Virus record (IMG/VR): IMGVR_UViG_3300020814_000207
Span: 1 to 64,000 of that record
Strand: one strand, 5' to 3'
DNA length: 64,000 nucleotides
Source: an uncultured virus (IMG/VR IMGVR_UViG_3300020814_000207)
Taxonomy: Duplodnaviria > Heunggongvirae > Uroviricota > Caudoviricetes
Position numbers and translations under genes: made by a program. Of the stretch, positions 1 through 64,000 are shown one piece after another. The notes under the pieces are model-generated. The model was not told the DNA's origin and did not search any database. It saw nothing but the letters and a program-made list of their open reading frames with translations. The first letter of the stretch is position 1; every line of letters starts with the position of its first letter.

Positions 1-2
1 AT

Positions 3-512
3 AGTCAGGCTAACCAGTATATGCATAAGAGTTTTGAAACCAAAAAGCTATTGTTCCCAGGAATAAATACGGTCAAGATGCAAGCGGCAATGGCTATTGA
101 AAATCTTGCCGGAATAACAATCGATACCTACGAAGATATTGTTCATAATATCGAAGAACTGAAAAATGAATTATGTGCCATCAAAATGACATCAACCCCA
201 ACCGGAAAAGAAAAGTTCGAGGCCCCTTCTGTTACAGAAATAAGCATATCTGAGGGTAAGAAAAAAACCCATAAGATGCGAAAGGACAGGTATACTAGTT
301 TGTTGATTGCGCATAGATACGTGTACGACAACGATATAACTCCCCCGCCACCAATAAATTATGATGATGTCCCCGGCAACATAAGGGCTGTCCGCGTAGA
401 TCCGTCAGAGGGCATGTATCGTGGACCAGGAATTGGTGGGTTTAGAAATGCAGACTGGGCAAGAACCAGCAATGTCGCTGCTGTTAAACGCGGAGAGGTG
501 TATAATCAATAG
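3..512 (+). CDS. terL: Terminase large subunit, C-terminal part (gene begins upstream of the window)
   Basis: Frame is open from position 3 (SQANQY-MHKSFE). Contains an RKDRYTSLLIA motif typical of the terminase nuclease C-terminus and lies directly before the portal. Confidence 0.75.
   Translation, partial: SQANQYMHKSFETKKLLFPGINTVKMQAAMAIENLAGITIDTYEDIVHNIEELKNELCAIKMTSTPTGKEKFEAPSVTEISISEGKKKTHKMRKDRYTSLLIAHRYVYDNDITPPPPINYDDVPGNIRAVRVDPSEGMYRGPGIGGFRNADWARTSNVAAVKRGEVYNQ
498..505 (+). promoter_or_regulatory. GTGTATAA putative late-promoter motif upstream of portal
   Basis: Exact 8-mer shared with six other sites that precede structural genes. Confidence 0.5.
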
Positions 513-549
513 AACTGTAGTCGGACTATAATCGCACCAGGAGATATCA

Positions 550-2649
550 ATGTCTAAGAAAAAGATCACTACTAAGTCTATTCCGGTAGTTAAGCCCACC
601 AAGGACAATCAGTTGTACACCAAAGATTTTAATAAGGCCGGTAGTGTAGATGATCCTTTTATTATACGAGCTATTGGATCATCAAATAGTGTCCATCAGA
701 GATCGGGATACAACAGATACGACAAAGACAATTCGCGTTTGGAAGACAGAATTCCTACAGAGCACGGAGATATAATCATTGGTTGTCAAGCCATTTATAG
801 ACGAAATGGCATGGTAAGAAACATCGTCGATCTTATGGCCGACTTTGCTTCAGAAGGGATAGAACTAGTCCATCCAGTTCGTGCTCAACAGCATTTTTTC
901 CAGGAATGGGCGAAACGGGTTAAGTTACAAGATCGCGTTCACGATTTTATGAGGAATATGTTGCGAGACGGAAATGTTATTGTTCATAGGAAGTTCGGGT
1001 TTTTATCCAAACCGGCGCGCAAACAGTTTATTAAAGCCGAAACAGATATAGAAATCGACAAACCAGATAGGGTTACAAAAGACAAGAAGTCAACAAATAA
1101 ATGGATTATTCCGTGGAAATACGTATTCATATCACCAGCCATTTGCAAAAAAGGGGGCGGCACACTCGCTCGTTTTTATGGCGACGACACAATTGTAATG
1201 GCGATATCACCAGATCTTCGTCGTGCTATCGCAGATCCAAGAAATGCGGCTGACAAAGAACTAGTTAGTAAGCTACCATCGGACATCATTACAGCAGCGA
1301 AAAATAAGAAGGGCGAGGTTGTCCTAGACCCGAAAAGAACGTATGTATCATATTACAAAAAGGACGATTGGGATGATTGGGGTACCCCATTCCTATATTC
1401 TGTACTAGAAGACATAATGCTTAAGGATAAGATGCGATTAGCCGATATGGCCGCATTGGATGGAATTATTAACGTGATACGCGTTTGGAAACTCGGAAAG
1501 TCCGACAAACAAATACTGCCAACCAAAACTGCGGTTTCTAAGTTGATAGGAATATTGCAAAACAATTGTGGCGGCGGTGCAATGGATATTGTCTGGGACG
1601 ACATGATCGATTTACAAGTCGAGTATCCACCAACAGATAAGATTCTTGGAGACAGTAAGTACAAGTCAGTAAATACGGATATTGTTAGGGGTCTTGGTGT
1701 GCCAGATGCCCTTTTGGGTGGCACAGATATGACTACCAGGAACGGACAAACCGCGTTCGTTCAATTGAAGACTCTCGTAGAAAGACTAGAGTATATACGA
1801 TCAAAAGCGTTAGAATGGCTAGAGACAGAACTTAATCTAGTGACCAAGGCAATGGGGTTTAAGCGAATGCCGACCATCCGTTTTGGCACCATGTCCCTAC
1901 GAGATGAGGCTGCTGAAAAGGCTCTGGTGGTTCAATTGCTTGATCGTGGAATCATATCAATAGAAACCGTATTGAAGATATTTGGCCACGACTTCGTGAT
2001 TGAGCTAGAAAGATTGAAAGAGGAGCAGGATTTGCGCGATGCTGAAAATCCGGTTCTTGAAAAAACTGGTCCATACAATAGACCGTTCAGCGTCATGGAT
2101 CACCAAACAGATAACGCCATTAGACTAGAGGAAACTAAGTCTGGCGGTACTGGCGGGGGGGACAATCCGTTCGGAGACCAGCCAAAGAACGATTCTATCT
2201 CGCCGAAAAATGGTAGGCCATCTAATAAGCCGAGCACCAAACCAAGAGATACTAGAACTCCAAAGACATTAAGTTATGTGTATGAAAACATAGCAGAAAC
2301 TCTTTTGGATGAAATTGATAAATGCGTAGACCCTATGTTTTTATCGTCAAAGGGAATTAATAACATAAGAAAAGCTTCTGCTACGCAGCGAGTAGAACTT
2401 GAAAATATAAAATGGTCCATATTATGTTGCTTGTTACCGACAGATAAGGTTACAGAGGAAACAGTAACCGCTGCTTTGACAAGAACATCTGATGATATGG
2501 TGGTGTTGATAGACAAAACATATAGAGAACTATATAGCGAGTTCATGTCTATTGTTTCAAAACAACCAACACTACCGGAACGAAGACGACTTATGTCTAC
2601 TGCATGGGCTATACATGCTATAGCGAGGGATAACAATGAACATAGTTGA
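550..2649 (+). CDS. Portal protein
   Basis: 699 aa, follows terminase. Portal-like motifs YRRNGMVRNIVDLMADF and WGTPFLYSVL, then a disordered G/P/K-rich segment and a C-terminal helical extension. Confidence 0.8.
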   Translation: MSKKKITTKSIPVVKPTKDNQLYTKDFNKAGSVDDPFIIRAIGSSNSVHQRSGYNRYDKDNSRLEDRIPTEHGDIIIGCQAIYRRNGMVRNIVDLMADFASEGIELVHPVRAQQHFFQEWAKRVKLQDRVHDFMRNMLRDGNVIVHRKFGFLSKPARKQFIKAETDIEIDKPDRVTKDKKSTNKWIIPWKYVFISPAICKKGGGTLARFYGDDTIVMAISPDLRRAIADPRNAADKELVSKLPSDIITAAKNKKGEVVLDPKRTYVSYYKKDDWDDWGTPFLYSVLEDIMLKDKMRLADMAALDGIINVIRVWKLGKSDKQILPTKTAVSKLIGILQNNCGGGAMDIVWDDMIDLQVEYPPTDKILGDSKYKSVNTDIVRGLGVPDALLGGTDMTTRNGQTAFVQLKTLVERLEYIRSKALEWLETELNLVTKAMGFKRMPTIRFGTMSLRDEAAEKALVVQLLDRGIISIETVLKIFGHDFVIELERLKEEQDLRDAENPVLEKTGPYNRPFSVMDHQTDNAIRLEETKSGGTGGGDNPFGDQPKNDSISPKNGRPSNKPSTKPRDTRTPKTLSYVYENIAETLLDEIDKCVDPMFLSSKGINNIRKASATQRVELENIKWSILCCLLPTDKVTEETVTAALTRTSDDMVVLIDKTYRELYSEFMSIVSKQPTLPERRRLMSTAWAIHAIARDNNEHS

Positions 2650-3013
2650 TATATTCAACAGAGCAGTAGCACTATTTGGCGACAGATCGTGGCCAGACGA
2701 AGCATTTGTGGTAGAGGCTGGCGCAGAGAAGGACGATAATGGCAAGACCCTACAAAAATATCGTCACCTGCCACACCATGCCAAGACGGTAACAGATCCA
2801 AATGATAATGAAACGGTAGACCTACCACACCTGCGAAATGCACTGGCTCGTGTAAATCAGGTTGAACCAGTTAAAGAAAGTGCGACTAAATTTCGTAAGC
2901 GAGCACAATCACACCTTGCTCGTCATGCAAGGGCGTTGCTTAAAACACACAAAGAAGAGGCGGAAAGGTTAATTAGGGAATTTGAGTTAAACACCGAAGA
3001 ATGTGGAGGTTAG
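2636..3013 (+). CDS. Head-region protein, DUF6582-like
   Basis: WPDEAF...RHLPHH...DLPHLRNALARVNQ resembles the LPDSxF...HxRNALAR.xQ signature of small phage head-module proteins. Confidence 0.45.
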   Translation: MNIVDIFNRAVALFGDRSWPDEAFVVEAGAEKDDNGKTLQKYRHLPHHAKTVTDPNDNETVDLPHLRNALARVNQVEPVKESATKFRKRAQSHLARHARALLKTHKEEAERLIREFELNTEECGG

Positions 3014-3014
3014 G

Positions 3015-3326
3015 ATGGCAATTATTAGTATTGCAGTTGACACTAAAAGCAGGGAAAGTGTTGTAACAGTCGATGGCCAAATCGTTGCTACCAAGGGTTT
3101 TATGGTCGAAAAGTATGTTGATGCAGACGGCGTATCAAGATTGTCTCTTTCATATTGTAAGGACGACAAAGAAGAGAGCGGCCTTGATCGTGTAACATAT
3201 TGGTATTTGCCACAGCCAGAAGAGACACAGGCGTCTGTGAACGAGCATGGACTAGCTGAGCGCAAAGATCCAACCCCATCAGAGGTGGCTGATAGCATAG
3301 CATCATTCGTCATGAATCCTCGTTAA
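3015..3326 (+). CDS. Hypothetical protein
   Basis: ORF in the head operon. ATG at 3015 is preceded by GGAGGT (3005-3010). Confidence 0.6.
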   Translation: MAIISIAVDTKSRESVVTVDGQIVATKGFMVEKYVDADGVSRLSLSYCKDDKEESGLDRVTYWYLPQPEETQASVNEHGLAERKDPTPSEVADSIASFVMNPR

Positions 3327-3359
3327 ATCCTTATAACCAAATATATTGATGTTTGTTGT

Positions 3360-3367
3360 GTGTATAA
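3360..3367 (+). promoter_or_regulatory. GTGTATAA putative late promoter upstream of protease/scaffold
   Basis: Intergenic exact motif, followed by GAGG and the ATG at 3383. Confidence 0.6.
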
Positions 3368-3382
3368 AACTATGAGGAAACT

Positions 3383-4744
3383 ATGGGTACAATACCAATT
3401 TACCAATCAGAGATAGACGCCGGAATTGGTAGTTCTATTGAAAAATCAATTGCTTCTGTTGATGGATTGGTTTGTATATCAGATCACAGATGTGAGTCCA
3501 GCGATTTCGATAATATAATAAAGAAGCTGCTTTCAAGCGCGGACTTACAAGAGGTTGTGAATGATATAAACCAGCCCGATCTAGCATATATAACATCGAT
3601 TCTTGTTAGTACAGGTTGGAACAAAAACGATGACGTGTTTTTGCCAGCAGAGGTTTGGTCTGCACGTCAAAGCCCAGTACACAAGCCTATTAATATTGGA
3701 CACAAGGATGCTGAAATTATTGGACACATGATAAGCAGTAGGGCGGTAAACAAGGATGGATCTGAAATAGTAGACGACAACGCACCGGAGACATATGACC
3801 TTGAGGTTGTCGGCGTTTTATATAAAGATCTTCCGTCGTGCAGAGAAAAGATTGAGGCCATTTTAGAGGCGGCAAAAAATGGCAAGATTTTTGTTTCGAT
3901 GGAAGCTTGGTTTGATGATTTCGCATACGCCATGATTAATCCTGCAACTGGTGAGAGCAAGGTCGTCGAAAGAAATGAACAGACCTCATTTTTAACTAAG
4001 TACTTGAGAGCTTATGGTGGCAAGGGTTTGTATGAGAATATCCGTATCGGGAGAGTGTTAAAGAATATTGTTTTTGCTGGTAAGGGTATTGTTAGTAACC
4101 CTGCCAATCCAGAGTCAGTTATTAAGGAAGTGGCTGCTAAGGTTGCCGCAAACGAACAAGTAGGAGGTATGGAAATTATGGCTGAAGAGAGCGTTGATAT
4201 CCAGGCTCTTCAGAACAAAATCGATGAGGTGACTAAGATAGTAGAAACCAAAGACATTGAGATTGCTGCACTGACGCAGAAGGTTTCTGAATCTGAAGCC
4301 AAATTGGTTGATGTTCAAACGAAGCTGGACGAAGTGAGTGCAAGACTTCTTGAATCCGACAAGCAACTCGCAGAAGTAACCGGTCGTGCCGATACAGCAG
4401 AGGCCGAATTGGTTAGTATTCGCAAGAATGAGTTGGCGCGTCAAAGATTAACAGAACTCGCCAAAGTTAAAAGCATTTCTGATGAGGCTGAAACGTTGGC
4501 CGAACTTCGAGAGATGAGTGACGAGACATTTGCCTTAATCATGAAATACGCTGGTGAAACCAAGGCAGAGGTAGTGACAGAAAAGACAGATGATTCTACT
4601 AGCGCCGAAATTCTTGAGAATGTCAAAACAGAGGAAACACCGGACTTGCAAGGTGGTAATGGTGAGACAGAGGTAGTGTCAGTCATCAAAGCTGCCAAGG
4701 CAACCGCTGAATGTTTGTTAAAACGTAATAAGGAAATTGAGTAA
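3383..4744 (+). CDS. Prohead protease fused to scaffolding domain
   Basis: N-terminal protease-like motifs (WNKNDDVF, PINIGH, IIGHM, VSMEAW, FAGKGIVSNPANPES) and a C-terminal acidic coiled coil. Located upstream of decoration and capsid genes. Confidence 0.75.
   Translation: MGTIPIYQSEIDAGIGSSIEKSIASVDGLVCISDHRCESSDFDNIIKKLLSSADLQEVVNDINQPDLAYITSILVSTGWNKNDDVFLPAEVWSARQSPVHKPINIGHKDAEIIGHMISSRAVNKDGSEIVDDNAPETYDLEVVGVLYKDLPSCREKIEAILEAAKNGKIFVSMEAWFDDFAYAMINPATGESKVVERNEQTSFLTKYLRAYGGKGLYENIRIGRVLKNIVFAGKGIVSNPANPESVIKEVAAKVAANEQVGGMEIMAEESVDIQALQNKIDEVTKIVETKDIEIAALTQKVSESEAKLVDVQTKLDEVSARLLESDKQLAEVTGRADTAEAELVSIRKNELARQRLTELAKVKSISDEAETLAELREMSDETFALIMKYAGETKAEVVTEKTDDSTSAEILENVKTEETPDLQGGNGETEVVSVIKAAKATAECLLKRNKEIE
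4178..4744 (+). CDS. Putative nested in-frame scaffolding protein (internal start)
   Basis: AGGAGGT at 4162-4168 is followed by an in-frame ATG at 4178, at the start of the coiled-coil half. Confidence 0.5.
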   Translation: MAEESVDIQALQNKIDEVTKIVETKDIEIAALTQKVSESEAKLVDVQTKLDEVSARLLESDKQLAEVTGRADTAEAELVSIRKNELARQRLTELAKVKSISDEAETLAELREMSDETFALIMKYAGETKAEVVTEKTDDSTSAEILENVKTEETPDLQGGNGETEVVSVIKAAKATAECLLKRNKEIE

Positions 4745-4758
4745 GGGAGGTAACAGAA

Positions 4759-5229
4759 ATGGCTCTAAAACCAGATCGCGATTACAATGCGATGGATGAC
4801 ATCAGCTTTTTCTGGACTGATACCGCCGCAACAGTAGAAAAGGGCGGCTGTGCAAGTCTGGTTACAGCCGGATCAGGCGTATCGCTCGACGATACGAACA
4901 ACGTAGTAGAATACGCTGCTGATCCGTCAGGTGCTGTCCCCAAGGGTGTGATGCTAGCAGATGTTGCTGTGTACACACCAACCACAAGGTTCCATCGGAA
5001 CTTTGACAATGGCGAAGTCCTTCCAGGCGAAAAGGTCTGCCTGATTAGGAAGGGCTGGGTTGTGACCGATATGATCACCGGCACACCAACAGCAGGCGGC
5101 GATGCATATCTGGGGGTCAGCGGGTACTTTGCCACTGAGATGCCCTCAGGTAGCTATTCAGTCGTCGTTGGCAAGTTCGAAACGACCGCAGATCCAGATG
5201 GTTTCGTTAAGGTCTTTGTTGATCTATAA
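4759..5229 (+). CDS. Capsid decoration/cement protein
   Basis: 156 aa, beta-rich, immediately upstream of the major capsid gene, with a strong RBS (GGGAGGT). Confidence 0.65.
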   Translation: MALKPDRDYNAMDDISFFWTDTAATVEKGGCASLVTAGSGVSLDDTNNVVEYAADPSGAVPKGVMLADVAVYTPTTRFHRNFDNGEVLPGEKVCLIRKGWVVTDMITGTPTAGGDAYLGVSGYFATEMPSGSYSVVVGKFETTADPDGFVKVFVDL

Positions 5230-5244
5230 TAGGAGGGAAAACCA

Positions 5245-6252
5245 ATGAAAGACAACAAAATTATTAAGCCAGACGAAAAGATGACCGCCCTCCTGAAAGC
5301 CACTGGCTCGCAAGATCAGGCTGAGGCTGTCAATGCTATGCGGGCGTTGGCCCAGGCACTAGAGGAACCTTTGCGTCAAGGTATCCTTCCTGGCGATATT
5401 TTCAGTGACATTTTTACGGTAGAGAATCTTGATCCAAGTGCTACCGCAGAATATCCACTGGACTTTTATCAACCAGGAATGGAAAACGACTATGTTGCTT
5501 ATTCGCTACCCCAAGAAGGCGCTGTTCCACAGCGACATATTGGCGGCGATTTGGTAACCGTACAAACATATGATATCGGCAATGCGATTGACTGGCTGTT
5601 GAAATATAGTCGTCAGGCTCGCTGGAATATCGTGGCTCGTGCCATGGAAGTTCTCGAAGCCGGTTTTGTTAAGAAACTCAATACCGATGGCTGGAGAGTT
5701 TTGCTAGCCGCCGGTGTTGGTCGCGGGATCTTGATTTATGATAATGCTGCTGCTGCGGGACAGTTTACCAAGCGACTGGTTAGTCTCATGAAGACCAGTA
5801 TGCGGCGTACTGCTGGTGGCAACTCTGCGTCAGAAAATCGTGGTCGTTTAACTGACCTATATATCTCGCCAGAAGCACTTGAGGATATTCGCGATTGGGA
5901 CGAAGACGAAGTTGATGACGTGACTCGTAGAGAAATCTTCACCGCACGAGATGGCATGATTAGCCAGATCTACGGCGTAAATCTTCACGATATCGACGAA
6001 CTGGGCGAGGATCAGGAATTCCAGAACTACTTCGACGACGTTCTTGGTGGTTCTATGGGTACCTCTGATACCGAAATTGTGGTTGGTCTTGACCTGAGCA
6101 AGAACGATTCGTTCGTTATGCCGGTGAAAGAGCCCCTGTCGGTATTCGAAGATCCCGCATTGCATCGTCGACGCAGGGCTGGACTTTATGGCTGGATGGA
6201 AGCCGGTTTTGCATGCCTAGATGAACGGCGCGTATTACTGGGCAGCTTCTAA
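5245..6252 (+). CDS. Major capsid protein (HK97 fold)
   Basis: 335 aa with a strong RBS. LTDLYISPEALEDIRDW and IYGVNLH motifs, C-terminal GLYGWMEAGFACLD, followed by a terminator. Confidence 0.85.
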   Translation: MKDNKIIKPDEKMTALLKATGSQDQAEAVNAMRALAQALEEPLRQGILPGDIFSDIFTVENLDPSATAEYPLDFYQPGMENDYVAYSLPQEGAVPQRHIGGDLVTVQTYDIGNAIDWLLKYSRQARWNIVARAMEVLEAGFVKKLNTDGWRVLLAAGVGRGILIYDNAAAAGQFTKRLVSLMKTSMRRTAGGNSASENRGRLTDLYISPEALEDIRDWDEDEVDDVTRREIFTARDGMISQIYGVNLHDIDELGEDQEFQNYFDDVLGGSMGTSDTEIVVGLDLSKNDSFVMPVKEPLSVFEDPALHRRRRAGLYGWMEAGFACLDERRVLLGSF

Positions 6253-6281
6253 TCTAATCATAAATTAACTAGGTAGTTAAG

Positions 6282-6313
6282 AAAGACCCATCAATTATGG
6301 TGGGTCTTTTTTT
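6282..6313 (+). terminator. Rho-independent terminator after capsid gene
   Basis: AAAGACCCATCA-ATTA-TGGTGGGTCTTT hairpin followed by a T run. Confidence 0.8.
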
Positions 6314-6321
6314 GTGTATAA
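6314..6321 (+). promoter_or_regulatory. GTGTATAA putative late promoter directly after terminator
   Basis: Exact motif abutting the terminator T-tract. Confidence 0.6.
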
Positions 6322-6328
6322 CAAGGTG

Positions 6329-6709
6329 ATGAATAGTCCTTTTTTGAATAATGCGATTGTCAGGTTATATAATAACGGTTTAAGCTGCGCTGATATAGCT
6401 GAAATAGACGGAAGAAGCGAGAGCACTATCAGATCAATATTATTACACAACGGCGTTGTATTAAGATCTAGATCGGATGCTAATAAAAAAGTATCTGATA
6501 CAAGACTAGTATCATTATACAATATGGGATTATCTTGCTCGCAGATTGGCACATTACTAGGAATACACCCAACTACGGTTATTAAAAGATTTCACAGAAT
6601 AGGGTTTCCTCTTAGATCAAATATAACCGCTATGGCTATTTCTTATTCAGACGAAGAGTTTAATGCATTTTTTTGCAATAGTGCCTTTACCGCAATGTTA
6701 ACCGAATAA
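6329..6709 (+). CDS. Tandem helix-turn-helix DNA-binding protein
   Basis: Two similar HTH units: LYNNGLSCADIAEIDGRSESTIRSIL and LYNMGLSCSQIGTLLGIHPTTVIKRF. Confidence 0.7.
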   Translation: MNSPFLNNAIVRLYNNGLSCADIAEIDGRSESTIRSILLHNGVVLRSRSDANKKVSDTRLVSLYNMGLSCSQIGTLLGIHPTTVIKRFHRIGFPLRSNITAMAISYSDEEFNAFFCNSAFTAMLTE

Positions 6710-6723
6710 AGTGGGGGCCGCAA

Positions 6724-9700
6724 ATGGCATTGCTTAGAGCTAACGACTGCGTATCATATGCTCGGTTTGACGGGGCAATTGGTCCATACGATCACAAAAA
6801 TAACATAGCACTAAGCGGTGCTATTGCGTTTGGATCTGGCGTTTTAGCCCAGTCGTTTCTTGGTGCTGGCGCAAGGACATACTTTGGTGCCCAGACAACA
6901 TTTGGATCAGGAACAATATCTTCTGCCTCGGTATGCCAGTTGGATACAAACAAAATATTAGTTTGTTACGCCGATAGTAGTGATAATAATTATGGAAAGG
7001 CGGTCGTTGGGACCATTACTGGAGATTCAATTTCTTTTGGTTCGACAGCTACATTTCTAGGTGCTGGTGCGGCATCCCAGATTAAAGTATTGGCACTGTC
7101 TGCATCTACTGCAATTGTTTGTTATCAAGATGGGTCAGCTAGCGAACATGGATTAGCAAAAATATGTTCTATTTCAGGTACTAGTATAACACCGGGTAAT
7201 TCAGCAGAGTTTTATTCTTCATTTGGTAATTTCGCCGCAATGGATGTTACCAAAATCCATTCCAGTGGTTTTGTTGTTGTATATAAAGATAACGCAGATA
7301 GCGAACACGGCAAGGCTCGTGTTGGAACATTCGATGGAACGAATATCTCATTTGGTGCAGTCACGGACTTTTTATCTACCAGTATAGCCACCAACATATC
7401 TATTACATCGACAACTGCGTCCCAGGTAATAGTTGCATATACAGATAGCAATACTGGAAATAGTGGAAAAACCAAGGTTGGCACCATAGTTGGTAATGTC
7501 GTATCGTGGGGAAGTGCAACCACATTTGATTCGTCTGGCCCAGTATCTAACGTGGCTATATCAACCATAGGCTCGACTATTGGTGGAGACCATAGAATAC
7601 TGGTTACTTGGTATCGTGGACAATTTGCTGGAACATGGCCTCATGGTGCGTCAAGAAGGGGTGTGATTTCTGGTAGCTCTTTATCGTGGGATACTTCTTA
7701 CACCCAGATAGCATATGCGTACAATTTATTTTCAAAGCCATCTATTATACGGATAGATAACGACACCGTTGTCGTGGGCTTTCAAAAGACATATGGTTCT
7801 GTTTCTGTTGGACAAACTAACTCAATAGGCAATCTAGTATATTGGTCTCATCCAGATACGTTTTATCCTCTTGAGTGCAATGACACGCTAATAGCTAAAT
7901 GTGACGGAGACAAATTCGTTGTTGGAAGTATAGATTCCAATAATATTGGAAGACTATGCGTCGGAAATATTGTACGCGAAGCCAAAATTATGTCGACTAG
8001 TTCTTCTCCAAAATCGGCTATTGGCCAAAGCGGGATAGCTGTCGTCGGATGGTACAAGAACCCGTCAGCGGGGTCTTCCAGGACAGAAGTAAGTCGAGGA
8101 TATGACGTAGGCATTATTCCAACACACATTACGCTTGGTTCTGGAACTGCGGTATCTTATTGGAACGACACTTCAATTAGTTATTTGTTGGGTCAACTAA
8201 ACGATGGAAACAAACACTTTTTATCTATGTATTTTTCTCATATTAGTGGTGGAACATGGAATCTTGAAACATCGATAGACGGAAGCGGATACGTATCACA
8301 CGGCATACAGGATACAGGATACACGCCAATCGTAAATAACAACACCCCATTGAGCTACACGAATAGATCGTCTACTCTCAGTAGTTGGGTTGATGAAAAC
8401 ACGATATGGTTTACATCACCAAGATTTACCGACTATCAAACAGTGTCGATGTACGGATTAGCTGGTAGTGGCTTACAACTAAGTTCGTATACTGATGCAA
8501 TTGAAATTAACTACAGTGGCGTTGTACCAATGACGGTATATGGACCAACACAAATTACCAGCGAGCTAACATGTTTAGTAAAAGCACAGGATTTACCATA
8601 CGAAATAAGTGGCGCTATCTTTTATCACCCACTTGATGATAAAAAGGAATGGATTAAAAAACAAGAATGGTATGGTCCAGGAGCATTTGTTGATGGTCAA
8701 GTTAGTGGTGCTCTTTCTTTTGACTTATCTCAAAATTTTTCTATACCATCCTCCGGAGCAATTAGAATAGGCGTTACGTATGCGGTGCCATATATTCGAA
8801 TATCGCCGACAGACACAGATAGGGCTATTACACTAACCGGAGGCGGAAGTCAGCATAAATGGATGGGCATTGCCGCATCAGGTGGTATCGTCACAAGCGG
8901 AATCGAGCTAAACACAAATCTTACCGCCGCGTCATGCTTTAGCTTATCGTCGCTGGGTGATGACAGAGCGTTTTCATTGTCATCATTTGGTGGTGGCAAT
9001 TATGCGTTTGTTGTTAAAATGAATCCAGATCTTAGTATTACATCTGGAACAAGATTTTATCCGACAACTTTTGATGGCATAAGAATGTATCCATTTAATA
9101 CAATTTGCTTAAGGGCTTCTGGCGGATATGAACAAAACATAGTCGCTTCGTTCTTAAATTCAACAAATCAAACCAATATTTATCTTTATACAACATCTGG
9201 AATGTATGTTACAGGTAGAGCATCAGGCACATATAATGGTTGGAATTATGGTCAAACTCTTCCAGTTATAACCAAAATAGACGACAGCCATTTTGTTGTA
9301 TGTCACGGAAGACATAATAGAATGAACGTCGTGCGACTAAACGACGATAATTCGTTTACCTATGGACGAGATGTTAGAGATTATTCCATGCCGCTTACTT
9401 GTTATTATTCGTATTTACTAAATCTTGGTGGTGGTAGCGGAATATGGGCATATCCGCACAAAATTAATACCGTCAATAAAAATGCATACGTACCAGTATT
9501 GTTAACTAGTACCGGAATTACTTTAGCGAATCCACCAGAATCAACACAATATTCTAATCTAGACATGGGGTATGGGTTTTATGGATCGCCAAGTTATGAT
9601 GGAACTATCCCAGACAACCTGATGTGTAAGATAGATGACACATCTTTTGTGACTTTCAATGCGACACTTGCATCTCATCAATGGTATTGGTTTAGGAATG

Positions 9701-12700
9701 GTCAAAATGGAATTTCGGTAATCACGTCTGGGTTGTTGTCAGCAGAACCAATGGGAGGTACTGACGACAGGGCCGGTTACCCAACTGTATCGCCACTAGA
9801 TCCCGGTGGCGCATTATTTGTGTGGCGAAGACTTAGTGACAACGCTGGTGTTTGTCGATTTATTGCCATACAAGATTCACTACCGATTTCTGGTAATTTA
9901 TCAGTGTTTACATCAAATGCACCAAAATTCATCACAACGATAAACCACGGCATATCTGGTGCAATTATTTGTTATAATGACGCCACCGACTCTAGTAAAC
10001 TAAAGGCGACATATGCATCGGTCAGTGGACTTTCTATGAGCTTTTCTTCTCCGATCACGTATAGCAGTGGTCGTTCTGATAATTATAGTTGGACACAAAA
10101 AATCGTTAATATCGACACAGATAAATTCGCTGTGTTCTATAACAATGCAGATGGACAAGCAAGCTATTGTTTATTGACTGTGAGTGGAACATCCTTATCA
10201 TGTGGTAGTGGAAATACTTTTGACACAGGGACTACGAGTTCGTCTATGGTGAATCTAAATGCGATATCTCTTGACAATAATAGATTGGCTATTTTTGGGT
10301 CTCGAAATTATGGCGTGCAAGGATCTGGTTTTGTTGGAATAATAGCTAATGTTAGCGGAGATACGATTACATTTTCTCCAACGCAGACAACTATTGATGC
10401 ATATAACAAATATTCGTCATCAACGTATTCACCATGTTGGAGAATGTCTCCGATATATAATAATGGACAACTATATTTATCGTGGTGTGACAATACCGTA
10501 TTGCAGTCTGAGGCTCAGGGATATGCTATTGCCCAACTAGGCACAATAAGCGAAGATGTAATTGGCGTTTCCGGAAATAGCCTATTTGGAAGACAGGTAG
10601 ATACGGAAGCATATACTGAATTGTATTACGGAATATGTAGACTCAATAATAATACCATACTCAATAGTCAATGCCAGCCGGGCACTATAACGCAAACATA
10701 TCCAGTGTGGTTTCAGCCACTAAGAATAGATGTGTCTGGACTAACCATCACCCCAATTCTAGACCCAACACAGGAAACACCGGCCCCTGGCGTTAGCAAT
10801 GACGTGGCCACACTATCAAATAATAGAGCAATCTACGCTGGTTATTCGTCCAGTGCCGTTGGGTTTGAAGCCACATGTGTTAATTTTGACCCAGTAAGCG
10901 GGATAATTAGCGTTGGTAATTATCTACCAATATCATGGCCAATATCTGTTAGACCACATATTGTTAATGTGGGGGAAGAAAGAGCGGCATATGGGGTTGT
11001 GTCTAGTTTACCTAACAATCGCTTACATGTTGGCTGGATATATGCAGGATTATCTGGTGCCTTAATAGCACAAGACAGCAACCAGTACCAAAGCGCAATA
11101 GACAAAGAACAATTCATGCTCATGTTATGGAGTAAAAATCCATCTATCAGTGGTTCTACATTCTGGGTTGAACGAGATGTCAAAATACAATTACTAGATA
11201 ATAAGATTCGTTTTGGAACGAATACCGTTGAATGGAATACTCCTGAATTATCAGGATTATTGTCAACCATCAATAATGGTCAACCACACTTTTTGATTGT
11301 AGATATACAACACTCTGGCGATGGTATATGGAATCTGCGCACGTCACTAGACGGCACTACATGGATCAACCATGGTATTCAAACCAGCGGGGTAGAACTG
11401 CCGCCATCGGGTAATTCAAACGCACAAATATTCATGTCTCCTAAGAGAGAATACGCCCCATCGATATGGCTCGACGAGGTATATCTATATGCTGGTCCAA
11501 AAGGGATCGATCTAAATACATTCGAAATTGAAAAGGCTTATAGTCTAGGCGCTGTTAAACACATTGGGTTAGATAGATATGGTGATAGCCCAGCATCTAT
11601 CACTGGGTCGATGGATGTATTTCTAAAGAGTGCGTGCCCATTTATTTCCTCGTCTGGCGCTGTATTTTATCAAACATATGAAAGATATTTTGATGCCTCT
11701 AGTAGCGGCAACGCCCACGAGCACATACTTGGAGAAGGGTGGATTCCATCTACTCCTAGTATGGCCGCGTTCACATCGGGCGTAGCCGGATCTGGTGGAT
11801 TACAAACAGCGAACGGATCACTGTATTGGTATGAGCCAAGCGCCACTACACAAAGAGACAGACTATATGATGGTCAGGATTATACATTTGTAACATGGTG
11901 GGACTGTAATCGTGGTGCTGGTGTGTCTAATGATTACGTTGGTGTTGGTCAAAATTCGCCACCATATCACGGGATAGTTGTTCAATCGTCTGGGCTTAGT
12001 GGATTTGTTCTTGTAGCAAAAATCAATAATACAGAATATCCAATAACTACCCACTTGATTGATACTCAAAAATCCAAAGTATTTGTTGCTGGTAGAATTG
12101 AATTTAATCCAACAGAATTAATAGGATTGTTGTCTATTGATGGATCTCCATGGGTTTCTGGTTCGACGCCATATGTTGGCACAAGAAATAATGTCTCAAC
12201 TAGATATGGAGTCTCAACATACATAGCTCCTGGTCCAGACAGAACGTGCATGGTTGATGAGACGATACTTTGGAAAAACATTGACAGGTTTAGTGCATAC
12301 GAACTAAACGCGCTATATATGCTTGGTCTTCAAGGGTTGACCATTGCGTGTAATTCAGCAGATGGTTTTGATCCAGTAGAAGTAGACGCCTGGGCTCCAC
12401 TATTTATTGGATCTTTGTCTAAGAACTCAGAAGTGCCATTGTATATAACAGGACCAAAATGTCCAATCGCATTTAGCGGACTAATATATTATCACGAGTG
12501 TAGTGCGGATAATCTTGAATGGGTGAAAGGAAAAGAATGGTCTTTATCGGGGGCTATTCATGTTCCATATTTCATCAACGAGGGAATATCCGTTTCCGGT
12601 GGAGACACAGGGTTTTATTCGTATGTAGATACAGATTATCAAGACCCACGAGATTTATGTAATCTTACGTCATTGTGCTGGATAAGCGGCGTACAATATT

Positions 12701-14394
12701 CGCCAGTCACTTGTGATTTTGGATGGTTCAGCGGTATTATTCCAGTCAATTCAGTTGGTTTTCAAACCGTAGGAAGCGGTGTCGGTTTTATATTGAACTC
12801 TAGTGGAGTTTCGTGGTCGTCTGGTACATACTATGCGTTACAATACAACCCGACCCTTGCTCTTGCGAGAACGGAGTTTAGTGGTGGAGTTGCTACGTCA
12901 TTATTGAGTATTGATGGCAATCCATGGGTAGATATGGGTCAGATATCAATATCTACGTTTGATAGCTCAGGTAATATTATTGGCGCAAAATTGTCACAGG
13001 CGCACCCGAGCGGAGAACTCAATGCCGACGAAATTGCCTTGTGGGGCAACATAGATAGATTTACGCCATATGAGCTTCAACAATTATATTATCTTGGTAT
13101 GCATTTAAGGAAGCCGTTATATGAGTTTCATGATATATTTGACGGTTCTGGATTGCATATAGAAACATATTGTCCATTATTTATTTATCATTCAGAGATA
13201 ACGAGTGGTAATTGTGACTTATTTATTGACGGTAAAAATACATGTTATAATTCTATAGACCTATCCATTCCATGGTTCACATCGTATTCCGGAATACCAT
13301 ATCCGCTTAATGCAATATATGCGCATCCATTAAACGACTTAAGAGAAAAAATTATAGATGTTGACTGGTCTGGCGTTGTTGCCGGATTTGTTGACAGCGA
13401 CTCTGTTTCTGGACTAAGGCCGTCTAGTGCGATTGGTAGTAGTAGTGGATATCCAAGTACAATTGGCGCTGGAACGCTAACATGGCATATGACGGCTCTT
13501 AGGCCGATAGACAGCGGATTATATATTAGTACTGGTCGTGGATATACGTTAACGACAACAAAAGAATATGGGTCTCCGTCGTATATATACCTGACAAATT
13601 CAACATCGTCAGGAATAGCATCTTGGTATAATACAGAAATTACCAACCTGTTTGATTCACTAGAGGGCAGCAAGGGCCGATGTATCGTATTTGAATTTAC
13701 ACATATAACAGATGGTAATTGGTGGTTAAGAATGTCTACTGATGGCAAGCCATACGTAGACTACGGCCTACAAAATAGTGGAATATGCCCTCTGTCAACC
13801 ATCGACGCAGATCCATATATAGAGGTATCTGGCAGTTACATGAGCGCTTGGCTAGACGATACCATAATGTGGACAAACATAAATCTAACATCAGATGATT
13901 TACAGCAGTTTTGCCACGGTGCGTCTGGATATATAGACTACATGACATTGTTTATGCAAGGTACACATCTATCGGCGTCTAGCGACATTGATCTATTTGT
14001 TAGCGGGTATGTTTTACCACCATCTGGCGCATCTGGTGTCTACGATTTTACAATCGAGAATTTATTCAAAACTATGGATTATAATCCACAGATCATTGGA
14101 AAATTGGATTGTCCAGCATCCGGATCTGTGTATATCGAAGTTTGGTACTGCACGGATGGTAATAATGATATCGTAGAAATAATTAACAGCGGGTGTTACC
14201 CCATAGGTAATACAGGAAGATGGGGATGGTCGACTGCATATTTGCCAGAACCATGGCCGTCTCTGAAACCACAGTATTATTACCGAATGACGGCTAGTAA
14301 TACCAATACTTTTGAAGGACAGTTTTTCATGAACACAAACATGAATAGAAATAGAATGCCAAGAAATTCAAGTGAGTATACGCTGAATATATGA
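6724..14394 (+). CDS. Giant virion surface protein (beta-propeller repeats plus LamG/ConA-like domains), Ser-Gly rich
   Basis: 2556 aa with ~50-aa blade-like repeats (KILVCYADSSDNNYGKAVVGTITG.SISFGS) and repeated lectin-like ends (W.DE..LW.NI.RF..YEL). Confidence 0.65.
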   Translation: MALLRANDCVSYARFDGAIGPYDHKNNIALSGAIAFGSGVLAQSFLGAGARTYFGAQTTFGSGTISSASVCQLDTNKILVCYADSSDNNYGKAVVGTITGDSISFGSTATFLGAGAASQIKVLALSASTAIVCYQDGSASEHGLAKICSISGTSITPGNSAEFYSSFGNFAAMDVTKIHSSGFVVVYKDNADSEHGKARVGTFDGTNISFGAVTDFLSTSIATNISITSTTASQVIVAYTDSNTGNSGKTKVGTIVGNVVSWGSATTFDSSGPVSNVAISTIGSTIGGDHRILVTWYRGQFAGTWPHGASRRGVISGSSLSWDTSYTQIAYAYNLFSKPSIIRIDNDTVVVGFQKTYGSVSVGQTNSIGNLVYWSHPDTFYPLECNDTLIAKCDGDKFVVGSIDSNNIGRLCVGNIVREAKIMSTSSSPKSAIGQSGIAVVGWYKNPSAGSSRTEVSRGYDVGIIPTHITLGSGTAVSYWNDTSISYLLGQLNDGNKHFLSMYFSHISGGTWNLETSIDGSGYVSHGIQDTGYTPIVNNNTPLSYTNRSSTLSSWVDENTIWFTSPRFTDYQTVSMYGLAGSGLQLSSYTDAIEINYSGVVPMTVYGPTQITSELTCLVKAQDLPYEISGAIFYHPLDDKKEWIKKQEWYGPGAFVDGQVSGALSFDLSQNFSIPSSGAIRIGVTYAVPYIRISPTDTDRAITLTGGGSQHKWMGIAASGGIVTSGIELNTNLTAASCFSLSSLGDDRAFSLSSFGGGNYAFVVKMNPDLSITSGTRFYPTTFDGIRMYPFNTICLRASGGYEQNIVASFLNSTNQTNIYLYTTSGMYVTGRASGTYNGWNYGQTLPVITKIDDSHFVVCHGRHNRMNVVRLNDDNSFTYGRDVRDYSMPLTCYYSYLLNLGGGSGIWAYPHKINTVNKNAYVPVLLTSTGITLANPPESTQYSNLDMGYGFYGSPSYDGTIPDNLMCKIDDTSFVTFNATLASHQWYWFRNGQNGISVITSGLLSAEPMGGTDDRAGYPTVSPLDPGGALFVWRRLSDNAGVCRFIAIQDSLPISGNLSVFTSNAPKFITTINHGISGAIICYNDATDSSKLKATYASVSGLSMSFSSPITYSSGRSDNYSWTQKIVNIDTDKFAVFYNNADGQASYCLLTVSGTSLSCGSGNTFDTGTTSSSMVNLNAISLDNNRLAIFGSRNYGVQGSGFVGIIANVSGDTITFSPTQTTIDAYNKYSSSTYSPCWRMSPIYNNGQLYLSWCDNTVLQSEAQGYAIAQLGTISEDVIGVSGNSLFGRQVDTEAYTELYYGICRLNNNTILNSQCQPGTITQTYPVWFQPLRIDVSGLTITPILDPTQETPAPGVSNDVATLSNNRAIYAGYSSSAVGFEATCVNFDPVSGIISVGNYLPISWPISVRPHIVNVGEERAAYGVVSSLPNNRLHVGWIYAGLSGALIAQDSNQYQSAIDKEQFMLMLWSKNPSISGSTFWVERDVKIQLLDNKIRFGTNTVEWNTPELSGLLSTINNGQPHFLIVDIQHSGDGIWNLRTSLDGTTWINHGIQTSGVELPPSGNSNAQIFMSPKREYAPSIWLDEVYLYAGPKGIDLNTFEIEKAYSLGAVKHIGLDRYGDSPASITGSMDVFLKSACPFISSSGAVFYQTYERYFDASSSGNAHEHILGEGWIPSTPSMAAFTSGVAGSGGLQTANGSLYWYEPSATTQRDRLYDGQDYTFVTWWDCNRGAGVSNDYVGVGQNSPPYHGIVVQSSGLSGFVLVAKINNTEYPITTHLIDTQKSKVFVAGRIEFNPTELIGLLSIDGSPWVSGSTPYVGTRNNVSTRYGVSTYIAPGPDRTCMVDETILWKNIDRFSAYELNALYMLGLQGLTIACNSADGFDPVEVDAWAPLFIGSLSKNSEVPLYITGPKCPIAFSGLIYYHECSADNLEWVKGKEWSLSGAIHVPYFINEGISVSGGDTGFYSYVDTDYQDPRDLCNLTSLCWISGVQYSPVTCDFGWFSGIIPVNSVGFQTVGSGVGFILNSSGVSWSSGTYYALQYNPTLALARTEFSGGVATSLLSIDGNPWVDMGQISISTFDSSGNIIGAKLSQAHPSGELNADEIALWGNIDRFTPYELQQLYYLGMHLRKPLYEFHDIFDGSGLHIETYCPLFIYHSEITSGNCDLFIDGKNTCYNSIDLSIPWFTSYSGIPYPLNAIYAHPLNDLREKIIDVDWSGVVAGFVDSDSVSGLRPSSAIGSSSGYPSTIGAGTLTWHMTALRPIDSGLYISTGRGYTLTTTKEYGSPSYIYLTNSTSSGIASWYNTEITNLFDSLEGSKGRCIVFEFTHITDGNWWLRMSTDGKPYVDYGLQNSGICPLSTIDADPYIEVSGSYMSAWLDDTIMWTNINLTSDDLQQFCHGASGYIDYMTLFMQGTHLSASSDIDLFVSGYVLPPSGASGVYDFTIENLFKTMDYNPQIIGKLDCPASGSVYIEVWYCTDGNNDIVEIINSGCYPIGNTGRWGWSTAYLPEPWPSLKPQYYYRMTASNTNTFEGQFFMNTNMNRNRMPRNSSEYTLNI

Positions 14395-14404
14395 GGAGGT
14401 TAAA

Positions 14405-14764
14405 ATGTCAGTAATTGGACCATCAATTCCGGAGTATGATTATTTTCCAAGCGCCCCTCCGTCGTTAATAGGGGCATTGGCGAGCGGACTAAATGTTGTT
14501 ATAGAAATATGGAGGGATGGGGACGTTGTTCCTCTAACACCAGAAGCTAGTGGGTGTGTAGAAATAGGGAATACTGGTAACTATGTATTCTCAACAGCAC
14601 ATTTACCACCAATAACACACACGAGAGAACAATATCACTATCGGATGTCTGATGGTGGCACCAACGAGGACGAGGGCGACTTTATACTTAAAGTTGTTCA
14701 ACTCACCAATGTTATGCCATCGCTGACAGATAATTCGTCATATGTACTTGATCCACGACCATAA
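14405..14764 (+). CDS. Small virion protein, paralogous to the C-terminal domain of the giant protein
   Basis: SGCVEIGNTGNYVFSTAHLP...QYHYRM...EGDF matches SGCYPIGNTGRWGWSTAYLP...QYYYRM...EGQF at the end of the 2556-aa protein. Confidence 0.7.
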   Translation: MSVIGPSIPEYDYFPSAPPSLIGALASGLNVVIEIWRDGDVVPLTPEASGCVEIGNTGNYVFSTAHLPPITHTREQYHYRMSDGGTNEDEGDFILKVVQLTNVMPSLTDNSSYVLDPRP

Positions 14765-14772
14765 ACAGGAGT

Positions 14773-15333
14773 ATGTCAATGGCATGGACGACAGACCTAG
14801 TAACAATGACAAGAATTTTGATCAATGATGTGTTATTGCCACAGAAACATGCTGACTCATATTTGCAGCAGGTGCTGATTACAGCAGGAATTATTGTTAG
14901 TAACGACGTAGAGTTACAATACAATTATGTTTTTGATATCGCGAATCTAACAATTAGTCCAGATCCGGTAATATCTGGCGACGTTATTGTACAGGCGCTA
15001 TTGCCACTAAAGGCTGCGTGTATCATTAATGCTGGCCAGTTTCAAAGTTCGATAGGCCAAGCCATCAAGGTGCGAGACGGAGACAGTTCAATTGATACGT
15101 CTGTCGGGTTTGGTGGTTATAGAGATATACTGAAGCTTGGTCCATGTAATGTGTACGAAAAACTTAAGTGGCAAATTCAAGTTTCTAATGTGGCATCATC
15201 TGTTGGCGGGTTGATTATTGGTGCTTATCGTCCAGCGGGCGAAGACGGACAATACTCTATCGGTTATTTTTACGACAGATTCGCTGCTGCGATAGCTAAT
15301 CCGAGAACAAGAATTTTTGATTATCCGAGGTAA
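14773..15333 (+). CDS. Putative head-tail adaptor
   Basis: Helical N-terminus (LVTMTRILIND...ADSYLQQVL), size and position between head and tail genes. Confidence 0.5.
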   Translation: MSMAWTTDLVTMTRILINDVLLPQKHADSYLQQVLITAGIIVSNDVELQYNYVFDIANLTISPDPVISGDVIVQALLPLKAACIINAGQFQSSIGQAIKVRDGDSSIDTSVGFGGYRDILKLGPCNVYEKLKWQIQVSNVASSVGGLIIGAYRPAGEDGQYSIGYFYDRFAAAIANPRTRIFDYPR

Positions 15334-15338
15334 CTTCA

Positions 15339-16598
15339 ATGGTTCTATTTGATCCATTTGATGCGCCAAGTGGAATATGGTCTTACCAGAACGGATATAA
15401 CTGGTCTAGCGGACCAACATACTCCGATGGCAGACTTATTATGTATCCGCCGAACGATTCTCATGGCAGATACGTATCTACTTTTGCTTTGTCCGGATCG
15501 TTATTTATCATTGATGTTTCTGGGGATAGGTCATGGTATACTCCGTCGACGTATAATGGCGAATTGGCTAGGGCATGGCTTGGATGTTATCATGCAGGTT
15601 CTGCTACTCAGTGGGTTGACGATCCTGGCCAATATGGAAAGAGCCACAAACTATGGCTTGGCATACCGGCTTCAAGATTCTCGTATTTCAATGGGTATAC
15701 ACACTATACGTTTGACCTAAACGAAATCTTTGACTGGCAAAATAACCAAGCGGGGGACAACTATGGATTTAGGGTAAAGTTTGATCGTATCGGTGATACA
15801 ATTAACGCCTACCTACATAACGGATCTGGGTTTGTTCTTTTCAGACAGTTCGAAATAGAAAAACCAGAAGAACTACTGTACTTCGAATTTGTTGCCGGAG
15901 ATGGATCTTTATCAGCTTCGTCAAGAACGCGATACGAATATTTTGATTTGAACGGCGGAGATCCTTGTTCGTCGGGTACAGATCTTTATTTGTCTGGATC
16001 GGAAGGGGTTTCCGGGAATATCGGTCTAGTCACATTTGGGTTTGAGGAATTGCCAAGTAGTGAATGTCCTATTTTAGATCCATATGCTGCTATTCAGATT
16101 AGCGACGAATTGATTACGATATATCAGGGAAGGATTGATGCACTTATCAATCAACTTGGCAAAAATATATATCTGGAATTTGAGCCGACAAAAGGTGCGT
16201 GTCCAAATTGCACATACGATTCTATTAACAACAGATCGACCGGGATATATAAATCAGGGGGGCCAACGCCATTTGTCAGAGGACATAAATGCCCGCATTG
16301 CAAGGGCGCTGGTTTAATTATCAATACGGTAACTAGATGTATCAAGGCACTAGTAAAATGGAATCCAAAAGATTATCGCAAGCATGGTGTTGCCGTACAT
16401 GACCCATCTGCTATAGTTAGAACAAAAAGCTTTTTAACAGATGCCCCTCTGATCGTTAAAGCTAAAACAGCACTTATGAACGTTGCGATCAGTGATATGC
16501 TAACACTAAGGGTTAGGAGATTGAGAGGGCCAATTCCAGTAGGTTTGAGGGAAGACAGGTACTGCATAACATTCTGGGAGCTTGTGGACAATGGCTAA
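15339..16598 (+). CDS. Putative head-closure/neck protein with N-terminal beta-sandwich and a CxxC...CxxC motif
   Basis: CPNC...CPHCKG in the C-terminal half, aromatic beta-rich N-terminal half, neck-region position. Confidence 0.45.
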   Translation: MVLFDPFDAPSGIWSYQNGYNWSSGPTYSDGRLIMYPPNDSHGRYVSTFALSGSLFIIDVSGDRSWYTPSTYNGELARAWLGCYHAGSATQWVDDPGQYGKSHKLWLGIPASRFSYFNGYTHYTFDLNEIFDWQNNQAGDNYGFRVKFDRIGDTINAYLHNGSGFVLFRQFEIEKPEELLYFEFVAGDGSLSASSRTRYEYFDLNGGDPCSSGTDLYLSGSEGVSGNIGLVTFGFEELPSSECPILDPYAAIQISDELITIYQGRIDALINQLGKNIYLEFEPTKGACPNCTYDSINNRSTGIYKSGGPTPFVRGHKCPHCKGAGLIINTVTRCIKALVKWNPKDYRKHGVAVHDPSAIVRTKSFLTDAPLIVKAKTALMNVAISDMLTLRVRRLRGPIPVGLREDRYCITFWELVDNG

Positions 16599-17319
16599 TA
16601 TTGAATTGATTATCAAACCACCGCTAAAGGCCCAGCTTGAAAATACTATGTCAGATATCATGAGCACGATTCGAAATAAAGTCAATGCTCGCAGAACGAT
16701 CATACAACAAGCTATTGGTAACTATCTATCTAAAACACTTGGTGAAACCGATGTGGTCAAGTCATTACTCGGAATTGGGTCTACTGATTTACAGGCCGAG
16801 TTCGGGCTTAGCGATGGCGCGGCAGCAACGCTAGTTGGTGGTTTGCTCGACATGATCAAAAAATCCGTTACTATCATTCCAGGAAAGTCTAATATCGTAA
16901 TATCAATACGTGGCGTTAGTAACTATTGGAACGATTATCTTGGACTACCAAATGCGTCTTATATATCACAACCATCGAACCAAACAATACCTGTATTGAG
17001 ATGGATGTTAATTGATCCAGACATAGATATAGGGCAGGTAGCATATGATATGGAGATGGGTCGGACGTTGGTATATGATATATTTACCAAGGGATACGGA
17101 TTTGACAACTTATTATTATGGTCTCGCAGTGGGCGCGCAATTATGGCAACGACAGACCTCCTTAAAGTGGCTGGCGCGCCTTTTAGAGAAGGCGGTTACA
17201 TTGTTCCAGATGTAGCAAGACCAATTTCTGGTGCGAATTTTATTGAATACACTATTGGCCAGAATAAGGTGGCTATTGATGTTGCCAAAATAGTGTTGAC
17301 TCAAATAGGAATGGTGTAA
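16591..17319 (+). CDS. Putative neck/tail-completion protein
   Basis: Position in the neck module. ATG at 16591 overlaps the end of the upstream gene. Confidence 0.4.
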   Translation: MANIELIIKPPLKAQLENTMSDIMSTIRNKVNARRTIIQQAIGNYLSKTLGETDVVKSLLGIGSTDLQAEFGLSDGAAATLVGGLLDMIKKSVTIIPGKSNIVISIRGVSNYWNDYLGLPNASYISQPSNQTIPVLRWMLIDPDIDIGQVAYDMEMGRTLVYDIFTKGYGFDNLLLWSRSGRAIMATTDLLKVAGAPFREGGYIVPDVARPISGANFIEYTIGQNKVAIDVAKIVLTQIGMV

Positions 17320-17320
17320 A

Positions 17321-18244
17321 ATGTCTCTAACGTTCAAGGGAATTAATAGCGGCGGATTTGGTGGATATGAACTAACCGATCATCTAACTACAAACATAAA
17401 GTTATGGCTAGACTGGGGGCTATTACACCATGGTGCATTTTCTCGGGTTAACTACGACTCTTATTCAACATTTAATGACGCAGAGGCCCGGTTACTCCCT
17501 GTGATAGACCAGAGATACGAGGAAGGTCGCGTTTGGAATGGATTCGGAAACGAGTGGGTGTGGGAAGAGGGGGTATCAATTAGCGGCTCTCCATTCCGTG
17601 TTTCTGGTATATATATAAATAACAATTTTTACGACATAGATTCTCAATCGCCATACTCGTATCACGTAGACTATAATCACGGAAGGGTGATTTTTGATAT
17701 TCCAATGGACCCAGAAGCTGATATACGAGCCGAATATTGTTATAGATCAGTATTTGTGTCGTCTACAGACCACCCCGATTATAGTCAACTATTACAAAAC
17801 AGTATCGTTGATTTTGCGTCTCGCATAGAGCCGTCTGGCATACCAGATAGAGATAGACAAGTATGGTTGCCAGCGATATTTATAGACGTTAATCGTGGCA
17901 CACAAAGGGGGTTGGCCCTCGGTGGCGGTCAGATTAAAAGCAGGACTGTAATATTACATGTTTTTGCCGACAATAGGTCTGATAGAAATCTTCTTATGGA
18001 CTGGTTAGATTACCAAAGCAGGTCCGCGTTTATTATGGCCGATCTCAATTCAATGTCATATCCACTAGATGAATGGGGAAGCCCGGTTTCAGGAGTTACA
18101 AACTGGGTGGACATGACAAATAGCCATCCCTGTAAAAAATTGCGTATAATGAACGGGAAGGTCCAACGTATTGATTCGTTGAATCCGAACATATTTCGCG
18201 GCAGGGTTACATGGGATGTCGAAATTGATTATCCAGGCATTTAA
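17321..18244 (+). CDS. Putative tail terminator/neck protein
   Basis: Directly upstream of the tail tube gene. LPAIFIDV...LGGG...VILHVFA pattern resembles tail terminators. Confidence 0.5.
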   Translation: MSLTFKGINSGGFGGYELTDHLTTNIKLWLDWGLLHHGAFSRVNYDSYSTFNDAEARLLPVIDQRYEEGRVWNGFGNEWVWEEGVSISGSPFRVSGIYINNNFYDIDSQSPYSYHVDYNHGRVIFDIPMDPEADIRAEYCYRSVFVSSTDHPDYSQLLQNSIVDFASRIEPSGIPDRDRQVWLPAIFIDVNRGTQRGLALGGGQIKSRTVILHVFADNRSDRNLLMDWLDYQSRSAFIMADLNSMSYPLDEWGSPVSGVTNWVDMTNSHPCKKLRIMNGKVQRIDSLNPNIFRGRVTWDVEIDYPGI

Positions 18245-18245
18245 A

Positions 18246-18256
18246 GTGTATAAATA
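18246..18256 (+). promoter_or_regulatory. GTGTATAAATA putative late promoter upstream of tail tube gene
   Basis: Intergenic motif containing TATAAATA, with RBS AGGAGAG downstream. Confidence 0.65.
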
Positions 18257-18292
18257 TAGAGAGATAGTATCTGGCTAGAAGGAGAGAATTCA

Positions 18293-19342
18293 ATGGCAAA
18301 TAATCGTATCTTTTACGCATGTCACGCACCAGGATTTGCGCCACATGGTGTAGCCGATCCAGATGATGCTGGAACACCTTCCGGTTTCATACCGGCGCAC
18401 GGCGTTCAAAATATTAATATAACAACAACTTTTAACCTAGAGCAGGTTTTTGAACTTGGACAACTAGAACTTTACGAAAATATTGAGGGTATTCCCGACA
18501 TCCAGGTGACGATGCAAAAGGTTCTTGATGGATATCCATTGCTATATCACCTTGCCACACAACAGGCTACATCCCCAACGTTGGTCGGGAGATCAAATAA
18601 CAGATGTTTTGTTGCTCTCAATATATATCCAGACACAAACGACAATGCATCTGGTACCCCAATCAATTCCGTTGGCATGTCTGGGATGTACTTGTCCGCG
18701 CTAACCTATACCCTCAATGTCGATGGCAATTGTACAGAAGACATTACTCTTGTCGGCAACGACAAAGTATGGAAGGGCGTATCTGGTTACGTTACCTTTG
18801 ACCCCAATTTCGACGGAACAGACCAGCCATTCTCTATCGTATCATCTGGTGGCGTCCAGAGACGCGAAGACGTTTTGATGGGCGAGGCAGACGATTCATC
18901 CATATGGCCAACGAATATTCCAGGCATTACTTCGTCTGGTACAAACCCCATATCTGGTGATGGGTATGCGGCACACATCCAGACGGTCACCATAACAGCG
19001 AATCTTGGTAGAGACCAGTTGTTCGAGCTTGGAAAACGTGGTCCGTACTACAGATACGTAACATTCCCAGTAGAAGTGACATGTGCAATTGACGTAACCG
19101 CTAGTGAAGGGGATAACGTAGACGCATTGGCAGATCCTCCTGGTGGTACCAATCTTTCTAACGAGACCATTTTGGTTCACATGAGAGAGGGTACCGTTAT
19201 TGATCTTGGTAGCAAGAACAAGCTTGCGTCTACCACATATAGCGGTGGCGATGCTGGTGGCGGTAACGTGGTTACGACATACAATTTCTCAACATTTAAT
19301 ACGCTAACCGTGACACACCCAGAAGATCCTGCAAATCAATAA
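18293..19342 (+). CDS. Major tail (tube) protein
   Basis: 349 aa, beta-rich. Duplicated motifs FNLEQVFELGQ and LGRDQLFELGK, its own promoter motif and a terminator, upstream of chaperones and tape measure. Confidence 0.75.
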   Translation: MANNRIFYACHAPGFAPHGVADPDDAGTPSGFIPAHGVQNINITTTFNLEQVFELGQLELYENIEGIPDIQVTMQKVLDGYPLLYHLATQQATSPTLVGRSNNRCFVALNIYPDTNDNASGTPINSVGMSGMYLSALTYTLNVDGNCTEDITLVGNDKVWKGVSGYVTFDPNFDGTDQPFSIVSSGGVQRREDVLMGEADDSSIWPTNIPGITSSGTNPISGDGYAAHIQTVTITANLGRDQLFELGKRGPYYRYVTFPVEVTCAIDVTASEGDNVDALADPPGGTNLSNETILVHMREGTVIDLGSKNKLASTTYSGGDAGGGNVVTTYNFSTFNTLTVTHPEDPANQ

Positions 19343-19369
19343 CATACAATAATTTACAGCAAATTAACG

Positions 19370-19400
19370 AGACCGGCCCGTGCGTGGCCGGTCTTTTTTT
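19370..19400 (+). terminator. Rho-independent terminator after tail tube gene
   Basis: AGACCGGCC-CGTGCGT-GGCCGGTCT hairpin followed by a T run. Confidence 0.85.
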
Positions 19401-19402
19401 GG

Positions 19403-19413
19403 GTGTATAAATA
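19403..19413 (+). promoter_or_regulatory. GTGTATAAATA putative late promoter after terminator
   Basis: Exact motif 2 nt after the terminator T-tract, the same layout as at 6314. Confidence 0.65.
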
Positions 19414-19468
19414 GTTAGGAAAGTAACCTTGGACAGCACTTGTCTATTTGGTTTAAGGGATAGGAACG

Positions 19469-20545
19469 ATGGATCGCGCAGAGCGGGAAAGATTAATCGC
19501 ATTGATATCGTGGGGCAAAATATCGGTCAACTCTACCCTTAATAATGGGTCGCGTGTTACTGTTATTCTGCGTCCTGCGACATCGGAAGATATGGCTATG
19601 GCTACAATGGCCTATAACGAAGCATATATATTAGCCCGAACAAATGGCCTTATGTCCGAGGAGGAGGCTATTGCGTTATACACAAATACGGGTGAGTGGT
19701 CTGATGCATTCAATACGCAAATAGCTGGATTAAAAAAAGACATCTATACAATGAAGCGTGGGTTGTTGGATTTCCTGTTTAACACGGATCGTCTTGAAAA
19801 AACCAGAAGTGCGATTAGACAAGCAGAAAGAGTGTTGATCGATAAGATCGAGCAACGGTCATCGCTACTTAACGATACGATAGAGTCATATTCGGCAATG
19901 GCGCAACAAAGATATCTAATAGGTTGTGTAGCCAATACAATTGATGGTGGTAAGTTTTTTGATGATATTGACACTTCAAGTGAGCATGCACTAATCAAGC
20001 AACTTGTTGCTATTTTTTTTCTTACGTCGCGATATTCTGAACGAGTACTGAGAGAGATTGCAAGAACAGATCCATGGAGGTCTATGTGGAATGCTAGTAA
20101 AATAGTTAATCGTATTTTTAATGGCAATCCAATCGAATGGAGTTATAACCAAACAGAGTTGGTTCGATGGTCTCATTTATATGATATGGTATTTGATTCA
20201 TGCGATAGACCAAGTAGTCTAGTTGTCGATGATGACGATCTATTGGACTCGTGGATTATTCGACAAAATGAAAAGTTTGATTCTAGTAGTAAGCAAAAGG
20301 AATCTGAGAAAATATTAAATCTAAGTAATACACAAAATGGTAGGCAAGAAGTGTTTGTGGTTACTGATCGTAATAGCGCTAGTAGGGTCTACGATATGAA
20401 TACGCCTGTGGCCAGGAGGACAATTAAGAGAAACCAGGAAATAATTAGTGGGTCACACGAAATTAGCGACGCGCATCTCCCGAATAGTCAGGCAGAAATA
20501 AGGGAGTTGGCTATGGCGAAGTCCCGAGAAAGGATTCGGAGATGA
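19469..20545 (+). CDS. Putative tail assembly chaperone
   Basis: Helical, 358 aa, between tail tube and tape measure genes. Confidence 0.45.
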   Translation: MDRAERERLIALISWGKISVNSTLNNGSRVTVILRPATSEDMAMATMAYNEAYILARTNGLMSEEEAIALYTNTGEWSDAFNTQIAGLKKDIYTMKRGLLDFLFNTDRLEKTRSAIRQAERVLIDKIEQRSSLLNDTIESYSAMAQQRYLIGCVANTIDGGKFFDDIDTSSEHALIKQLVAIFFLTSRYSERVLREIARTDPWRSMWNASKIVNRIFNGNPIEWSYNQTELVRWSHLYDMVFDSCDRPSSLVVDDDDLLDSWIIRQNEKFDSSSKQKESEKILNLSNTQNGRQEVFVVTDRNSASRVYDMNTPVARRTIKRNQEIISGSHEISDAHLPNSQAEIRELAMAKSRERIRR

Positions 20546-20868
20546 ATCGAAAAGACCAGATCAATAACCGATCAAGAGACAGACTAAAACAGATAGCGTC
20601 AAAGAAGATAACAACAAGCTTTATTTTCCCAATAGCTGAGTTTGAACAGGTATTCGGATTAGAATTATGGGGAATGGGTTTGCCAGAAAACGAAATTACG
20701 GCACGACAAAAAATTAACAGAGAAAGATGGGAGAAACTTAGATTAAGTGTTTTGAACAATGGCAACAAACAGGCAAGAGCATTGAATGCGGAAATAGACC
20801 TGCATACTGTTGAGTTCGTAGGGTATAGGATGTCACTGAAACCGATAGGAGAGAATGAGGATGGATAA
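20542..20868 (+). CDS. Hypothetical protein (tail module)
   Basis: ATGA overlap with the upstream gene indicates translational coupling. Confidence 0.55.
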   Translation: MNRKDQINNRSRDRLKQIASKKITTSFIFPIAEFEQVFGLELWGMGLPENEITARQKINRERWEKLRLSVLNNGNKQARALNAEIDLHTVEFVGYRMSLKPIGENEDG

Positions 20869-21721
20869 GCAAATTGATGTTACAGGCAAGGATCTGTTGG
20901 GGAAAGATATTAGTTTGATTGTTATCAAACCTGGGCATAAATTGATGCAGGAAGCACAACTTCAATATAGTCTTCGGCTAGCCCAGCTTATGAGAAGTGG
21001 CGTAAATAAAAATGAAAGACTTCTGTCAAGAAGTGAACTAGATAAACACCTCGAAAACATGGGCGTATGGACGAGAGATGATGCAATTCGGTTCAATGAG
21101 CTACAAATCGAGATACGAGCATGTGAGTGCGCATTAAAACAAGGCGGAATTAAACTTTCAGAAGCCCGCAGTTTCGCATTGCACATTGGGGATCTTAGGA
21201 ATGAATTAATGCAACTTCATGCAAAAAGATCGCAGTTCGATAGTGCTACGATGGAATCTGTTGCAGAGAACTATAGATTCAATTGGCTTATTACCAAATG
21301 CGCAATTAGGGCCGACAATGGCAATCCGTATTTTATGGATGTTGACGATTATTTAGGTAGAAGTGACGAACCCATTGCCGTACTTGTAGCAACGACTCTG
21401 GCAAAAATTATGTATGGATATGATGATGGGTTTGCCGACACACTCCCAGAAATTCAATGGATGAAGAAATACGGATTCATGGATCAGAGCGGAAGATTGA
21501 CGGACAGAAACGGCGATTTTGTGGATCGCTCTGGCCGTCGTGTTGACGAGAATGGTAGATATATCGACAAGGATGGCAATTTTGTTGATATTGATGGTAA
21601 TAAAGTTGATGTAAATGGTGAGTTGGTTATTGACGCTAAGCCTTTTATAGACGACGAAACTGGAGAGCCAATCGCAGATACCACAACCAAACTCAAGAAG
21701 AAGGGTCGGAATAAGGGGTAA
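20861..21721 (+). CDS. Putative tail assembly chaperone with C-terminal DxxG heptad repeats
   Basis: Immediately upstream of the tape measure gene. AGGAG lies 9 nt before ATG 20861. Loosely resembles the N-half of 19469-20545 (GVWTRD vs GEWSDA followed by a coiled coil). Confidence 0.45.
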   Translation: MDKQIDVTGKDLLGKDISLIVIKPGHKLMQEAQLQYSLRLAQLMRSGVNKNERLLSRSELDKHLENMGVWTRDDAIRFNELQIEIRACECALKQGGIKLSEARSFALHIGDLRNELMQLHAKRSQFDSATMESVAENYRFNWLITKCAIRADNGNPYFMDVDDYLGRSDEPIAVLVATTLAKIMYGYDDGFADTLPEIQWMKKYGFMDQSGRLTDRNGDFVDRSGRRVDENGRYIDKDGNFVDIDGNKVDVNGELVIDAKPFIDDETGEPIADTTTKLKKKGRNKG

Positions 21722-21727
21722 TATCAA

Positions 21728-24700
21728 ATGGGATTTGTACTTGATTCCAGTTTACGAATATCGTCAATCATAGTTGGGGCCGATATTAAGCAACAACTTG
21801 CCGGTATCACTAAGGGGGTAGACCTTGGCAAATTATCTGGTTTCAAGGGATTAAATCCAGTAGCCCTACAGTCAATAACTAAGTTTAATGCTGGAATAGC
21901 TGCTGCTATAAAACAAATGCATGGGCTTGCGACAGCAGCGCAATCTGTTAGCATAGCGGTCGAGGGATCGATACTGAAAGCCGCTAACTCCGTTGACGTG
22001 CTGATAGGTAAATTAAAACAAGCACAAGGAATAGGTATATCCCCAACAATAGCCGCAACAAAGGGCGTGGTGTCTCCAGTAGTTGGCGCTGGATCTGCTC
22101 AAACATCAGCAAGTATTCAAGCACAAATTCAACAGATATCAAGCGCTGCAAAATCAACTAAGGACGCTATTGCTCAAGCTGGCCCACTAATAGTGCAAGC
22201 TGCACAACAAACCACTATGCCAAAGATACCGTCTATGACTAGTAAACCATACATACCATCCGTGGTTTCTCCAGATACAATACCGAATATTGAAAAACTA
22301 AAAGCGGCTACGACACAAGCCTCGCTAGCAATCGATAAAATTGGCGCATCTAGCTCTACAGCAGCTACGGCTGTAACTGGAAATATGGCCAAGTCCACTA
22401 TGGCTGCTAAGGATTTTGGTGATTCTATATTTCTAGCCGGAAAAAGATACGGGGCGTTTTTAGCCGCCACCACCATCCCATTTGTGGCATTGGCTGGAAT
22501 AAGAGAAGCTACTAAAAATGTAATTGATTTTGACCTAACCATGGTTAAGCTGGACCAAACCCTTCAACCAACACGAACAGAATTAGCCAGTCTTAGAAAA
22601 GAAATATTGGACTTAAGTGTGGCAACTGGTACCAGTGCAGACGAACTTGGCAAAGCTGCTGTTACTCTCGCACAAGCTGGATTCGAAGGAGATAAATTAC
22701 GCGCTGCATTAGAAATGGTCTCTAAGGTTCCACTGCTTCCATCTCTTGAAGGTATTGATCAGGCCACAGAGGGCCTTATCGCAGTTATGGGTCAATTTAA
22801 ATTAGAAGCCGAAGACATACCGGCGGTGTTTGATAAGGTTAACGAAGTAGCCAAAAGATATGCCGTAACGTCAGGGGATCTTATAGAAGCTGTTAAGCGC
22901 GGTGGTGGTGCATGGTCTGCCCTTGGTGGTAGTATCGACGAATTCCTGGCCATCATAACGGCGGCAAAACAAACGACACAAGAAAGTGCTGAAACAATTG
23001 GTACTGGGCTTAGAACGATATCTGCAAGAATTACCCGTCCAGCTACATTAGAATTTCTACGTAGCATTGGTGTCCAAACAGAAGATGCTAGTGGCAAAGT
23101 ATTGTCATTGTATAGAATATTGGAACAAACATCTAAGGTATTTGCTGGGGCAGATCAGCTTAGGCGACGAGACATAGCAGAAAGTCTTGGTGGTTTGAGA
23201 CAGATAGGTAGGGTTATAGCTATATTAGATAATTTCAATATAGTCAACGAAGCGCTTGGCGTTTCATTGTCCTCTGCCGGATCGGTACAAAACGACGTTG
23301 CCAAGGGTATGAGTTCTTTGTCAAAGCAAATAGATGTCATGAAAGCCAAGATGAACGAACTTGTTCAAACATTGGCTCCAGAAATTTTTACCCCATTCAT
23401 CCAATTCATGATCAGCGCAGGGAATGCGGCAACTAAGCTAACAGGTGTGCTATCTCCGTTACTAAAAACACTACTAGCTATTGGCGCAGCAACCGCTGCT
23501 GTTAAGGGGGTTGGTCTACTAGCGAGTTTGGCAGGACGAGTAAGTACTGCTGGTGGGATCAGTGGGGTTCAGGGCGTTGGCTTATTGGGTTTGGTTGGAC
23601 AACAATTCGCGTCTGGCAGAACACAGGGTTTAACCAGTGCTGGTAAGCGTATGGGATTACCAGAGGGACAACTACCAACGGCCGTACCGCTTTATCAAAG
23701 CCCGGCAGCACAGTTGGTTGGACTTGGTGTTGTATCTATTCTTGGCGACGCAGTTGACAATTATTCAAATCAATTGGATGGTGCGGCAAAGTCTACTGCC
23801 GAATTTACCGGAAGAATGATTAAGTCTACAACAATGCTCGTTGGTTTATTGTCTATCTTGCGTGGCCAAAGTGTTGGACAAACACTCCGGGGATTTGCGC
23901 CTGGTGCAAGAGGGGCCGGTATTGGTAGATTCGCTGGTCCAGCGGGTGCTGCCGTAGCATTAATTGGTTTGGCCGCTACTACAAGAGCAGACCAAGTAGA
24001 GACCGCTATAGCAGAAAAGATGGATGAGGTTGCTGCTAAAATCAAGGCAATTCAAGTTCCAGATCCATCTAATATTGCAGATACTGATGCCGCACTGAAA
24101 ACATTAGTAGACTCAACCCTGGATACCATCAAGCAATCAGTCGAATATTATTCAGGTTTTGCTGGCGGCGTTGCTGAAGTAGGCAGAAGATTGAATACAC
24201 TAGTTTCTGGTATATTGTCTTTTGATATTAGAAAAATTGGAGAAGCATTTGATCCGAGTACGGTAAGCGTCGATGCTTCTAAAATGGTTTCTGATATTTT
24301 TGGACAGAACCTAAATTTACTACATACCATTATGGAATCTGCTGTTCAAAAAAGTGGATCAGATTTCTACAGCAACCTACGAAGTACGGTACAGGAATTT
24401 TTACAACAACGAGGCATGAAGTTTTCAGCAGATTTATCTACCGAAATTACCAACACGATTTTACAAAGGGCTGGTGGATGGTCTGCAATCAAAGAGGCTA
24501 TTGATAAGCAGGCTGCTGCTATACGTCAATCGCGACTTGACGAGGCCGCTAGGACAGCAGCGCGTAATCTTTCTATGGTACTGGTGCCACCGACTCTTCC
24601 TGGGCAATTAATCACTCTTGGGAAGGCCGTCGACGAAGTGGCGAAATCCATAACAGCAAGTATCAATGCGTTTGATGCGGTAACCGGATCTATAGAAGGT

Positions 24701-27625
24701 ATCAGCGCACCCAAATTACCACAGCAACTAGAAAAACAAGCGACGATAGAGTTGCTTGGAACTGGGAGATTGGCTGGGTTAGAAACAGCAAAACCAGATT
24801 TGGCGAATTACGTTAAAACAACCAATGATATTGTAGAAATAACGAAGAAGTTTGTAGAAAGTATTTCTAGTTTACAGGCTCAAGCGACAACTGCTGGTAA
24901 ACTAGAACCAGGAAAATTTTTGCCCCCACTAGAGGAAGATCAGATAGACGAGACAATCCAGCGATTTATTGAATCACAAGAAATTCCGGATAAGCTTAAG
25001 GGTCGTATTAGTATGTTGCTTCGAGATATCGGTGTTGCTATGCTTGAGGGTATTGAGCTATCCGGGGCTGGAATCAATACCGACAAAATGAATGAACTTA
25101 TTAAGAAACATATTGGTATTATTATGCCAACACAAGACGATATCATCAATATTACACAGCAAGAGCTAAATGCTAGACTATTGGTATCGCAAAGACGAGG
25201 GGAATTTGAGGCTAGACAGCTTCAACGAGAAGTTGGTCTCGGCAATACCCCAGAGACACAATTCGAAATTACGATGGAAATGCTAAGACGAGCAGGGGTT
25301 AGAACTCCAGCTAGAGAAACCGGAACACCAACAGATTTATTGAGATCGACCAATCTTGTCCCGTCGTTGCAAGAGGCAATGACGAATGTCACACGAGAGA
25401 TGGCAAATCAGTTAAATGCTATCTATAGGGCCGCTGAAACTGGAGTAACGATAGACGACACTGGTATGGAGAAGTCGTTCGTTGCAATGGTTCAGGATCT
25501 CGAAAATACCAGAAGTCGTTTTCTGGCGTTGCAAGCGGCTATAGAATCACTAAAGAGATCGCTATCATCATACGACCAATTTGAGCAAGAAAGGATTACA
25601 AAACAAGAGGAGGCTGTTAATTTACAAGCAAAACTTGGCGCTCAAATAGAGGGAATGCGCAAGACAGAAATGGTTCTTGTTGGCAGGAGATCTGCCGCTG
25701 GTACACAAGAAGAAAGGGCTGTTCTTGATGAACAACTACGACTAATAAGGGAAACTCGTGGTCAAATAGAACAACCCTATGGCATTGCGAAAGAGATAGC
25801 TGGTGGTCCACTTGATGTCAATAAGGAAGCATCTCGCCGATTAACTGATTCTCTAATAGAGTCACAAAAAAGATTACAGGAAATCTATCAGAGACAAATC
25901 AACGTTGAACCAACCGCTGTAGACAAAACGCAATTTGCTGGCATTAGCGAATCGATGCAAAATGCTATAACAGGATTTAACGAAACGATTACCGAGATTT
26001 TTAGATTAGAATCAAAGCAGCGATCAGAACTAACAAAAGAACAAATCCAATTACTGGAAAGACAACTTGGCCAAATAGGCATAGAACAAGAAAGGATCAT
26101 TGCCGAAGAGACTGGTCTGAACGATCCGTTTGGTGCTAACAAATTCAGTAAAGCCGTCGACAAATTTGAGTCTGCTGTTATTCAAATGGGTCTTGAAGAA
26201 GCCCCAATAGACCAGACACAATTGTTCACTGGAACCAAAGCTAATCTTGAAACGATGACACCTGGACAACTAACCAACTTTGAACGAGCGCTATTTGGCG
26301 GATTATCTATAAAAGAATTGGAAAACAGGGCAAATCAATTGCTTAGTCAGCAAAAGGTACGAGTCGAGGAACCCGGCAAGGCTGTAGGTGGAATGGGATA
26401 TTACGGTGGTGTTATAATTGGTCCTGGGCGGGATCTAAAAAACTTACAGGAAATTCGAGAATCTACATCTAAGACAACAGTAACAACTGGACTGTCTGCT
26501 ATAGCAGCAATACTGGCGAAGGAACGTGCTGCTGTTTCTCCTGGAACCGAAGAGGAAATACAAGATAGGATATTGTCAATTCTAACGACTGGTGAGGGTG
26601 CGAAACTAGACGAATTTCAGGTGACCCCGGCCGTTACCGAATTATTTGATGTTCTCGAAAAGGGAAGGACAGTCAATACCGAAACAACCAATTCAATAAA
26701 TGAGTTAGGTCGTTCTGCCGCAGTGGCAACAACTGCTATAGCAGACTTGGCGACAGCATCTCGACCCGTTGGTGTCGCGACAACACAGCCGTCTACTGGC
26801 ATTGTCCCTGCCACAATACCATCTGTTGGGCCATCGCCATATAAACCAACCGTATCATTAGATACAGCCAGACAGCAAACTGTCGCACAAGAACTTTTTA
26901 GTTCAAGCAAGTTTATCGAAGAGTTGCAAGCAGGGAAAACTAGCGGCGGTATCATAATGCCTGCTCCCGGATACGGTGGAAGGACAGTCACGATTGGGGA
27001 GTCTGGAGACATAGCCGTACAAAATATTGTCCAGTCAACGAATGTAATTTCTGATACGTTCAATCGGCTTAAAGAAAACCTTGGTGGACTATTTAACTTA
27101 TTGCCAATAAACGATCCGGCCGCTGGTTTTGGCAGGACGGAAATAAATGGACAACAGCAAACGCAACAGGTTAGCCAGCTATCCGATTTGGTTTCTAGAA
27201 TAGACGCAGTAATAGCATCAATCGGTACAACAAATACGGAAAATGCACAGATTATCAAAGAGGCGATAGATAAAATAGTGGCTATTGAAATTCCTGGTAT
27301 CGGAGACAATACTTCTGCGTCTCGCGACAATACGACCACATTACAAGAGATATCTGGACAACAGCGAGTACTAACCGAAACATTGGCAGATACATCAAAG
27401 ACAATACAAGAGGGTATTGGTCTTAAGGTTGAGTCACTACAGCAAGTAAATGTTAATGTAAATGGTCTAACAGAGGCTATTCAGAATGAGTTGCGACCGG
27501 CTATTGAGGATGCTGCTAGAAACGCGGCAAAACAAATTATATATAGAACTCTTAGAGACTTGGCTAACGCTTCTGACATGGAAGGTGCTCGTATATTCGG
27601 TGTAGCGGCACAACAGCTTGCGTAA
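21728..27625 (+). CDS. Tail tape measure protein
   Basis: 1965 aa, Ala/Gln-rich and helical, with a TP901-type core (TGTSADELGKAAVTLAQAG; SAETIGTGLRTISAR) and glycine-rich hydrophobic segments. Confidence 0.9.
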   Translation: MGFVLDSSLRISSIIVGADIKQQLAGITKGVDLGKLSGFKGLNPVALQSITKFNAGIAAAIKQMHGLATAAQSVSIAVEGSILKAANSVDVLIGKLKQAQGIGISPTIAATKGVVSPVVGAGSAQTSASIQAQIQQISSAAKSTKDAIAQAGPLIVQAAQQTTMPKIPSMTSKPYIPSVVSPDTIPNIEKLKAATTQASLAIDKIGASSSTAATAVTGNMAKSTMAAKDFGDSIFLAGKRYGAFLAATTIPFVALAGIREATKNVIDFDLTMVKLDQTLQPTRTELASLRKEILDLSVATGTSADELGKAAVTLAQAGFEGDKLRAALEMVSKVPLLPSLEGIDQATEGLIAVMGQFKLEAEDIPAVFDKVNEVAKRYAVTSGDLIEAVKRGGGAWSALGGSIDEFLAIITAAKQTTQESAETIGTGLRTISARITRPATLEFLRSIGVQTEDASGKVLSLYRILEQTSKVFAGADQLRRRDIAESLGGLRQIGRVIAILDNFNIVNEALGVSLSSAGSVQNDVAKGMSSLSKQIDVMKAKMNELVQTLAPEIFTPFIQFMISAGNAATKLTGVLSPLLKTLLAIGAATAAVKGVGLLASLAGRVSTAGGISGVQGVGLLGLVGQQFASGRTQGLTSAGKRMGLPEGQLPTAVPLYQSPAAQLVGLGVVSILGDAVDNYSNQLDGAAKSTAEFTGRMIKSTTMLVGLLSILRGQSVGQTLRGFAPGARGAGIGRFAGPAGAAVALIGLAATTRADQVETAIAEKMDEVAAKIKAIQVPDPSNIADTDAALKTLVDSTLDTIKQSVEYYSGFAGGVAEVGRRLNTLVSGILSFDIRKIGEAFDPSTVSVDASKMVSDIFGQNLNLLHTIMESAVQKSGSDFYSNLRSTVQEFLQQRGMKFSADLSTEITNTILQRAGGWSAIKEAIDKQAAAIRQSRLDEAARTAARNLSMVLVPPTLPGQLITLGKAVDEVAKSITASINAFDAVTGSIEGISAPKLPQQLEKQATIELLGTGRLAGLETAKPDLANYVKTTNDIVEITKKFVESISSLQAQATTAGKLEPGKFLPPLEEDQIDETIQRFIESQEIPDKLKGRISMLLRDIGVAMLEGIELSGAGINTDKMNELIKKHIGIIMPTQDDIINITQQELNARLLVSQRRGEFEARQLQREVGLGNTPETQFEITMEMLRRAGVRTPARETGTPTDLLRSTNLVPSLQEAMTNVTREMANQLNAIYRAAETGVTIDDTGMEKSFVAMVQDLENTRSRFLALQAAIESLKRSLSSYDQFEQERITKQEEAVNLQAKLGAQIEGMRKTEMVLVGRRSAAGTQEERAVLDEQLRLIRETRGQIEQPYGIAKEIAGGPLDVNKEASRRLTDSLIESQKRLQEIYQRQINVEPTAVDKTQFAGISESMQNAITGFNETITEIFRLESKQRSELTKEQIQLLERQLGQIGIEQERIIAEETGLNDPFGANKFSKAVDKFESAVIQMGLEEAPIDQTQLFTGTKANLETMTPGQLTNFERALFGGLSIKELENRANQLLSQQKVRVEEPGKAVGGMGYYGGVIIGPGRDLKNLQEIRESTSKTTVTTGLSAIAAILAKERAAVSPGTEEEIQDRILSILTTGEGAKLDEFQVTPAVTELFDVLEKGRTVNTETTNSINELGRSAAVATTAIADLATASRPVGVATTQPSTGIVPATIPSVGPSPYKPTVSLDTARQQTVAQELFSSSKFIEELQAGKTSGGIIMPAPGYGGRTVTIGESGDIAVQNIVQSTNVISDTFNRLKENLGGLFNLLPINDPAAGFGRTEINGQQQTQQVSQLSDLVSRIDAVIASIGTTNTENAQIIKEAIDKIVAIEIPGIGDNTSASRDNTTTLQEISGQQRVLTETLADTSKTIQEGIGLKVESLQQVNVNVNGLTEAIQNELRPAIEDAARNAAKQIIYRTLRDLANASDMEGARIFGVAAQQLA

Positions 27626-27637
27626 CACGAGGATGAT

Positions 27638-30600
27638 ATGGGTCTTTTGTATAACGACAACGTAATATTTTACCTGCCATTCACGTCTGGCTTACATGAG
27701 TATATGGCTGGCAAATTATGGACAGACGTTAGTGGCAGAGCTAATCCTACGGCATCAGGACTCATAGGTAGTGGATTTTGTGTACAGCAGGGATATTCAG
27801 AAAATTATATAGAAACACAAACACTATCCGATTATCCAACATCTAGTGGTACGACATCATTAACGATGGCTGTTTGGACAAGCGGTATTCACGCCAGCGC
27901 CGAAACGAATATAGCCGGTGGATATGGTAGTGTGGCCAATTATTTTACTGACGGATTAAAGATATATACCGATTCAACAGATCATGTTAAGCTGGGGTAC
28001 TATGCAAGAACTACATCCTTGGACTCGTTTTCAATTGTTGGGCCAGTTGGAACAAACGTTGCGTGGCACCTGATAGTAGCAAGGGTTTTATTCGATGGGT
28101 CCGTTGCATCTGGCGACATTAGTATAAATGGTAGTGGATGGCAGAGCCTGGGGGCATTAAGCGAAGCCAATTATCCAACACTCAATACTGCTTATCTAAG
28201 ATATTATCAGAATAATAGAAAAAATGGGGTATGGCAGGTTCCCGTTGACGAATTTGTTTTATGGAAAAACGCGCCACAGTTTACTAATGAAGAATTACAA
28301 AATCTGTATGATCTAGCTACCGTATACAATAGCCAGATGAGCGATTATGAATTACAGTATCCTTTATCAGAATCAATTGATCTGTTTATTTCTGGTCCCA
28401 TTCCAAGTGTTTCTTCTGGGTCTTGTGATTTGTTCATAAAAAGCTCTGTGTTATTAGATGCGCATCCATTGTACCCGGACAACATAGTGTTTTACCATCC
28501 CTTTACGTCTGGTGGCATTGAATATACGAAGTCGGCATCATGGTCTGGATATCTTGATAGCATATCTTACACAGAAGAAGGGTTGATTGGCAGCGGCGTT
28601 ATTGCAGCGCCACTATGGAATGATGGTACACTATTATTCGAGCGCGGGAATTTATATGCTGGTGTATCTGGCACCACGTCTATGACAATGATGGTCTGGA
28701 CAAGCGGTAGCTTCAATAATTATACGTTATATGGTGCTGGATGGGGTAATTACAATAACTTTTATAATGGCTTGAGATGTTATGTTGATGCATCAAATAA
28801 TCTTAGACTACAATATTGGGTTAATGGGTCTGGACCAACTCTTTTTACTACTTCTGGGCCATATGCAGATACAAGTGGCTGGACTCTGCTAATTGGACGA
28901 ATATCTTTTGATGGAACAGATATCTCTGGCGACCTAAGCATTAATGGAAGTGGATGGAAGAACGTTGGAACACTAAGCGAATCGACATATCCTACCGGAA
29001 CAGATTCGCACCTTAGAATGTATCATTATCATAAATATTCGACACAACAATATCCGGCAGATGAAGTTGTACTATGGAGAAATATTCCAAAATTTACAAA
29101 CGATCAGTTATCTGAATTGTATGAATTGGGTGATTCTAGGAAGCAGTTATCTCAATATCCATCTAATGAAATAAATTTATATATTGGTGGAATACCAGCC
29201 AACGACACAGAAGAAACTACGCTGTTTGTGTGTGGAAAAGAATGTTCTAGTGGATTGTGCGATTTATCCATTAACGGAATAAGGTCTATTGGATCGCATT
29301 TACTATATCCAAACGACGTTGTGTTCTATCATCCGTTTACATCGGGTGGACTAGAATATACCCAAAACGTGTGGTGGTTTGGCTATAACACACAAATGAT
29401 ACCGGATGGTTTTATAGGAAGTGGAGTTAAACCAACATCGCTTAGTCCCTATCTGGTAAGAGATAGGGGATCGTTGTATCCTGATTGTTCCGGAGACACA
29501 TCATATACAGCGGCAATATGGAGTAGTGGATCGAATAGTTTTGTTAAGCAGTACGATATCGGTTGGGGTGACAGCATAGTTGATACATATAATTCAATCC
29601 TTTTGCATGTCAATAGTACAACAAATAGGAGTACGGTTGGATATAAAGTTGGAGACAGAAACTCTGTTATATTTAGTCCTAGTGGTGATATCGTAAGTCA
29701 AAGCGGGTGGGTATTAATTGTAGGAAGAGTTTATTTTAATGGGGTTGTCGCGTCTGGGGACGTTAGTGTTAACGGCGGTGATTGGGTTTCTCTTCCCGTT
29801 AAGTCAGAAACTAGAACGCCATCCGGGATAAGTTCCAGTGTACGATTTGAACCCAATAATTTTACAGTAGGCCCAATGGATTATTTTCCGTGCGACGAAG
29901 TAATTCTGTGGCACAATATACCTAAACTATCGACCGATCAACTAAAAACATTTTATCAAATGGGCTTATCGCAATTTTCAATGGATCAATATCCATCGAA
30001 TACCAAGGATTTATACATAGGGGGATGTATTACTTCCAGCGGAAGTATAGATCTATTCATTGATGTTCCTGAGCAATCATCTGGAACAATACCAGCTTAT
30101 GTTTCTGGATACCTGCCCGATGTTAGATTCATAGGTCAACACCTACCATACCCAGATAACGTGGTGTATTATCATCCGTTCACATCAGGAAATCTTGAAC
30201 AAACGAAACTCGTTGAGTGGGATACACTTGGCGCGATATATGTCAGTGGACTAATAGGAAGCGGAATTACTGGTGATGGATTCTATCCAGATGTTGGCGC
30301 ATCGTTTTATCACGAAGTCAATCCACTCTATGACTCTTCGTCTGGTACTATATCGATAACGTCGATGTACTGGACACAAGGTGCAGTAAATGGCTGTATA
30401 TTTGGATGGAGCAATAGCGGTGTTATTGATGAAGGTATTTATCCGTCATGGGTATACTCCAATGTCGAAATGAGTTATTATCTTGGTTCAAACCCTTATT
30501 CATTACCGGAGTTTCTAACACCGAATTTTGTCGGTGGATGGCATTTAATTATATCTCGCCTAGTATTTGATGGAACAACTGCATCCGGCGATATTAGCCT

Positions 30601-30820
30601 GAACGGTAGTGGATGGCAGAGCATGGGTTCTTTGCCAGAAACAAGATATCCAAGCGGAATAGCTTCTCATGCTTTTTTCAGATATTCCAACTTTGTTAGT
30701 TCGCCAGGATATAAAACAGACGAAGTTGTTTTATGGAAAAATATTCCAAAATTTACTTATGATGAATTACAAAAAATATATCAATGTGGCCTTTCTCTTA
30801 TTCCGATGGATTTTTATCCA
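27638..30820 (+). repeat. Four tandem domain-length repeats (starts near 27638, 28470, 29305, 30148)
   Basis: Protein-level repeats. Residual DNA identity, e.g. GGTAGTGGATGGCAGAGC near 28130 and 30605. Confidence 0.8.
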
Positions 30821-31765
30821 GCCAACACAATTGACTTACATTTAGGTGGACACGAAAAGCAAAGTGGTTTTATCGACACCATTATTGGAGGTTTTGAATC
30901 TGTAAGCGATAGCATCGATCTGTTTGTGTCGTCGGCAGACGTATCGTCTGGTAATATTGATGTAACAGAAAATGGGCACTTACTATCTTCTGGTTCAATC
31001 GATTTACATACGATGGGTCCGGAGATCTGTTCTGAGTCAGTTGACTTATTCCTGAAGGCACAGATTATAACAGAATCTGTTGATCTATATGTATATGGAA
31101 TATTTGGATATAGTCAGCCATTATTTTTGAAGACCTATGATGGTGATGAAAATTCTTCGTTAGACTTAATGGTCTATGGATCTCCATCTGGACAAACACT
31201 TGGATTTACATTAAAGTCATTGCCCCTATCGGTGTACAACGATTCTGCTCCATCTACGATGGATCAATCCTGGCACCTGTTTATAAACGTAGAATCTGGA
31301 ATTATTACACAGAGCGGCGGAATTACATGTCCGCTGTTTATGCAAACGTTGTCTTGGCCAAGCGGATACATAGGTCTGTTTATCAGCGGACCAGACATTA
31401 ACTCGTCTGGTATATGCGATCTTTATACCATAGGAGATGGAGAATTATCATACGACACAAGTGGTTCCTGGCCACTATATCTTGACGTACATACTGGGGA
31501 AGTGGCGTATATTGACATGTGTATTACAGGTTTTGAATGGCCTTCTGGTGTAACAAATCTGTATGTCTTTGGAATTTCTGGTATATCATATGACAACGTA
31601 GAATTTATGGTCCACGGACATACGACCAAAAATAGCAAGATTAATCTCTTTACCAATGGAACTAACACTATATCGACGAGCAATATCGACTTATTTGTGT
31701 ATGGTTTCACGGCATACGGAACCCTGTCATCTGGGTATATAACTTTCTATGAGCATGGATACTAA
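27638..31765 (+). CDS. Tail-associated protein with four tandem LamG/ConA-like domains and C-terminal short beta repeats, Ser-Gly rich
   Basis: Four ~280-aa units (N.VFYHPFTSG...SGDISINGSGW...DEVVLW.NIPKFT) followed by SG.IDLF(I/V) repeats. Confidence 0.7.
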   Translation: MGLLYNDNVIFYLPFTSGLHEYMAGKLWTDVSGRANPTASGLIGSGFCVQQGYSENYIETQTLSDYPTSSGTTSLTMAVWTSGIHASAETNIAGGYGSVANYFTDGLKIYTDSTDHVKLGYYARTTSLDSFSIVGPVGTNVAWHLIVARVLFDGSVASGDISINGSGWQSLGALSEANYPTLNTAYLRYYQNNRKNGVWQVPVDEFVLWKNAPQFTNEELQNLYDLATVYNSQMSDYELQYPLSESIDLFISGPIPSVSSGSCDLFIKSSVLLDAHPLYPDNIVFYHPFTSGGIEYTKSASWSGYLDSISYTEEGLIGSGVIAAPLWNDGTLLFERGNLYAGVSGTTSMTMMVWTSGSFNNYTLYGAGWGNYNNFYNGLRCYVDASNNLRLQYWVNGSGPTLFTTSGPYADTSGWTLLIGRISFDGTDISGDLSINGSGWKNVGTLSESTYPTGTDSHLRMYHYHKYSTQQYPADEVVLWRNIPKFTNDQLSELYELGDSRKQLSQYPSNEINLYIGGIPANDTEETTLFVCGKECSSGLCDLSINGIRSIGSHLLYPNDVVFYHPFTSGGLEYTQNVWWFGYNTQMIPDGFIGSGVKPTSLSPYLVRDRGSLYPDCSGDTSYTAAIWSSGSNSFVKQYDIGWGDSIVDTYNSILLHVNSTTNRSTVGYKVGDRNSVIFSPSGDIVSQSGWVLIVGRVYFNGVVASGDVSVNGGDWVSLPVKSETRTPSGISSSVRFEPNNFTVGPMDYFPCDEVILWHNIPKLSTDQLKTFYQMGLSQFSMDQYPSNTKDLYIGGCITSSGSIDLFIDVPEQSSGTIPAYVSGYLPDVRFIGQHLPYPDNVVYYHPFTSGNLEQTKLVEWDTLGAIYVSGLIGSGITGDGFYPDVGASFYHEVNPLYDSSSGTISITSMYWTQGAVNGCIFGWSNSGVIDEGIYPSWVYSNVEMSYYLGSNPYSLPEFLTPNFVGGWHLIISRLVFDGTTASGDISLNGSGWQSMGSLPETRYPSGIASHAFFRYSNFVSSPGYKTDEVVLWKNIPKFTYDELQKIYQCGLSLIPMDFYPANTIDLHLGGHEKQSGFIDTIIGGFESVSDSIDLFVSSADVSSGNIDVTENGHLLSSGSIDLHTMGPEICSESVDLFLKAQIITESVDLYVYGIFGYSQPLFLKTYDGDENSSLDLMVYGSPSGQTLGFTLKSLPLSVYNDSAPSTMDQSWHLFINVESGIITQSGGITCPLFMQTLSWPSGYIGLFISGPDINSSGICDLYTIGDGELSYDTSGSWPLYLDVHTGEVAYIDMCITGFEWPSGVTNLYVFGISGISYDNVEFMVHGHTTKNSKINLFTNGTNTISTSNIDLFVYGFTAYGTLSSGYITFYEHGY

Positions 31766-31777
31766 TGGAGAATAGCA

Positions 31778-33478
31778 ATGTTGCGATATAGCGGAAAGGC
31801 AATCATACCAGCACCACTGGTAACACTGAATAAAACCTATCAAACAACCGAGGACGGTGGTAAGATTGGTGCCAACTACGACATTACCCTGACTGGAACA
31901 TTGTTGCCATTTAAAGGATCTCCTAGTGGTCATTACACAAATCTAGCCGATGCATTTTGGGAGTTGTCTAACTATCCACCAGACGAATCGTATGCGGAAA
32001 ATAATGAAGATTTTAATTCTATATTACGTAAACAAGAGGCTATTAGATGGTTGTTTTCGCAAGACGGACAATCATTAGAGTGGCAACCGCAATCTGGTCA
32101 ACCGGTCGTGAAGTGCAACCCACGAATACTGGATATTAGCTTCACAGAGGGTATATGGACACAGAGGTGTGACTATACAATTAGGCTTCAGGCCGATTGG
32201 ATATACATCAATGGAACGCTAAGTCATGAAGATACATTCAACTTTGATTTAATAGAATCTGCTGGAGAGGCGTGGTCTTTCGAGGATATGGAAGGTCGCG
32301 AAGGTCAGATGTTTAGGGTTACACACGATGTTAACGCGCGTGGAATACTTGGGTACGACGAAACGGGCAGTAAGTACGATGGAGAAGAAGCGTGGCAACA
32401 CGCAAAAGCGTGGTGTGACACAAAGGCGATAGGACTTATTCCGTCTGGCGTTCTAACCAGCATTATTGGTGTAGATACATGGATGGGTGGCGCGTACACC
32501 AAAACATCAAGTATAGGATCGTTCGACGGAACATACTCCATAAAGGAGTCATGGACACTTGGCTCTGGCAACCATTACATAGAGAAAAGCTTTAGCATAG
32601 ACTATTCGCAGGAAAATGACGAATATCGTGTCAGATACGACGGAATTGTTTATGGAGTGTCTAGTAACAAGGCTGCTGGAGATGTCTCCGCTATGGACAT
32701 CGCCAGGGATTATGTTCCATCACAATCCATGGCAAGAGCAGAAGCTCTTATCGCTGTTGGCACATTATTAGGTGGGGCAACGATAGGCGAATCTCCATAT
32801 GTGAAGTCTGTCGGACTTAATCAGTCACAAGGAACCGCCTCGTTTTCATACGAATGGAATAGTACCGAGAATCCAGACGTACTAATCTACTACGAAGCTA
32901 ACGTTAACTATACTTCAGAAAATAGTCAGTATGTTATTACTCTATCGGCAGATATCCGTGGACTTGGCGATACATCAGAGGAAAAACTGAATAATGCTAG
33001 GGGTGCTGTTCCCAGTGACGCTGCGGCCAGGGAAAAGGCTATTGAGATAATAGATTCGCTGATACCAGACACATCCGTAGTAAGCAATACAATACGAACC
33101 AAGGTGTCTGCTGTCAATGAAAAATCGGGTACCATTAGGGTGTCATGGACGTGGGATACATCATCTGATAATCAATTAGAAGTTAGTATACAAGACCAGA
33201 ATCGTGCTCAAATAACTGCTATCCTTCCGATACCTGGAAGGCTTTTGGGTCCAGTGATCCAGGACATGAATACTGTTAACGAAAAAATCACTACAATTAC
33301 GATAAAGGGTAAGGGATATACGGCCAGACCGTCAAGTTCCGTTATGCGAACAATGTGCGATGAATACCTAAGTATTCCGTCTAGTGGTTTTATTATGATA
33401 GGGGATAGTGAAAATTGGAGTCCAACAGCATTTACATACGACAGGACAATTAGATACCTTATCAAGGAAGGGTTCTAA
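31778..33478 (+). CDS. Putative distal tail/baseplate protein
   Basis: Beta-rich with internally repeated units (GT.S..ESW, GTASFSYEW, GTIRVSWTW), downstream of the tape measure gene. Confidence 0.45.
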   Translation: MLRYSGKAIIPAPLVTLNKTYQTTEDGGKIGANYDITLTGTLLPFKGSPSGHYTNLADAFWELSNYPPDESYAENNEDFNSILRKQEAIRWLFSQDGQSLEWQPQSGQPVVKCNPRILDISFTEGIWTQRCDYTIRLQADWIYINGTLSHEDTFNFDLIESAGEAWSFEDMEGREGQMFRVTHDVNARGILGYDETGSKYDGEEAWQHAKAWCDTKAIGLIPSGVLTSIIGVDTWMGGAYTKTSSIGSFDGTYSIKESWTLGSGNHYIEKSFSIDYSQENDEYRVRYDGIVYGVSSNKAAGDVSAMDIARDYVPSQSMARAEALIAVGTLLGGATIGESPYVKSVGLNQSQGTASFSYEWNSTENPDVLIYYEANVNYTSENSQYVITLSADIRGLGDTSEEKLNNARGAVPSDAAAREKAIEIIDSLIPDTSVVSNTIRTKVSAVNEKSGTIRVSWTWDTSSDNQLEVSIQDQNRAQITAILPIPGRLLGPVIQDMNTVNEKITTITIKGKGYTARPSSSVMRTMCDEYLSIPSSGFIMIGDSENWSPTAFTYDRTIRYLIKEGF

Positions 33479-36021
33479 TGGAAATTCAGCAAAAGATTAT
33501 CTTTGGTTGTTATCTTAGGAGTTTTGGTGCTCAGTTTGGTTGGAACCAAAACCCAACGACATATAATATGTCTGTCGTAGAGGATGAATCACATCATTTT
33601 ACGCTTGCCGGATTACCACGACAGGGCATGAGACACATTGAGCATATACAGATAGGGTCGTTAGATTTTTATGGCTTAATACAGATGTGGGATAATCAGA
33701 TTATTAATGTGGCCGGAAGCGGTGTATATTCGGTTCGCATGACTGATATGAGACCTGCAATGGATTGTGTTCAGGTGGTTGTTCAGTCACCAACAGGAGT
33801 TAATCTTGGGGAAAATGTAGTATTAGTTCAGCCCGAAACAAATGAGGATTTGGTAGGAGGGGTTAAATATTCTACTATCAAAAATAGGATAGAGAGCGTT
33901 ATCTATAAATATGGGGAGATATCGTTTCGTGTCAATCTTAGCGATATCACAACAACATCGCGAACTATACAAAGCACAACTGGATTGAATGAGCGTATTC
34001 CATACAGGGTTCGTGGCTCTGCAATGTCGTTAATAGAATTTATTAATCAAGTAGCAGATGATCATGGATTCGAATGGTATGTAGATACTGTTAAAAATGG
34101 ATCTGTCTACGACGTTTATGTTCGTACACTACAGCGAAAAGTTGTTTCTCTTGATATGGATGGACTAGCTAGTCAATATCCAAATTCTGTTATTCGACTG
34201 GTAACTGGTGTAGAAAATCGAGACGAGGTAACAAGAACGATAGTTCTTGGGGCTAACAAACAAACACTTACAAAATATAATGGCAGTCTACTTAAACCAT
34301 TTTGGGGATTCGATGACGAAGGAGGCGTATTAACTTCCCCAAGATTTAAGATAGTGTCTAGGGAAGGAATAATAAGAACAAGATTCACATCTATCGATGA
34401 GATGAAGGATGCTCTTAATGGTCGAATTACCAATTTACCAGAAGAAGAATTGAAGGCGCTAACGTCTTATGCTGAAAATCACTGGGGAAGAACCTTCTAT
34501 ATCGACATACCAGCGTCATTAATTGATAGCGACAATGTTCCATGGATAGATACTGTTAATGAGGGGTGGTGGGAGGACAATACTTCTCCAGAAAGTTTAC
34601 CAACAGACGGTCAATTGAAATTTGGTGTCAGTGATGGAAGATGGGTTGCTTTCGCTGTACTAAATAATCCAAGTACCGTTGGTGGTGAGTGGGCAGATCA
34701 AGTTGTTGACTCGTCAGATTTACTGGGAACTGGCCAAAACAGATACTATATGAAGATATCGGTAGATCGCGTAGATCTATATAAGGTGCCTGGCGCTCCA
34801 TCGAATAAACGGGGCAGCATTTTGCTTATTACATTCCCGGTCCCGCTAGAGGTTTTGATTGGGACTAGAACTAGTTATGGGGCACTAGAGACAAACGGAG
34901 AAGTGTCTAGAATGACACAGGTCGGCTCTGTTTACATACCGATTATTGATCGTCGAGATTCATATGGCCCATGGACGAGCGATACTTTGATTCCACCACA
35001 ACTAAGATTGCCCGGAAAAACAAGGGTTGTCTTTGATTCGTCATTAACGCCATGGGCGTACTCGTATCGTGGCATGTCTATGGATGATGCCATTGATATT
35101 ATGAACAAAATTGCATATGCCAGAATTAGAACATACACACATCGTATTACAGAGTTTGATACTGGTGAATTAGAGGTTCCTGGATTACCAACAGTTAATC
35201 TTGGAACAGCAATTGGTCGTGGAACCAATATCACAAATATTAGTGTATCGTATGATATTCGTGGTGTAACAACCGTTTATAAGTGCAATCTCTATACCAA
35301 CGAACTTGGTAGATATCAAAGATACTATCAAGAGTTGATTGACAAGCTCAAAAGAGATCAGGCTAGACAACAATATCCAGAATATCCAGAGGATATTTTT
35401 AAAGATCCTCCAGAGCATAGGGTTAATCGTGGTGCTGGGGGTGATGGGTCAATCGTCGCCAAGATAATTAGTAGGGATAGTGATCATCCGTGGTATATGT
35501 GTCAAATTCACAAACAGACTCTTGTTAATGGGTATGTCCAACTTGTTCCCGCTGCCATATTTAATGTTGCAGTAACAAACCTATCTGAGTACCCAGACGC
35601 ACCTGCACACCTACCAATTGGAATGTTCTTAAGAATAAAACCAGCCAAATGGGGATTGTATCCAGATAGATATACATCAAATAATATAGTTGCTGTTACT
35701 GCATGGGTCGTTGAAGAGGCCCTACCGTCACCACCGGAACTTAAATGCACTATTGCCAGGTCGTTGAATCCACCATCGTCTAAGGTCGGACCACCAAACT
35801 ACGAAGTTACGGTAGTAGAGGGTGATACATCAATGTTTACGGATAGTGAATTAAATTTACTTGATACGGTTCTAAATCTTGGTGAGCCATATTCCGGTCC
35901 TGGATATATCCCGGTTGGCACAGCAGTTTCTGTAAGATGGGTTGAACAAGAAAACCATACCTTTAAGCCATATATAGATCAGGCAATGAACGTATTCATG
36001 TATCCATCGGAGATATCATAA
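33478..36021 (+). CDS. Putative baseplate hub/tail tip protein
   Basis: GWNQNPTTYNMSVVED and SLIEFINQVADDHGFEWYV hub-like motifs, with a duplicated C-terminal unit (NLSEYPDAPAHLPIG / NLGEPYSGPGYIPVG). Confidence 0.5.
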   Translation: MEIQQKIIFGCYLRSFGAQFGWNQNPTTYNMSVVEDESHHFTLAGLPRQGMRHIEHIQIGSLDFYGLIQMWDNQIINVAGSGVYSVRMTDMRPAMDCVQVVVQSPTGVNLGENVVLVQPETNEDLVGGVKYSTIKNRIESVIYKYGEISFRVNLSDITTTSRTIQSTTGLNERIPYRVRGSAMSLIEFINQVADDHGFEWYVDTVKNGSVYDVYVRTLQRKVVSLDMDGLASQYPNSVIRLVTGVENRDEVTRTIVLGANKQTLTKYNGSLLKPFWGFDDEGGVLTSPRFKIVSREGIIRTRFTSIDEMKDALNGRITNLPEEELKALTSYAENHWGRTFYIDIPASLIDSDNVPWIDTVNEGWWEDNTSPESLPTDGQLKFGVSDGRWVAFAVLNNPSTVGGEWADQVVDSSDLLGTGQNRYYMKISVDRVDLYKVPGAPSNKRGSILLITFPVPLEVLIGTRTSYGALETNGEVSRMTQVGSVYIPIIDRRDSYGPWTSDTLIPPQLRLPGKTRVVFDSSLTPWAYSYRGMSMDDAIDIMNKIAYARIRTYTHRITEFDTGELEVPGLPTVNLGTAIGRGTNITNISVSYDIRGVTTVYKCNLYTNELGRYQRYYQELIDKLKRDQARQQYPEYPEDIFKDPPEHRVNRGAGGDGSIVAKIISRDSDHPWYMCQIHKQTLVNGYVQLVPAAIFNVAVTNLSEYPDAPAHLPIGMFLRIKPAKWGLYPDRYTSNNIVAVTAWVVEEALPSPPELKCTIARSLNPPSSKVGPPNYEVTVVEGDTSMFTDSELNLLDTVLNLGEPYSGPGYIPVGTAVSVRWVEQENHTFKPYIDQAMNVFMYPSEIS

Positions 36022-36022
36022 T

Positions 36023-36844
36023 ATGGCAACTGTGACAGATCCATACCTACAGATACCATTTGTTGTTAGTGGAGATGTAATACCCCCGTTTGTTGATGTG
36101 TTCTATGGGTTTTATAGTATACCACCATATGCAGGATATGGCGTAAACGTTCAAAGGGTAACGTGTCCATATATGGATACCTTTTTTGATAATATAATAT
36201 CTAATCAACAGAATGTAGTGTGTGATACATTCTTACTTAAAAATATACTAAGGCAATTTAATATATTATATGCCTTCTATAATCATCAGCCGTATACAGA
36301 CTACAAAACTATCAGTTCGTTGGCGCTTCCATTGAAGTTAATTGACGGCACACAGACAATGGTCTATGGGCATGATACCGATGACGAAAACAATTCCTGG
36401 GGAATGGCTTCGATAGATAACTACAATGAAGCAATACCATTATTCAAAAGCTGGTTCGAGCAATTAAGATTAAAACATCTACAAAATCATGATGCTGGTT
36501 TTATTTTTGAAGAAATAGATCCCATTATCTCTCCGCTGCCACCATTCCAACCGGTTTCACACAAGGCATATTATTATACGGCCGGTCCAGACCAAATCGC
36601 CGACCCAAATTTATTATACTATCATCCAAAACTTCGTTATGATATCACGGATCGATATGTCTACTTTATGGGATTTCCGAACATGATGGATAATCTACCC
36701 CCGCCGACCGGAGATATAGAAAGTGTTGATATAAATTGGTATAAAGAATCGCAGTATCAATATACGCTCTTATCTATTCTTGGCGTATATGATATGCTAA
36801 ACTATCTCGGTCACAGATATTACATGTACGCAGATCCGGTATAG
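36023..36844 (+). CDS. Hypothetical tail-tip protein
   Basis: 273 aa, Tyr/Pro-rich, coupled to the upstream gene. Confidence 0.5.
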   Translation: MATVTDPYLQIPFVVSGDVIPPFVDVFYGFYSIPPYAGYGVNVQRVTCPYMDTFFDNIISNQQNVVCDTFLLKNILRQFNILYAFYNHQPYTDYKTISSLALPLKLIDGTQTMVYGHDTDDENNSWGMASIDNYNEAIPLFKSWFEQLRLKHLQNHDAGFIFEEIDPIISPLPPFQPVSHKAYYYTAGPDQIADPNLLYYHPKLRYDITDRYVYFMGFPNMMDNLPPPTGDIESVDINWYKESQYQYTLLSILGVYDMLNYLGHRYYMYADPV

Positions 36845-36851
36845 TGTATAA
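36844..36851 (+). promoter_or_regulatory. GTGTATAA putative late promoter
   Basis: Exact motif in a short intergenic gap before ATG 36867. Confidence 0.6.
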
Positions 36852-36866
36852 AAAAGAGAGGGTATT

Positions 36867-37508
36867 ATGGCCAATATAAGCATATGGATAAACAATCAAA
36901 CTAGTCTAGCAATTGGCTCGGGTATAGGATTTTATGGTGATTCTGGATTCGGATCTCCTGTAGGCATAGGATCGTTTCAAGGGAGAACATTCATCACTGA
37001 TCCGTCTGGCCTGACCAATGGAATAGAGTGCAATAATAATAAGCTGACCATTGGTACAGGAGGCTCGCTTAGTGGAATAAATGGGGCATCCGGGGTTATA
37101 TTTGGTCAAGTGGGCGATGGAATTCCATTAAGAAATTTGCCTAATTATATGGCATCACTCAATATCAGATTCGAGCACGTAGAAGCGGTAAGAACACAAA
37201 ATGCGGCGATGTACATTTATGACGGAAATGTCCTGTCTCATGACCCGTCTGGATTGCTGTGTTACTGTAGCGAGATTATACATACGTCTACGTCGCAAGA
37301 TAATACGGGTTCCGGTGATGAGGCTTGGTCTTGGGTCCATGGATCTGAGTCCCTTGGTTTGATAGATACACCCGGCACATCTGGTTTACGCCCTAACGGC
37401 GACCTAACTATCGATACAAGGCACGACTGGTATGTTGCGATATCATGTACTCCAAACACACCAAATAGCAAGTTGTTTGGATTAGCAGTTGAAGTAGAGT
37501 ATATCTAA
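36867..37508 (+). CDS. Virion structural protein, paralog 1
   Basis: GSGIGFYG...LNIRF...TQNA...HDWYVAIS..P.....K.FGL.VE.EY shared with 37546-38160. Confidence 0.65.
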   Translation: MANISIWINNQTSLAIGSGIGFYGDSGFGSPVGIGSFQGRTFITDPSGLTNGIECNNNKLTIGTGGSLSGINGASGVIFGQVGDGIPLRNLPNYMASLNIRFEHVEAVRTQNAAMYIYDGNVLSHDPSGLLCYCSEIIHTSTSQDNTGSGDEAWSWVHGSESLGLIDTPGTSGLRPNGDLTIDTRHDWYVAISCTPNTPNSKLFGLAVEVEYI

Positions 37509-37514
37509 TATTAA

Positions 37515-37522
37515 GTGTATAA
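37515..37522 (+). promoter_or_regulatory. GTGTATAA putative late promoter
   Basis: Exact intergenic motif followed by AGGAGGT and ATG 37546. Confidence 0.6.
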
Positions 37523-37545
37523 AAAGACAAAGGAGGTAACTATAT

Positions 37546-38160
37546 ATGGCAGCAGCGATTAATTTCTTTGCAGGTAAAACTGCGGTATCGCTAGCCGGGT
37601 CTGGATTGGGATTTTATGGTGCTAGTTTTGGTACGTCGGTACAGGTCGGACAGTATCAAGATTCAACGTACATTACTAGCTCAGATGGTTCCGTCCAGGG
37701 TCCAGTAGCGAACAACACTAAGAAGTTGGCAACGACTTCGGGCGTAAGGTGGAACGACACCTTTGACACAGAACTCACTAGTATACAGAATGCATCCGGT
37801 GCCTTGAATGTACGATTTACATTCGACACCCCGGTCAAAACACAAAACGCACAATTGCGTGTATTTGATCGCGTCAGCAAAAACAACAACCCATCTGGCG
37901 TAACGTGTTATGTTGGCGAACTCATTCACCCATGGGAAGGCTGGGATTGTGCTGGCTCCGGAGACGCAACATGGGTTAATGCTTATGGGTCGGGTTCGTA
38001 CCTCGATCTAGTAAGTAGCCCAGGCGTTGACGGCAATCGACCATCCGGCGCTGATACTCAGGCCACGCAACACGACTGGTACGTTGCGATATCAGCAAGC
38101 CCGAACTCAATTGGTTCAAAGACCCAATTCGGTCTGTACGTTGAACTAGAGTATCTGTAA
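37546..38160 (+). CDS. Virion structural protein, paralog 2
   Basis: Full-length similarity to 36867-37508. Strong RBS and downstream terminator suggest high expression. Confidence 0.65.
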   Translation: MAAAINFFAGKTAVSLAGSGLGFYGASFGTSVQVGQYQDSTYITSSDGSVQGPVANNTKKLATTSGVRWNDTFDTELTSIQNASGALNVRFTFDTPVKTQNAQLRVFDRVSKNNNPSGVTCYVGELIHPWEGWDCAGSGDATWVNAYGSGSYLDLVSSPGVDGNRPSGADTQATQHDWYVAISASPNSIGSKTQFGLYVELEYL

Positions 38161-38169
38161 TAGAAACAA

Positions 38170-38213
38170 ATGGGGTGTTGGTGCCACCGACCACCATAGC
38201 CCCATCTTTTTTT
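38170..38213 (+). terminator. Rho-independent terminator
   Basis: ATGGGG...TGGTG / CACCA...CCCCAT imperfect hairpin followed by CTTTTTTT. Confidence 0.65.
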
Positions 38214-38225
38214 GGGAGTTAAACA

Positions 38226-38489
38226 ATGCCGAGGATCAAAAGGATTGGATCAATAATCGCGATAGCGTTGGCTATTACATCCCTGTTGTGTATTATAAAC
38301 GGCGTTGCTGGCAATTACCAACAGGTCAAAGACAGAATAGATTGTGTTGAAAAAACCATCTCAACCCATAACGAACAACTAAATTCTATGACCAATCAAT
38401 GGAATGCAGTTTCTCAGGATATAGCCGTCATTAAGGCAATACTCGTTCGCATAGAAAAGACGCTAGATAAAATTAGTGTTCCTGGGTAG
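38226..38489 (+). CDS. Small membrane-anchored coiled-coil protein (possible holin/lysis accessory)
   Basis: N-terminal hydrophobic helix followed by a heptad coiled coil. Last gene of the late arm. Confidence 0.4.
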   Translation: MPRIKRIGSIIAIALAITSLLCIINGVAGNYQQVKDRIDCVEKTISTHNEQLNSMTNQWNAVSQDIAVIKAILVRIEKTLDKISVPG

Positions 38490-38976
38490 TGATATTCCAC
38501 TTATAGATACTGACAACCGCCGCCCTTAAAAGCGACAATAACACACAAGCCTCTCCATTTGTAATACTATGCGAAAACACAACAGGATCTTTGTCGTCAT
38601 TTTTCTTAGAGCTTATTCTTAGATTATATCCAGTGGTCTGTCCAGTTTCAAATGACAATACTGCGTTTCCTTTGTCGTTACGATGAAATAGCCCCTTGTG
38701 TTTGCTGTGTGTATTTGACAATACACCAACCCCATTCTGTCGTTTTTCCAAAACGCTCATAATCTCGCCTATGTCTGATACTCCAAGCTTAACACGTATT
38801 GGAGACTTCCAGTCAAATGTAGCGTTTCCGTTGTCGTCGTTGGTCGTATTCTGTTTAGCCATTTCAACAAACACGCATTGATGTTTGGTGCTAAAATCCC
38901 ATGATGATGCACAACCACCACCGCCGTTACGTGGCTTATACAACTTAAATTGATGTGTTACTTTTAAGAATGCCAT
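38473..38976 (-). CDS. Whirly-like ssDNA-binding protein
   Basis: Collinear motifs FKLYK, FDWKSPIRVKLGVSDIGEI, LFHRNDKG, GYNLRIS and ITNGEACVLLSLL...W match the plant Whirly domain pattern as recalled. Confidence 0.6.
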   Translation of the reverse strand: MAFLKVTHQFKLYKPRNGGGGCASSWDFSTKHQCVFVEMAKQNTTNDDNGNATFDWKSPIRVKLGVSDIGEIMSVLEKRQNGVGVLSNTHSKHKGLFHRNDKGNAVLSFETGQTTGYNLRISSKKNDDKDPVVFSHSITNGEACVLLSLLRAAVVSIYKWNITTQEH

Positions 38977-38990
38977 ATATGCTCATACTC

Positions 38991-39821
38991 CTATCTTACA
39001 ATTGACTCTGGGATATGCCCTGTTTGCTGTAGCGAATTAAGATGCTTAACAACTATCAATCCCTCAACCTTTGTCAAAGATTGTAGGTCGGACTTATTTA
39101 GATCTAGATGGCCTAATAGCTTTGGGATACTCACATTGAGCCTATCTGCCATCAGTTGAATAACAGATATTTGACCCACCTGAATCACTACATCCTTATC
39201 ATTACTATTTTCTGGTAACTCAAAGTTAGCTTCTTCGGCGGCTATCACCTTCCTTAACTGCAAGGCCATCCTAAAACATCTCCCCCTAGCGCGCGTTTCT
39301 GCCGTGCTTGTTGGAAATCTAGCAAACGTTTCGTCGCAGTTGTCACTACATACATCCGCCAGCCCCTCGAACCGCACATTACGACGCAACCCATTATGAT
39401 AAAATATTACCCACGCTTTTACACATGCCCTTTGGCCATTGTCTAACGATGGTGGAGAAACCAATTCGCTACCTTCCTCAACAATCGGGCCAATTAACGT
39501 AGATGCAACTCGCCTTAGTCCATCAACCTTTGGGTTCTGATTTTCTAGTTCGTCGTTACTAAATAGTCCCAAGACATACTGTGTCCACTCAATAGAGTTT
39601 TGGTCCGGAGGACTATTTTGAACATCCTTTTCTACAACAACAGCATCTTCGCTTGGTGATACAGTTTCACTCTTAACAACCGGTTCTTCCCCGCGACTAG
39701 ACTTCAACATCAATTTTAGATCTGGTTTTCGTATTCCGCGCAAATCATCTTGCGATAATCCGTGTTTCGATAATTCTTCTCGCAATTCTTGTGCTGTCAT
39801 CTGAGAAATATATTTACCCAT
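38991..39821 (-). CDS. Putative ssDNA-annealing/recombination protein (Rad52/Sak-like)
   Basis: VDGLRRVA...ACVKA...GLAD...TAETRARGRCFRMAL pattern and a C-terminal LTKVEG..VVKHL helix module. Confidence 0.4.
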   Translation of the reverse strand: MGKYISQMTAQELREELSKHGLSQDDLRGIRKPDLKLMLKSSRGEEPVVKSETVSPSEDAVVVEKDVQNSPPDQNSIEWTQYVLGLFSNDELENQNPKVDGLRRVASTLIGPIVEEGSELVSPPSLDNGQRACVKAWVIFYHNGLRRNVRFEGLADVCSDNCDETFARFPTSTAETRARGRCFRMALQLRKVIAAEEANFELPENSNDKDVVIQVGQISVIQLMADRLNVSIPKLLGHLDLNKSDLQSLTKVEGLIVVKHLNSLQQTGHIPESIVR

Positions 39822-40278
39822 TTTGTTCTCCCAAAACCTTTCTTATTGCCGATCTTGCTAATTCTGGTGTTGACCATTTAAATATACCATTATGTGACAA
39901 ATGCTCTCCATTCGGATATATGGCATACCAGTGTTTTCCGCCGTTGAATTTCATAACCTTTATGTCTGATGAGTTAAATTGCGGTGGAAAATCGTCGGCT
40001 TCTATTCGACACAACTCGTCGTAAACCCTTGGACACATTCCACCAAAAAAATTCATGAACCAACCTATCCTCGATTCGATACTGGATGATAGAATAGCTA
40101 CTGCTTGCAGGCGCTTTTCTATAATCAAAAAATTGTTACCATGACGATATAACGATTCGCATTTAGCCCTGTTAACAGAATCAATTTTCTCTCTAGCATA
40201 TTGAATAGACGACTCGTCTATTAGTAATAGCCATGAGTGTTCCACCAATGGATGTGTGCGAGCCTTAACAAATACCAT
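39814..40278 (-). CDS. Hypothetical protein
   Basis: 154-aa ORF overlapping or abutting neighbours in the operon. Confidence 0.55.
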   Translation of the reverse strand: MVFVKARTHPLVEHSWLLLIDESSIQYAREKIDSVNRAKCESLYRHGNNFLIIEKRLQAVAILSSSIESRIGWFMNFFGGMCPRVYDELCRIEADDFPPQFNSSDIKVMKFNGGKHWYAIYPNGEHLSHNGIFKWSTPELARSAIRKVLGEQNG

Positions 40279-40279
40279 T

Positions 40280-40864
40280 CTACATATCTCCCGTTAATGC
40301 GAGTCTGATCAATTTAGTCGCATCAAAATCTGGTATAGATGCACAACTGATGCTAGTTCCAAATTCAGCATTAATCAAGGCGGAATAATCTGCATGCCTA
40401 GTAACAACGATTACTCTTGGATCTATGAATGCTTGTCTAATTGGCCGCTCAGTGTTAACAAAATCTGGTCTCCAAACATAATGCACTATTCTGTTCGATT
40501 TTGTGTTAAGTGCCTCAAGCGTAGATTGTGTGCTGGTCGTGATTAATGGATTGTCCCAGCCGATTAATTTGCGAACATCAAATACTGGACATAACGGAGT
40601 AACAAATGGTCGATACCAATGCATGACGAACAATGAGATATCTACCCCAAAAGATTCTTGGCATACCTTGTTGATGCTCGTAATCATTGGGATAGTGTTT
40701 TGTGAAATGGATAGGTGATCGGTGATAATACCAATGGATACTAGCGGATCGTCATTGCTTATGGCGAATCGTTCGAGCATTGTCTTTTGCAATTCCTTTT
40801 TTGCACTTGACCTATGTTTTTTTTTCTTACCCATTCGAAAGTCCGTACTTCGAGACAATGACAT
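40280..40864 (-). CDS. Glycosyltransferase-like protein (single Rossmann-type domain; start uncertain)
   Basis: IGII...LITTS...RIVHYVW...VIVVTRH pattern resembling a GT-B N-terminal domain, located in the GT cluster. Confidence 0.35.
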   Translation of the reverse strand: MSLSRSTDFRMGKKKKHRSSAKKELQKTMLERFAISNDDPLVSIGIITDHLSISQNTIPMITSINKVCQESFGVDISLFVMHWYRPFVTPLCPVFDVRKLIGWDNPLITTSTQSTLEALNTKSNRIVHYVWRPDFVNTERPIRQAFIDPRVIVVTRHADYSALINAEFGTSISCASIPDFDATKLIRLALTGDM

Positions 40865-41531
40865 TTTTTATCTTGTCAATCGTAGCTTGGTCTACTATTT
40901 TTTCCGTGGCTACTATTGTGTGTAGTGGTTCTGGGATATGGTAAATAAGCCCTTTTATGCCGACCCTACTCATCCATTCGTAGTCGTCGTGAATACTAAG
41001 CTCTTCATTAAACGGCACAATGCATTGTCGTCTAATAACGCAGTTGATGTTTGGATAAACCCCATCCTTCATCATGAGTATATTAAATGGATCATCATAA
41101 TGTCTAATGGACATATCGTTGTCGTATAATACTGAGAAATCAGATACAACGCAACTGGCCATTTCATGTTTATTCAGAACTTCTATAGATAGGGATACCT
41201 TGTCGCTCCTGAATACAACACCACCATTCGCGATTACGATATAGTCGTAGTCCTCTCCGAATAGCTGAAGCCCGCCATTGAATAGTGACGACCTATTAGC
41301 TGAATCCCTTTTGACACAAACACACGGTTTATCACATATGGTTCCGGATACTATTGCCCCGACGAACCTGGGCTTATTCAGTACCATGTTCACTATTTGA
41401 TTCCAGCCACTATCATTATCGCCGCTGTATAATACGACCAATTTGTCGACCTGTTTCGCGATAGACATTATTCCGTCTAGCAATAGACGACTATGTTTTG
41501 TGATTGCGATTACAGCCCCGACCTTAGACAT
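40827..41531 (-). CDS. GT2-like glycosyltransferase (DxD motif degenerate)
   Basis: SLFNGGL...YDYIVIANGG, FNEELSIHDDYEWM and YHIPEPL motifs of the GT-A fold. Confidence 0.6.
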   Translation of the reverse strand: MSKVGAVIAITKHSRLLLDGIMSIAKQVDKLVVLYSGDNDSGWNQIVNMVLNKPRFVGAIVSGTICDKPCVCVKRDSANRSSLFNGGLQLFGEDYDYIVIANGGVVFRSDKVSLSIEVLNKHEMASCVVSDFSVLYDNDMSIRHYDDPFNILMMKDGVYPNINCVIRRQCIVPFNEELSIHDDYEWMSRVGIKGLIYHIPEPLHTIVATEKIVDQATIDKIKNVIVSKYGLSNG

Positions 41532-41532
41532 A

Positions 41533-42276
41533 TTACGTCCTATCTACCGTGTTAATCGGGCCGATCAATTGTCTGATAAAGCCGATGCCACTATCTGATT
41601 CAAGTTCACGGACAACAGAATTAAAAGATCTTTCCTCTCCGCACATCATCTCTCTATAAAACGATGTTATGTATACGCCACGTATCGATGCCTGTGAAAA
41701 GATCAGGGTATTGCCCTGTATTTTTCCAAAGTCCCAGCGAACGAATCTTGAGTTCTGATTAGTTTCTGCGACAACGCTCTTGTGTGTTTCAATGTCGATA
41801 TACTCGTTGGCGTCTATCACCACAAAGTAGTTCTGTGTTATGCTGGGCATTGCCAGTCTAACCAACTGATCGTTAGCAACTATTGGTTCTGTGGGAATAA
41901 CGACATTATACTTACAAGAGTTGGCTACGCAATGTCGTGACAATTCTACCAACTCTTTGGGATCGGATGTCGCAGACATATCAACGACCACGATATTGGT
42001 ATATTTAACGCTCTTGCGAAATACTCTGCGCAGATCGTCCAGGCTATGTACCTTGTTATCGAAACATACAACCAATGAGTAGTCAAAACTCATTGCCTGT
42101 TTCATGTGGCGAACTGCGGTTGTTATATCTGGAAACTTGGTTCTTGTAAAGAACCTACAGCAACCTGGGGCGTATGTTACATTATCATCTGATGTACAGC
42201 AATATAGATTCAGCAGGCACCCGCCACCCTCTTTTGATAAAAAGCTACACGACTGACATGGCGTACAAAGCTTCAT
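41533..42276 (-). CDS. Divergent GT-A-like protein with Cys-rich N-terminus
   Basis: YSLVVCF, NIVVVDMS and YFVVIDANE motifs, plus an N-terminal CxxCxxC...C...CC cluster. Confidence 0.4.
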   Translation of the reverse strand: MKLCTPCQSCSFLSKEGGGCLLNLYCCTSDDNVTYAPGCCRFFTRTKFPDITTAVRHMKQAMSFDYSLVVCFDNKVHSLDDLRRVFRKSVKYTNIVVVDMSATSDPKELVELSRHCVANSCKYNVVIPTEPIVANDQLVRLAMPSITQNYFVVIDANEYIDIETHKSVVAETNQNSRFVRWDFGKIQGNTLIFSQASIRGVYITSFYREMMCGEERSFNSVVRELESDSGIGFIRQLIGPINTVDRT

Positions 42277-42755
42277 GGTTTAATAGCCTCTACATAAAAC
42301 ATTGTGTTTTCATATCTGGCAATCACTACCTTTAGTCCTAGTGATTCTAGTTGTCGACATATGTCTTTCATGTCGGTTGCTGATTTTCCAAAGTTAACAA
42401 TTTGATCTTGCGAACCAAATACATTAGCCGAAAACGTTGTCAGATCCATGTTGCGACTACTGAATAACTTGCATAGTATGTTTATGTCTGGCGACAGGAT
42501 CTTTATACATCCATTATTGCAAAGCTTATTGGCCCAGTTTGATAGTACTTGATCCATAACCTTGTATGGAATATATTGTAGCACATTTAGAACCAGCATT
42601 TCCTCAACAGAACTATTGGTACATAGCCAATCAAGGTTCGAAACGTCTCCCTGTCGATATAGACCTAGCGGTAGTTGTTGTTGTGCCACATCTATGTTGG
42701 TGAAACCGGTACGAATATCGCTCCCACATCCAAGATTCAATCGCATGTTTTCCAC
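42273..42755 (-). CDS. Class I SAM-dependent methyltransferase-like protein
   Basis: RLNLGCG SAM-binding motif, NID, VLQYI and W..KL.NNG.IKI..PD. Confidence 0.75.
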   Translation of the reverse strand: MENMRLNLGCGSDIRTGFTNIDVAQQQLPLGLYRQGDVSNLDWLCTNSSVEEMLVLNVLQYIPYKVMDQVLSNWANKLCNNGCIKILSPDINILCKLFSSRNMDLTTFSANVFGSQDQIVNFGKSATDMKDICRQLESLGLKVVIARYENTMFYVEAIKP

Positions 42756-43558
42756 TCCCCCCAGCCATTGGGGTTTCTAATCAACTGATCAGGGTCTTTC
42801 TCTTTATATATCCTACACGCCTTGCCAGACGGGAAAGGTGCCGGTGGATGAAACAAATGGGTAGCGTATACAGGATACCCCTGGGGCATATGTATAATTG
42901 GTCTGCCACTCGCTTTGATTCTGTCAAATATGTCAGAATCCTCCATGCCCCATTCGTCAAAGTCTTCGTCGAAACCTCGCATTTCTTGTAGTAGTTTAGT
43001 TGGGGCAATCCAACCATAGCCATTCATTCCCTCATACGATCTCATTCGGAATATTCTAGCTATCGTTGGCAAATCGACCATTGGGTTATCTATGATAGCC
43101 CTAGTGGCCTCTGGACTAGCGGTTACTGATACGCCACCAACTATGCCATTATAGTATACCTGATTAGCTGCAAATAATTCGCCAACAGTACCTATTGGTA
43201 ATTGATTGGCATACGATAGATAATCCCCGTCGTGAAAAATTTCAGCGTCACGGAATATTACGCGCTTTGATCTAAGTCTTTTGAGGACATAATTTCGCGC
43301 GTATCCTCCGTTCAGATAATTAGTTTGCAATGATTTTGACAGTGTGAAATACGAGCAGTTAAGATGTTGTAGGTCTGATAAATCCTCGTGGCAACAATTG
43401 TTCATAACAACGACACGCCAGTTTTCTTTTGGCAACGCCGTTGTCGTAATCAGCCTCTTTAATCCAGGAATAAGCTGGATTTTTCTGCCAACACTAGGCA
43501 GTACGATAACGATATCTCTTTCTGTAACAGACCAGTCAAAGTCGTTTTCTGTTATCAC
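42737..43558 (-). CDS. GT2 glycosyltransferase with GT7/galactosyltransferase-like C-terminal motif
   Basis: GYARNY, IFRDAE and GFDEDFDEWGMEDSD...HLFH motifs. Confidence 0.8.
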   Translation of the reverse strand: MITENDFDWSVTERDIVIVLPSVGRKIQLIPGLKRLITTTALPKENWRVVVMNNCCHEDLSDLQHLNCSYFTLSKSLQTNYLNGGYARNYVLKRLRSKRVIFRDAEIFHDGDYLSYANQLPIGTVGELFAANQVYYNGIVGGVSVTASPEATRAIIDNPMVDLPTIARIFRMRSYEGMNGYGWIAPTKLLQEMRGFDEDFDEWGMEDSDIFDRIKASGRPIIHMPQGYPVYATHLFHPPAPFPSGKACRIYKEKDPDQLIRNPNGWGEWKTCD

Positions 43559-44400
43559 AGTATGACCTCGTGTCCAGAACCCAACTCACCCCATTGCCTT
43601 CCTAGATTTGCAATTGGAGATCTTTGGTTTTGGTTTATCTGTCGTAACAACAAATTGTAATGCCCCTGGCTTTCACGTAATGCCGACCAGTACTCGTTAG
43701 TCAAATAGGTCGGATGCCATTGGTGCATAACATACCACTCTTTATTACCCACGATATTCGCTGGTATATTATTCTTCTGTACTGTGTAAATAAAGAAGTC
43801 GTCTTCGTATGCCAGCCTGACGAACGATTCCTCTATCCCGCCTATATCATAGAACAATTGTCGCGGCAACGCTCCACAGAAATATAGCAATCGGGGATTT
43901 GTAGGCCCAATATATTCCTGTCTTGCCGGATGATCTAATTCACGTATTTTGTTGTAGTCTAACAATCCGGCGTTACACGCATCTATCACCACATCATCAT
44001 TCGGTTTAAGCGATACGCACCTGACAGACACATACTGGTTTGCGCGTGATTCGAATATCGCTCTAAGATTATCTAATACGCACCCTACGTGCATACATTC
44101 TGGATTCTGAATTACTAGAATATCGCCACTTGCAAATTTAGCCCCAATATTCCATGGTAATGCAGGTCCACGACACGGGGTTGTGCGCCCGGTGATAAAC
44201 AGCCTTATATCGCATCGCATTCTTTCTTTGTAAAGACGACATATTTCCGTTAGTTCTGCATCTCTTGTAGTATCGCTGACATCATCGTTAATGACGATAA
44301 TTTCGTAACATGGCTTATTGGTTTGTCTATGAATAGACTCCAGTGTTCTACAAAGCAATTGGGGTCGCCGAAAATACGACATTACTATACTGAATTTCAT
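43555..44400 (-). CDS. GT2 glycosyltransferase
   Basis: SIVMSYFRR, EIIVINDD, WNIGAKFASGD, GGIEESF..AYEDD and HQWH motifs. Confidence 0.85.
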   Translation of the reverse strand: MKFSIVMSYFRRPQLLCRTLESIHRQTNKPCYEIIVINDDVSDTTRDAELTEICRLYKERMRCDIRLFITGRTTPCRGPALPWNIGAKFASGDILVIQNPECMHVGCVLDNLRAIFESRANQYVSVRCVSLKPNDDVVIDACNAGLLDYNKIRELDHPARQEYIGPTNPRLLYFCGALPRQLFYDIGGIEESFVRLAYEDDFFIYTVQKNNIPANIVGNKEWYVMHQWHPTYLTNEYWSALRESQGHYNLLLRQINQNQRSPIANLGRQWGELGSGHEVIL

Positions 44401-45368
44401 GATAATGCTCGAAACAGATTGTTCCAGTCTTCGATAAATCTTGATTCACCGAAACGTTGCAGTACAGTTTGTCGTCCAGCCTCTCCTATGGTTCGAGCTA
44501 GCCCCTTATCTCTTAGTAACAACTCAAGCTTGGACCGCAATTCTTCCGGGGTATAGCCAAGCATTCCGTTAATGCCATCTTGGATAATAGTTGGGATAGC
44601 GCATGTCGGTGTTGATACTACGGGACACCCAACGGCCATAGCCTCTATCATAGCCATCGGGTATGTTGACTGCAACGACGTATTCAAAAACACTCCCGCT
44701 GTTCTGTATCTATTTACCAAATCGTCTGTGCTCGTTGCTTCCTGAGACAAACCAGGATTATTGCCAACAAGATTTGTCTGTAATCCGTTCGTCACATGTT
44801 TCCATAGAGAAAATCCCAATAAACTATCTCGTTCTCTAAACTGATTGACCACTGATAAAACGCCGCCTATAGCGCCGTTCCATCCGCAAAATACGTTTGT
44901 GTCAATTCCGTGTTCTATAGCAACGCCCGCATTATCTCCCCACTGATCAGCAGACCATTTACATATGTACACATTTACAGTGCCCTTCATACCCTTCATT
45001 TGTTTAATCTGCTGTTCGTTTACCCCCTGTATGGGAACGGTATGCTCTAGTTGAATCAATGGACATCCCAGTGCCTGAGCAATTTGCCCCAGAATCTGAA
45101 ACTGCCCCCACTTGCTTTGAGATAGCACCACATCAAAAACAACATCGTGCGGTAGGGCGTTATGATTTATGGGTTGATAGTTGGCCGGATATGGCCTAGA
45201 CCTACAGTTCCATTGTTTTAGATTCGGATGTTGTAAAGAATAGAACCTATGGCCGGTTTTACATATCATTGTTTCATATGCTTCGTGAGTTGGAGAACAC
45301 AGGATGTTTAGGGGTCTATCAAGATCCCTATTAACACACCTTAGTATTCTAGATATCTGTGTGGGCAT
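44397..45368 (-). CDS. GT4 (GT-B) glycosyltransferase
   Basis: IEHGID, FLNTS...PMAMIEAMAVGCPVV, IQDGING and IGEAGRQTV motifs. Confidence 0.88.
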   Translation of the reverse strand: MPTQISRILRCVNRDLDRPLNILCSPTHEAYETMICKTGHRFYSLQHPNLKQWNCRSRPYPANYQPINHNALPHDVVFDVVLSQSKWGQFQILGQIAQALGCPLIQLEHTVPIQGVNEQQIKQMKGMKGTVNVYICKWSADQWGDNAGVAIEHGIDTNVFCGWNGAIGGVLSVVNQFRERDSLLGFSLWKHVTNGLQTNLVGNNPGLSQEATSTDDLVNRYRTAGVFLNTSLQSTYPMAMIEAMAVGCPVVSTPTCAIPTIIQDGINGMLGYTPEELRSKLELLLRDKGLARTIGEAGRQTVLQRFGESRFIEDWNNLFRALS

Positions 45369-45370
45369 TT

Positions 45371-46564
45371 CTACTCCTGTGTCAGTGCCAACTTTATTCT
45401 ATCGCCAACACTAGCATGATCAAATGCCCTTGCTCGCATAGATGCACTGATTCTTTTTTGGGCAAATACATCTGGTTGGCATTGATGAATGTCGTATGCA
45501 CGACGGAGAATATTAGATAGGTGGCACAGATTTGGCTCGAACCATTCTTCTTTGCCTGTGTACAGGTCGTTAAATCCACCGTCCGGAGCAAAACATGGGG
45601 ATAGTTGTCCTTTGATTAGGTAGCCGCCAGGAACATCTCCTGGATATTCAAATGACATACTGTCCGGATCGAAGAATTTCTTGGCGTTATCAAAATCCAT
45701 TAGCAACTCTGGGAAACTACCCCAATTAGATGCTATAACAGGATTGCCATAACCAAGCGCATCCATGGCTGGAATACACCACGCCTCTCCGTGAGACGGA
45801 GACACAAAAAACGTACCGGATTTGTGAAGTTGTCCTATGTGTTCATCAGACATTCGTCGCGTAATAACTATGATTGGTGGATAATCCCTTGGGTTTTGAT
45901 AGATATGTGTTGACATTTTGATATCGTCAACTATTTGCGAGATCTGTTGTTGTGCTGCGTTATCCTTTATTCCAGGGAAGGATGTTTTTATTACCAGAAC
46001 CACATTGTCGTCTGGCGTAAAGGCATGAAAATATGATCGAATGACTCCGACGATATTTTTGCGTCTGGTATATTCGCCTATCGTATAGAATACGGTTTGG
46101 TTCGATTTGCCAGGAAGTGCTATTGGATTTGTTGTGCTACTGTACTTGTTCGCATTACATGGGATAGGAATAACTCGCACAGGCTTTGTTACTCCGCTAT
46201 TGATAATAGCCTGCTTTGCAACAATAGATGATGTCCATATCTCATCCATCAGATTGCAATGCTCTGCCCATGTTGAATTTCTAAAATGCGTTGTTTCCCA
46301 GCTAAATACCCCTATGTTTTTAACGCCGCTCTTATACTCGAATGTGTGTGGAAGCGAATGCTGTATGACTACATCAACGTTGTTTAGCGGTTTGCATTCT
46401 AGGTGTTGAATTCGTTTGGCATCATCAATACCGTTCATCGGGGACATAGATATTGGTCTGCATACGACATCGATTCCGGCCCTTTCGCACGCCAAGATAG
46501 TTTCTATCGCAGCATGACTATAACCGGTACCATCCTTATAGACAGATATATACAGTACACGCAT
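45371..46564 (-). CDS. GT4 (GT-B) glycosyltransferase
   Basis: GTGYSHAA, WET, RKNI..VI.SY..AF and SHGEAWCIPAMDA motifs. Confidence 0.85.
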   Translation of the reverse strand: MRVLYISVYKDGTGYSHAAIETILACERAGIDVVCRPISMSPMNGIDDAKRIQHLECKPLNNVDVVIQHSLPHTFEYKSGVKNIGVFSWETTHFRNSTWAEHCNLMDEIWTSSIVAKQAIINSGVTKPVRVIPIPCNANKYSSTTNPIALPGKSNQTVFYTIGEYTRRKNIVGVIRSYFHAFTPDDNVVLVIKTSFPGIKDNAAQQQISQIVDDIKMSTHIYQNPRDYPPIIVITRRMSDEHIGQLHKSGTFFVSPSHGEAWCIPAMDALGYGNPVIASNWGSFPELLMDFDNAKKFFDPDSMSFEYPGDVPGGYLIKGQLSPCFAPDGGFNDLYTGKEEWFEPNLCHLSNILRRAYDIHQCQPDVFAQKRISASMRARAFDHASVGDRIKLALTQE

Positions 46565-47256
46565 TACAACACCGTGAACCCAATTTCGCTATTGTTTCGA
46601 GCAACCAAGCTATCCGCCCTCATTTTTTCGGCACCGTTATATTCGTTAACAATCTGTATAGCCATGTTCGCTATGGTATTTCGATCACACGGAACCCTTT
46701 GGTTTCCCTCTATCTTAAATCCACAATTCAACCACCTGATCCATTCATTTGCCATGAACGATGTGGCAAGATCCGGCCTACGCATAATGCTAGTTATAGC
46801 CCACCTCACAAACTCGGTATTGCTCATCACCCTATTCGGTGCTTTTAGGTCTGGAACCCGGTAGTTCGGTTCCTTTCTATCCCATGTCTTAGACCTATCT
46901 AACACCCCTATGGAATCAATAACATTCATCCATATTGCCGCTGTTCTATCGTATCCAAATCGCGGTAGTTTTTCTGTTTGACCAAATACGTCCGCTGGTT
47001 CAACCATATACTCATGTGTTCGTCTTGCCAGTTCTGTCCTTTGCTCTGGCCTCATCTTTATAATGCGGGTTAATTGTTCGCCAAAATGTTTATTGCTAGG
47101 TAGCGCTCTGCGCTGTTCTGTTTCTATTACTGCTTCGTAGAAAAACCTTTCAACATTAATTGGAATACCACCCGGCATTTTTGCATGATCTTCCATAGCA
47201 GAATAATTTACAACCATTGCGGGACACGATGTCGCCATAGCCTCGGTGATCGGCAT
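46564..47256 (-). CDS. C-terminal part of the intein-containing GT4 glycosyltransferase (in frame with 47269-49956 across a TGA)
   Basis: Preceded in frame by TGG GGT (W-G). MPITEAMATSCPAMVVNYSAM is the second half of the GT4 EGxGxPxxEA motif. Confidence 0.75.
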   Translation of the reverse strand: MPITEAMATSCPAMVVNYSAMEDHAKMPGGIPINVERFFYEAVIETEQRRALPSNKHFGEQLTRIIKMRPEQRTELARRTHEYMVEPADVFGQTEKLPRFGYDRTAAIWMNVIDSIGVLDRSKTWDRKEPNYRVPDLKAPNRVMSNTEFVRWAITSIMRRPDLATSFMANEWIRWLNCGFKIEGNQRVPCDRNTIANMAIQIVNEYNGAEKMRADSLVARNNSEIGFTVL

Positions 47257-47268
47257 ACCCCAGCCTAG

Positions 47269-49956
47269 TCAACCCTCACAGTTGTGTGTTACGAAATGGT
47301 TCGCAACGAAACTGCGAGAGTTGGCATCACCCCCTTTCGGTGAAACGACTGCAAGGTCGTAAACTGGACCAGTGTAGTTGCTTTGCTTAACCGACTTGAC
47401 TTTAATTAGCAGATAATTCTTATGCTTCTTTCTGTGTTTACTATTTCTTTTTGGATTACACACCCCAATTGCATCAAAGATTTTTGCATTGTTGATTGGA
47501 CAAACCACCCATTTATCCTGAAGATCTTTCGCTTCCAAAAATACTAGCTCATTGTTTTCATTCATTGTCAAAACACGATGGTCGTGTGTGACTATAACCG
47601 GCTTATCATTCTCGTATGTTTTGATCTCAACAGTAGATGACGTATCATTAGTCTGTTTACACCAGTTGACTTTGACAACATCGCCATTCCCGTTTACGAT
47701 TTGGTCTCCGGACTTAATATCTGCTATTCGTTTGTGTGTGTAATCACTAAGTAATATTGGCGTATCTGGATGTAGACAGATGGAATATTGTACATACACA
47801 TCAAAGATATTGTATATGCTGGCAAGAACATCTCTACCAACAGAATGATTTGCATTTGGCGGATGTGCCGCTAGTTTACCGCATCTTCGACAGTGCGCCC
47901 ATTCTCCGGAGAAGAACGATGGATATGCAGTTCCACAAGCAGAGCATAGGTACGTCATCAATACCTTGTTGCCAACTTTGAACTTTTGTATTGCGTCACC
48001 GATATCATACCCTACATCCGGATAGCTGGTGTGTAGATACAGATACGTTTTCTTCGCAATATCTAGATGGGAACTTTTCTTTGACGAGCGTAGCCATTCA
48101 GCAAACGCTTCTATCAAGTCTACATACAGCTTGCGTTTTTGATTTCGCATCACCGTACCAATAATGAACGACGAAGGGTCTATCCCGTGTTTGGCTTTAT
48201 GCGCCCCTTTATCTGGAACGGGCTTGAATAGATCTAGTTCAGCACCAGGGGATGCCACGGCGGTTACTCTTATGTCATATTCCTTTTCAAGCAGATCTTT
48301 GCCCCATTGGGAATATGTCATTATCGCATCGCACTGCTTGTATGTGTCTACCCATAGCTTGCGTTGGGGTGCGCCGTCTATAGTCGGCATCCAAATGACC
48401 TTGAAGTTACTCCTAAGAGGGGATCTTAGTACGAACTCATCCATCCAAAAATCGCGAATTTGGCAATTATGGACAGCGAACCCCGTTACATAACTATTAT
48501 CTTCTTCGACTTCAAGATTATATACCTGTCCACGATACTGTGTTTTTCTAATTCTCCGCACGGGAAGTAATAAATAATTCTCATCAATCCAGCCTTTCCC
48601 CGCCTTATCTAAGTGTTTCGGATCATCGAGTATTCTTGTCGGCAATTCCTCGTGCTTTTGCACAATTCTATGCATATTGCGGGCGTGTCCACCATACGCA
48701 TCAATATCATACGACGGCCCAGTTCCAGGAACCAGCTTACTTCCTTTGTTTTTTCTGAATTTTATTGATGTTCTTACCCCTATCCGTAGGGATAATTGTC
48801 TGATTTGATGTGCCATGATTTTTGACACTGTAGTGGCTGATACAGTATCGTACTTGTATGTTCCGTCACCACGAATAAATCCAGTCAAAAATCCTTTAAC
48901 AATATCGCAATTATTGTTTTGATAGATACAATCAGGAACAACTTTATTGTGAGCGCCGCGGCCACATATCGATTCCATGAATTTGGACAATAATATAGAA
49001 CAAAATCGTACCGTTCTATTTCCACGATCCCTATTTGCTGTTGCAACACCAGTTAATCCGAACAACTCTTTTCCCAAAGATAATACGTCGTCCACAAATT
49101 TATTTTCATAGAAACCAAAACATAGTTCTATACTGCCTCGGTTAACACTTCCCTCAGCACAATAATATCCTAAGAATCTTGCTAAATCTTGCGTAATATC
49201 CAGTTGGCTTGGTAATGAAAAATCGGTACAATCCCTATGTCCAACAGGGTATAGTCTATTGTCTAGTTCAACAAATTGCGATAGGTGATTCTTCAGATTG
49301 ATGTTGTCTATTTTATGTCCACTATATATTGGAATAACAACATAATCATTTACCCCAACTTTAGATGCTGGTATAAACTCTGCATCTTTAGCAAAATGCC
49401 TTTGTCGAACATCTCGCTCTTTCCATGTACGCTTTTTACTCCTTATCACTAAAACAGGATGTTCGTTGGTGAGTCTATATGTTCTGTTGTCACCAAAAAT
49501 ATAGATATTAGAGATATCCCCAACGTGTTGCCTTCGCATGGTTTTGGTGACTCGCCTGGGAACCCCTTTGTGGCTAATAACATAATCACCAACTTTAATG
49601 TTTTCTATAGGCACAGGACCACGCGGCGTTTCAATATTTGTTCCTGGAGGAACGCAAACACAATCCGGTTTCCAATCTAACAGCACATCGCTAAATCTCC
49701 ATTCGCCAAACTGATTTGTTTGTCTCGAATGGTACGCCTGATTGGCTACTTGGTCATTGGGGTCTGGTGCGTTGGGGTAGAACTTCCATGGAACACATTG
49801 ATTTCTTGGATCTGAATCGCTAGCATACGACCCAAATTCCGCTACCTCGAACCTACCGGTTGCGTTAATGCGTTTAATAACTTCATTCCAGTATGTAGAA
49901 AAACCAGTAGCTAGATAGCTAGCTTCACCAACAAACAATAATCGTTTTTTACTCAT
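47269..49956 (-). CDS. GT4 glycosyltransferase, N-terminal and main part, with two inteins
   Basis: Extein motifs LATGFSTY, WMPTIDG, GTVMRNQKRKL, YLYLHT and IYNIFDVYVQYSI-CEG. Contains a CxxC...CxxC insert. Confidence 0.8.
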   Translation of the reverse strand: MSKKRLLFVGEASYLATGFSTYWNEVIKRINATGRFEVAEFGSYASDSDPRNQCVPWKFYPNAPDPNDQVANQAYHSRQTNQFGEWRFSDVLLDWKPDCVCVPPGTNIETPRGPVPIENIKVGDYVISHKGVPRRVTKTMRRQHVGDISNIYIFGDNRTYRLTNEHPVLVIRSKKRTWKERDVRQRHFAKDAEFIPASKVGVNDYVVIPIYSGHKIDNINLKNHLSQFVELDNRLYPVGHRDCTDFSLPSQLDITQDLARFLGYYCAEGSVNRGSIELCFGFYENKFVDDVLSLGKELFGLTGVATANRDRGNRTVRFCSILLSKFMESICGRGAHNKVVPDCIYQNNNCDIVKGFLTGFIRGDGTYKYDTVSATTVSKIMAHQIRQLSLRIGVRTSIKFRKNKGSKLVPGTGPSYDIDAYGGHARNMHRIVQKHEELPTRILDDPKHLDKAGKGWIDENYLLLPVRRIRKTQYRGQVYNLEVEEDNSYVTGFAVHNCQIRDFWMDEFVLRSPLRSNFKVIWMPTIDGAPQRKLWVDTYKQCDAIMTYSQWGKDLLEKEYDIRVTAVASPGAELDLFKPVPDKGAHKAKHGIDPSSFIIGTVMRNQKRKLYVDLIEAFAEWLRSSKKSSHLDIAKKTYLYLHTSYPDVGYDIGDAIQKFKVGNKVLMTYLCSACGTAYPSFFSGEWAHCRRCGKLAAHPPNANHSVGRDVLASIYNIFDVYVQYSICLHPDTPILLSDYTHKRIADIKSGDQIVNGNGDVVKVNWCKQTNDTSSTVEIKTYENDKPVIVTHDHRVLTMNENNELVFLEAKDLQDKWVVCPINNAKIFDAIGVCNPKRNSKHRKKHKNYLLIKVKSVKQSNYTGPVYDLAVVSPKGGDANSRSFVANHFVTHNCEG
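47281..47778 (-). mobile_element. Mini-intein (166 aa, no endonuclease)
   Basis: Begins CLHPDTPILL, has block B VTHDHRVL, and ends VYDLAV...SFVAN.FVTHN followed by Cys+1. Confidence 0.9.
48466..49656 (-). mobile_element. Intein with LAGLIDADG homing endonuclease (397 aa)
   Basis: Begins CVPPGTNIETPRG, has block B LTNEHPVL, LAGLIDADG helices FLGYYCAEG and FLTGFIRGDG, and ends VYNLEVEEDNSYV...VHN followed by Cys+1. Confidence 0.92.
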
Positions 49957-49976
49957 GCCCCAGTTATCTTTCTGAG

Positions 49977-50423
49977 TTAAAACGGAATAATGTCGCTATC
50001 GTAATCTCCGGAATCCACACTGTTTGATGTATCTTGCGGCTCTGGTTTATTAGGGACCGGTGTGTTGGGTTTGTCATTCTTGCTATTGGCATCTACCGTA
50101 TATACTCGGTCAACACTTTCTAGCAAAACCTTCATCTTAGTAATCGTGCCGTGATCCTTCGATTGATACGAATCGTCTGTGATTGTGCCTGTAACCAGCA
50201 AAAAGTCGCCTTTGTCAAAAGCAGACAATCGTTTAGCTAGCGAATTGAATGCACAAACGTCAAGAAACACCGTTTCCTTTTTACGATCTTCGCCCTGCTT
50301 ATAGTAGCGATTAAATGCGATTCTTGCATTCGTTACAACGGTCCCCTTGGTACCGATATTTCTGGACTCGGGTTTTGAAACCAAGTTACCACGACCGACA
50401 CACTGTAAGCCGTTTAGATTCAT
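49977..50423 (-). CDS. ssb: Single-stranded DNA-binding protein
   Basis: GNL...PE.R, IAFNR, FLDVCAF and KGD.LLVTG motifs, with an acidic tail ending DIIPF. Confidence 0.9.
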   Translation of the reverse strand: MNLNGLQCVGRGNLVSKPESRNIGTKGTVVTNARIAFNRYYKQGEDRKKETVFLDVCAFNSLAKRLSAFDKGDFLLVTGTITDDSYQSKDHGTITKMKVLLESVDRVYTVDANSKNDKPNTPVPNKPEPQDTSNSVDSGDYDSDIIPF

Positions 50424-50457
50424 AGTTCTGTCCTCCTATATTATAGTTTACAGCCAC

Positions 50458-52197
50458 TTATATCAACTTTTTCATGTCAGAGACAATAAAAGAACCATCT
50501 CTTTTTGTCCCCGTTACTAACACGATTAAATCCTCAGTACACAAATCTTTGTTTTTCTGATATGCGTCAGGGAATACAACGGCATGGTCGAGCGAATAAG
50601 TAGAGTCCGATAATGTTACGAAGCACATCGGGGAACCTGGATTCTTCCCCTTTTTCGTTTTTGTATGCTTAACCATATCTATGATTGCGCAAACCTTACA
50701 TTCTTCCCCGCTCAATGCCCTGGCAACATCCACACATGTATGGGTAGCCTGATCGCTACCAACGCCGTCTACAGGAGAGCAGGACAACGCGATACCAAGA
50801 AAGTACTTTTCAGCTTCGGCTTTGATTCTTGGCGTATCTTCGAAAACCATATCGAGTTGTTTGATCTTATCAAGTATTGCAGATCTCCTAGATGGAGAAA
50901 TTCGCATCTGTTCGCCTGGGTCATACCCAAGTTCCTTCAACATACAATTGAGTTCCGCTCGTTTCATTTTGCATATATCGTCTCGCTTAGCACCTTCGCT
51001 AAGCTCAAGTATAGTTTCAATAACCTGTTTTTTTGTCAACCTAGAAACAGGCACTATGTTCTGTATGTTCATCATTCCTTGTAACGTACTCACCGTGCTA
51101 CCAAATTTGTGGAAATTGGTAAAGAACCAATCCTTTTCTCGATCCGTTAATCCTTTGACATCTACTCTCTCCCCTTGTTCGTCCCGCACACTGGTGCCTA
51201 GTATTACTTGTAATTCAGCTATCATGCGAGATCTTGACAATCCATAGCAATCGCATGCACCGGATTTGATAAGGGCTTCCCCGACGTTTCTATGAAGTCC
51301 AGGTACCGCATCTAGGAACTTTGGCCATGTAGTTATCTGGCCAGCCTCAAGTATCCTATTGATTGCACCATCGCCAACACCACGAACATTAGCCAGACCA
51401 TACGCAATCCTACCATCAACTAGTCTAAACTCAGGATTTCCAAGCCTAATGTCTGGTGGAATAGTTTCTATCCCGAATAATCTGGCATCCTGTACTAGCT
51501 TGTATATCTCTTCTTTTTCATCACCCTTAAACTTGGCATACGTTAAATAGGACGCGTAGAACTCATGAGGGAGGTGAGCCTTGATCCACGCTGTCTGGTA
51601 GCCTAATGTGGCATAACTTATTGAGTGCGATAGATTAAATAAATATCTTTGCCCCTTTTCAATCCATCCGAATATTTCTTCTGCCACGGCCTTTGTGACA
51701 AGCCCCTTTTTAACCGCACCTTCTACGAATTCCGTCCTGGCTTTTGCCATTAAAACACTGTCTTTCTTCCCCAGGCTTTTTCTAAGCGAGTCGGCTTGTA
51801 TCAAAGAAAATCCAGCAATTTCAACGGCAATTTTCAAACTCTGTTCCTGGTATAGTAGGGCTGAGTATGTGGGTTCAAGAATCGGTTTTAAGACTGGGTG
51901 TAAATACTCTACTGGTTTTCTGCCGAATTTAACATCAACATAGTCCTGGCTCATATTCGATTCAAGAGGACCGGGGCGCAGAATCGAGATTAAATCCGAC
52001 AATTCACGAATACTCCTCGGTCTAACTTTTCTGGCCCAGTCTTGTCCAAGCTTTGTCTCTAACTGGAAAATGCCGGTTGTGTATCCACTACTGATTAGAT
52101 CCCACACGACCGGACAATCCAGCGGGATATTGCGTATGTCAAATCTACCTCGATCAATTGAACATTCACATCTATCAAACTTAATAGGTTCGGACAT
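50458..52197 (-). CDS. dnaE: DNA polymerase III alpha, C-terminal half (fingers, HhH, OB)
   Basis: IPLD...TTGIFQLE, ILRPGPL, LLYQEQ, YLFNLSHS.SY, GLANVRGVG and LIKSGACD motifs, plus an OB fold with MCFVTLSD. Confidence 0.9.
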   Translation of the reverse strand: MSEPIKFDRCECSIDRGRFDIRNIPLDCPVVWDLISSGYTTGIFQLETKLGQDWARKVRPRSIRELSDLISILRPGPLESNMSQDYVDVKFGRKPVEYLHPVLKPILEPTYSALLYQEQSLKIAVEIAGFSLIQADSLRKSLGKKDSVLMAKARTEFVEGAVKKGLVTKAVAEEIFGWIEKGQRYLFNLSHSISYATLGYQTAWIKAHLPHEFYASYLTYAKFKGDEKEEIYKLVQDARLFGIETIPPDIRLGNPEFRLVDGRIAYGLANVRGVGDGAINRILEAGQITTWPKFLDAVPGLHRNVGEALIKSGACDCYGLSRSRMIAELQVILGTSVRDEQGERVDVKGLTDREKDWFFTNFHKFGSTVSTLQGMMNIQNIVPVSRLTKKQVIETILELSEGAKRDDICKMKRAELNCMLKELGYDPGEQMRISPSRRSAILDKIKQLDMVFEDTPRIKAEAEKYFLGIALSCSPVDGVGSDQATHTCVDVARALSGEECKVCAIIDMVKHTKTKKGKNPGSPMCFVTLSDSTYSLDHAVVFPDAYQKNKDLCTEDLIVLVTGTKRDGSFIVSDMKKLI

Positions 52198-52762
52198 AGT
52201 TCAATATCTCCACTAGATCATTCCTAAAAACCTGTTCGTACTTACGACCGTGCTGCATGATGTAGCTAGGATGATAAATGGCCCTGGTCTTAATCCCTGT
52301 CTTCCAATGATCGTGCCATCTGTTCATTATAGACTGTAACGATTGGCTAGACGGAATACGTAGTATCGCTTGTGCCGCCACTTTGCCAACGCAAACAATT
52401 ACTTTCGGCTGGATGATGTCTAGCTGAGCATGTAGCCATTGCTGACACATCTCTATTTCGTCTGGCTTTGGTGTTCTATTCTTGGGTGGCCTACATCTTA
52501 TTGCGTTGGTTATGAAACACTGGGTGGTATCGAATCCAATATCTGACAGACACTTCCTAAAGTACTTTCCACACCTACCGGTAAACGGTATACCACAACT
52601 ATCCTCTTGTTCTCCGGGGGCCTCACCAATAAACATGATAGATGCTTCTGCGTTTCCATACCCACAAACAGGATTAGTTCTTTTGCGATGCAATTCGCAT
52701 TTTCTACATCCAACGATCTGTTCACAAAGACTTAGCAATAATTGCGTTTTAGTTAGGCTCAA
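52181..52762 (-). CDS. udg: Uracil-DNA glycosylase, family 4
   Basis: CRKCELH, GEAPG.QED..G.PF.G..G, RCRPP.NR.P and YHPSY motifs. TTG start at 52762 is preceded by GGAGGT. Confidence 0.9.
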   Translation of the reverse strand: MSLTKTQLLLSLCEQIVGCRKCELHRKRTNPVCGYGNAEASIMFIGEAPGEQEDSCGIPFTGRCGKYFRKCLSDIGFDTTQCFITNAIRCRPPKNRTPKPDEIEMCQQWLHAQLDIIQPKVIVCVGKVAAQAILRIPSSQSLQSIMNRWHDHWKTGIKTRAIYHPSYIMQHGRKYEQVFRNDLVEILNYVRTY

Positions 52763-53192
52763 GGACAAGTACCTCCATATCCAGATCATTGAGAGAACTA
52801 TGTATCATCGGCCATACCTCATTCCAGTCAAGGCCACCGCAACCACAACCAAGTGGCGGGATAACAATTGTCCTGATATCCATGTTTACCAGAAACTTGT
52901 ATAGCTCATTCAAGCCCTGTCTGACCCATGCATATCTTGAAGGGTTGCGCCAATGGTCTTTTGTCGCAATGTTAAAAACCCACTTCTTATCCGGAGACCT
53001 CCAAATCATTAGTTCTCCTGGTCTAAGCATGTTGTTGCGGCAGTATCTCTTGTATTGCGTCATTAATGCCGGGTATCTGAGTTTGAAGGCCAGGGCAACG
53101 CCCTTTCCCATTATACCAACACAGTTCACTGTGTTGACATAAGCATCAGCATCGACATCAAAGATATAATCAGCCTTAATCAATTTGACCAT
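52749..53192 (-). CDS. Macrodomain ADP-ribosyl glycohydrolase (DarG/TARG1-like)
   Basis: VNTVNCVGIMGKGVALAFK, TKDHWRNPS and IPPLGCGCGGLDW motifs. Confidence 0.88.
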   Translation of the reverse strand: MVKLIKADYIFDVDADAYVNTVNCVGIMGKGVALAFKLRYPALMTQYKRYCRNNMLRPGELMIWRSPDKKWVFNIATKDHWRNPSRYAWVRQGLNELYKFLVNMDIRTIVIPPLGCGCGGLDWNEVWPMIHSSLNDLDMEVLVLEPN

Positions 53193-55485
53193 CTACGGCT
53201 TCTCCGAAACTATCTATTTGTTGCACTTTCCCATTAACAAGGTTCATTGCATGCCAGATCTTATCTAGTGCCGTTACCCCAAGGAAATCGAACTTCACAC
53301 ACCCCATGGCTTCTGCCGCACCCATTTCTAGACCACATATTTGCGTCTTGCTTTTGGGATCATACATCATGGGAACAAGTTCTCTAATTGGTCGATCAGC
53401 TATAACGATTCCTGCCGCATGCTTACTTTGTGATTTCTTAGTGCCTTCAATTCGCATGGCCTGATCAAATAGCGGTTTGTACCACTTATATGCTTCTCTT
53501 ACTGGGTCGATATTATCAACTGCCCACTGGAGAATCCCATATGTATCATCTCCAGTTTCCTCTCTCATTTCTTGAAGTTCGTCCGCAATGGCCGCTTCGT
53601 CTGGGATATGACTGGTGATTTCGTTACACAGATCATGAGGTTTGATAATACACTTGTTCGGATCTTCGCCAAGTTTTGTGGCACGCACCTGCATTAGATG
53701 CTTGACCGTGTTTGGTTGTGCTCTGAAAACCTCTTTTAGAGCAGCCTTCCCCTGCAACCTGCCAAATGTGACAATTTGAGATACCTTTTCGCTACCCCAC
53801 TTTTCATTTAGATACTCGATAACCCGAGACCTGAATACAACGCCGATATCTGTGTCGATATCTGGCAAACTGATATGGGCATCTACTGTAGATACTGGGT
53901 GGCTTTCAATGTCGTCGGTTATACCAGCAGCATATGCTATCTGAGAATTGCTACCATTTGCACAATCTTTGTCCTCTAATCGACTTGCTATGTAACACCA
54001 CATCTTTGGGCTATTATCGTCTATCCACTTGGCCTCGCTCTTAATCATGGCCATATCGTATGAACGACGTTTTTTCTGCACGACAGAAGAGACTTGTTTT
54101 CGTGCTTGCGATATTTCGTCGCAAGTAACGATGTGGTCTAGGTCGGATAGCCATGCCATGAAATCTTTGGCCCCAACATTAAAGTGTGGTGGTATGTTAC
54201 GGCTATTGTTGTAGAATCTTTCAAAGTAAAGGCCATAAGTTATTGGGTCTATATCGGTGACGCCGATCAGGTAGTTAACTAGAGACCCCGCACCAGATCC
54301 ACGCCCCTTTCCCCTGGGGCCATCGTTTTGATCGACAAACTTACATACATCTGCGACAATCAGGAAGTAGTCCGCGAGTTTAGCTTCCTTGATTGTGTCT
54401 AATTCTACGTTAAGCCTATTCCAGTATTCCCGTTTTTTGTCGGTATCCAGATTACACAATTTTCGTTTAGCGCCATCTATGCACATGTCTCGAAGTAGTT
54501 CGTCAGATGTTTTATCTTGGGTTGTTGTGAATTTTGGTAGACATGGAGCACGACCAAGCTTTGGAGTATCACATCTATCTGCTATTTCTAACGATGTCTC
54601 GATTTCTTGCGGACTATAGTGTTGTGTCATTTCGTCGTATGAGAATATATAGAATTGATCAGAGCAGAAAAATTCCATAGTATCGCCACCCATGGCCTTG
54701 ATATTAGCTTGCTCTTCCTGGGTTGTGTGCATTTGCGCATAAAGCAATATGCGCTGATCGTCTGCGTCCTCTTTACACGCATAGTGACTATCTAATGTTG
54801 CCACCAACGGTATTCCAAGATTTTTACCAACATCTCGCAAACAATCTACGACAACTCGTTGTACGGCCATGCCCTCTTCTTGTAGTTCTATGTAATAGTT
54901 ATCTCTGCCGAACACATCAACATACTTATCCACAACCTCATTTGCAACATCCCTCCAGTTGTCTTTTAACAACAATCGCACCCTGTCTGTATCGTTTGTG
55001 ACATTGCTTATTTTACAAGCCTCTTTATGGTCGTTAAACAAGCAATGCGACAATTCTCCAACCAAACATCCGGATAAACAGATTAGGTTTCTATCACTAG
55101 TGAATCGTTTTAGAAACTCAAGATTAATCCTTGGCCTTCTGTAGAACCAATCGACCCTATTCATTTCACTGACAAGAGATATTAGTGTTTCTACTCCAGC
55201 TTGATTTTTCGCCAATACAGTAAGGTGAAAGTGCTGCCTATTAGTTTCGTCGCGTATTGATGGATCATGTCTGCATAGATACAACTCTATTCCAATTATA
55301 GATTTTACCCCACTTTTTTTGCCAGCCCTTTGGAAATCTACCATGCCGCATATGTTTCCGTGATCGGTCATTGCTATAGCAGGACAACCCAAATCTTTTG
55401 CCCTAGCAATTATTTTCTTAGGAGATGGTAATCCATCTAGCAATGAAAAGTGTGTGTGGTTATGGAGCGGGACGTATATTCCCAT
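53176..55485 (-). CDS. dnaE: DNA polymerase III alpha, N-terminal half (PHP and catalytic palm)
   Basis: LHNHTHFSLLDG, TDHG, DSHY, GRGSGAGSLV, FERF, LPDIDTD, KHAAGIVI and KFDFLG motifs. Confidence 0.92.
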   Translation of the reverse strand: MGIYVPLHNHTHFSLLDGLPSPKKIIARAKDLGCPAIAMTDHGNICGMVDFQRAGKKSGVKSIIGIELYLCRHDPSIRDETNRQHFHLTVLAKNQAGVETLISLVSEMNRVDWFYRRPRINLEFLKRFTSDRNLICLSGCLVGELSHCLFNDHKEACKISNVTNDTDRVRLLLKDNWRDVANEVVDKYVDVFGRDNYYIELQEEGMAVQRVVVDCLRDVGKNLGIPLVATLDSHYACKEDADDQRILLYAQMHTTQEEQANIKAMGGDTMEFFCSDQFYIFSYDEMTQHYSPQEIETSLEIADRCDTPKLGRAPCLPKFTTTQDKTSDELLRDMCIDGAKRKLCNLDTDKKREYWNRLNVELDTIKEAKLADYFLIVADVCKFVDQNDGPRGKGRGSGAGSLVNYLIGVTDIDPITYGLYFERFYNNSRNIPPHFNVGAKDFMAWLSDLDHIVTCDEISQARKQVSSVVQKKRRSYDMAMIKSEAKWIDDNSPKMWCYIASRLEDKDCANGSNSQIAYAAGITDDIESHPVSTVDAHISLPDIDTDIGVVFRSRVIEYLNEKWGSEKVSQIVTFGRLQGKAALKEVFRAQPNTVKHLMQVRATKLGEDPNKCIIKPHDLCNEITSHIPDEAAIADELQEMREETGDDTYGILQWAVDNIDPVREAYKWYKPLFDQAMRIEGTKKSQSKHAAGIVIADRPIRELVPMMYDPKSKTQICGLEMGAAEAMGCVKFDFLGVTALDKIWHAMNLVNGKVQQIDSFGEAVDGQID

Positions 55486-56387
55486 TACGCTTGTTCCTTA
55501 TATGTTTGTTGCTCTACTACCGACATTTTGCCATATTTTTGTGAAATGAAATCAAAACCATGACTTGACATATCTGCCCACGCGCTGTCACAGACATTCA
55601 TCCTTCCAAACTGACAGAACTTAGGACACCTCCATGTGATATTTCTCGTAACGACGCTATCGTTTTGTATTTTCTTGAATACCCTCCAAATAGCCCCGAC
55701 TGTCATTATCATGTCGTCTTGCGAGTATGGAAGCATGATTGGCCCACCATCATTAATATAGTAAAATGTTACAATAACATTACTATATTTTGGGTACAAT
55801 TGACTTGCCGCAAAATGATATATGCGAGGCTGTGCATCCTTGAGGATATCGTAAAAATCTTTCGGTTTCGTAGATCCATAATCAGATCTTTTCCCTGTTT
55901 TCCAGTCGACAATCTCGATTGTGTTATCATCAATCTCATGAACTAGGTCTATATAGCCAGTTATTCTGAATTGTCCCTGTGGTGTTTTCCATATTTTCCC
56001 TGGCATTGATATATCGAATCGTTTTTCAACATCCAAGACTTTTAATTCTTGTGGATTGTATGGTGGAGCATCTAATACCTTTTCTATGCATATTCTACAG
56101 AATTTAAAATCAGCCGATTCACCATTGCGATTTATTCGCTTAAGTCCAAGATGCTCGTTTTGGGAAACAATTTCATCCCATGCCCTTTCAATCAACCATT
56201 CAATATCTATTTGCTTATCTCTTTTCGCTAGAAGTCCAATCCACTCAAGGGCTTTATGCACAACGTTTCCTAATACAGCGGACTTGCCACTGCGAGATTC
56301 CATCTCCAATATATACGACAACAAGTATTGAAAATAACAAAACTTGTATGACTTTATAGCACTGGCACTTAGCTTAGACACATTCAT
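55485..56387 (-). CDS. PD-(D/E)XK nuclease (RecB/Cas4-like)
   Basis: LSAS....Y.FC, GNVVHKALE, GYIDLV...IVDWKTG and Q..IY motifs, with C-terminal C...C.....C. Confidence 0.85.
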   Translation of the reverse strand: MNVSKLSASAIKSYKFCYFQYLLSYILEMESRSGKSAVLGNVVHKALEWIGLLAKRDKQIDIEWLIERAWDEIVSQNEHLGLKRINRNGESADFKFCRICIEKVLDAPPYNPQELKVLDVEKRFDISMPGKIWKTPQGQFRITGYIDLVHEIDDNTIEIVDWKTGKRSDYGSTKPKDFYDILKDAQPRIYHFAASQLYPKYSNVIVTFYYINDGGPIMLPYSQDDMIMTVGAIWRVFKKIQNDSVVTRNITWRCPKFCQFGRMNVCDSAWADMSSHGFDFISQKYGKMSVVEQQTYKEQA

Positions 56388-57099
56388 TTATAACCTCGTC
56401 ACAAAATGCATCAATGGCCATATTTTGTTCTTGTATGTTCATGTTGGAGTTATCAACAACTAAAGAATAATTCTCCATAGGATATGTATCGAGGGCTACT
56501 TCGGATGGGTGACAATCTAGTCCAGCTACATTGCGCAACAGACGAACTGTTTTTCCACCAACATTTGTTACAGCCTCTAGCTCATTTGGAAATCTGGCGT
56601 CTGTGATAATAGCTAGACATATTTTGGCATCCCCAGTCTTGCGTGCATCGTCATTAATTGTTTTTACAGTGGCTTGCACCCATGCATCATTCTTGATATG
56701 ACGAACAACGTTTGTTCCGAAAAATTGAAGAACTTCTCTTGCTGTCATGTATTTGTGAGATGGACACGAAATTGGCATATCACACCATTTGATAGAGGTC
56801 GTTGAATTTTTTTGCAACTCTGTTCCATAGCATTGTTGATATGTCAAACCGAAACATTTCATACAAAAGTCTTTCAACACATCTGCAAAACTATATTGTT
56901 TTACCCCATCAAAAGCATGATCATATAAACATCCTTCTTTTACTAATCCAACTTGATCACCTATAAAATACACCAATTCCCCATTTTTATTAATTAAGAA
57001 ATCCTCAATTTGTTTTGTTGATTTCAGGTATTTGCCAATAAGATAATTTGCTGCCGTATTTTTGCCGCTACGTTTTTTTCCTGAGAAACAGACTATCAT
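56374..57099 (-). CDS. Deoxynucleoside monophosphate kinase
   Basis: SGKKRSGKNT P-loop, SFAD.LK, REVLQFFGT, ITDARFPNE and HPSE motifs. Confidence 0.85.
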   Translation of the reverse strand: MIVCFSGKKRSGKNTAANYLIGKYLKSTKQIEDFLINKNGELVYFIGDQVGLVKEGCLYDHAFDGVKQYSFADVLKDFCMKCFGLTYQQCYGTELQKNSTTSIKWCDMPISCPSHKYMTAREVLQFFGTNVVRHIKNDAWVQATVKTINDDARKTGDAKICLAIITDARFPNELEAVTNVGGKTVRLLRNVAGLDCHPSEVALDTYPMENYSLVVDNSNMNIQEQNMAIDAFCDEVINECV

Positions 57100-57100
57100 T

Positions 57101-58201
57101 TTATCCTCGCAAACATTTATCTATTTGTGGTTTAATCTCACTTAATATGTCAGTAGCACTCATACTCCCAATATCTTTAGCCGTTGGTGTTATACAAAAG
57201 ACCCTGAAATATAGTTCCAGACTAGACCTTAGTCTTTGCTGTGCTTCAACAGCGCTGTCATCATTATCTAGTGTTAATATCAAAGTCAACGCACCCGCAT
57301 TTTGCAATAACTGTCTCTGCTTTGGCGACATGTTAAGGCCAAAAATAGCAATCGCGTTATGAATACCGGCCATTTCGTATCCCCATACATCCCCAGGCCC
57401 TTCGCAGATAATGGCGGTTTTTGTTTTCTTAATAAAAGGCTTTGCGTACCATATATTATATACCAACGATTCAGCCTTAAAATCGACAGAATGACACCAT
57501 TTCGCGTACCTAAAATTATTTTTGTCTTTGGGGCATATTTTTGCCGGATCATGATATCTGCCACATTGCGTACATTTTTCCCAGATACTACGAGATGTCC
57601 AACCCATTACATATCGACCGGTCTCATCAAGAACTGGAATATATGCTCTATTATAGAATTTTTTATCGGGCTTATCACAATATGATATATGATATTTTGA
57701 GATGATTTCGTCGGTAATACCCCTTGTCGGATAGTATGTCGTATCTGGTTTCATGTACCGTAGCGCCTCGGACAATGGCATCATATGCTTGCTTGGATTA
57801 CTCTGTATCTTTTTCCTGTATGCGCGTATTGCACTATCAATTATAACTTCTTCCTCGGTCTTGGGATCAATTTTAGAATTGTCTAACCCAAGCACCTTGG
57901 CACAAAAATCAACAGCCTGACGGAAACTGTATTTCTTATTTGTTCGGCTGTATAGTATTCCCCTCACTAACCCAAAAATACTCGTGGATCTTCCTGTCGA
58001 TTCAAGTTCCTCACAGTGCTTAGTCATACACTTCCAATGCCTAGATGTGAATGCCCAGAACCACGCCCTATCATTATCTCCGTTGTGAATTGGACACTTG
58101 CCTTGTAAATAATCCATCCTTTCTGTATACTCAACACCAAGGGCATCAAGTATCTCTCTTATGCGTTCACATGCCCGATCTTGAATAAAGTCGATATCCA
58201 T
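57101..58201 (-). CDS. dnaG: DNA primase (DnaG-like)
   Basis: CPIH...WKCMTKHC zinc domain, TOPRIM motifs ICEGPGD and LDND, and KDIG. Confidence 0.85.
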   Translation of the reverse strand: MDIDFIQDRACERIREILDALGVEYTERMDYLQGKCPIHNGDNDRAWFWAFTSRHWKCMTKHCEELESTGRSTSIFGLVRGILYSRTNKKYSFRQAVDFCAKVLGLDNSKIDPKTEEEVIIDSAIRAYRKKIQSNPSKHMMPLSEALRYMKPDTTYYPTRGITDEIISKYHISYCDKPDKKFYNRAYIPVLDETGRYVMGWTSRSIWEKCTQCGRYHDPAKICPKDKNNFRYAKWCHSVDFKAESLVYNIWYAKPFIKKTKTAIICEGPGDVWGYEMAGIHNAIAIFGLNMSPKQRQLLQNAGALTLILTLDNDDSAVEAQQRLRSSLELYFRVFCITPTAKDIGSMSATDILSEIKPQIDKCLRG

Positions 58202-59637
58202 TAATCTACGTCCTGCATTAGCGACATTGGCATTTGCTCTTTTAATGTTTGTGAATATGCCTGTCCTTCTAACATTTGCGCGATTGAGAAATCTGATTTT
58301 ACATTGATGTAATCTCCGGGATGCATGCCCTTACCAAATCTAGTATCCGTTATTACCAATTTCCTATCACCATTTGATGGTGGGTCTTCGTTTAGTTCTT
58401 CTTGGCTTTTCTTTTTGAGAATAGTAAAACTAGATGCTAGCCACAATATTCTATCTGAGCCGGATATGACATTGCCCTCTTCTCTATCGCCACCATCCCT
58501 ATTTAATTGCACAGTTGCTAATATCGGTAGATCATATTTGAGGGCAAAATTGTGCATCTCCGTTAGCAGAAAACCAAGAAGCTGATATTCTGCTAAATTA
58601 TTCTTTACGTCTGACTGATCCATAAGTTTGAGGTAATCGTATATAACAACGCATGGCTTTGCTTTTCCAGACGGGGTAAATCCAACATTTTTGGCCAACC
58701 ATCTACGAACAATTGATAATATCCCCCTAATAGATTGTCCAGCAACAGAGCAGTGGGTCAAAGGTAAATTGTCGATTGCTTCCTTAGTATCGTAAACAGC
58801 GATACGTTCTTCTTGTAGTTCGCTGAACTGTCCAGTCTCTATACGATTTAACGAAACTTTACTTAGCAATGATGCCAATCTCATCATCTGCCACTTGCGC
58901 GGCAACTCAGTGTCTAGGTATAAAACCGGGACACCATATTTGGCCACATTATTAGCAACATTAAGACAGAAAAACGATTTACCGATTTTGGGTCTAGCGC
59001 CGACAACTGTTACCCCGCCCGGTCGCAATCCGCCACCGATAGCCTGATCAAATAACTGGAAACCGGATGGTAAGCCTATGATATCCTTTGGGTTATCAGA
59101 CAACGCATCGAACATATCTTTGATATCTCTGCCAATATGCACTAACGCATTATCCTTTGATGCTAGTTTTGCCGTGAAACCAAAGATTGGATCTTCAATC
59201 ATGGAAAAAATGGACAAGATATCTTCGTTGCCAGTAATCTTTTCCATATCCTTTTGAATATGCCTAAGACATAGATAGGCTTGACGACAAACACTTAGTT
59301 TGAAAACAACTGAAGCTAACGATCTCGCACTTTCTATGCCGACGCTTTCTGCAAAGAGACTTCCTATATATTCCTCGTCTTTGTTGGTGCCGATTATGTT
59401 ATCGAATCCCATGCTCCGTGACATAGAAACAATTGTTGGCGTATCGAATTCTTTTATATCCTTGTCATGCACCAGTGTTTTTAGAACTGTGAAAAGTTTC
59501 GCATGATGTGGACCATAGAAATCTGATGGCGATAGTAGTTCTTCTATGTCGATAAGGGCGTCAGCGCCATTCGACAAAATCCCAGCAAGCACAACTCGCT
59601 CTGCTCCGATATCATTAAGGCATGTATTTTTTTTCAT
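58201..59637 (-). CDS. dnaB: Replicative DNA helicase (DnaB-like)
   Basis: AERVVLAG, GARPKIGKS Walker A, YLDTE, IYDYLKL and VQLNR motifs. Confidence 0.92.
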   Translation of the reverse strand: MKKNTCLNDIGAERVVLAGILSNGADALIDIEELLSPSDFYGPHHAKLFTVLKTLVHDKDIKEFDTPTIVSMSRSMGFDNIIGTNKDEEYIGSLFAESVGIESARSLASVVFKLSVCRQAYLCLRHIQKDMEKITGNEDILSIFSMIEDPIFGFTAKLASKDNALVHIGRDIKDMFDALSDNPKDIIGLPSGFQLFDQAIGGGLRPGGVTVVGARPKIGKSFFCLNVANNVAKYGVPVLYLDTELPRKWQMMRLASLLSKVSLNRIETGQFSELQEERIAVYDTKEAIDNLPLTHCSVAGQSIRGILSIVRRWLAKNVGFTPSGKAKPCVVIYDYLKLMDQSDVKNNLAEYQLLGFLLTEMHNFALKYDLPILATVQLNRDGGDREEGNVISGSDRILWLASSFTILKKKSQEELNEDPPSNGDRKLVITDTRFGKGMHPGDYINVKSDFSIAQMLEGQAYSQTLKEQMPMSLMQDVD

Positions 59638-59639
59638 GT

Positions 59640-60134
59640 TTAGTCTGGGCGAGTATCCCTAAGACACTTTGGACATCGTTGACCTATTTCGGATGATAGT
59701 CGGTGGATAGATTCGAATTCCGCATTGCAGACACTACAAGTGGCCTTGTACACCACATTACCCTTCCTTTTATTCTGTTGTTTTCGTTTTGCGGACCCGA
59801 CGCTTTTCTTTTGATTAGACTCTACTTCAGCGGGGTCTATATCTGGGTTTGTCATTAGTGTCATTTTCCCGTAAAGCGTATCTTTGTTACCGGATATAGA
59901 TACGGGTTCTACGTCGTCAATATCAATTTCATTATTATTCATTTGTGGCTGGTCTTGATTAATATTGACACCTAGCATGTCATCGATTTGGCGTCTAAGT
60001 TGTAGTAGCAAATTCTTATCGCTACCAGTATCTGGTGGTTTCAAATCTTCTCCAGTTAACATCTTGAATCCTTCGCAAACACGTTGCCAGTTTCCACTAA
60101 CTATTCCAGTCTTAATCGTTTCTATTGGCGTCAT
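59640..60134 (-). CDS. Hypothetical protein with C-terminal zinc ribbon
   Basis: CSVC...CPKC motif. Confidence 0.6.
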   Translation of the reverse strand: MTPIETIKTGIVSGNWQRVCEGFKMLTGEDLKPPDTGSDKNLLLQLRRQIDDMLGVNINQDQPQMNNNEIDIDDVEPVSISGNKDTLYGKMTLMTNPDIDPAEVESNQKKSVGSAKRKQQNKRKGNVVYKATCSVCNAEFESIHRLSSEIGQRCPKCLRDTRPD

Positions 60135-60538
60135 TTCGCAGCCTCCCCAAACCTACTTCTTTGAACAGACATTAAGCATTGTGATATGAACTCTAATCTT
60201 TTCGCCATGAATTCTATGCGAGACATTTTCAATTCAACGTTCTGTTTCATACTGTGCAATTTTGATTTATCGTCTCCAAAGAAACTGTTCCTATTGGCGT
60301 TACACCATCCGATAAGCGTTTTGCATTGATTGTACTTGTGCTGAATACTCATCGCTAATACAGAAACTATAAAAGCGTACTCTGCCGCTTCTCGTCCAGT
60401 CATCTCGGCCAATCTATCGCGACCAATATTGATTACTCCGTTAATTGTATCAGAATCCGGTTCAGCAATGGGAAGGTTGATATTTTTTTCCCATGTAGAC
60501 AGCATTGTTTCTAACGACGCCACATTCTCTTTTAGCAT
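60131..60538 (-). CDS. Hypothetical helical protein (possible recombination mediator)
   Basis: Coiled-coil-like, between the RecA/nuclease genes and the helicase. Function inferred from position only. Confidence 0.4.
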   Translation of the reverse strand: MLKENVASLETMLSTWEKNINLPIAEPDSDTINGVINIGRDRLAEMTGREAAEYAFIVSVLAMSIQHKYNQCKTLIGWCNANRNSFFGDDKSKLHSMKQNVELKMSRIEFMAKRLEFISQCLMSVQRSRFGEAAK

Positions 60539-60539
60539 A

Positions 60540-60929
60540 TTAACTTCCTAACAAACAAACTATTTCACTTGACGACATTGTTGCGTCTATCTCAATAAGT
60601 CTTATATTGTTTAGTCTACACCACTCTCTTTTACGCACATCTCTGTCTTGCTGATTATGGAACCCTCTGAGCGTTTCGTGAAAAAATTTTACGAACTTAT
60701 TATGTTGAATGCCGTTACACTCAATGGCCAATTTTCTAGATGGAATAAAGAAATCTAAAACAAGTTTTTCGCCACGAATATAAACTTCTTCTAATATAAC
60801 GTCCATAGGATAGTGGCCTTTTAATATGTCTCCAATGCTTGATTGGAAATTCGATTTGGACGTACCTTTCATGGCATATTTTTTCAGATCAATTTTTTGG
60901 ACTGTTCCATTGAGTAATTTAACTAGCAT
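60540..60929 (-). CDS. Restriction-fold endonuclease (DUF559/Vsr-like)
   Basis: LVLDFFIP..KLAIECNGIQH...RD..K.EWC..NNI.LIEI pattern. Confidence 0.75.
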   Translation of the reverse strand: MLVKLLNGTVQKIDLKKYAMKGTSKSNFQSSIGDILKGHYPMDVILEEVYIRGEKLVLDFFIPSRKLAIECNGIQHNKFVKFFHETLRGFHNQQDRDVRKREWCRLNNIRLIEIDATMSSSEIVCLLGS

Positions 60930-61956
60930 TACACAAAACCGTTGAACGAATATCTTGTTCTAATTTGTTGGCTATATCGCGATTGGAGACTAGGAAGTTT
61001 CTCAAGTTTTCAAGTCCCTGGAACTTATCCTCTGTCAATGATGGAATCGTATACCAAGAACCAGCCTTTTCTATCAAACCAAGGTTTTCTGCGTGCGTCA
61101 TTATGTCTACTTCTGTGTCAATACCAAAACCAAATCGCAATGGTATACTACATGGAATAAATGGCCTACCAAGCGCCGACGCCCTAATGGTGCAACATAT
61201 GTCTTGGCCAAGTACAGAACCGCTACTGTCTCTATCCCACAATTTAAACCAATCTACGTTTATCCAAACAGAACAGGCGTACTGGATACCCATTCCGCCC
61301 TTCTCATTGAACTTCTTGTTGCTTCCGCGATCTCTGTTTGTTTGATACTGAGATAAAAAGACAACGATATTGTTGTTGATGTCGACGTAATCTTTTACCT
61401 TTCTAAAAAATGACGCTAGTAATTTGGGGACACCAGCCATGTCGTGATTTTCGCCAGTCAGTTCTGACTGCTCGGATAATGTTGATAACATAGCTAGGCT
61501 ATCTATTACTATTACCGAACCGGGTTCGTCTTTAATTGCTCGCTCTATGGATTGTAACCATTCTTCTGCACTCAGCACCTTTTCCATATTAGATCTGACT
61601 ATAGTCAGTTTCGACGAATCTAGATCTCGTATGGTTTTGATAAGTGCCGGATCACATCTGCGCTCTATATCAAAATAAATTGCTTTTCTGTTTGCCTTTA
61701 TGGCGTTGCTTAGAATATGTAGACATAACGTGGTTTTCCCAGCCTTTGGTTTTCCAGAAAGAAATACGACCTTACCTTCTGGAATGCCACCGCTTAATGC
61801 TATGTCTAGCGATAATGTTGTTGACAATATTTTCCGTGGTCGATCAACAAGAACATCAGCCTGGATAACAAGCCCCTTGCCAAACATGTCGTCGATGATG
61901 GAATCAAATGTTTTGTTGGCAGTCTGGTCGGGTTTCTTTTTTGCCACTTTGTTCAA
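60919..61956 (-). CDS. recA: RecA/UvsX-like recombinase
   Basis: LSLDIALSGGIPEG, GKPKAGKTT, FDIE, VIDSL, GG.GIQY and LIEKAGSWY motifs. Confidence 0.9.
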   Translation of the reverse strand: MNKVAKKKPDQTANKTFDSIIDDMFGKGLVIQADVLVDRPRKILSTTLSLDIALSGGIPEGKVVFLSGKPKAGKTTLCLHILSNAIKANRKAIYFDIERRCDPALIKTIRDLDSSKLTIVRSNMEKVLSAEEWLQSIERAIKDEPGSVIVIDSLAMLSTLSEQSELTGENHDMAGVPKLLASFFRKVKDYVDINNNIVVFLSQYQTNRDRGSNKKFNEKGGMGIQYACSVWINVDWFKLWDRDSSGSVLGQDICCTIRASALGRPFIPCSIPLRFGFGIDTEVDIMTHAENLGLIEKAGSWYTIPSLTEDKFQGLENLRNFLVSNRDIANKLEQDIRSTVLCNAS

Positions 61957-62404
61957 TCTCCAGTATTCTGTTTAGTTTGTTATTACTATCTGTATCTATA
62001 TTTGTAATCGTCATATTTGTTCGCATGTACTCGACATCACACTTTGTTTCTGGACAATCATTTACAAGAGAAGTTTTTTCTGCCATTAGCCTATCATACT
62101 GTTTTCTTGTAATTCTATCTAGTGCCAGTAGTGTCTTTTCTACTAACAACGATTTGTTACCAAGTATTTTAACCGCGTTTATGATGGCCGTTTGCATAGT
62201 TGGGTCATCTATGTTATCGTATAGTTTGGCGAACTTACTAAACCCCATTCTTTCCCTGCTATATTTTTTGCCCCAATATTTACTATCTCTCCAAAATCTT
62301 TGTGGCAAATTTCTGTCCATATTTAGACAGACCAGTTCTACAACATAGTCTGCTAATGAGACCGAGAGCCCAGGAGTAGTTGGGGAAGTGAATGGTTTAT
62401 CCAT
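61904..62404 (-). CDS. Hypothetical protein
   Basis: 166-aa ORF overlapping neighbours in the operon. Confidence 0.55.
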   Translation of the reverse strand: MDKPFTSPTTPGLSVSLADYVVELVCLNMDRNLPQRFWRDSKYWGKKYSRERMGFSKFAKLYDNIDDPTMQTAIINAVKILGNKSLLVEKTLLALDRITRKQYDRLMAEKTSLVNDCPETKCDVEYMRTNMTITNIDTDSNNKLNRILEIEQSGKKETRPDCQQNI

Positions 62405-62807
62405 TTTCTATTAACTTAAACCCACACTTTTCTTTGGTTTGTTCTTCATAATAACTCTGTCGCATATCGGGCAACTTAATCCAATTAATAAGACATGTAA
62501 CTCCGTCGTAATATCCAATTCCAACAGCATGAGACTCTGCCGCGCCAAAAACTGCTTGGCCTTTAAATCCATATATGTATCCAGATTGTTTCGGTGGTGT
62601 GCTCCATTCCCTTACATGACCACCTTCTACTAGTTGTAAACGCAGCATTGTTATCTTGATATCTTTATGGTCCGTTAAGAATTGTTTTAGTCTATGCCAT
62701 GCGTGTGGTTGTCCTGATAAATCGTCTTGGATAACTGTACGACCATCTGATAGCGATGCCAAAAATCTTAAATTTGGAGTATATTCATTTACCTCAAATG
62801 CAACCAC
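62397..62807 (-). CDS. Hypothetical protein
   Basis: 136-aa ORF in the operon (ASLSDGRTV...AWHRLK). Confidence 0.55.
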   Translation of the reverse strand: MVAFEVNEYTPNLRFLASLSDGRTVIQDDLSGQPHAWHRLKQFLTDHKDIKITMLRLQLVEGGHVREWSTPPKQSGYIYGFKGQAVFGAAESHAVGIGYYDGVTCLINWIKLPDMRQSYYEEQTKEKCGFKLIENG

Positions 62808-63078
62808 TGATATTTTCTCCGTGTTGAGACATCTGTTTGGTCATAACCACAACACCCTTGGCCACAGTCGCAGTCAATGGCACCTTACCCGTAAAACGAA
62901 CAACCCTGTCTTTGTTTTTGGAATCTATGTCGTTATTTGACACTAGCCTATTAATGTATCCCATAACGGTATCGATAAATTCTACCCTATTTTTAGAAGT
63001 TTTTCTAGATAAGTTTACATTTGAATCTTCAAGAAACTTATGTAGTTGGGCAACGATGACTTCTTTTGGACTATCCAT
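62794..63078 (-). CDS. Hypothetical protein
   Basis: 94-aa ORF coupled to its neighbours. Confidence 0.5.
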   Translation of the reverse strand: MDSPKEVIVAQLHKFLEDSNVNLSRKTSKNRVEFIDTVMGYINRLVSNNDIDSKNKDRVVRFTGKVPLTATVAKGVVVMTKQMSQHGENISGCI

Positions 63079-63361
63079 TAACAGCCTCTCTTTCTGCTAT
63101 GACGAAATGCGTGTGGTTTTTTGTTCTTAGGAATGTTACATAATATTGGTAACATTTTTGACTACACTTTCTAAGCTTAAACATTGGCTCGCCTCGCTCT
63201 CTGTCCTGCTTATTAACATTATTCATTGTAAATGGATTAAAAAGTCGTCCGTCGACAGAACATAGCACATAACATACACCGTCTGTTCCGGCTTTTGCAA
63301 ATACGGTTTCTGATGTAGGGGGTGATCGGCGAGGCACACCATCTCGTGTTACGAAAATCAT
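63071..63361 (-). CDS. Hypothetical protein
   Basis: 96-aa ORF coupled to its neighbours. Confidence 0.55.
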   Translation of the reverse strand: MIFVTRDGVPRRSPPTSETVFAKAGTDGVCYVLCSVDGRLFNPFTMNNVNKQDRERGEPMFKLRKCSQKCYQYYVTFLRTKNHTHFVIAEREAVNG

Positions 63362-63654
63362 TACGCGCTCCTTTTGGCCAGAACTACCCGTGTATCGTTA
63401 TCTAATTCATCTAATACGTCCAGGTCAATGTTACTGTCACAAGATCCAATATAAAACCTGCCGTTAATGACATGTTTGATAGAAGAACCGCCACAGAATC
63501 CACATCTACCAACAATTTTGCACGACGAAGAATCTTCGTCTATTACAATTATGTCGAACAATGACTTATTGCAATTCAAACATTTGACAACAACAGTTGC
63601 GACTTTGTTAATTTGATTTTCCGGAACACCATTTGTTACATTAACCCGCATCAT
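63361..63654 (-). CDS. Zinc-finger protein
   Basis: CLNC...CGFC motif. Confidence 0.55.
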   Translation of the reverse strand: MMRVNVTNGVPENQINKVATVVVKCLNCNKSLFDIIVIDEDSSSCKIVGRCGFCGGSSIKHVINGRFYIGSCDSNIDLDVLDELDNDTRVVLAKRSA

Positions 63655-63962
63655 GTCACTCCAGTCTCAATGTATCGCCTTGGATTTTTCAGTATCTTTG
63701 TATTAACCTTATCGCTATTGCGCCACCATGGCCTAGCGAGTTTCTTCCGTTTTTTGCTCTGTTTATCGGCGACACCCTCATTTTTGTTTAATGCCACTGG
63801 GTTGGCCGTATTCTTAACTATCGCAATAATGCCGCCACTAATAATCCTCCTGAGATTTTCCGTCTTGCATTGATCGCAACGCGTAATAGCATCGTCCTTT
63901 ATACTTTGTCGTATCTCTGTTTCATGGCCACAGTTATCGCAAACGTATTGGTATGTTGGCAT
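63651..63962 (-). CDS. FmdB-family zinc ribbon protein
   Basis: MPTYQYVCDNCGH.TEIRQSI.D.....CDQC....LRRIIS pattern. Confidence 0.85.
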   Translation of the reverse strand: MPTYQYVCDNCGHETEIRQSIKDDAITRCDQCKTENLRRIISGGIIAIVKNTANPVALNKNEGVADKQSKKRKKLARPWWRNSDKVNTKILKNPRRYIETGVT

Positions 63963-64000
63963 TACGTCCCCCTACAGTATACTGCTTGGCTGCTCGATTT

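What the first reader, a model, noticed from the sequence alone, without database searches (positions are those of the whole stretch)
47254..47280. 9-nt in-frame interruption with a stop inside the GT4 motif: candidate programmed stop-hop
Seen: on the minus strand, right after the second intein, the sequence reads TGT GAG GGT TGA CTA GGC TGG GGT ATG CCG ATC ACC GAG GCT (C-E-G-stop-L-G-W-G-M-P-I-T-E-A). The 230 codons after it continue the same glycosyltransferase in the same frame without further lesions. Established: the GT4 donor-binding motif is E-G-(F/W)-G-x-P-x-x-E-A, GGU and GGC are read by one tRNA-Gly, and T4 gene 60 bypassing uses matched Gly take-off and landing codons with a stop just after take-off. 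Inference: take-off at GGU, landing on GGC and resumption at UGG gives exactly CEGWGMPITEA, an intact motif, and could act as a translational switch on the lead enzyme of the cluster. Alternatives: UGA readthrough (adds 3 residues), a true two-chain enzyme restarting at ATG 47256, the footprint of a lost mobile element, recent pseudogenisation, or assembly error.
Basis: partly seen in the sequence, partly recalled or inferred. Interest (0 to 1): 0.78.

Follow-up and report, generated by a model that had tools for sequence, protein, structure and literature searches.

The report
Intein-linked stop-hop candidate in phage glycosyltransferase
A phage sugar-transferase gene carries a conserved 9-base insert with a stop codon inside its catalytic motif, preceded by a strongly conserved ribosome-binding-like sequence and RNA hairpin, which most likely make the ribosome hop over the stop.

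Summary
On the minus strand the gene reads TGT GAG GGT TGA CTA GGC TGG GGT ATG. That is 9 extra bases with a stop, 8 nt after a mini-intein, inside the E-x7-E motif of a GT-B/GT4-like glycosyltransferase.

- **Not an error or a pseudogene.** A contig from a second sample carries it. A 91%-identical phage keeps it with TAA instead of TGA. The 234 downstream codons have dN/dS 0.06.
- **New signals.** The 81 nt ending at the resume codon are the most conserved stretch of the gene. They hold an 11-nt Shine-Dalgarno-like sequence and a 22-bp hairpin. The hairpin's 3' arm contains the take-off GGT and the first two bases of the stop. None of 2000 synonymous recodings folds as well.
- **Wider spread.** Eight more diverged lineages, known only as proteins, break at or 2 codons after the same spot. 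All carry the same intein clade. 21 lineages with other inteins at this site read through.

Best reading (about 0.5): a programmed 9-nt stop-hop from GGU to GGC. Main rival (about 0.3): a two-chain enzyme that restarts at ATG 47256. No experiment or RNA data exist, so the mechanism is inferred.

The parts
47269..49956 (-). Upstream ORF of 895 codons: N-part of the glycosyltransferase with two inteins, ending ...HN|C-E-G and stop TGA (47271..47269)
48466..49656 (-). Intein 1 (397 aa, LAGLIDADG type). It is absent from the 91%-identical relative L003.
   Evidence: Pfam hits; L003 translation; boundaries computed
47281..47778 (-). Intein 2 (166-aa mini-intein, CLHPDT...FVTHN). It is inserted between I and C of YVQYSI|CEG and belongs to the intein clade that always carries the stop.
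47326..47337 (-). Shine-Dalgarno-like AAAGGGGGTGAT, 2 nt 5' of the hairpin. It encodes K-G-G-D of an intein-clade-specific insertion.
   Evidence: The pattern AAGGRGGTGAT has its only match in the 64 kb here, against 0.06 expected. The sequence is identical in L003.
47270..47323 (-). 54-nt hairpin. The 5' arm is 47323..47310, the upper 8-bp stem and CCAU loop are 47307..47288, and the 3' arm is 47283..47270. The 3' arm covers AAC TGT GAG GGT TG: the last intein codon, Cys+1, Glu, the take-off Gly and the first 2 nt of the stop.
47272..47274 (-). GGT, proposed take-off codon (Gly of C-E-G)
47269..47271 (-). In-frame stop: TGA here, TAA in L003 and L007. It is followed by C in both.
47263..47268 (-). 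CTA (skipped) and GGC (proposed landing codon). GGC is the first GGN triplet in any frame after the take-off codon.
47254..47262 (-). TGG (resume, Trp), GGT (Gly; GGG in L003, a synonymous change) and ATG 47256 (the native Met of the motif, and the restart codon in the rival model)
46564..47256 (-). Downstream ORF of 230 codons: C-part of the glycosyltransferase, under purifying selection
47260..47340 (-). Most conserved 81 nt of the whole gene between the two lineages (2 differences)

Best explanation
The 9 nt form a programmed short translational bypass, an in-frame 'stop-hop'.

**Proposed mechanism.**
- The ribosome reaches GGU (Gly of C-E-G) in the P site with UGA (UAA in the relative) in the A site.
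- Peptidyl-tRNA-Gly leaves GGU, the mRNA slides 9 nt, and the same tRNA re-pairs with GGC.
- Decoding resumes at UGG. The product is C-E-G followed directly by W-G-M-P-I-T-E-A, an intact E-x7-E motif. After the two inteins splice out, this is a full-length GT-B glycosyltransferase.
- Two conserved RNA elements encoded at the 3' end of intein 2 are proposed to drive this.
- The first element is a 22-bp hairpin whose upper stem can re-form just outside the mRNA exit. Its lower stem, by zipping up, would pull the take-off codon 5' and sequester it.
- The second element is an 11-nt SD-like sequence just 5' of the hairpin. With the hairpin closed, its core lies about 10 nt from GGC, where this phage's real start codons sit relative to their SD.
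- A second SD-like GAGGG overlaps the take-off codon.

**Shown here.** The sequence anatomy, its conservation, selection on the downstream part, and the recurrence of a stop at or next to this spot within one intein clade.

**Inferred.** tRNA retention, sliding, the role of the hairpin and the SD-like sequence, and the efficiency of the hop.
For: **1. Matched codons and restored motif.** GGT and GGC flank stop plus CTA. Skipping them restores the motif seen in 107 of 107 intact homologs with fixed E-x7-[ED] spacing. W/F/Y/L is kept in 102 and the next G in 96 of 107.

**2. The insert persists in a diverged lineage.** L003 (91% aa identity, no intein 1) has GGT TAA CTA GGC. The stop type changed but a stop was kept.

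**3. The downstream part is under selection.** Over 234 codons pS is 0.54, pN is 0.055 and dN/dS is 0.06.

**4. The tract is the most conserved part of the gene.** 47340..47260 has 2 differences in 81 nt. The rest of intein 2 has 121 in 438. The binomial P is 2e-9 at the intein rate. Only 3 of 2121 sliding windows have 2 or fewer differences, and all three lie here.

**5. The hairpin is selected at the nucleotide level.**
- The 63-nt MFE is -29.0 kcal/mol here and -26.3 in L003.
- 2000 synonymous recodings average -10.8 (sd 2.7, best -25.5), and 0 of 2000 reach the native value.
- The 121-nt fold has z -4.7 here and -3.7 in L003.
- The two nucleotide differences fall in an interior loop and in the terminal pair.

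**6. Controls lack the hairpin.** Five read-through genes with other inteins at the same site (L026-L030) give -7.4 to -13.6 kcal/mol for the equivalent 63 nt. L026 reads CAC AAC TGT GAG GGT TGG GGT ATG, which is the window sequence minus the 9 nt.

**7. SD-like sequence.** The 11-mer is unique in the 64 kb, against 0.06 expected. The phage uses SD: 35 of 53 genes have AGGA, GGAG or GAGG upstream, mostly starting at -16 to -8. ATG 47256 has GAGG at -21 and GGGG at -5, so no SD at normal spacing.

**8. The stop goes with one intein group (A and its sister A').**
- 7 of 7 lineages of intein clade A end ...HNCEG.
- 2 of the sister clade A' end ...CEGWG. A third ends ...CEGW on a short contig.
- 21 of 21 lineages with other inteins at this site read through.
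- The pentapeptide 12 aa before the terminal His permits 13 of 13 pairs (8 lineages) or 12 of 13 pairs (2 lineages) with the N-C-E-G-U arm in all 10 stop-bearing lineages. 0 of the 21 others permit 13 of 13 anywhere in the last 150 aa.

**9. Precedent in print.**
- The gene 60 5' stem-loop is described as a 'motor', with an SD-like sequence 6 nt 5' of the landing site (PMC5009743, passages).
- For phage Hau3's 10-nt inserts a 5' stem loop plus a flanking SD were proposed (PMC10732093, passages).
Against: - No protein, RNA or ribosome data exist. No RNA run holds the stretch.
- Only two lineages are available as DNA, and they share the insert by descent. The hairpin shows no compensatory change.
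- In the sister intein clade A' (P0023, P0136) the N-piece ends ...CEGWG and the C-piece on a contig of the same length starts MP... A clean two-chain split explains this without any hop. Whether a landing Gly codon exists there is unknown.
- ATG 47256 lies only 12 nt after the stop, so termination and restart is physically easy. The hairpin and the SD-like sequence could serve restart as well.
- The matched Gly codons could partly be a by-product of how the 9 nt were inserted (GG or GGYTG microhomology).
- Hops without stimulators run at about 1% in E. coli (my recall).
- The back-translation test shows permitted pairing, not observed pairing.
- The helix right after the break has diverged fast between the two lineages (6 of 13 residues).
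Confidence: 0.5

Rival explanations
1. The enzyme is made as two chains by termination and restart. Translation ends at the stop, giving the N-part with its inteins and a C-E-G tail. The same or a new ribosome then starts at ATG 47256, the native Met of the motif, and makes the 230-aa C-part. The two chains assemble non-covalently. The SD-like sequence and the hairpin would act as a split ribosome-binding site, or as a tether that keeps the terminating ribosome near the restart codon.
For: - ATG lies 12 nt after the stop.
- 4 diverged C-pieces (P0003, P0007, P0011, P0013) also start at that Met, as does L003's P0002.
- In clade A' the N-piece ends ...CEGWG and the presumed partner starts MP..., so no residue would be lost.
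- The same phage has its DnaE in two separate genes, so split enzymes are tolerated.
- Phage 'genes in pieces' are known: T4 39/60 and a split ribonucleotide reductase (10.1101/2022.08.31.505936, passages).
Against: - In the window lineage a split would drop W and G, which are conserved in 102 and 96 of 107 homologs. It would also cut the beta-loop-alpha of the E-x7-E donor site.
- There is no SD at normal spacing before the ATG. With the hairpin closed the SD-like core lies about 19 nt from ATG and about 10 nt from GGC.
- The 12 nt between stop and ATG show only one change between the lineages, and it is synonymous in the Gly codon. Nearby synonymous sites differ at 0.5-0.9.
- The matched in-frame Gly codons have no role in this model.
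- P0012 is the presumed partner of P0016, judged only by equal contig length. It is called from a Met 13 residues further on. If true, that chain would lack the second acidic residue of the motif.
Confidence: 0.3
2. The stop is read through by a near-cognate or suppressor tRNA, or TGA is reassigned. This would add three residues (X-L-G) inside the motif.
For: UGA followed by C is a weak stop context in E. coli (my recall). The reading frame stays the same downstream.
Against: - The relative has TAA at the same place.
- TGA ends 11 and TAA 36 of the 53 ORFs I took as genes.
- The complete relatives carry only tRNA-Lys, -Leu, -Met and -Glu, and the window has no tRNA.
- The E-x7-[ED] spacing is invariant in 107 of 107 homologs, so a 3-residue insertion is unlikely to be tolerated.
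Confidence: 0.03
3. The insert is a neutral or harmful scar that hitch-hikes with the homing intein, and the gene is no longer a working glycosyltransferase. The conserved RNA tract serves the intein or some unrelated RNA function.
For: The stop is strictly linked to one intein group (A and A'). Co-conversion of flanks during homing would carry 9 nt that lie only 8 nt from the intein.
Against: - Downstream dN/dS is 0.06.
- C-pieces stay open and conserved at 45-63% identity.
- In the window lineage the homing endonuclease domain is gone, yet the tract is still the most conserved part of the gene.
Confidence: 0.07
4. The insert is an assembly or sequencing artefact.
For: None found.
Against: The identical sequence occurs in G000, in G001/L002 and in a contig of run X2. 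The TAA form occurs in L003 and L007. The 895-aa product is on record from 3 contigs.
Confidence: 0.01

Closest known systems
Phage T4 gene 60 translational bypass (50-nt gap)
   Same: Matched Gly take-off and landing codons. [quoted passage not shown] A 5' stem-loop thought to pull the mRNA forward as it re-forms, and a stem that includes the take-off codon. An SD-like element near the landing site. The cassette is tied to a mobile element in a phage enzyme gene (MobA there, an intein here). Sources: PMC5009743, passages; 10.1101/2022.08.31.505936, passages; 10.1101/2024.12.09.627546, abstract.
   Different: The gap is 9 nt, not 50, and it is in frame. The codons are GGU and GGC (presumably the tRNA-Gly that reads GGY) rather than GGA and GGA. 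A single hairpin lies entirely 5' of the gap. Most of the RNA signal is encoded inside an intein. No nascent-peptide signal is known. The host gene is different. Homology to the gene 60 cassette was not tested and is not expected.
Streptomyces phage Hau3 terminase: bypass of 10-nt inserts
   Same: A short gap in an essential-type phage gene, with the insert absent from relatives. The proposed stimulators are a 5' stem loop plus a flanking SD placed 5' of the short gap. Source: PMC10732093, passages.
   Different: There the A-site codon is the rare UUA, not a stop, and the insert shifts the frame. No intein is involved. A junction peptide was found by mass spectrometry in E. coli for a UAA variant. 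Nothing has been tested here.
Synthetic 'stop-hops' in E. coli (matched codons flanking a stop, 9 nt read as one amino acid)
   Same: The same logic: peptidyl-tRNA re-pairs to a matching codon beyond a stop, in frame.
   Different: Here 12 nt would give one Gly (a 9-nt move, with one extra codon skipped). The site is natural, conserved, and has dedicated flanking signals. The 2016 review says of natural in-frame stop hopping that 'no occurrences are known' (PMC5009743, passage).
Genes in pieces created by mobile elements (T4 gene 39/60 split; split ribonucleotide reductase of Aeromonas phage)
   Same: A phage enzyme interrupted next to a mobile element, with both halves kept under selection. 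This is the model for the rival explanation. Source: 10.1101/2022.08.31.505936, passages.
   Different: Those splits contain a homing endonuclease gene between the halves and add new tails that hold the halves together. Here only 12 nt separate stop and ATG, and no tails are added.
prfB (RF2) +1 frameshift site
   Same: An SD-like sequence very close 5' of the P-site codon, a UGA followed by C in the A site, and slow termination that gives the shift time. The 3-nt SD spacing for +1 shifts is stated in PMC5009743. The rest is my recall.
   Different: That is a 1-nt shift onto an overlapping codon, not a 9-nt move, and it has no hairpin.

Membership tests
Programmed translational bypassing (hop) | Take-off and landing codons that one tRNA can read | tested here: met
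   GGT at 47274..47272 and GGC at 47265..47263 in both lineages. That one tRNA-Gly (anticodon GCC) reads GGU and GGC is textbook knowledge, not a call.
Programmed translational bypassing (hop) | A stop or slow-to-decode codon in the A site next to the take-off codon | tested here: met
   TGA in the window and in L002. TAA in L003 and L007.
Programmed translational bypassing (hop) | Skipping the gap restores the conserved protein sequence and the downstream frame | tested here: met
   Alignment with intact relatives and the census of 107 homologs. L026 equals the window sequence minus the 9 nt.
Programmed translational bypassing (hop) | Conserved stimulatory mRNA signals (stem-loop, SD-like sequence) | tested here: inconclusive
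   A predicted hairpin and an SD-like 11-mer are present, unusual and conserved. Their function was not tested, and no compensatory changes are seen.
Programmed translational bypassing (hop) | One polypeptide made across the gap | not testable with these tools
   This needs a reporter assay or mass spectrometry.
GT-B / GT4-like retaining glycosyltransferase | Glycos_transf_1 domain with the E-x7-E motif | tested here: met
   Intact relatives hit PF00534 at 38.8 and 41.6 bits (cut-off 26.4) across the interrupted stretch. The window's own pieces give no GT hit, because the intein and the insert break that stretch. Motif census.
GT-B / GT4-like retaining glycosyltransferase | Two-Rossmann GT-B fold | tested here: met
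   The AF2 model of intact relative P0025 has pLDDT 93.3. Foldseek top hits are the chlorovirus GT 3oy2 (E 1e-17), MshA, GlgM, BshA and PimB'. This was shown for the relative, not for the window protein.
Intein (Hint domain protein-splicing element) | Cys1 ... His-Asn followed by a Cys+1 nucleophile, and Hint domain profiles | tested here: met
   Pfam Intein_splicing 1e-20, Hint_2 and LAGLIDADG_3. The boundaries CLHPDT...THN|C and CVPPGT...VHN|C are read. Intein-free relatives join exactly at these points. Splicing itself was not tested.
Stop-codon reassignment (TGA read as an amino acid) | In-frame TGA spread over many genes, TGA not used as a stop, a matching tRNA | tested here: not met
   TGA ends 11 of the 53 ORFs I took as genes. 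There is only one internal stop in the window. No such tRNA is present. The relative has TAA.
Split gene with termination and restart | A start codon close to the stop, with a ribosome-binding site at working distance | tested here: inconclusive
   ATG lies 12 nt after the stop. GAGG sits at -21 and GGGG at -5, unlike most genes of this phage. The SD-like 11-mer is about 16-19 nt away even with the hairpin closed.

The most novel reading that the evidence does not exclude
One intein clade carries its own recoding cassette. A clade-specific insertion in the intein's C-terminal block encodes an SD-like sequence and the 5' arm of a hairpin. That arm pairs with the host gene's conserved N-C-E-G codons. 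Together with a stop-containing 9-nt insert just 3' of the intein, these elements make ribosomes hop from GGU to GGC. This would be the first natural in-frame stop-hop. It would also be the second bypass cassette known to travel with a mobile element, after T4 gene 60/MobA, and it is spread over at least ten phage lineages.
Probability: 0.4. Interest if true: 0.93.

Novelty: new variant of a known kind. Interest (0 to 1): 0.82.

Why it matters
**Rarity.** Natural programmed bypassing is known from very few systems: T4 gene 60 and its relatives, yeast mitochondrial inserts, and probably phage Hau3. The 2016 review states that no natural in-frame stop-hop is known (PMC5009743, passage).

**A compact test system.** The whole candidate is about 80 nt with clear, mutable parts: SD-like sequence, hairpin, take-off codon, stop and landing codon. 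A simple reporter would test the idea that re-pairing of mRNA behind the ribosome drives forward sliding.

**Mobile elements.** The link to one intein clade suggests that such elements can bring RNA-level recoding signals with them.

**Annotation.** Gene callers report this enzyme as two unrelated 'hypothetical proteins' in all ten stop-bearing lineages seen here. Similar cases are probably being missed.

**If the rival is right.** A Rossmann-fold enzyme cut through its catalytic loop and restarted 12 nt later under a conserved hairpin would still be an unusual case of translational coupling.

Tried and rejected
**Searches for more DNA of stop-bearing lineages**
- IMG/VR pattern for the insert and for F-V-x-H-N-C-E-G-stop: only the same two contigs.
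- H-N-C-E-G-W-G-stop in IMG/VR: 0.
- Metagenome scan: only L007, identical to L003.
- Genome contigs: no relative by protein and two chance matches by pattern.
- GenBank phages by tblastn: 37 records, all matching intein 1 only, with no relative of the glycosyltransferase.
- As a result the eight further stop-bearing lineages are known only as called proteins. Pairing of N- and C-pieces rests on equal contig lengths only.

**RNA evidence**
- No RNA holder was listed, so expression and RNA-level removal of the 9 nt could not be examined.
- Run X3 does not cover the site.

**Other checks that gave nothing**
- Rfam: 0 matches at E up to 1 in 46900-47800.
- Promoter-like and terminator-like sites around the gene are at chance level, and none lies at the site.
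- Earlier findings of this scan: nothing.

**Ideas considered and dropped**
- TGA recoding or selenocysteine: dropped because of the TAA variant.
- A phage suppressor tRNA: none found.
- A simple tandem duplication as the origin of the 9 nt: only 4 of 9 bases match the preceding 9 nt, by my reading.
- A -1 slip at G GGU: that frame closes after about 35 codons, by my reading.
- A small downstream hairpin around the landing codon: predicted in L003 only, not conserved.
- No complex prediction was run. Halves of a split gene tend to pass by likeness, so it would not separate the two main models.

Full report
**1. What is there**

The window is part of a 75.9-kb viral record. A 143-kb record with terminal repeats (G001) holds the identical gene. 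The genome looks like a tailed-phage genome read with the standard code. I took 53 large, tightly packed ORFs from the list as genes. Of these, 36 end in TAA, 11 in TGA and 6 in TAG.

On the minus strand, an 895-codon ORF (47269..49956) is followed in the same frame by a 230-codon ORF (46564..47256).

The upstream ORF holds two inteins:
- Intein 1 is a 397-aa LAGLIDADG intein at 48466..49656.
- Intein 2 is a 166-aa mini-intein at 47281..47778. It ends ...FVTHN directly before the Cys codon at 47280.

**2. What the gene is**

The two pieces give no glycosyltransferase hit in Pfam. Their uninterrupted relatives do.
- L010, L011 and L012 are single ORFs of 551-567 aa.
- L010 and L012 hit Glycos_transf_1 at 38.8 and 41.6 bits (cut-off 26.4), precisely over the stretch that is interrupted in the window.
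- An AlphaFold model of the intact relative P0025 (pLDDT 93.3) is a GT-B fold. Its closest solved structures are a chlorovirus glycosyltransferase, MshA, GlgM, BshA and PimB'.
- In the model the break lies in the loop between a beta strand (323-328) and a helix (335-342). This is the E331...E339 donor-site motif.

In 107 intact-length family members the motif reads E (106), G (106), F/W/Y/L (102), G (96), M (93), P (95), x, x, E/D (107). The 9 nt therefore sit inside a nearly invariant motif. Reading them through would change a spacing that never varies in those 107.

The gene lies at the head of a row of four further glycosyltransferase-like genes and next to the replication genes.

**3. It is neither an error nor decay**

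- A 151-nt contig from another sample of the same study spans 47165-47315 without a difference.
- The 895-aa product is on record from 3 contigs.
- A second lineage carries the insert as GGT TAA CTA GGC. This is L003, with an identical copy L007 from another assembly. It is 91% identical in protein and lacks intein 1. A stop was kept while its type changed. That excludes UGA-specific decoding.
- Against that lineage the 234 codons after the stop have pS 0.54, pN 0.055 and dN/dS 0.06. This is like the upstream extein parts, at 0.02-0.04.
- No tRNA lies in the window. The complete relatives carry only tRNA-Lys, -Leu, -Met and -Glu.

**4. New: a conserved RNA tract ends at the stop**

The 81 nt from 47340 to 47260 differ at 2 positions between the two lineages. 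The rest of intein 2 differs at 121 of 438 (binomial P 2e-9). No other 81-nt window of the 2202 aligned bases has 2 or fewer differences.

*Hairpin (47323..47270).*
- It has a 14-bp lower stem (13 bp in L003), an 8-bp upper stem and a CCAU loop.
- The 3' arm is AAC UGU GAG GGU UG. That is the last intein codon, Cys+1, Glu, the proposed take-off Gly and the first two bases of the stop.
- The 63-nt segment folds at -29.0 kcal/mol, and at -26.3 in L003.
- 2000 synonymous recodings with the phage's own codon usage average -10.8 (sd 2.7, best -25.5). None reaches the native value.
- The two differences between the lineages fall in an interior loop and in the terminal pair. Nothing breaks the stem, but nothing covaries either.

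*SD-like sequence.*
- Two bases 5' of the hairpin lies AAAGGGGGTGAT. The pattern AAGGRGGTGAT has its only match in the 64 kb here, against 0.06 expected.
- This phage uses Shine-Dalgarno sites. 35 of 53 genes have AGGA, GGAG or GAGG upstream, mostly starting 8-16 nt before the start codon.
- With the hairpin closed, the G-run of the SD-like sequence lies about 10 nt from GGC and about 19 nt from ATG 47256 (my count).
- ATG 47256 itself has only GAGG at -21 and GGGG at -5.

Rfam has no family here.

**5. New: the stop goes with one intein clade**

The protein collection holds about 1900 family members. Most are intact proteins of 545-575 aa.

*Stop-bearing lineages.*
- Five diverged N-pieces end exactly at ...HNCEG. 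They are P0016-P0020, 54-58% identical, from contigs of 4.7-61 kb. Each has a full LAGLIDADG intein at the same site, and its C-terminal part resembles intein 2.
- With the window and L003 that makes 7 of 7 for this clade (A).
- A sister clade (A') ends two codons later at ...CEGWG. It comprises P0023 and P0136, the latter on a 105-kb contig. P0022 ends ...CEGW on a 2.2-kb contig and may be cut.
- Four diverged C-pieces of 230-232 aa start at the motif's Met: P0003, P0007, P0011 and P0013.

*Read-through lineages.* 21 proteins with other inteins at the very same site read straight through ...HNCEG[FWAYQ]GMP....

*Pairing potential without DNA.* I asked whether the peptides could encode the hairpin.
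- In all 10 stop-bearing lineages the pentapeptide 12 residues before the terminal His allows pairing with the N-C-E-G-U arm. The pentapeptides are NSRSF, NPHSF, KPHSF, KLHSF, NSHSY and SSHSY. 8 lineages allow 13 of 13 pairs and 2 allow 12 of 13.
- None of the 21 others allows 13 of 13 anywhere in the last 150 residues.
- The variable residues (S/P/L, R/H) are those whose codons can keep pairing through G-U wobble.
- This shows permitted pairing, not observed pairing.

*Controls with real DNA.* Five read-through loci (L026-L030) fold at only -7.4 to -13.6 kcal/mol over the equivalent 63 nt. L026 reads CAC AAC TGT GAG GGT TGG GGT ATG, the window sequence without the 9 nt.

*Where the signals sit.* K-G-G-D (the SD-like sequence) and the 5' arm lie in a short insertion that only these intein clades have. 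This is my reading of the protein tails.

*Independence from homing.* In the window lineage the endonuclease domain has been lost, yet the tract is the best conserved part of the gene. Its present role is therefore not homing.

**6. How it most likely works**

Shown:
- matched GGU and GGC around a stop;
- restoration of an invariant motif when the gap is skipped;
- selection on the downstream part;
- a selected hairpin and an SD-like sequence ending at the stop;
- recurrence within one intein clade.

Inferred:
- With GGU in the P site and the stop, followed by C, in the A site, the upper stem has already re-formed outside the mRNA exit.
- After the tRNA lets go, zipping of the lower stem pulls the mRNA 5'. 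This hides the take-off codon.
- The anti-SD pairs with the SD-like sequence. GGC is the first GGN triplet in any frame after take-off, and it comes to lie in the P site.
- Decoding resumes at UGG.

This is the logic proposed for the 5' stem-loop 'motor' and the SD-like landing aid of T4 gene 60 (PMC5009743, passages; 10.1101/2024.12.09.627546, abstract). It also matches the 5' stem loop plus flanking SD proposed for the 10-nt inserts of phage Hau3 (PMC10732093, passages). I put this reading at about 0.5.

**7. The main rival**

The rival is termination at the stop and restart at ATG 47256, giving a two-chain enzyme (about 0.3).

*For it.*
- The ATG is only 12 nt away.
- Clade A' would split without losing a residue.
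- The phage already has DnaE in two genes.

*Against it.*
- W and G are lost in clade A.
- The cut goes through the catalytic loop.
- No SD lies at working distance from the ATG.
- The in-frame preservation of GGC TGG GGN has no role in this model. It shows one change between the lineages, which is synonymous.

The matched Gly codons count for less than they seem. An insertion with GG or GGYTG microhomology would create them as a by-product.

Readthrough, a dead gene hitch-hiking with the intein, and artefact together get about 0.1. The remainder is left for mechanisms not considered.

**8. Comparison and novelty**

This is not a member of the gene 60 cassette family. The gene, the gap length and the codons all differ, and homology was not tested. 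It would work like that cassette and like Hau3.

- The review of 2016 says of natural in-frame stop hopping that 'no occurrences are known'.
- My four literature searches found no report of an intein-linked bypass, or of inteins in this glycosyltransferase family.
- I read only passages and abstracts of the papers named. I opened no supplements.

I therefore file it as a new variant of a known kind, unproven. It is computationally well supported as a selected feature, and the mechanism remains open between a hop and a restart.

Noticed in passing
window 50461-55485 (-): The DNA polymerase III alpha subunit is encoded as two separate genes. One holds the PHP and NTPase domains (53179-55485) and the other holds the finger, HhH and OB domains (50461-52197). 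A uracil-DNA glycosylase gene (52184-52789) and a macro-domain gene (52752-53192) lie between them.
   Followed up: no
window 48466-49656 (-); L003:2492-3985: Intein 1 (LAGLIDADG) is present in the window and in G001 but absent from the 91%-identical relative L003, where the extein reads ...KPDTLLLLRDFW... Inteins at this first site recur in other family members (P0044, P0137, P0156, P0157, P0160).
   Followed up: partly
window 47779-48465 (-); P0025 residues 268-305: The family carries a four-Cys zinc-ribbon insertion (CxxC...CxxC, invariant in 40 of 40 aligned members). It also has a C-terminal extension of about 190 aa beyond the usual GT4 core. One member is named 'ribosomal protein L40E' by its source, probably because of the ribbon.
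   Followed up: no
window 47231-47266: Run X2 holds a 1241-nt contig at depth 142 from another organism. It matches these 36 nt with 4 differences and continues differently on both sides. It appears to be the same motif region of an unrelated, abundant glycosyltransferase gene.
   Followed up: no
window 42740-46564 (-): Four further glycosyltransferase-like genes follow the focal gene: two of the Glycos_transf_1 type, one GT2 and one Glyco_transf_7C-like. Several overlap by ATGA or GTGA junctions. The seven ORFs after them (38476-42755) have no Pfam hit.
   Followed up: no
window 6724-31765 (+): Three very large ORFs of 2556, 1965 and 1375 aa lie on the plus strand. I did not examine them.
   Followed up: no
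window 47218-47253 (-): The helix right after the break has diverged quickly between the two stop-bearing lineages (MPITEAMATSCPA against MPIIESMSCAVPA, 6 of 13 residues). Both have lost the Gly of the ACG-x-P motif, which is nearly invariant in the family. Other stop-bearing lineages (P0003, P0007, P0011, P0013) keep it.
   Followed up: partly
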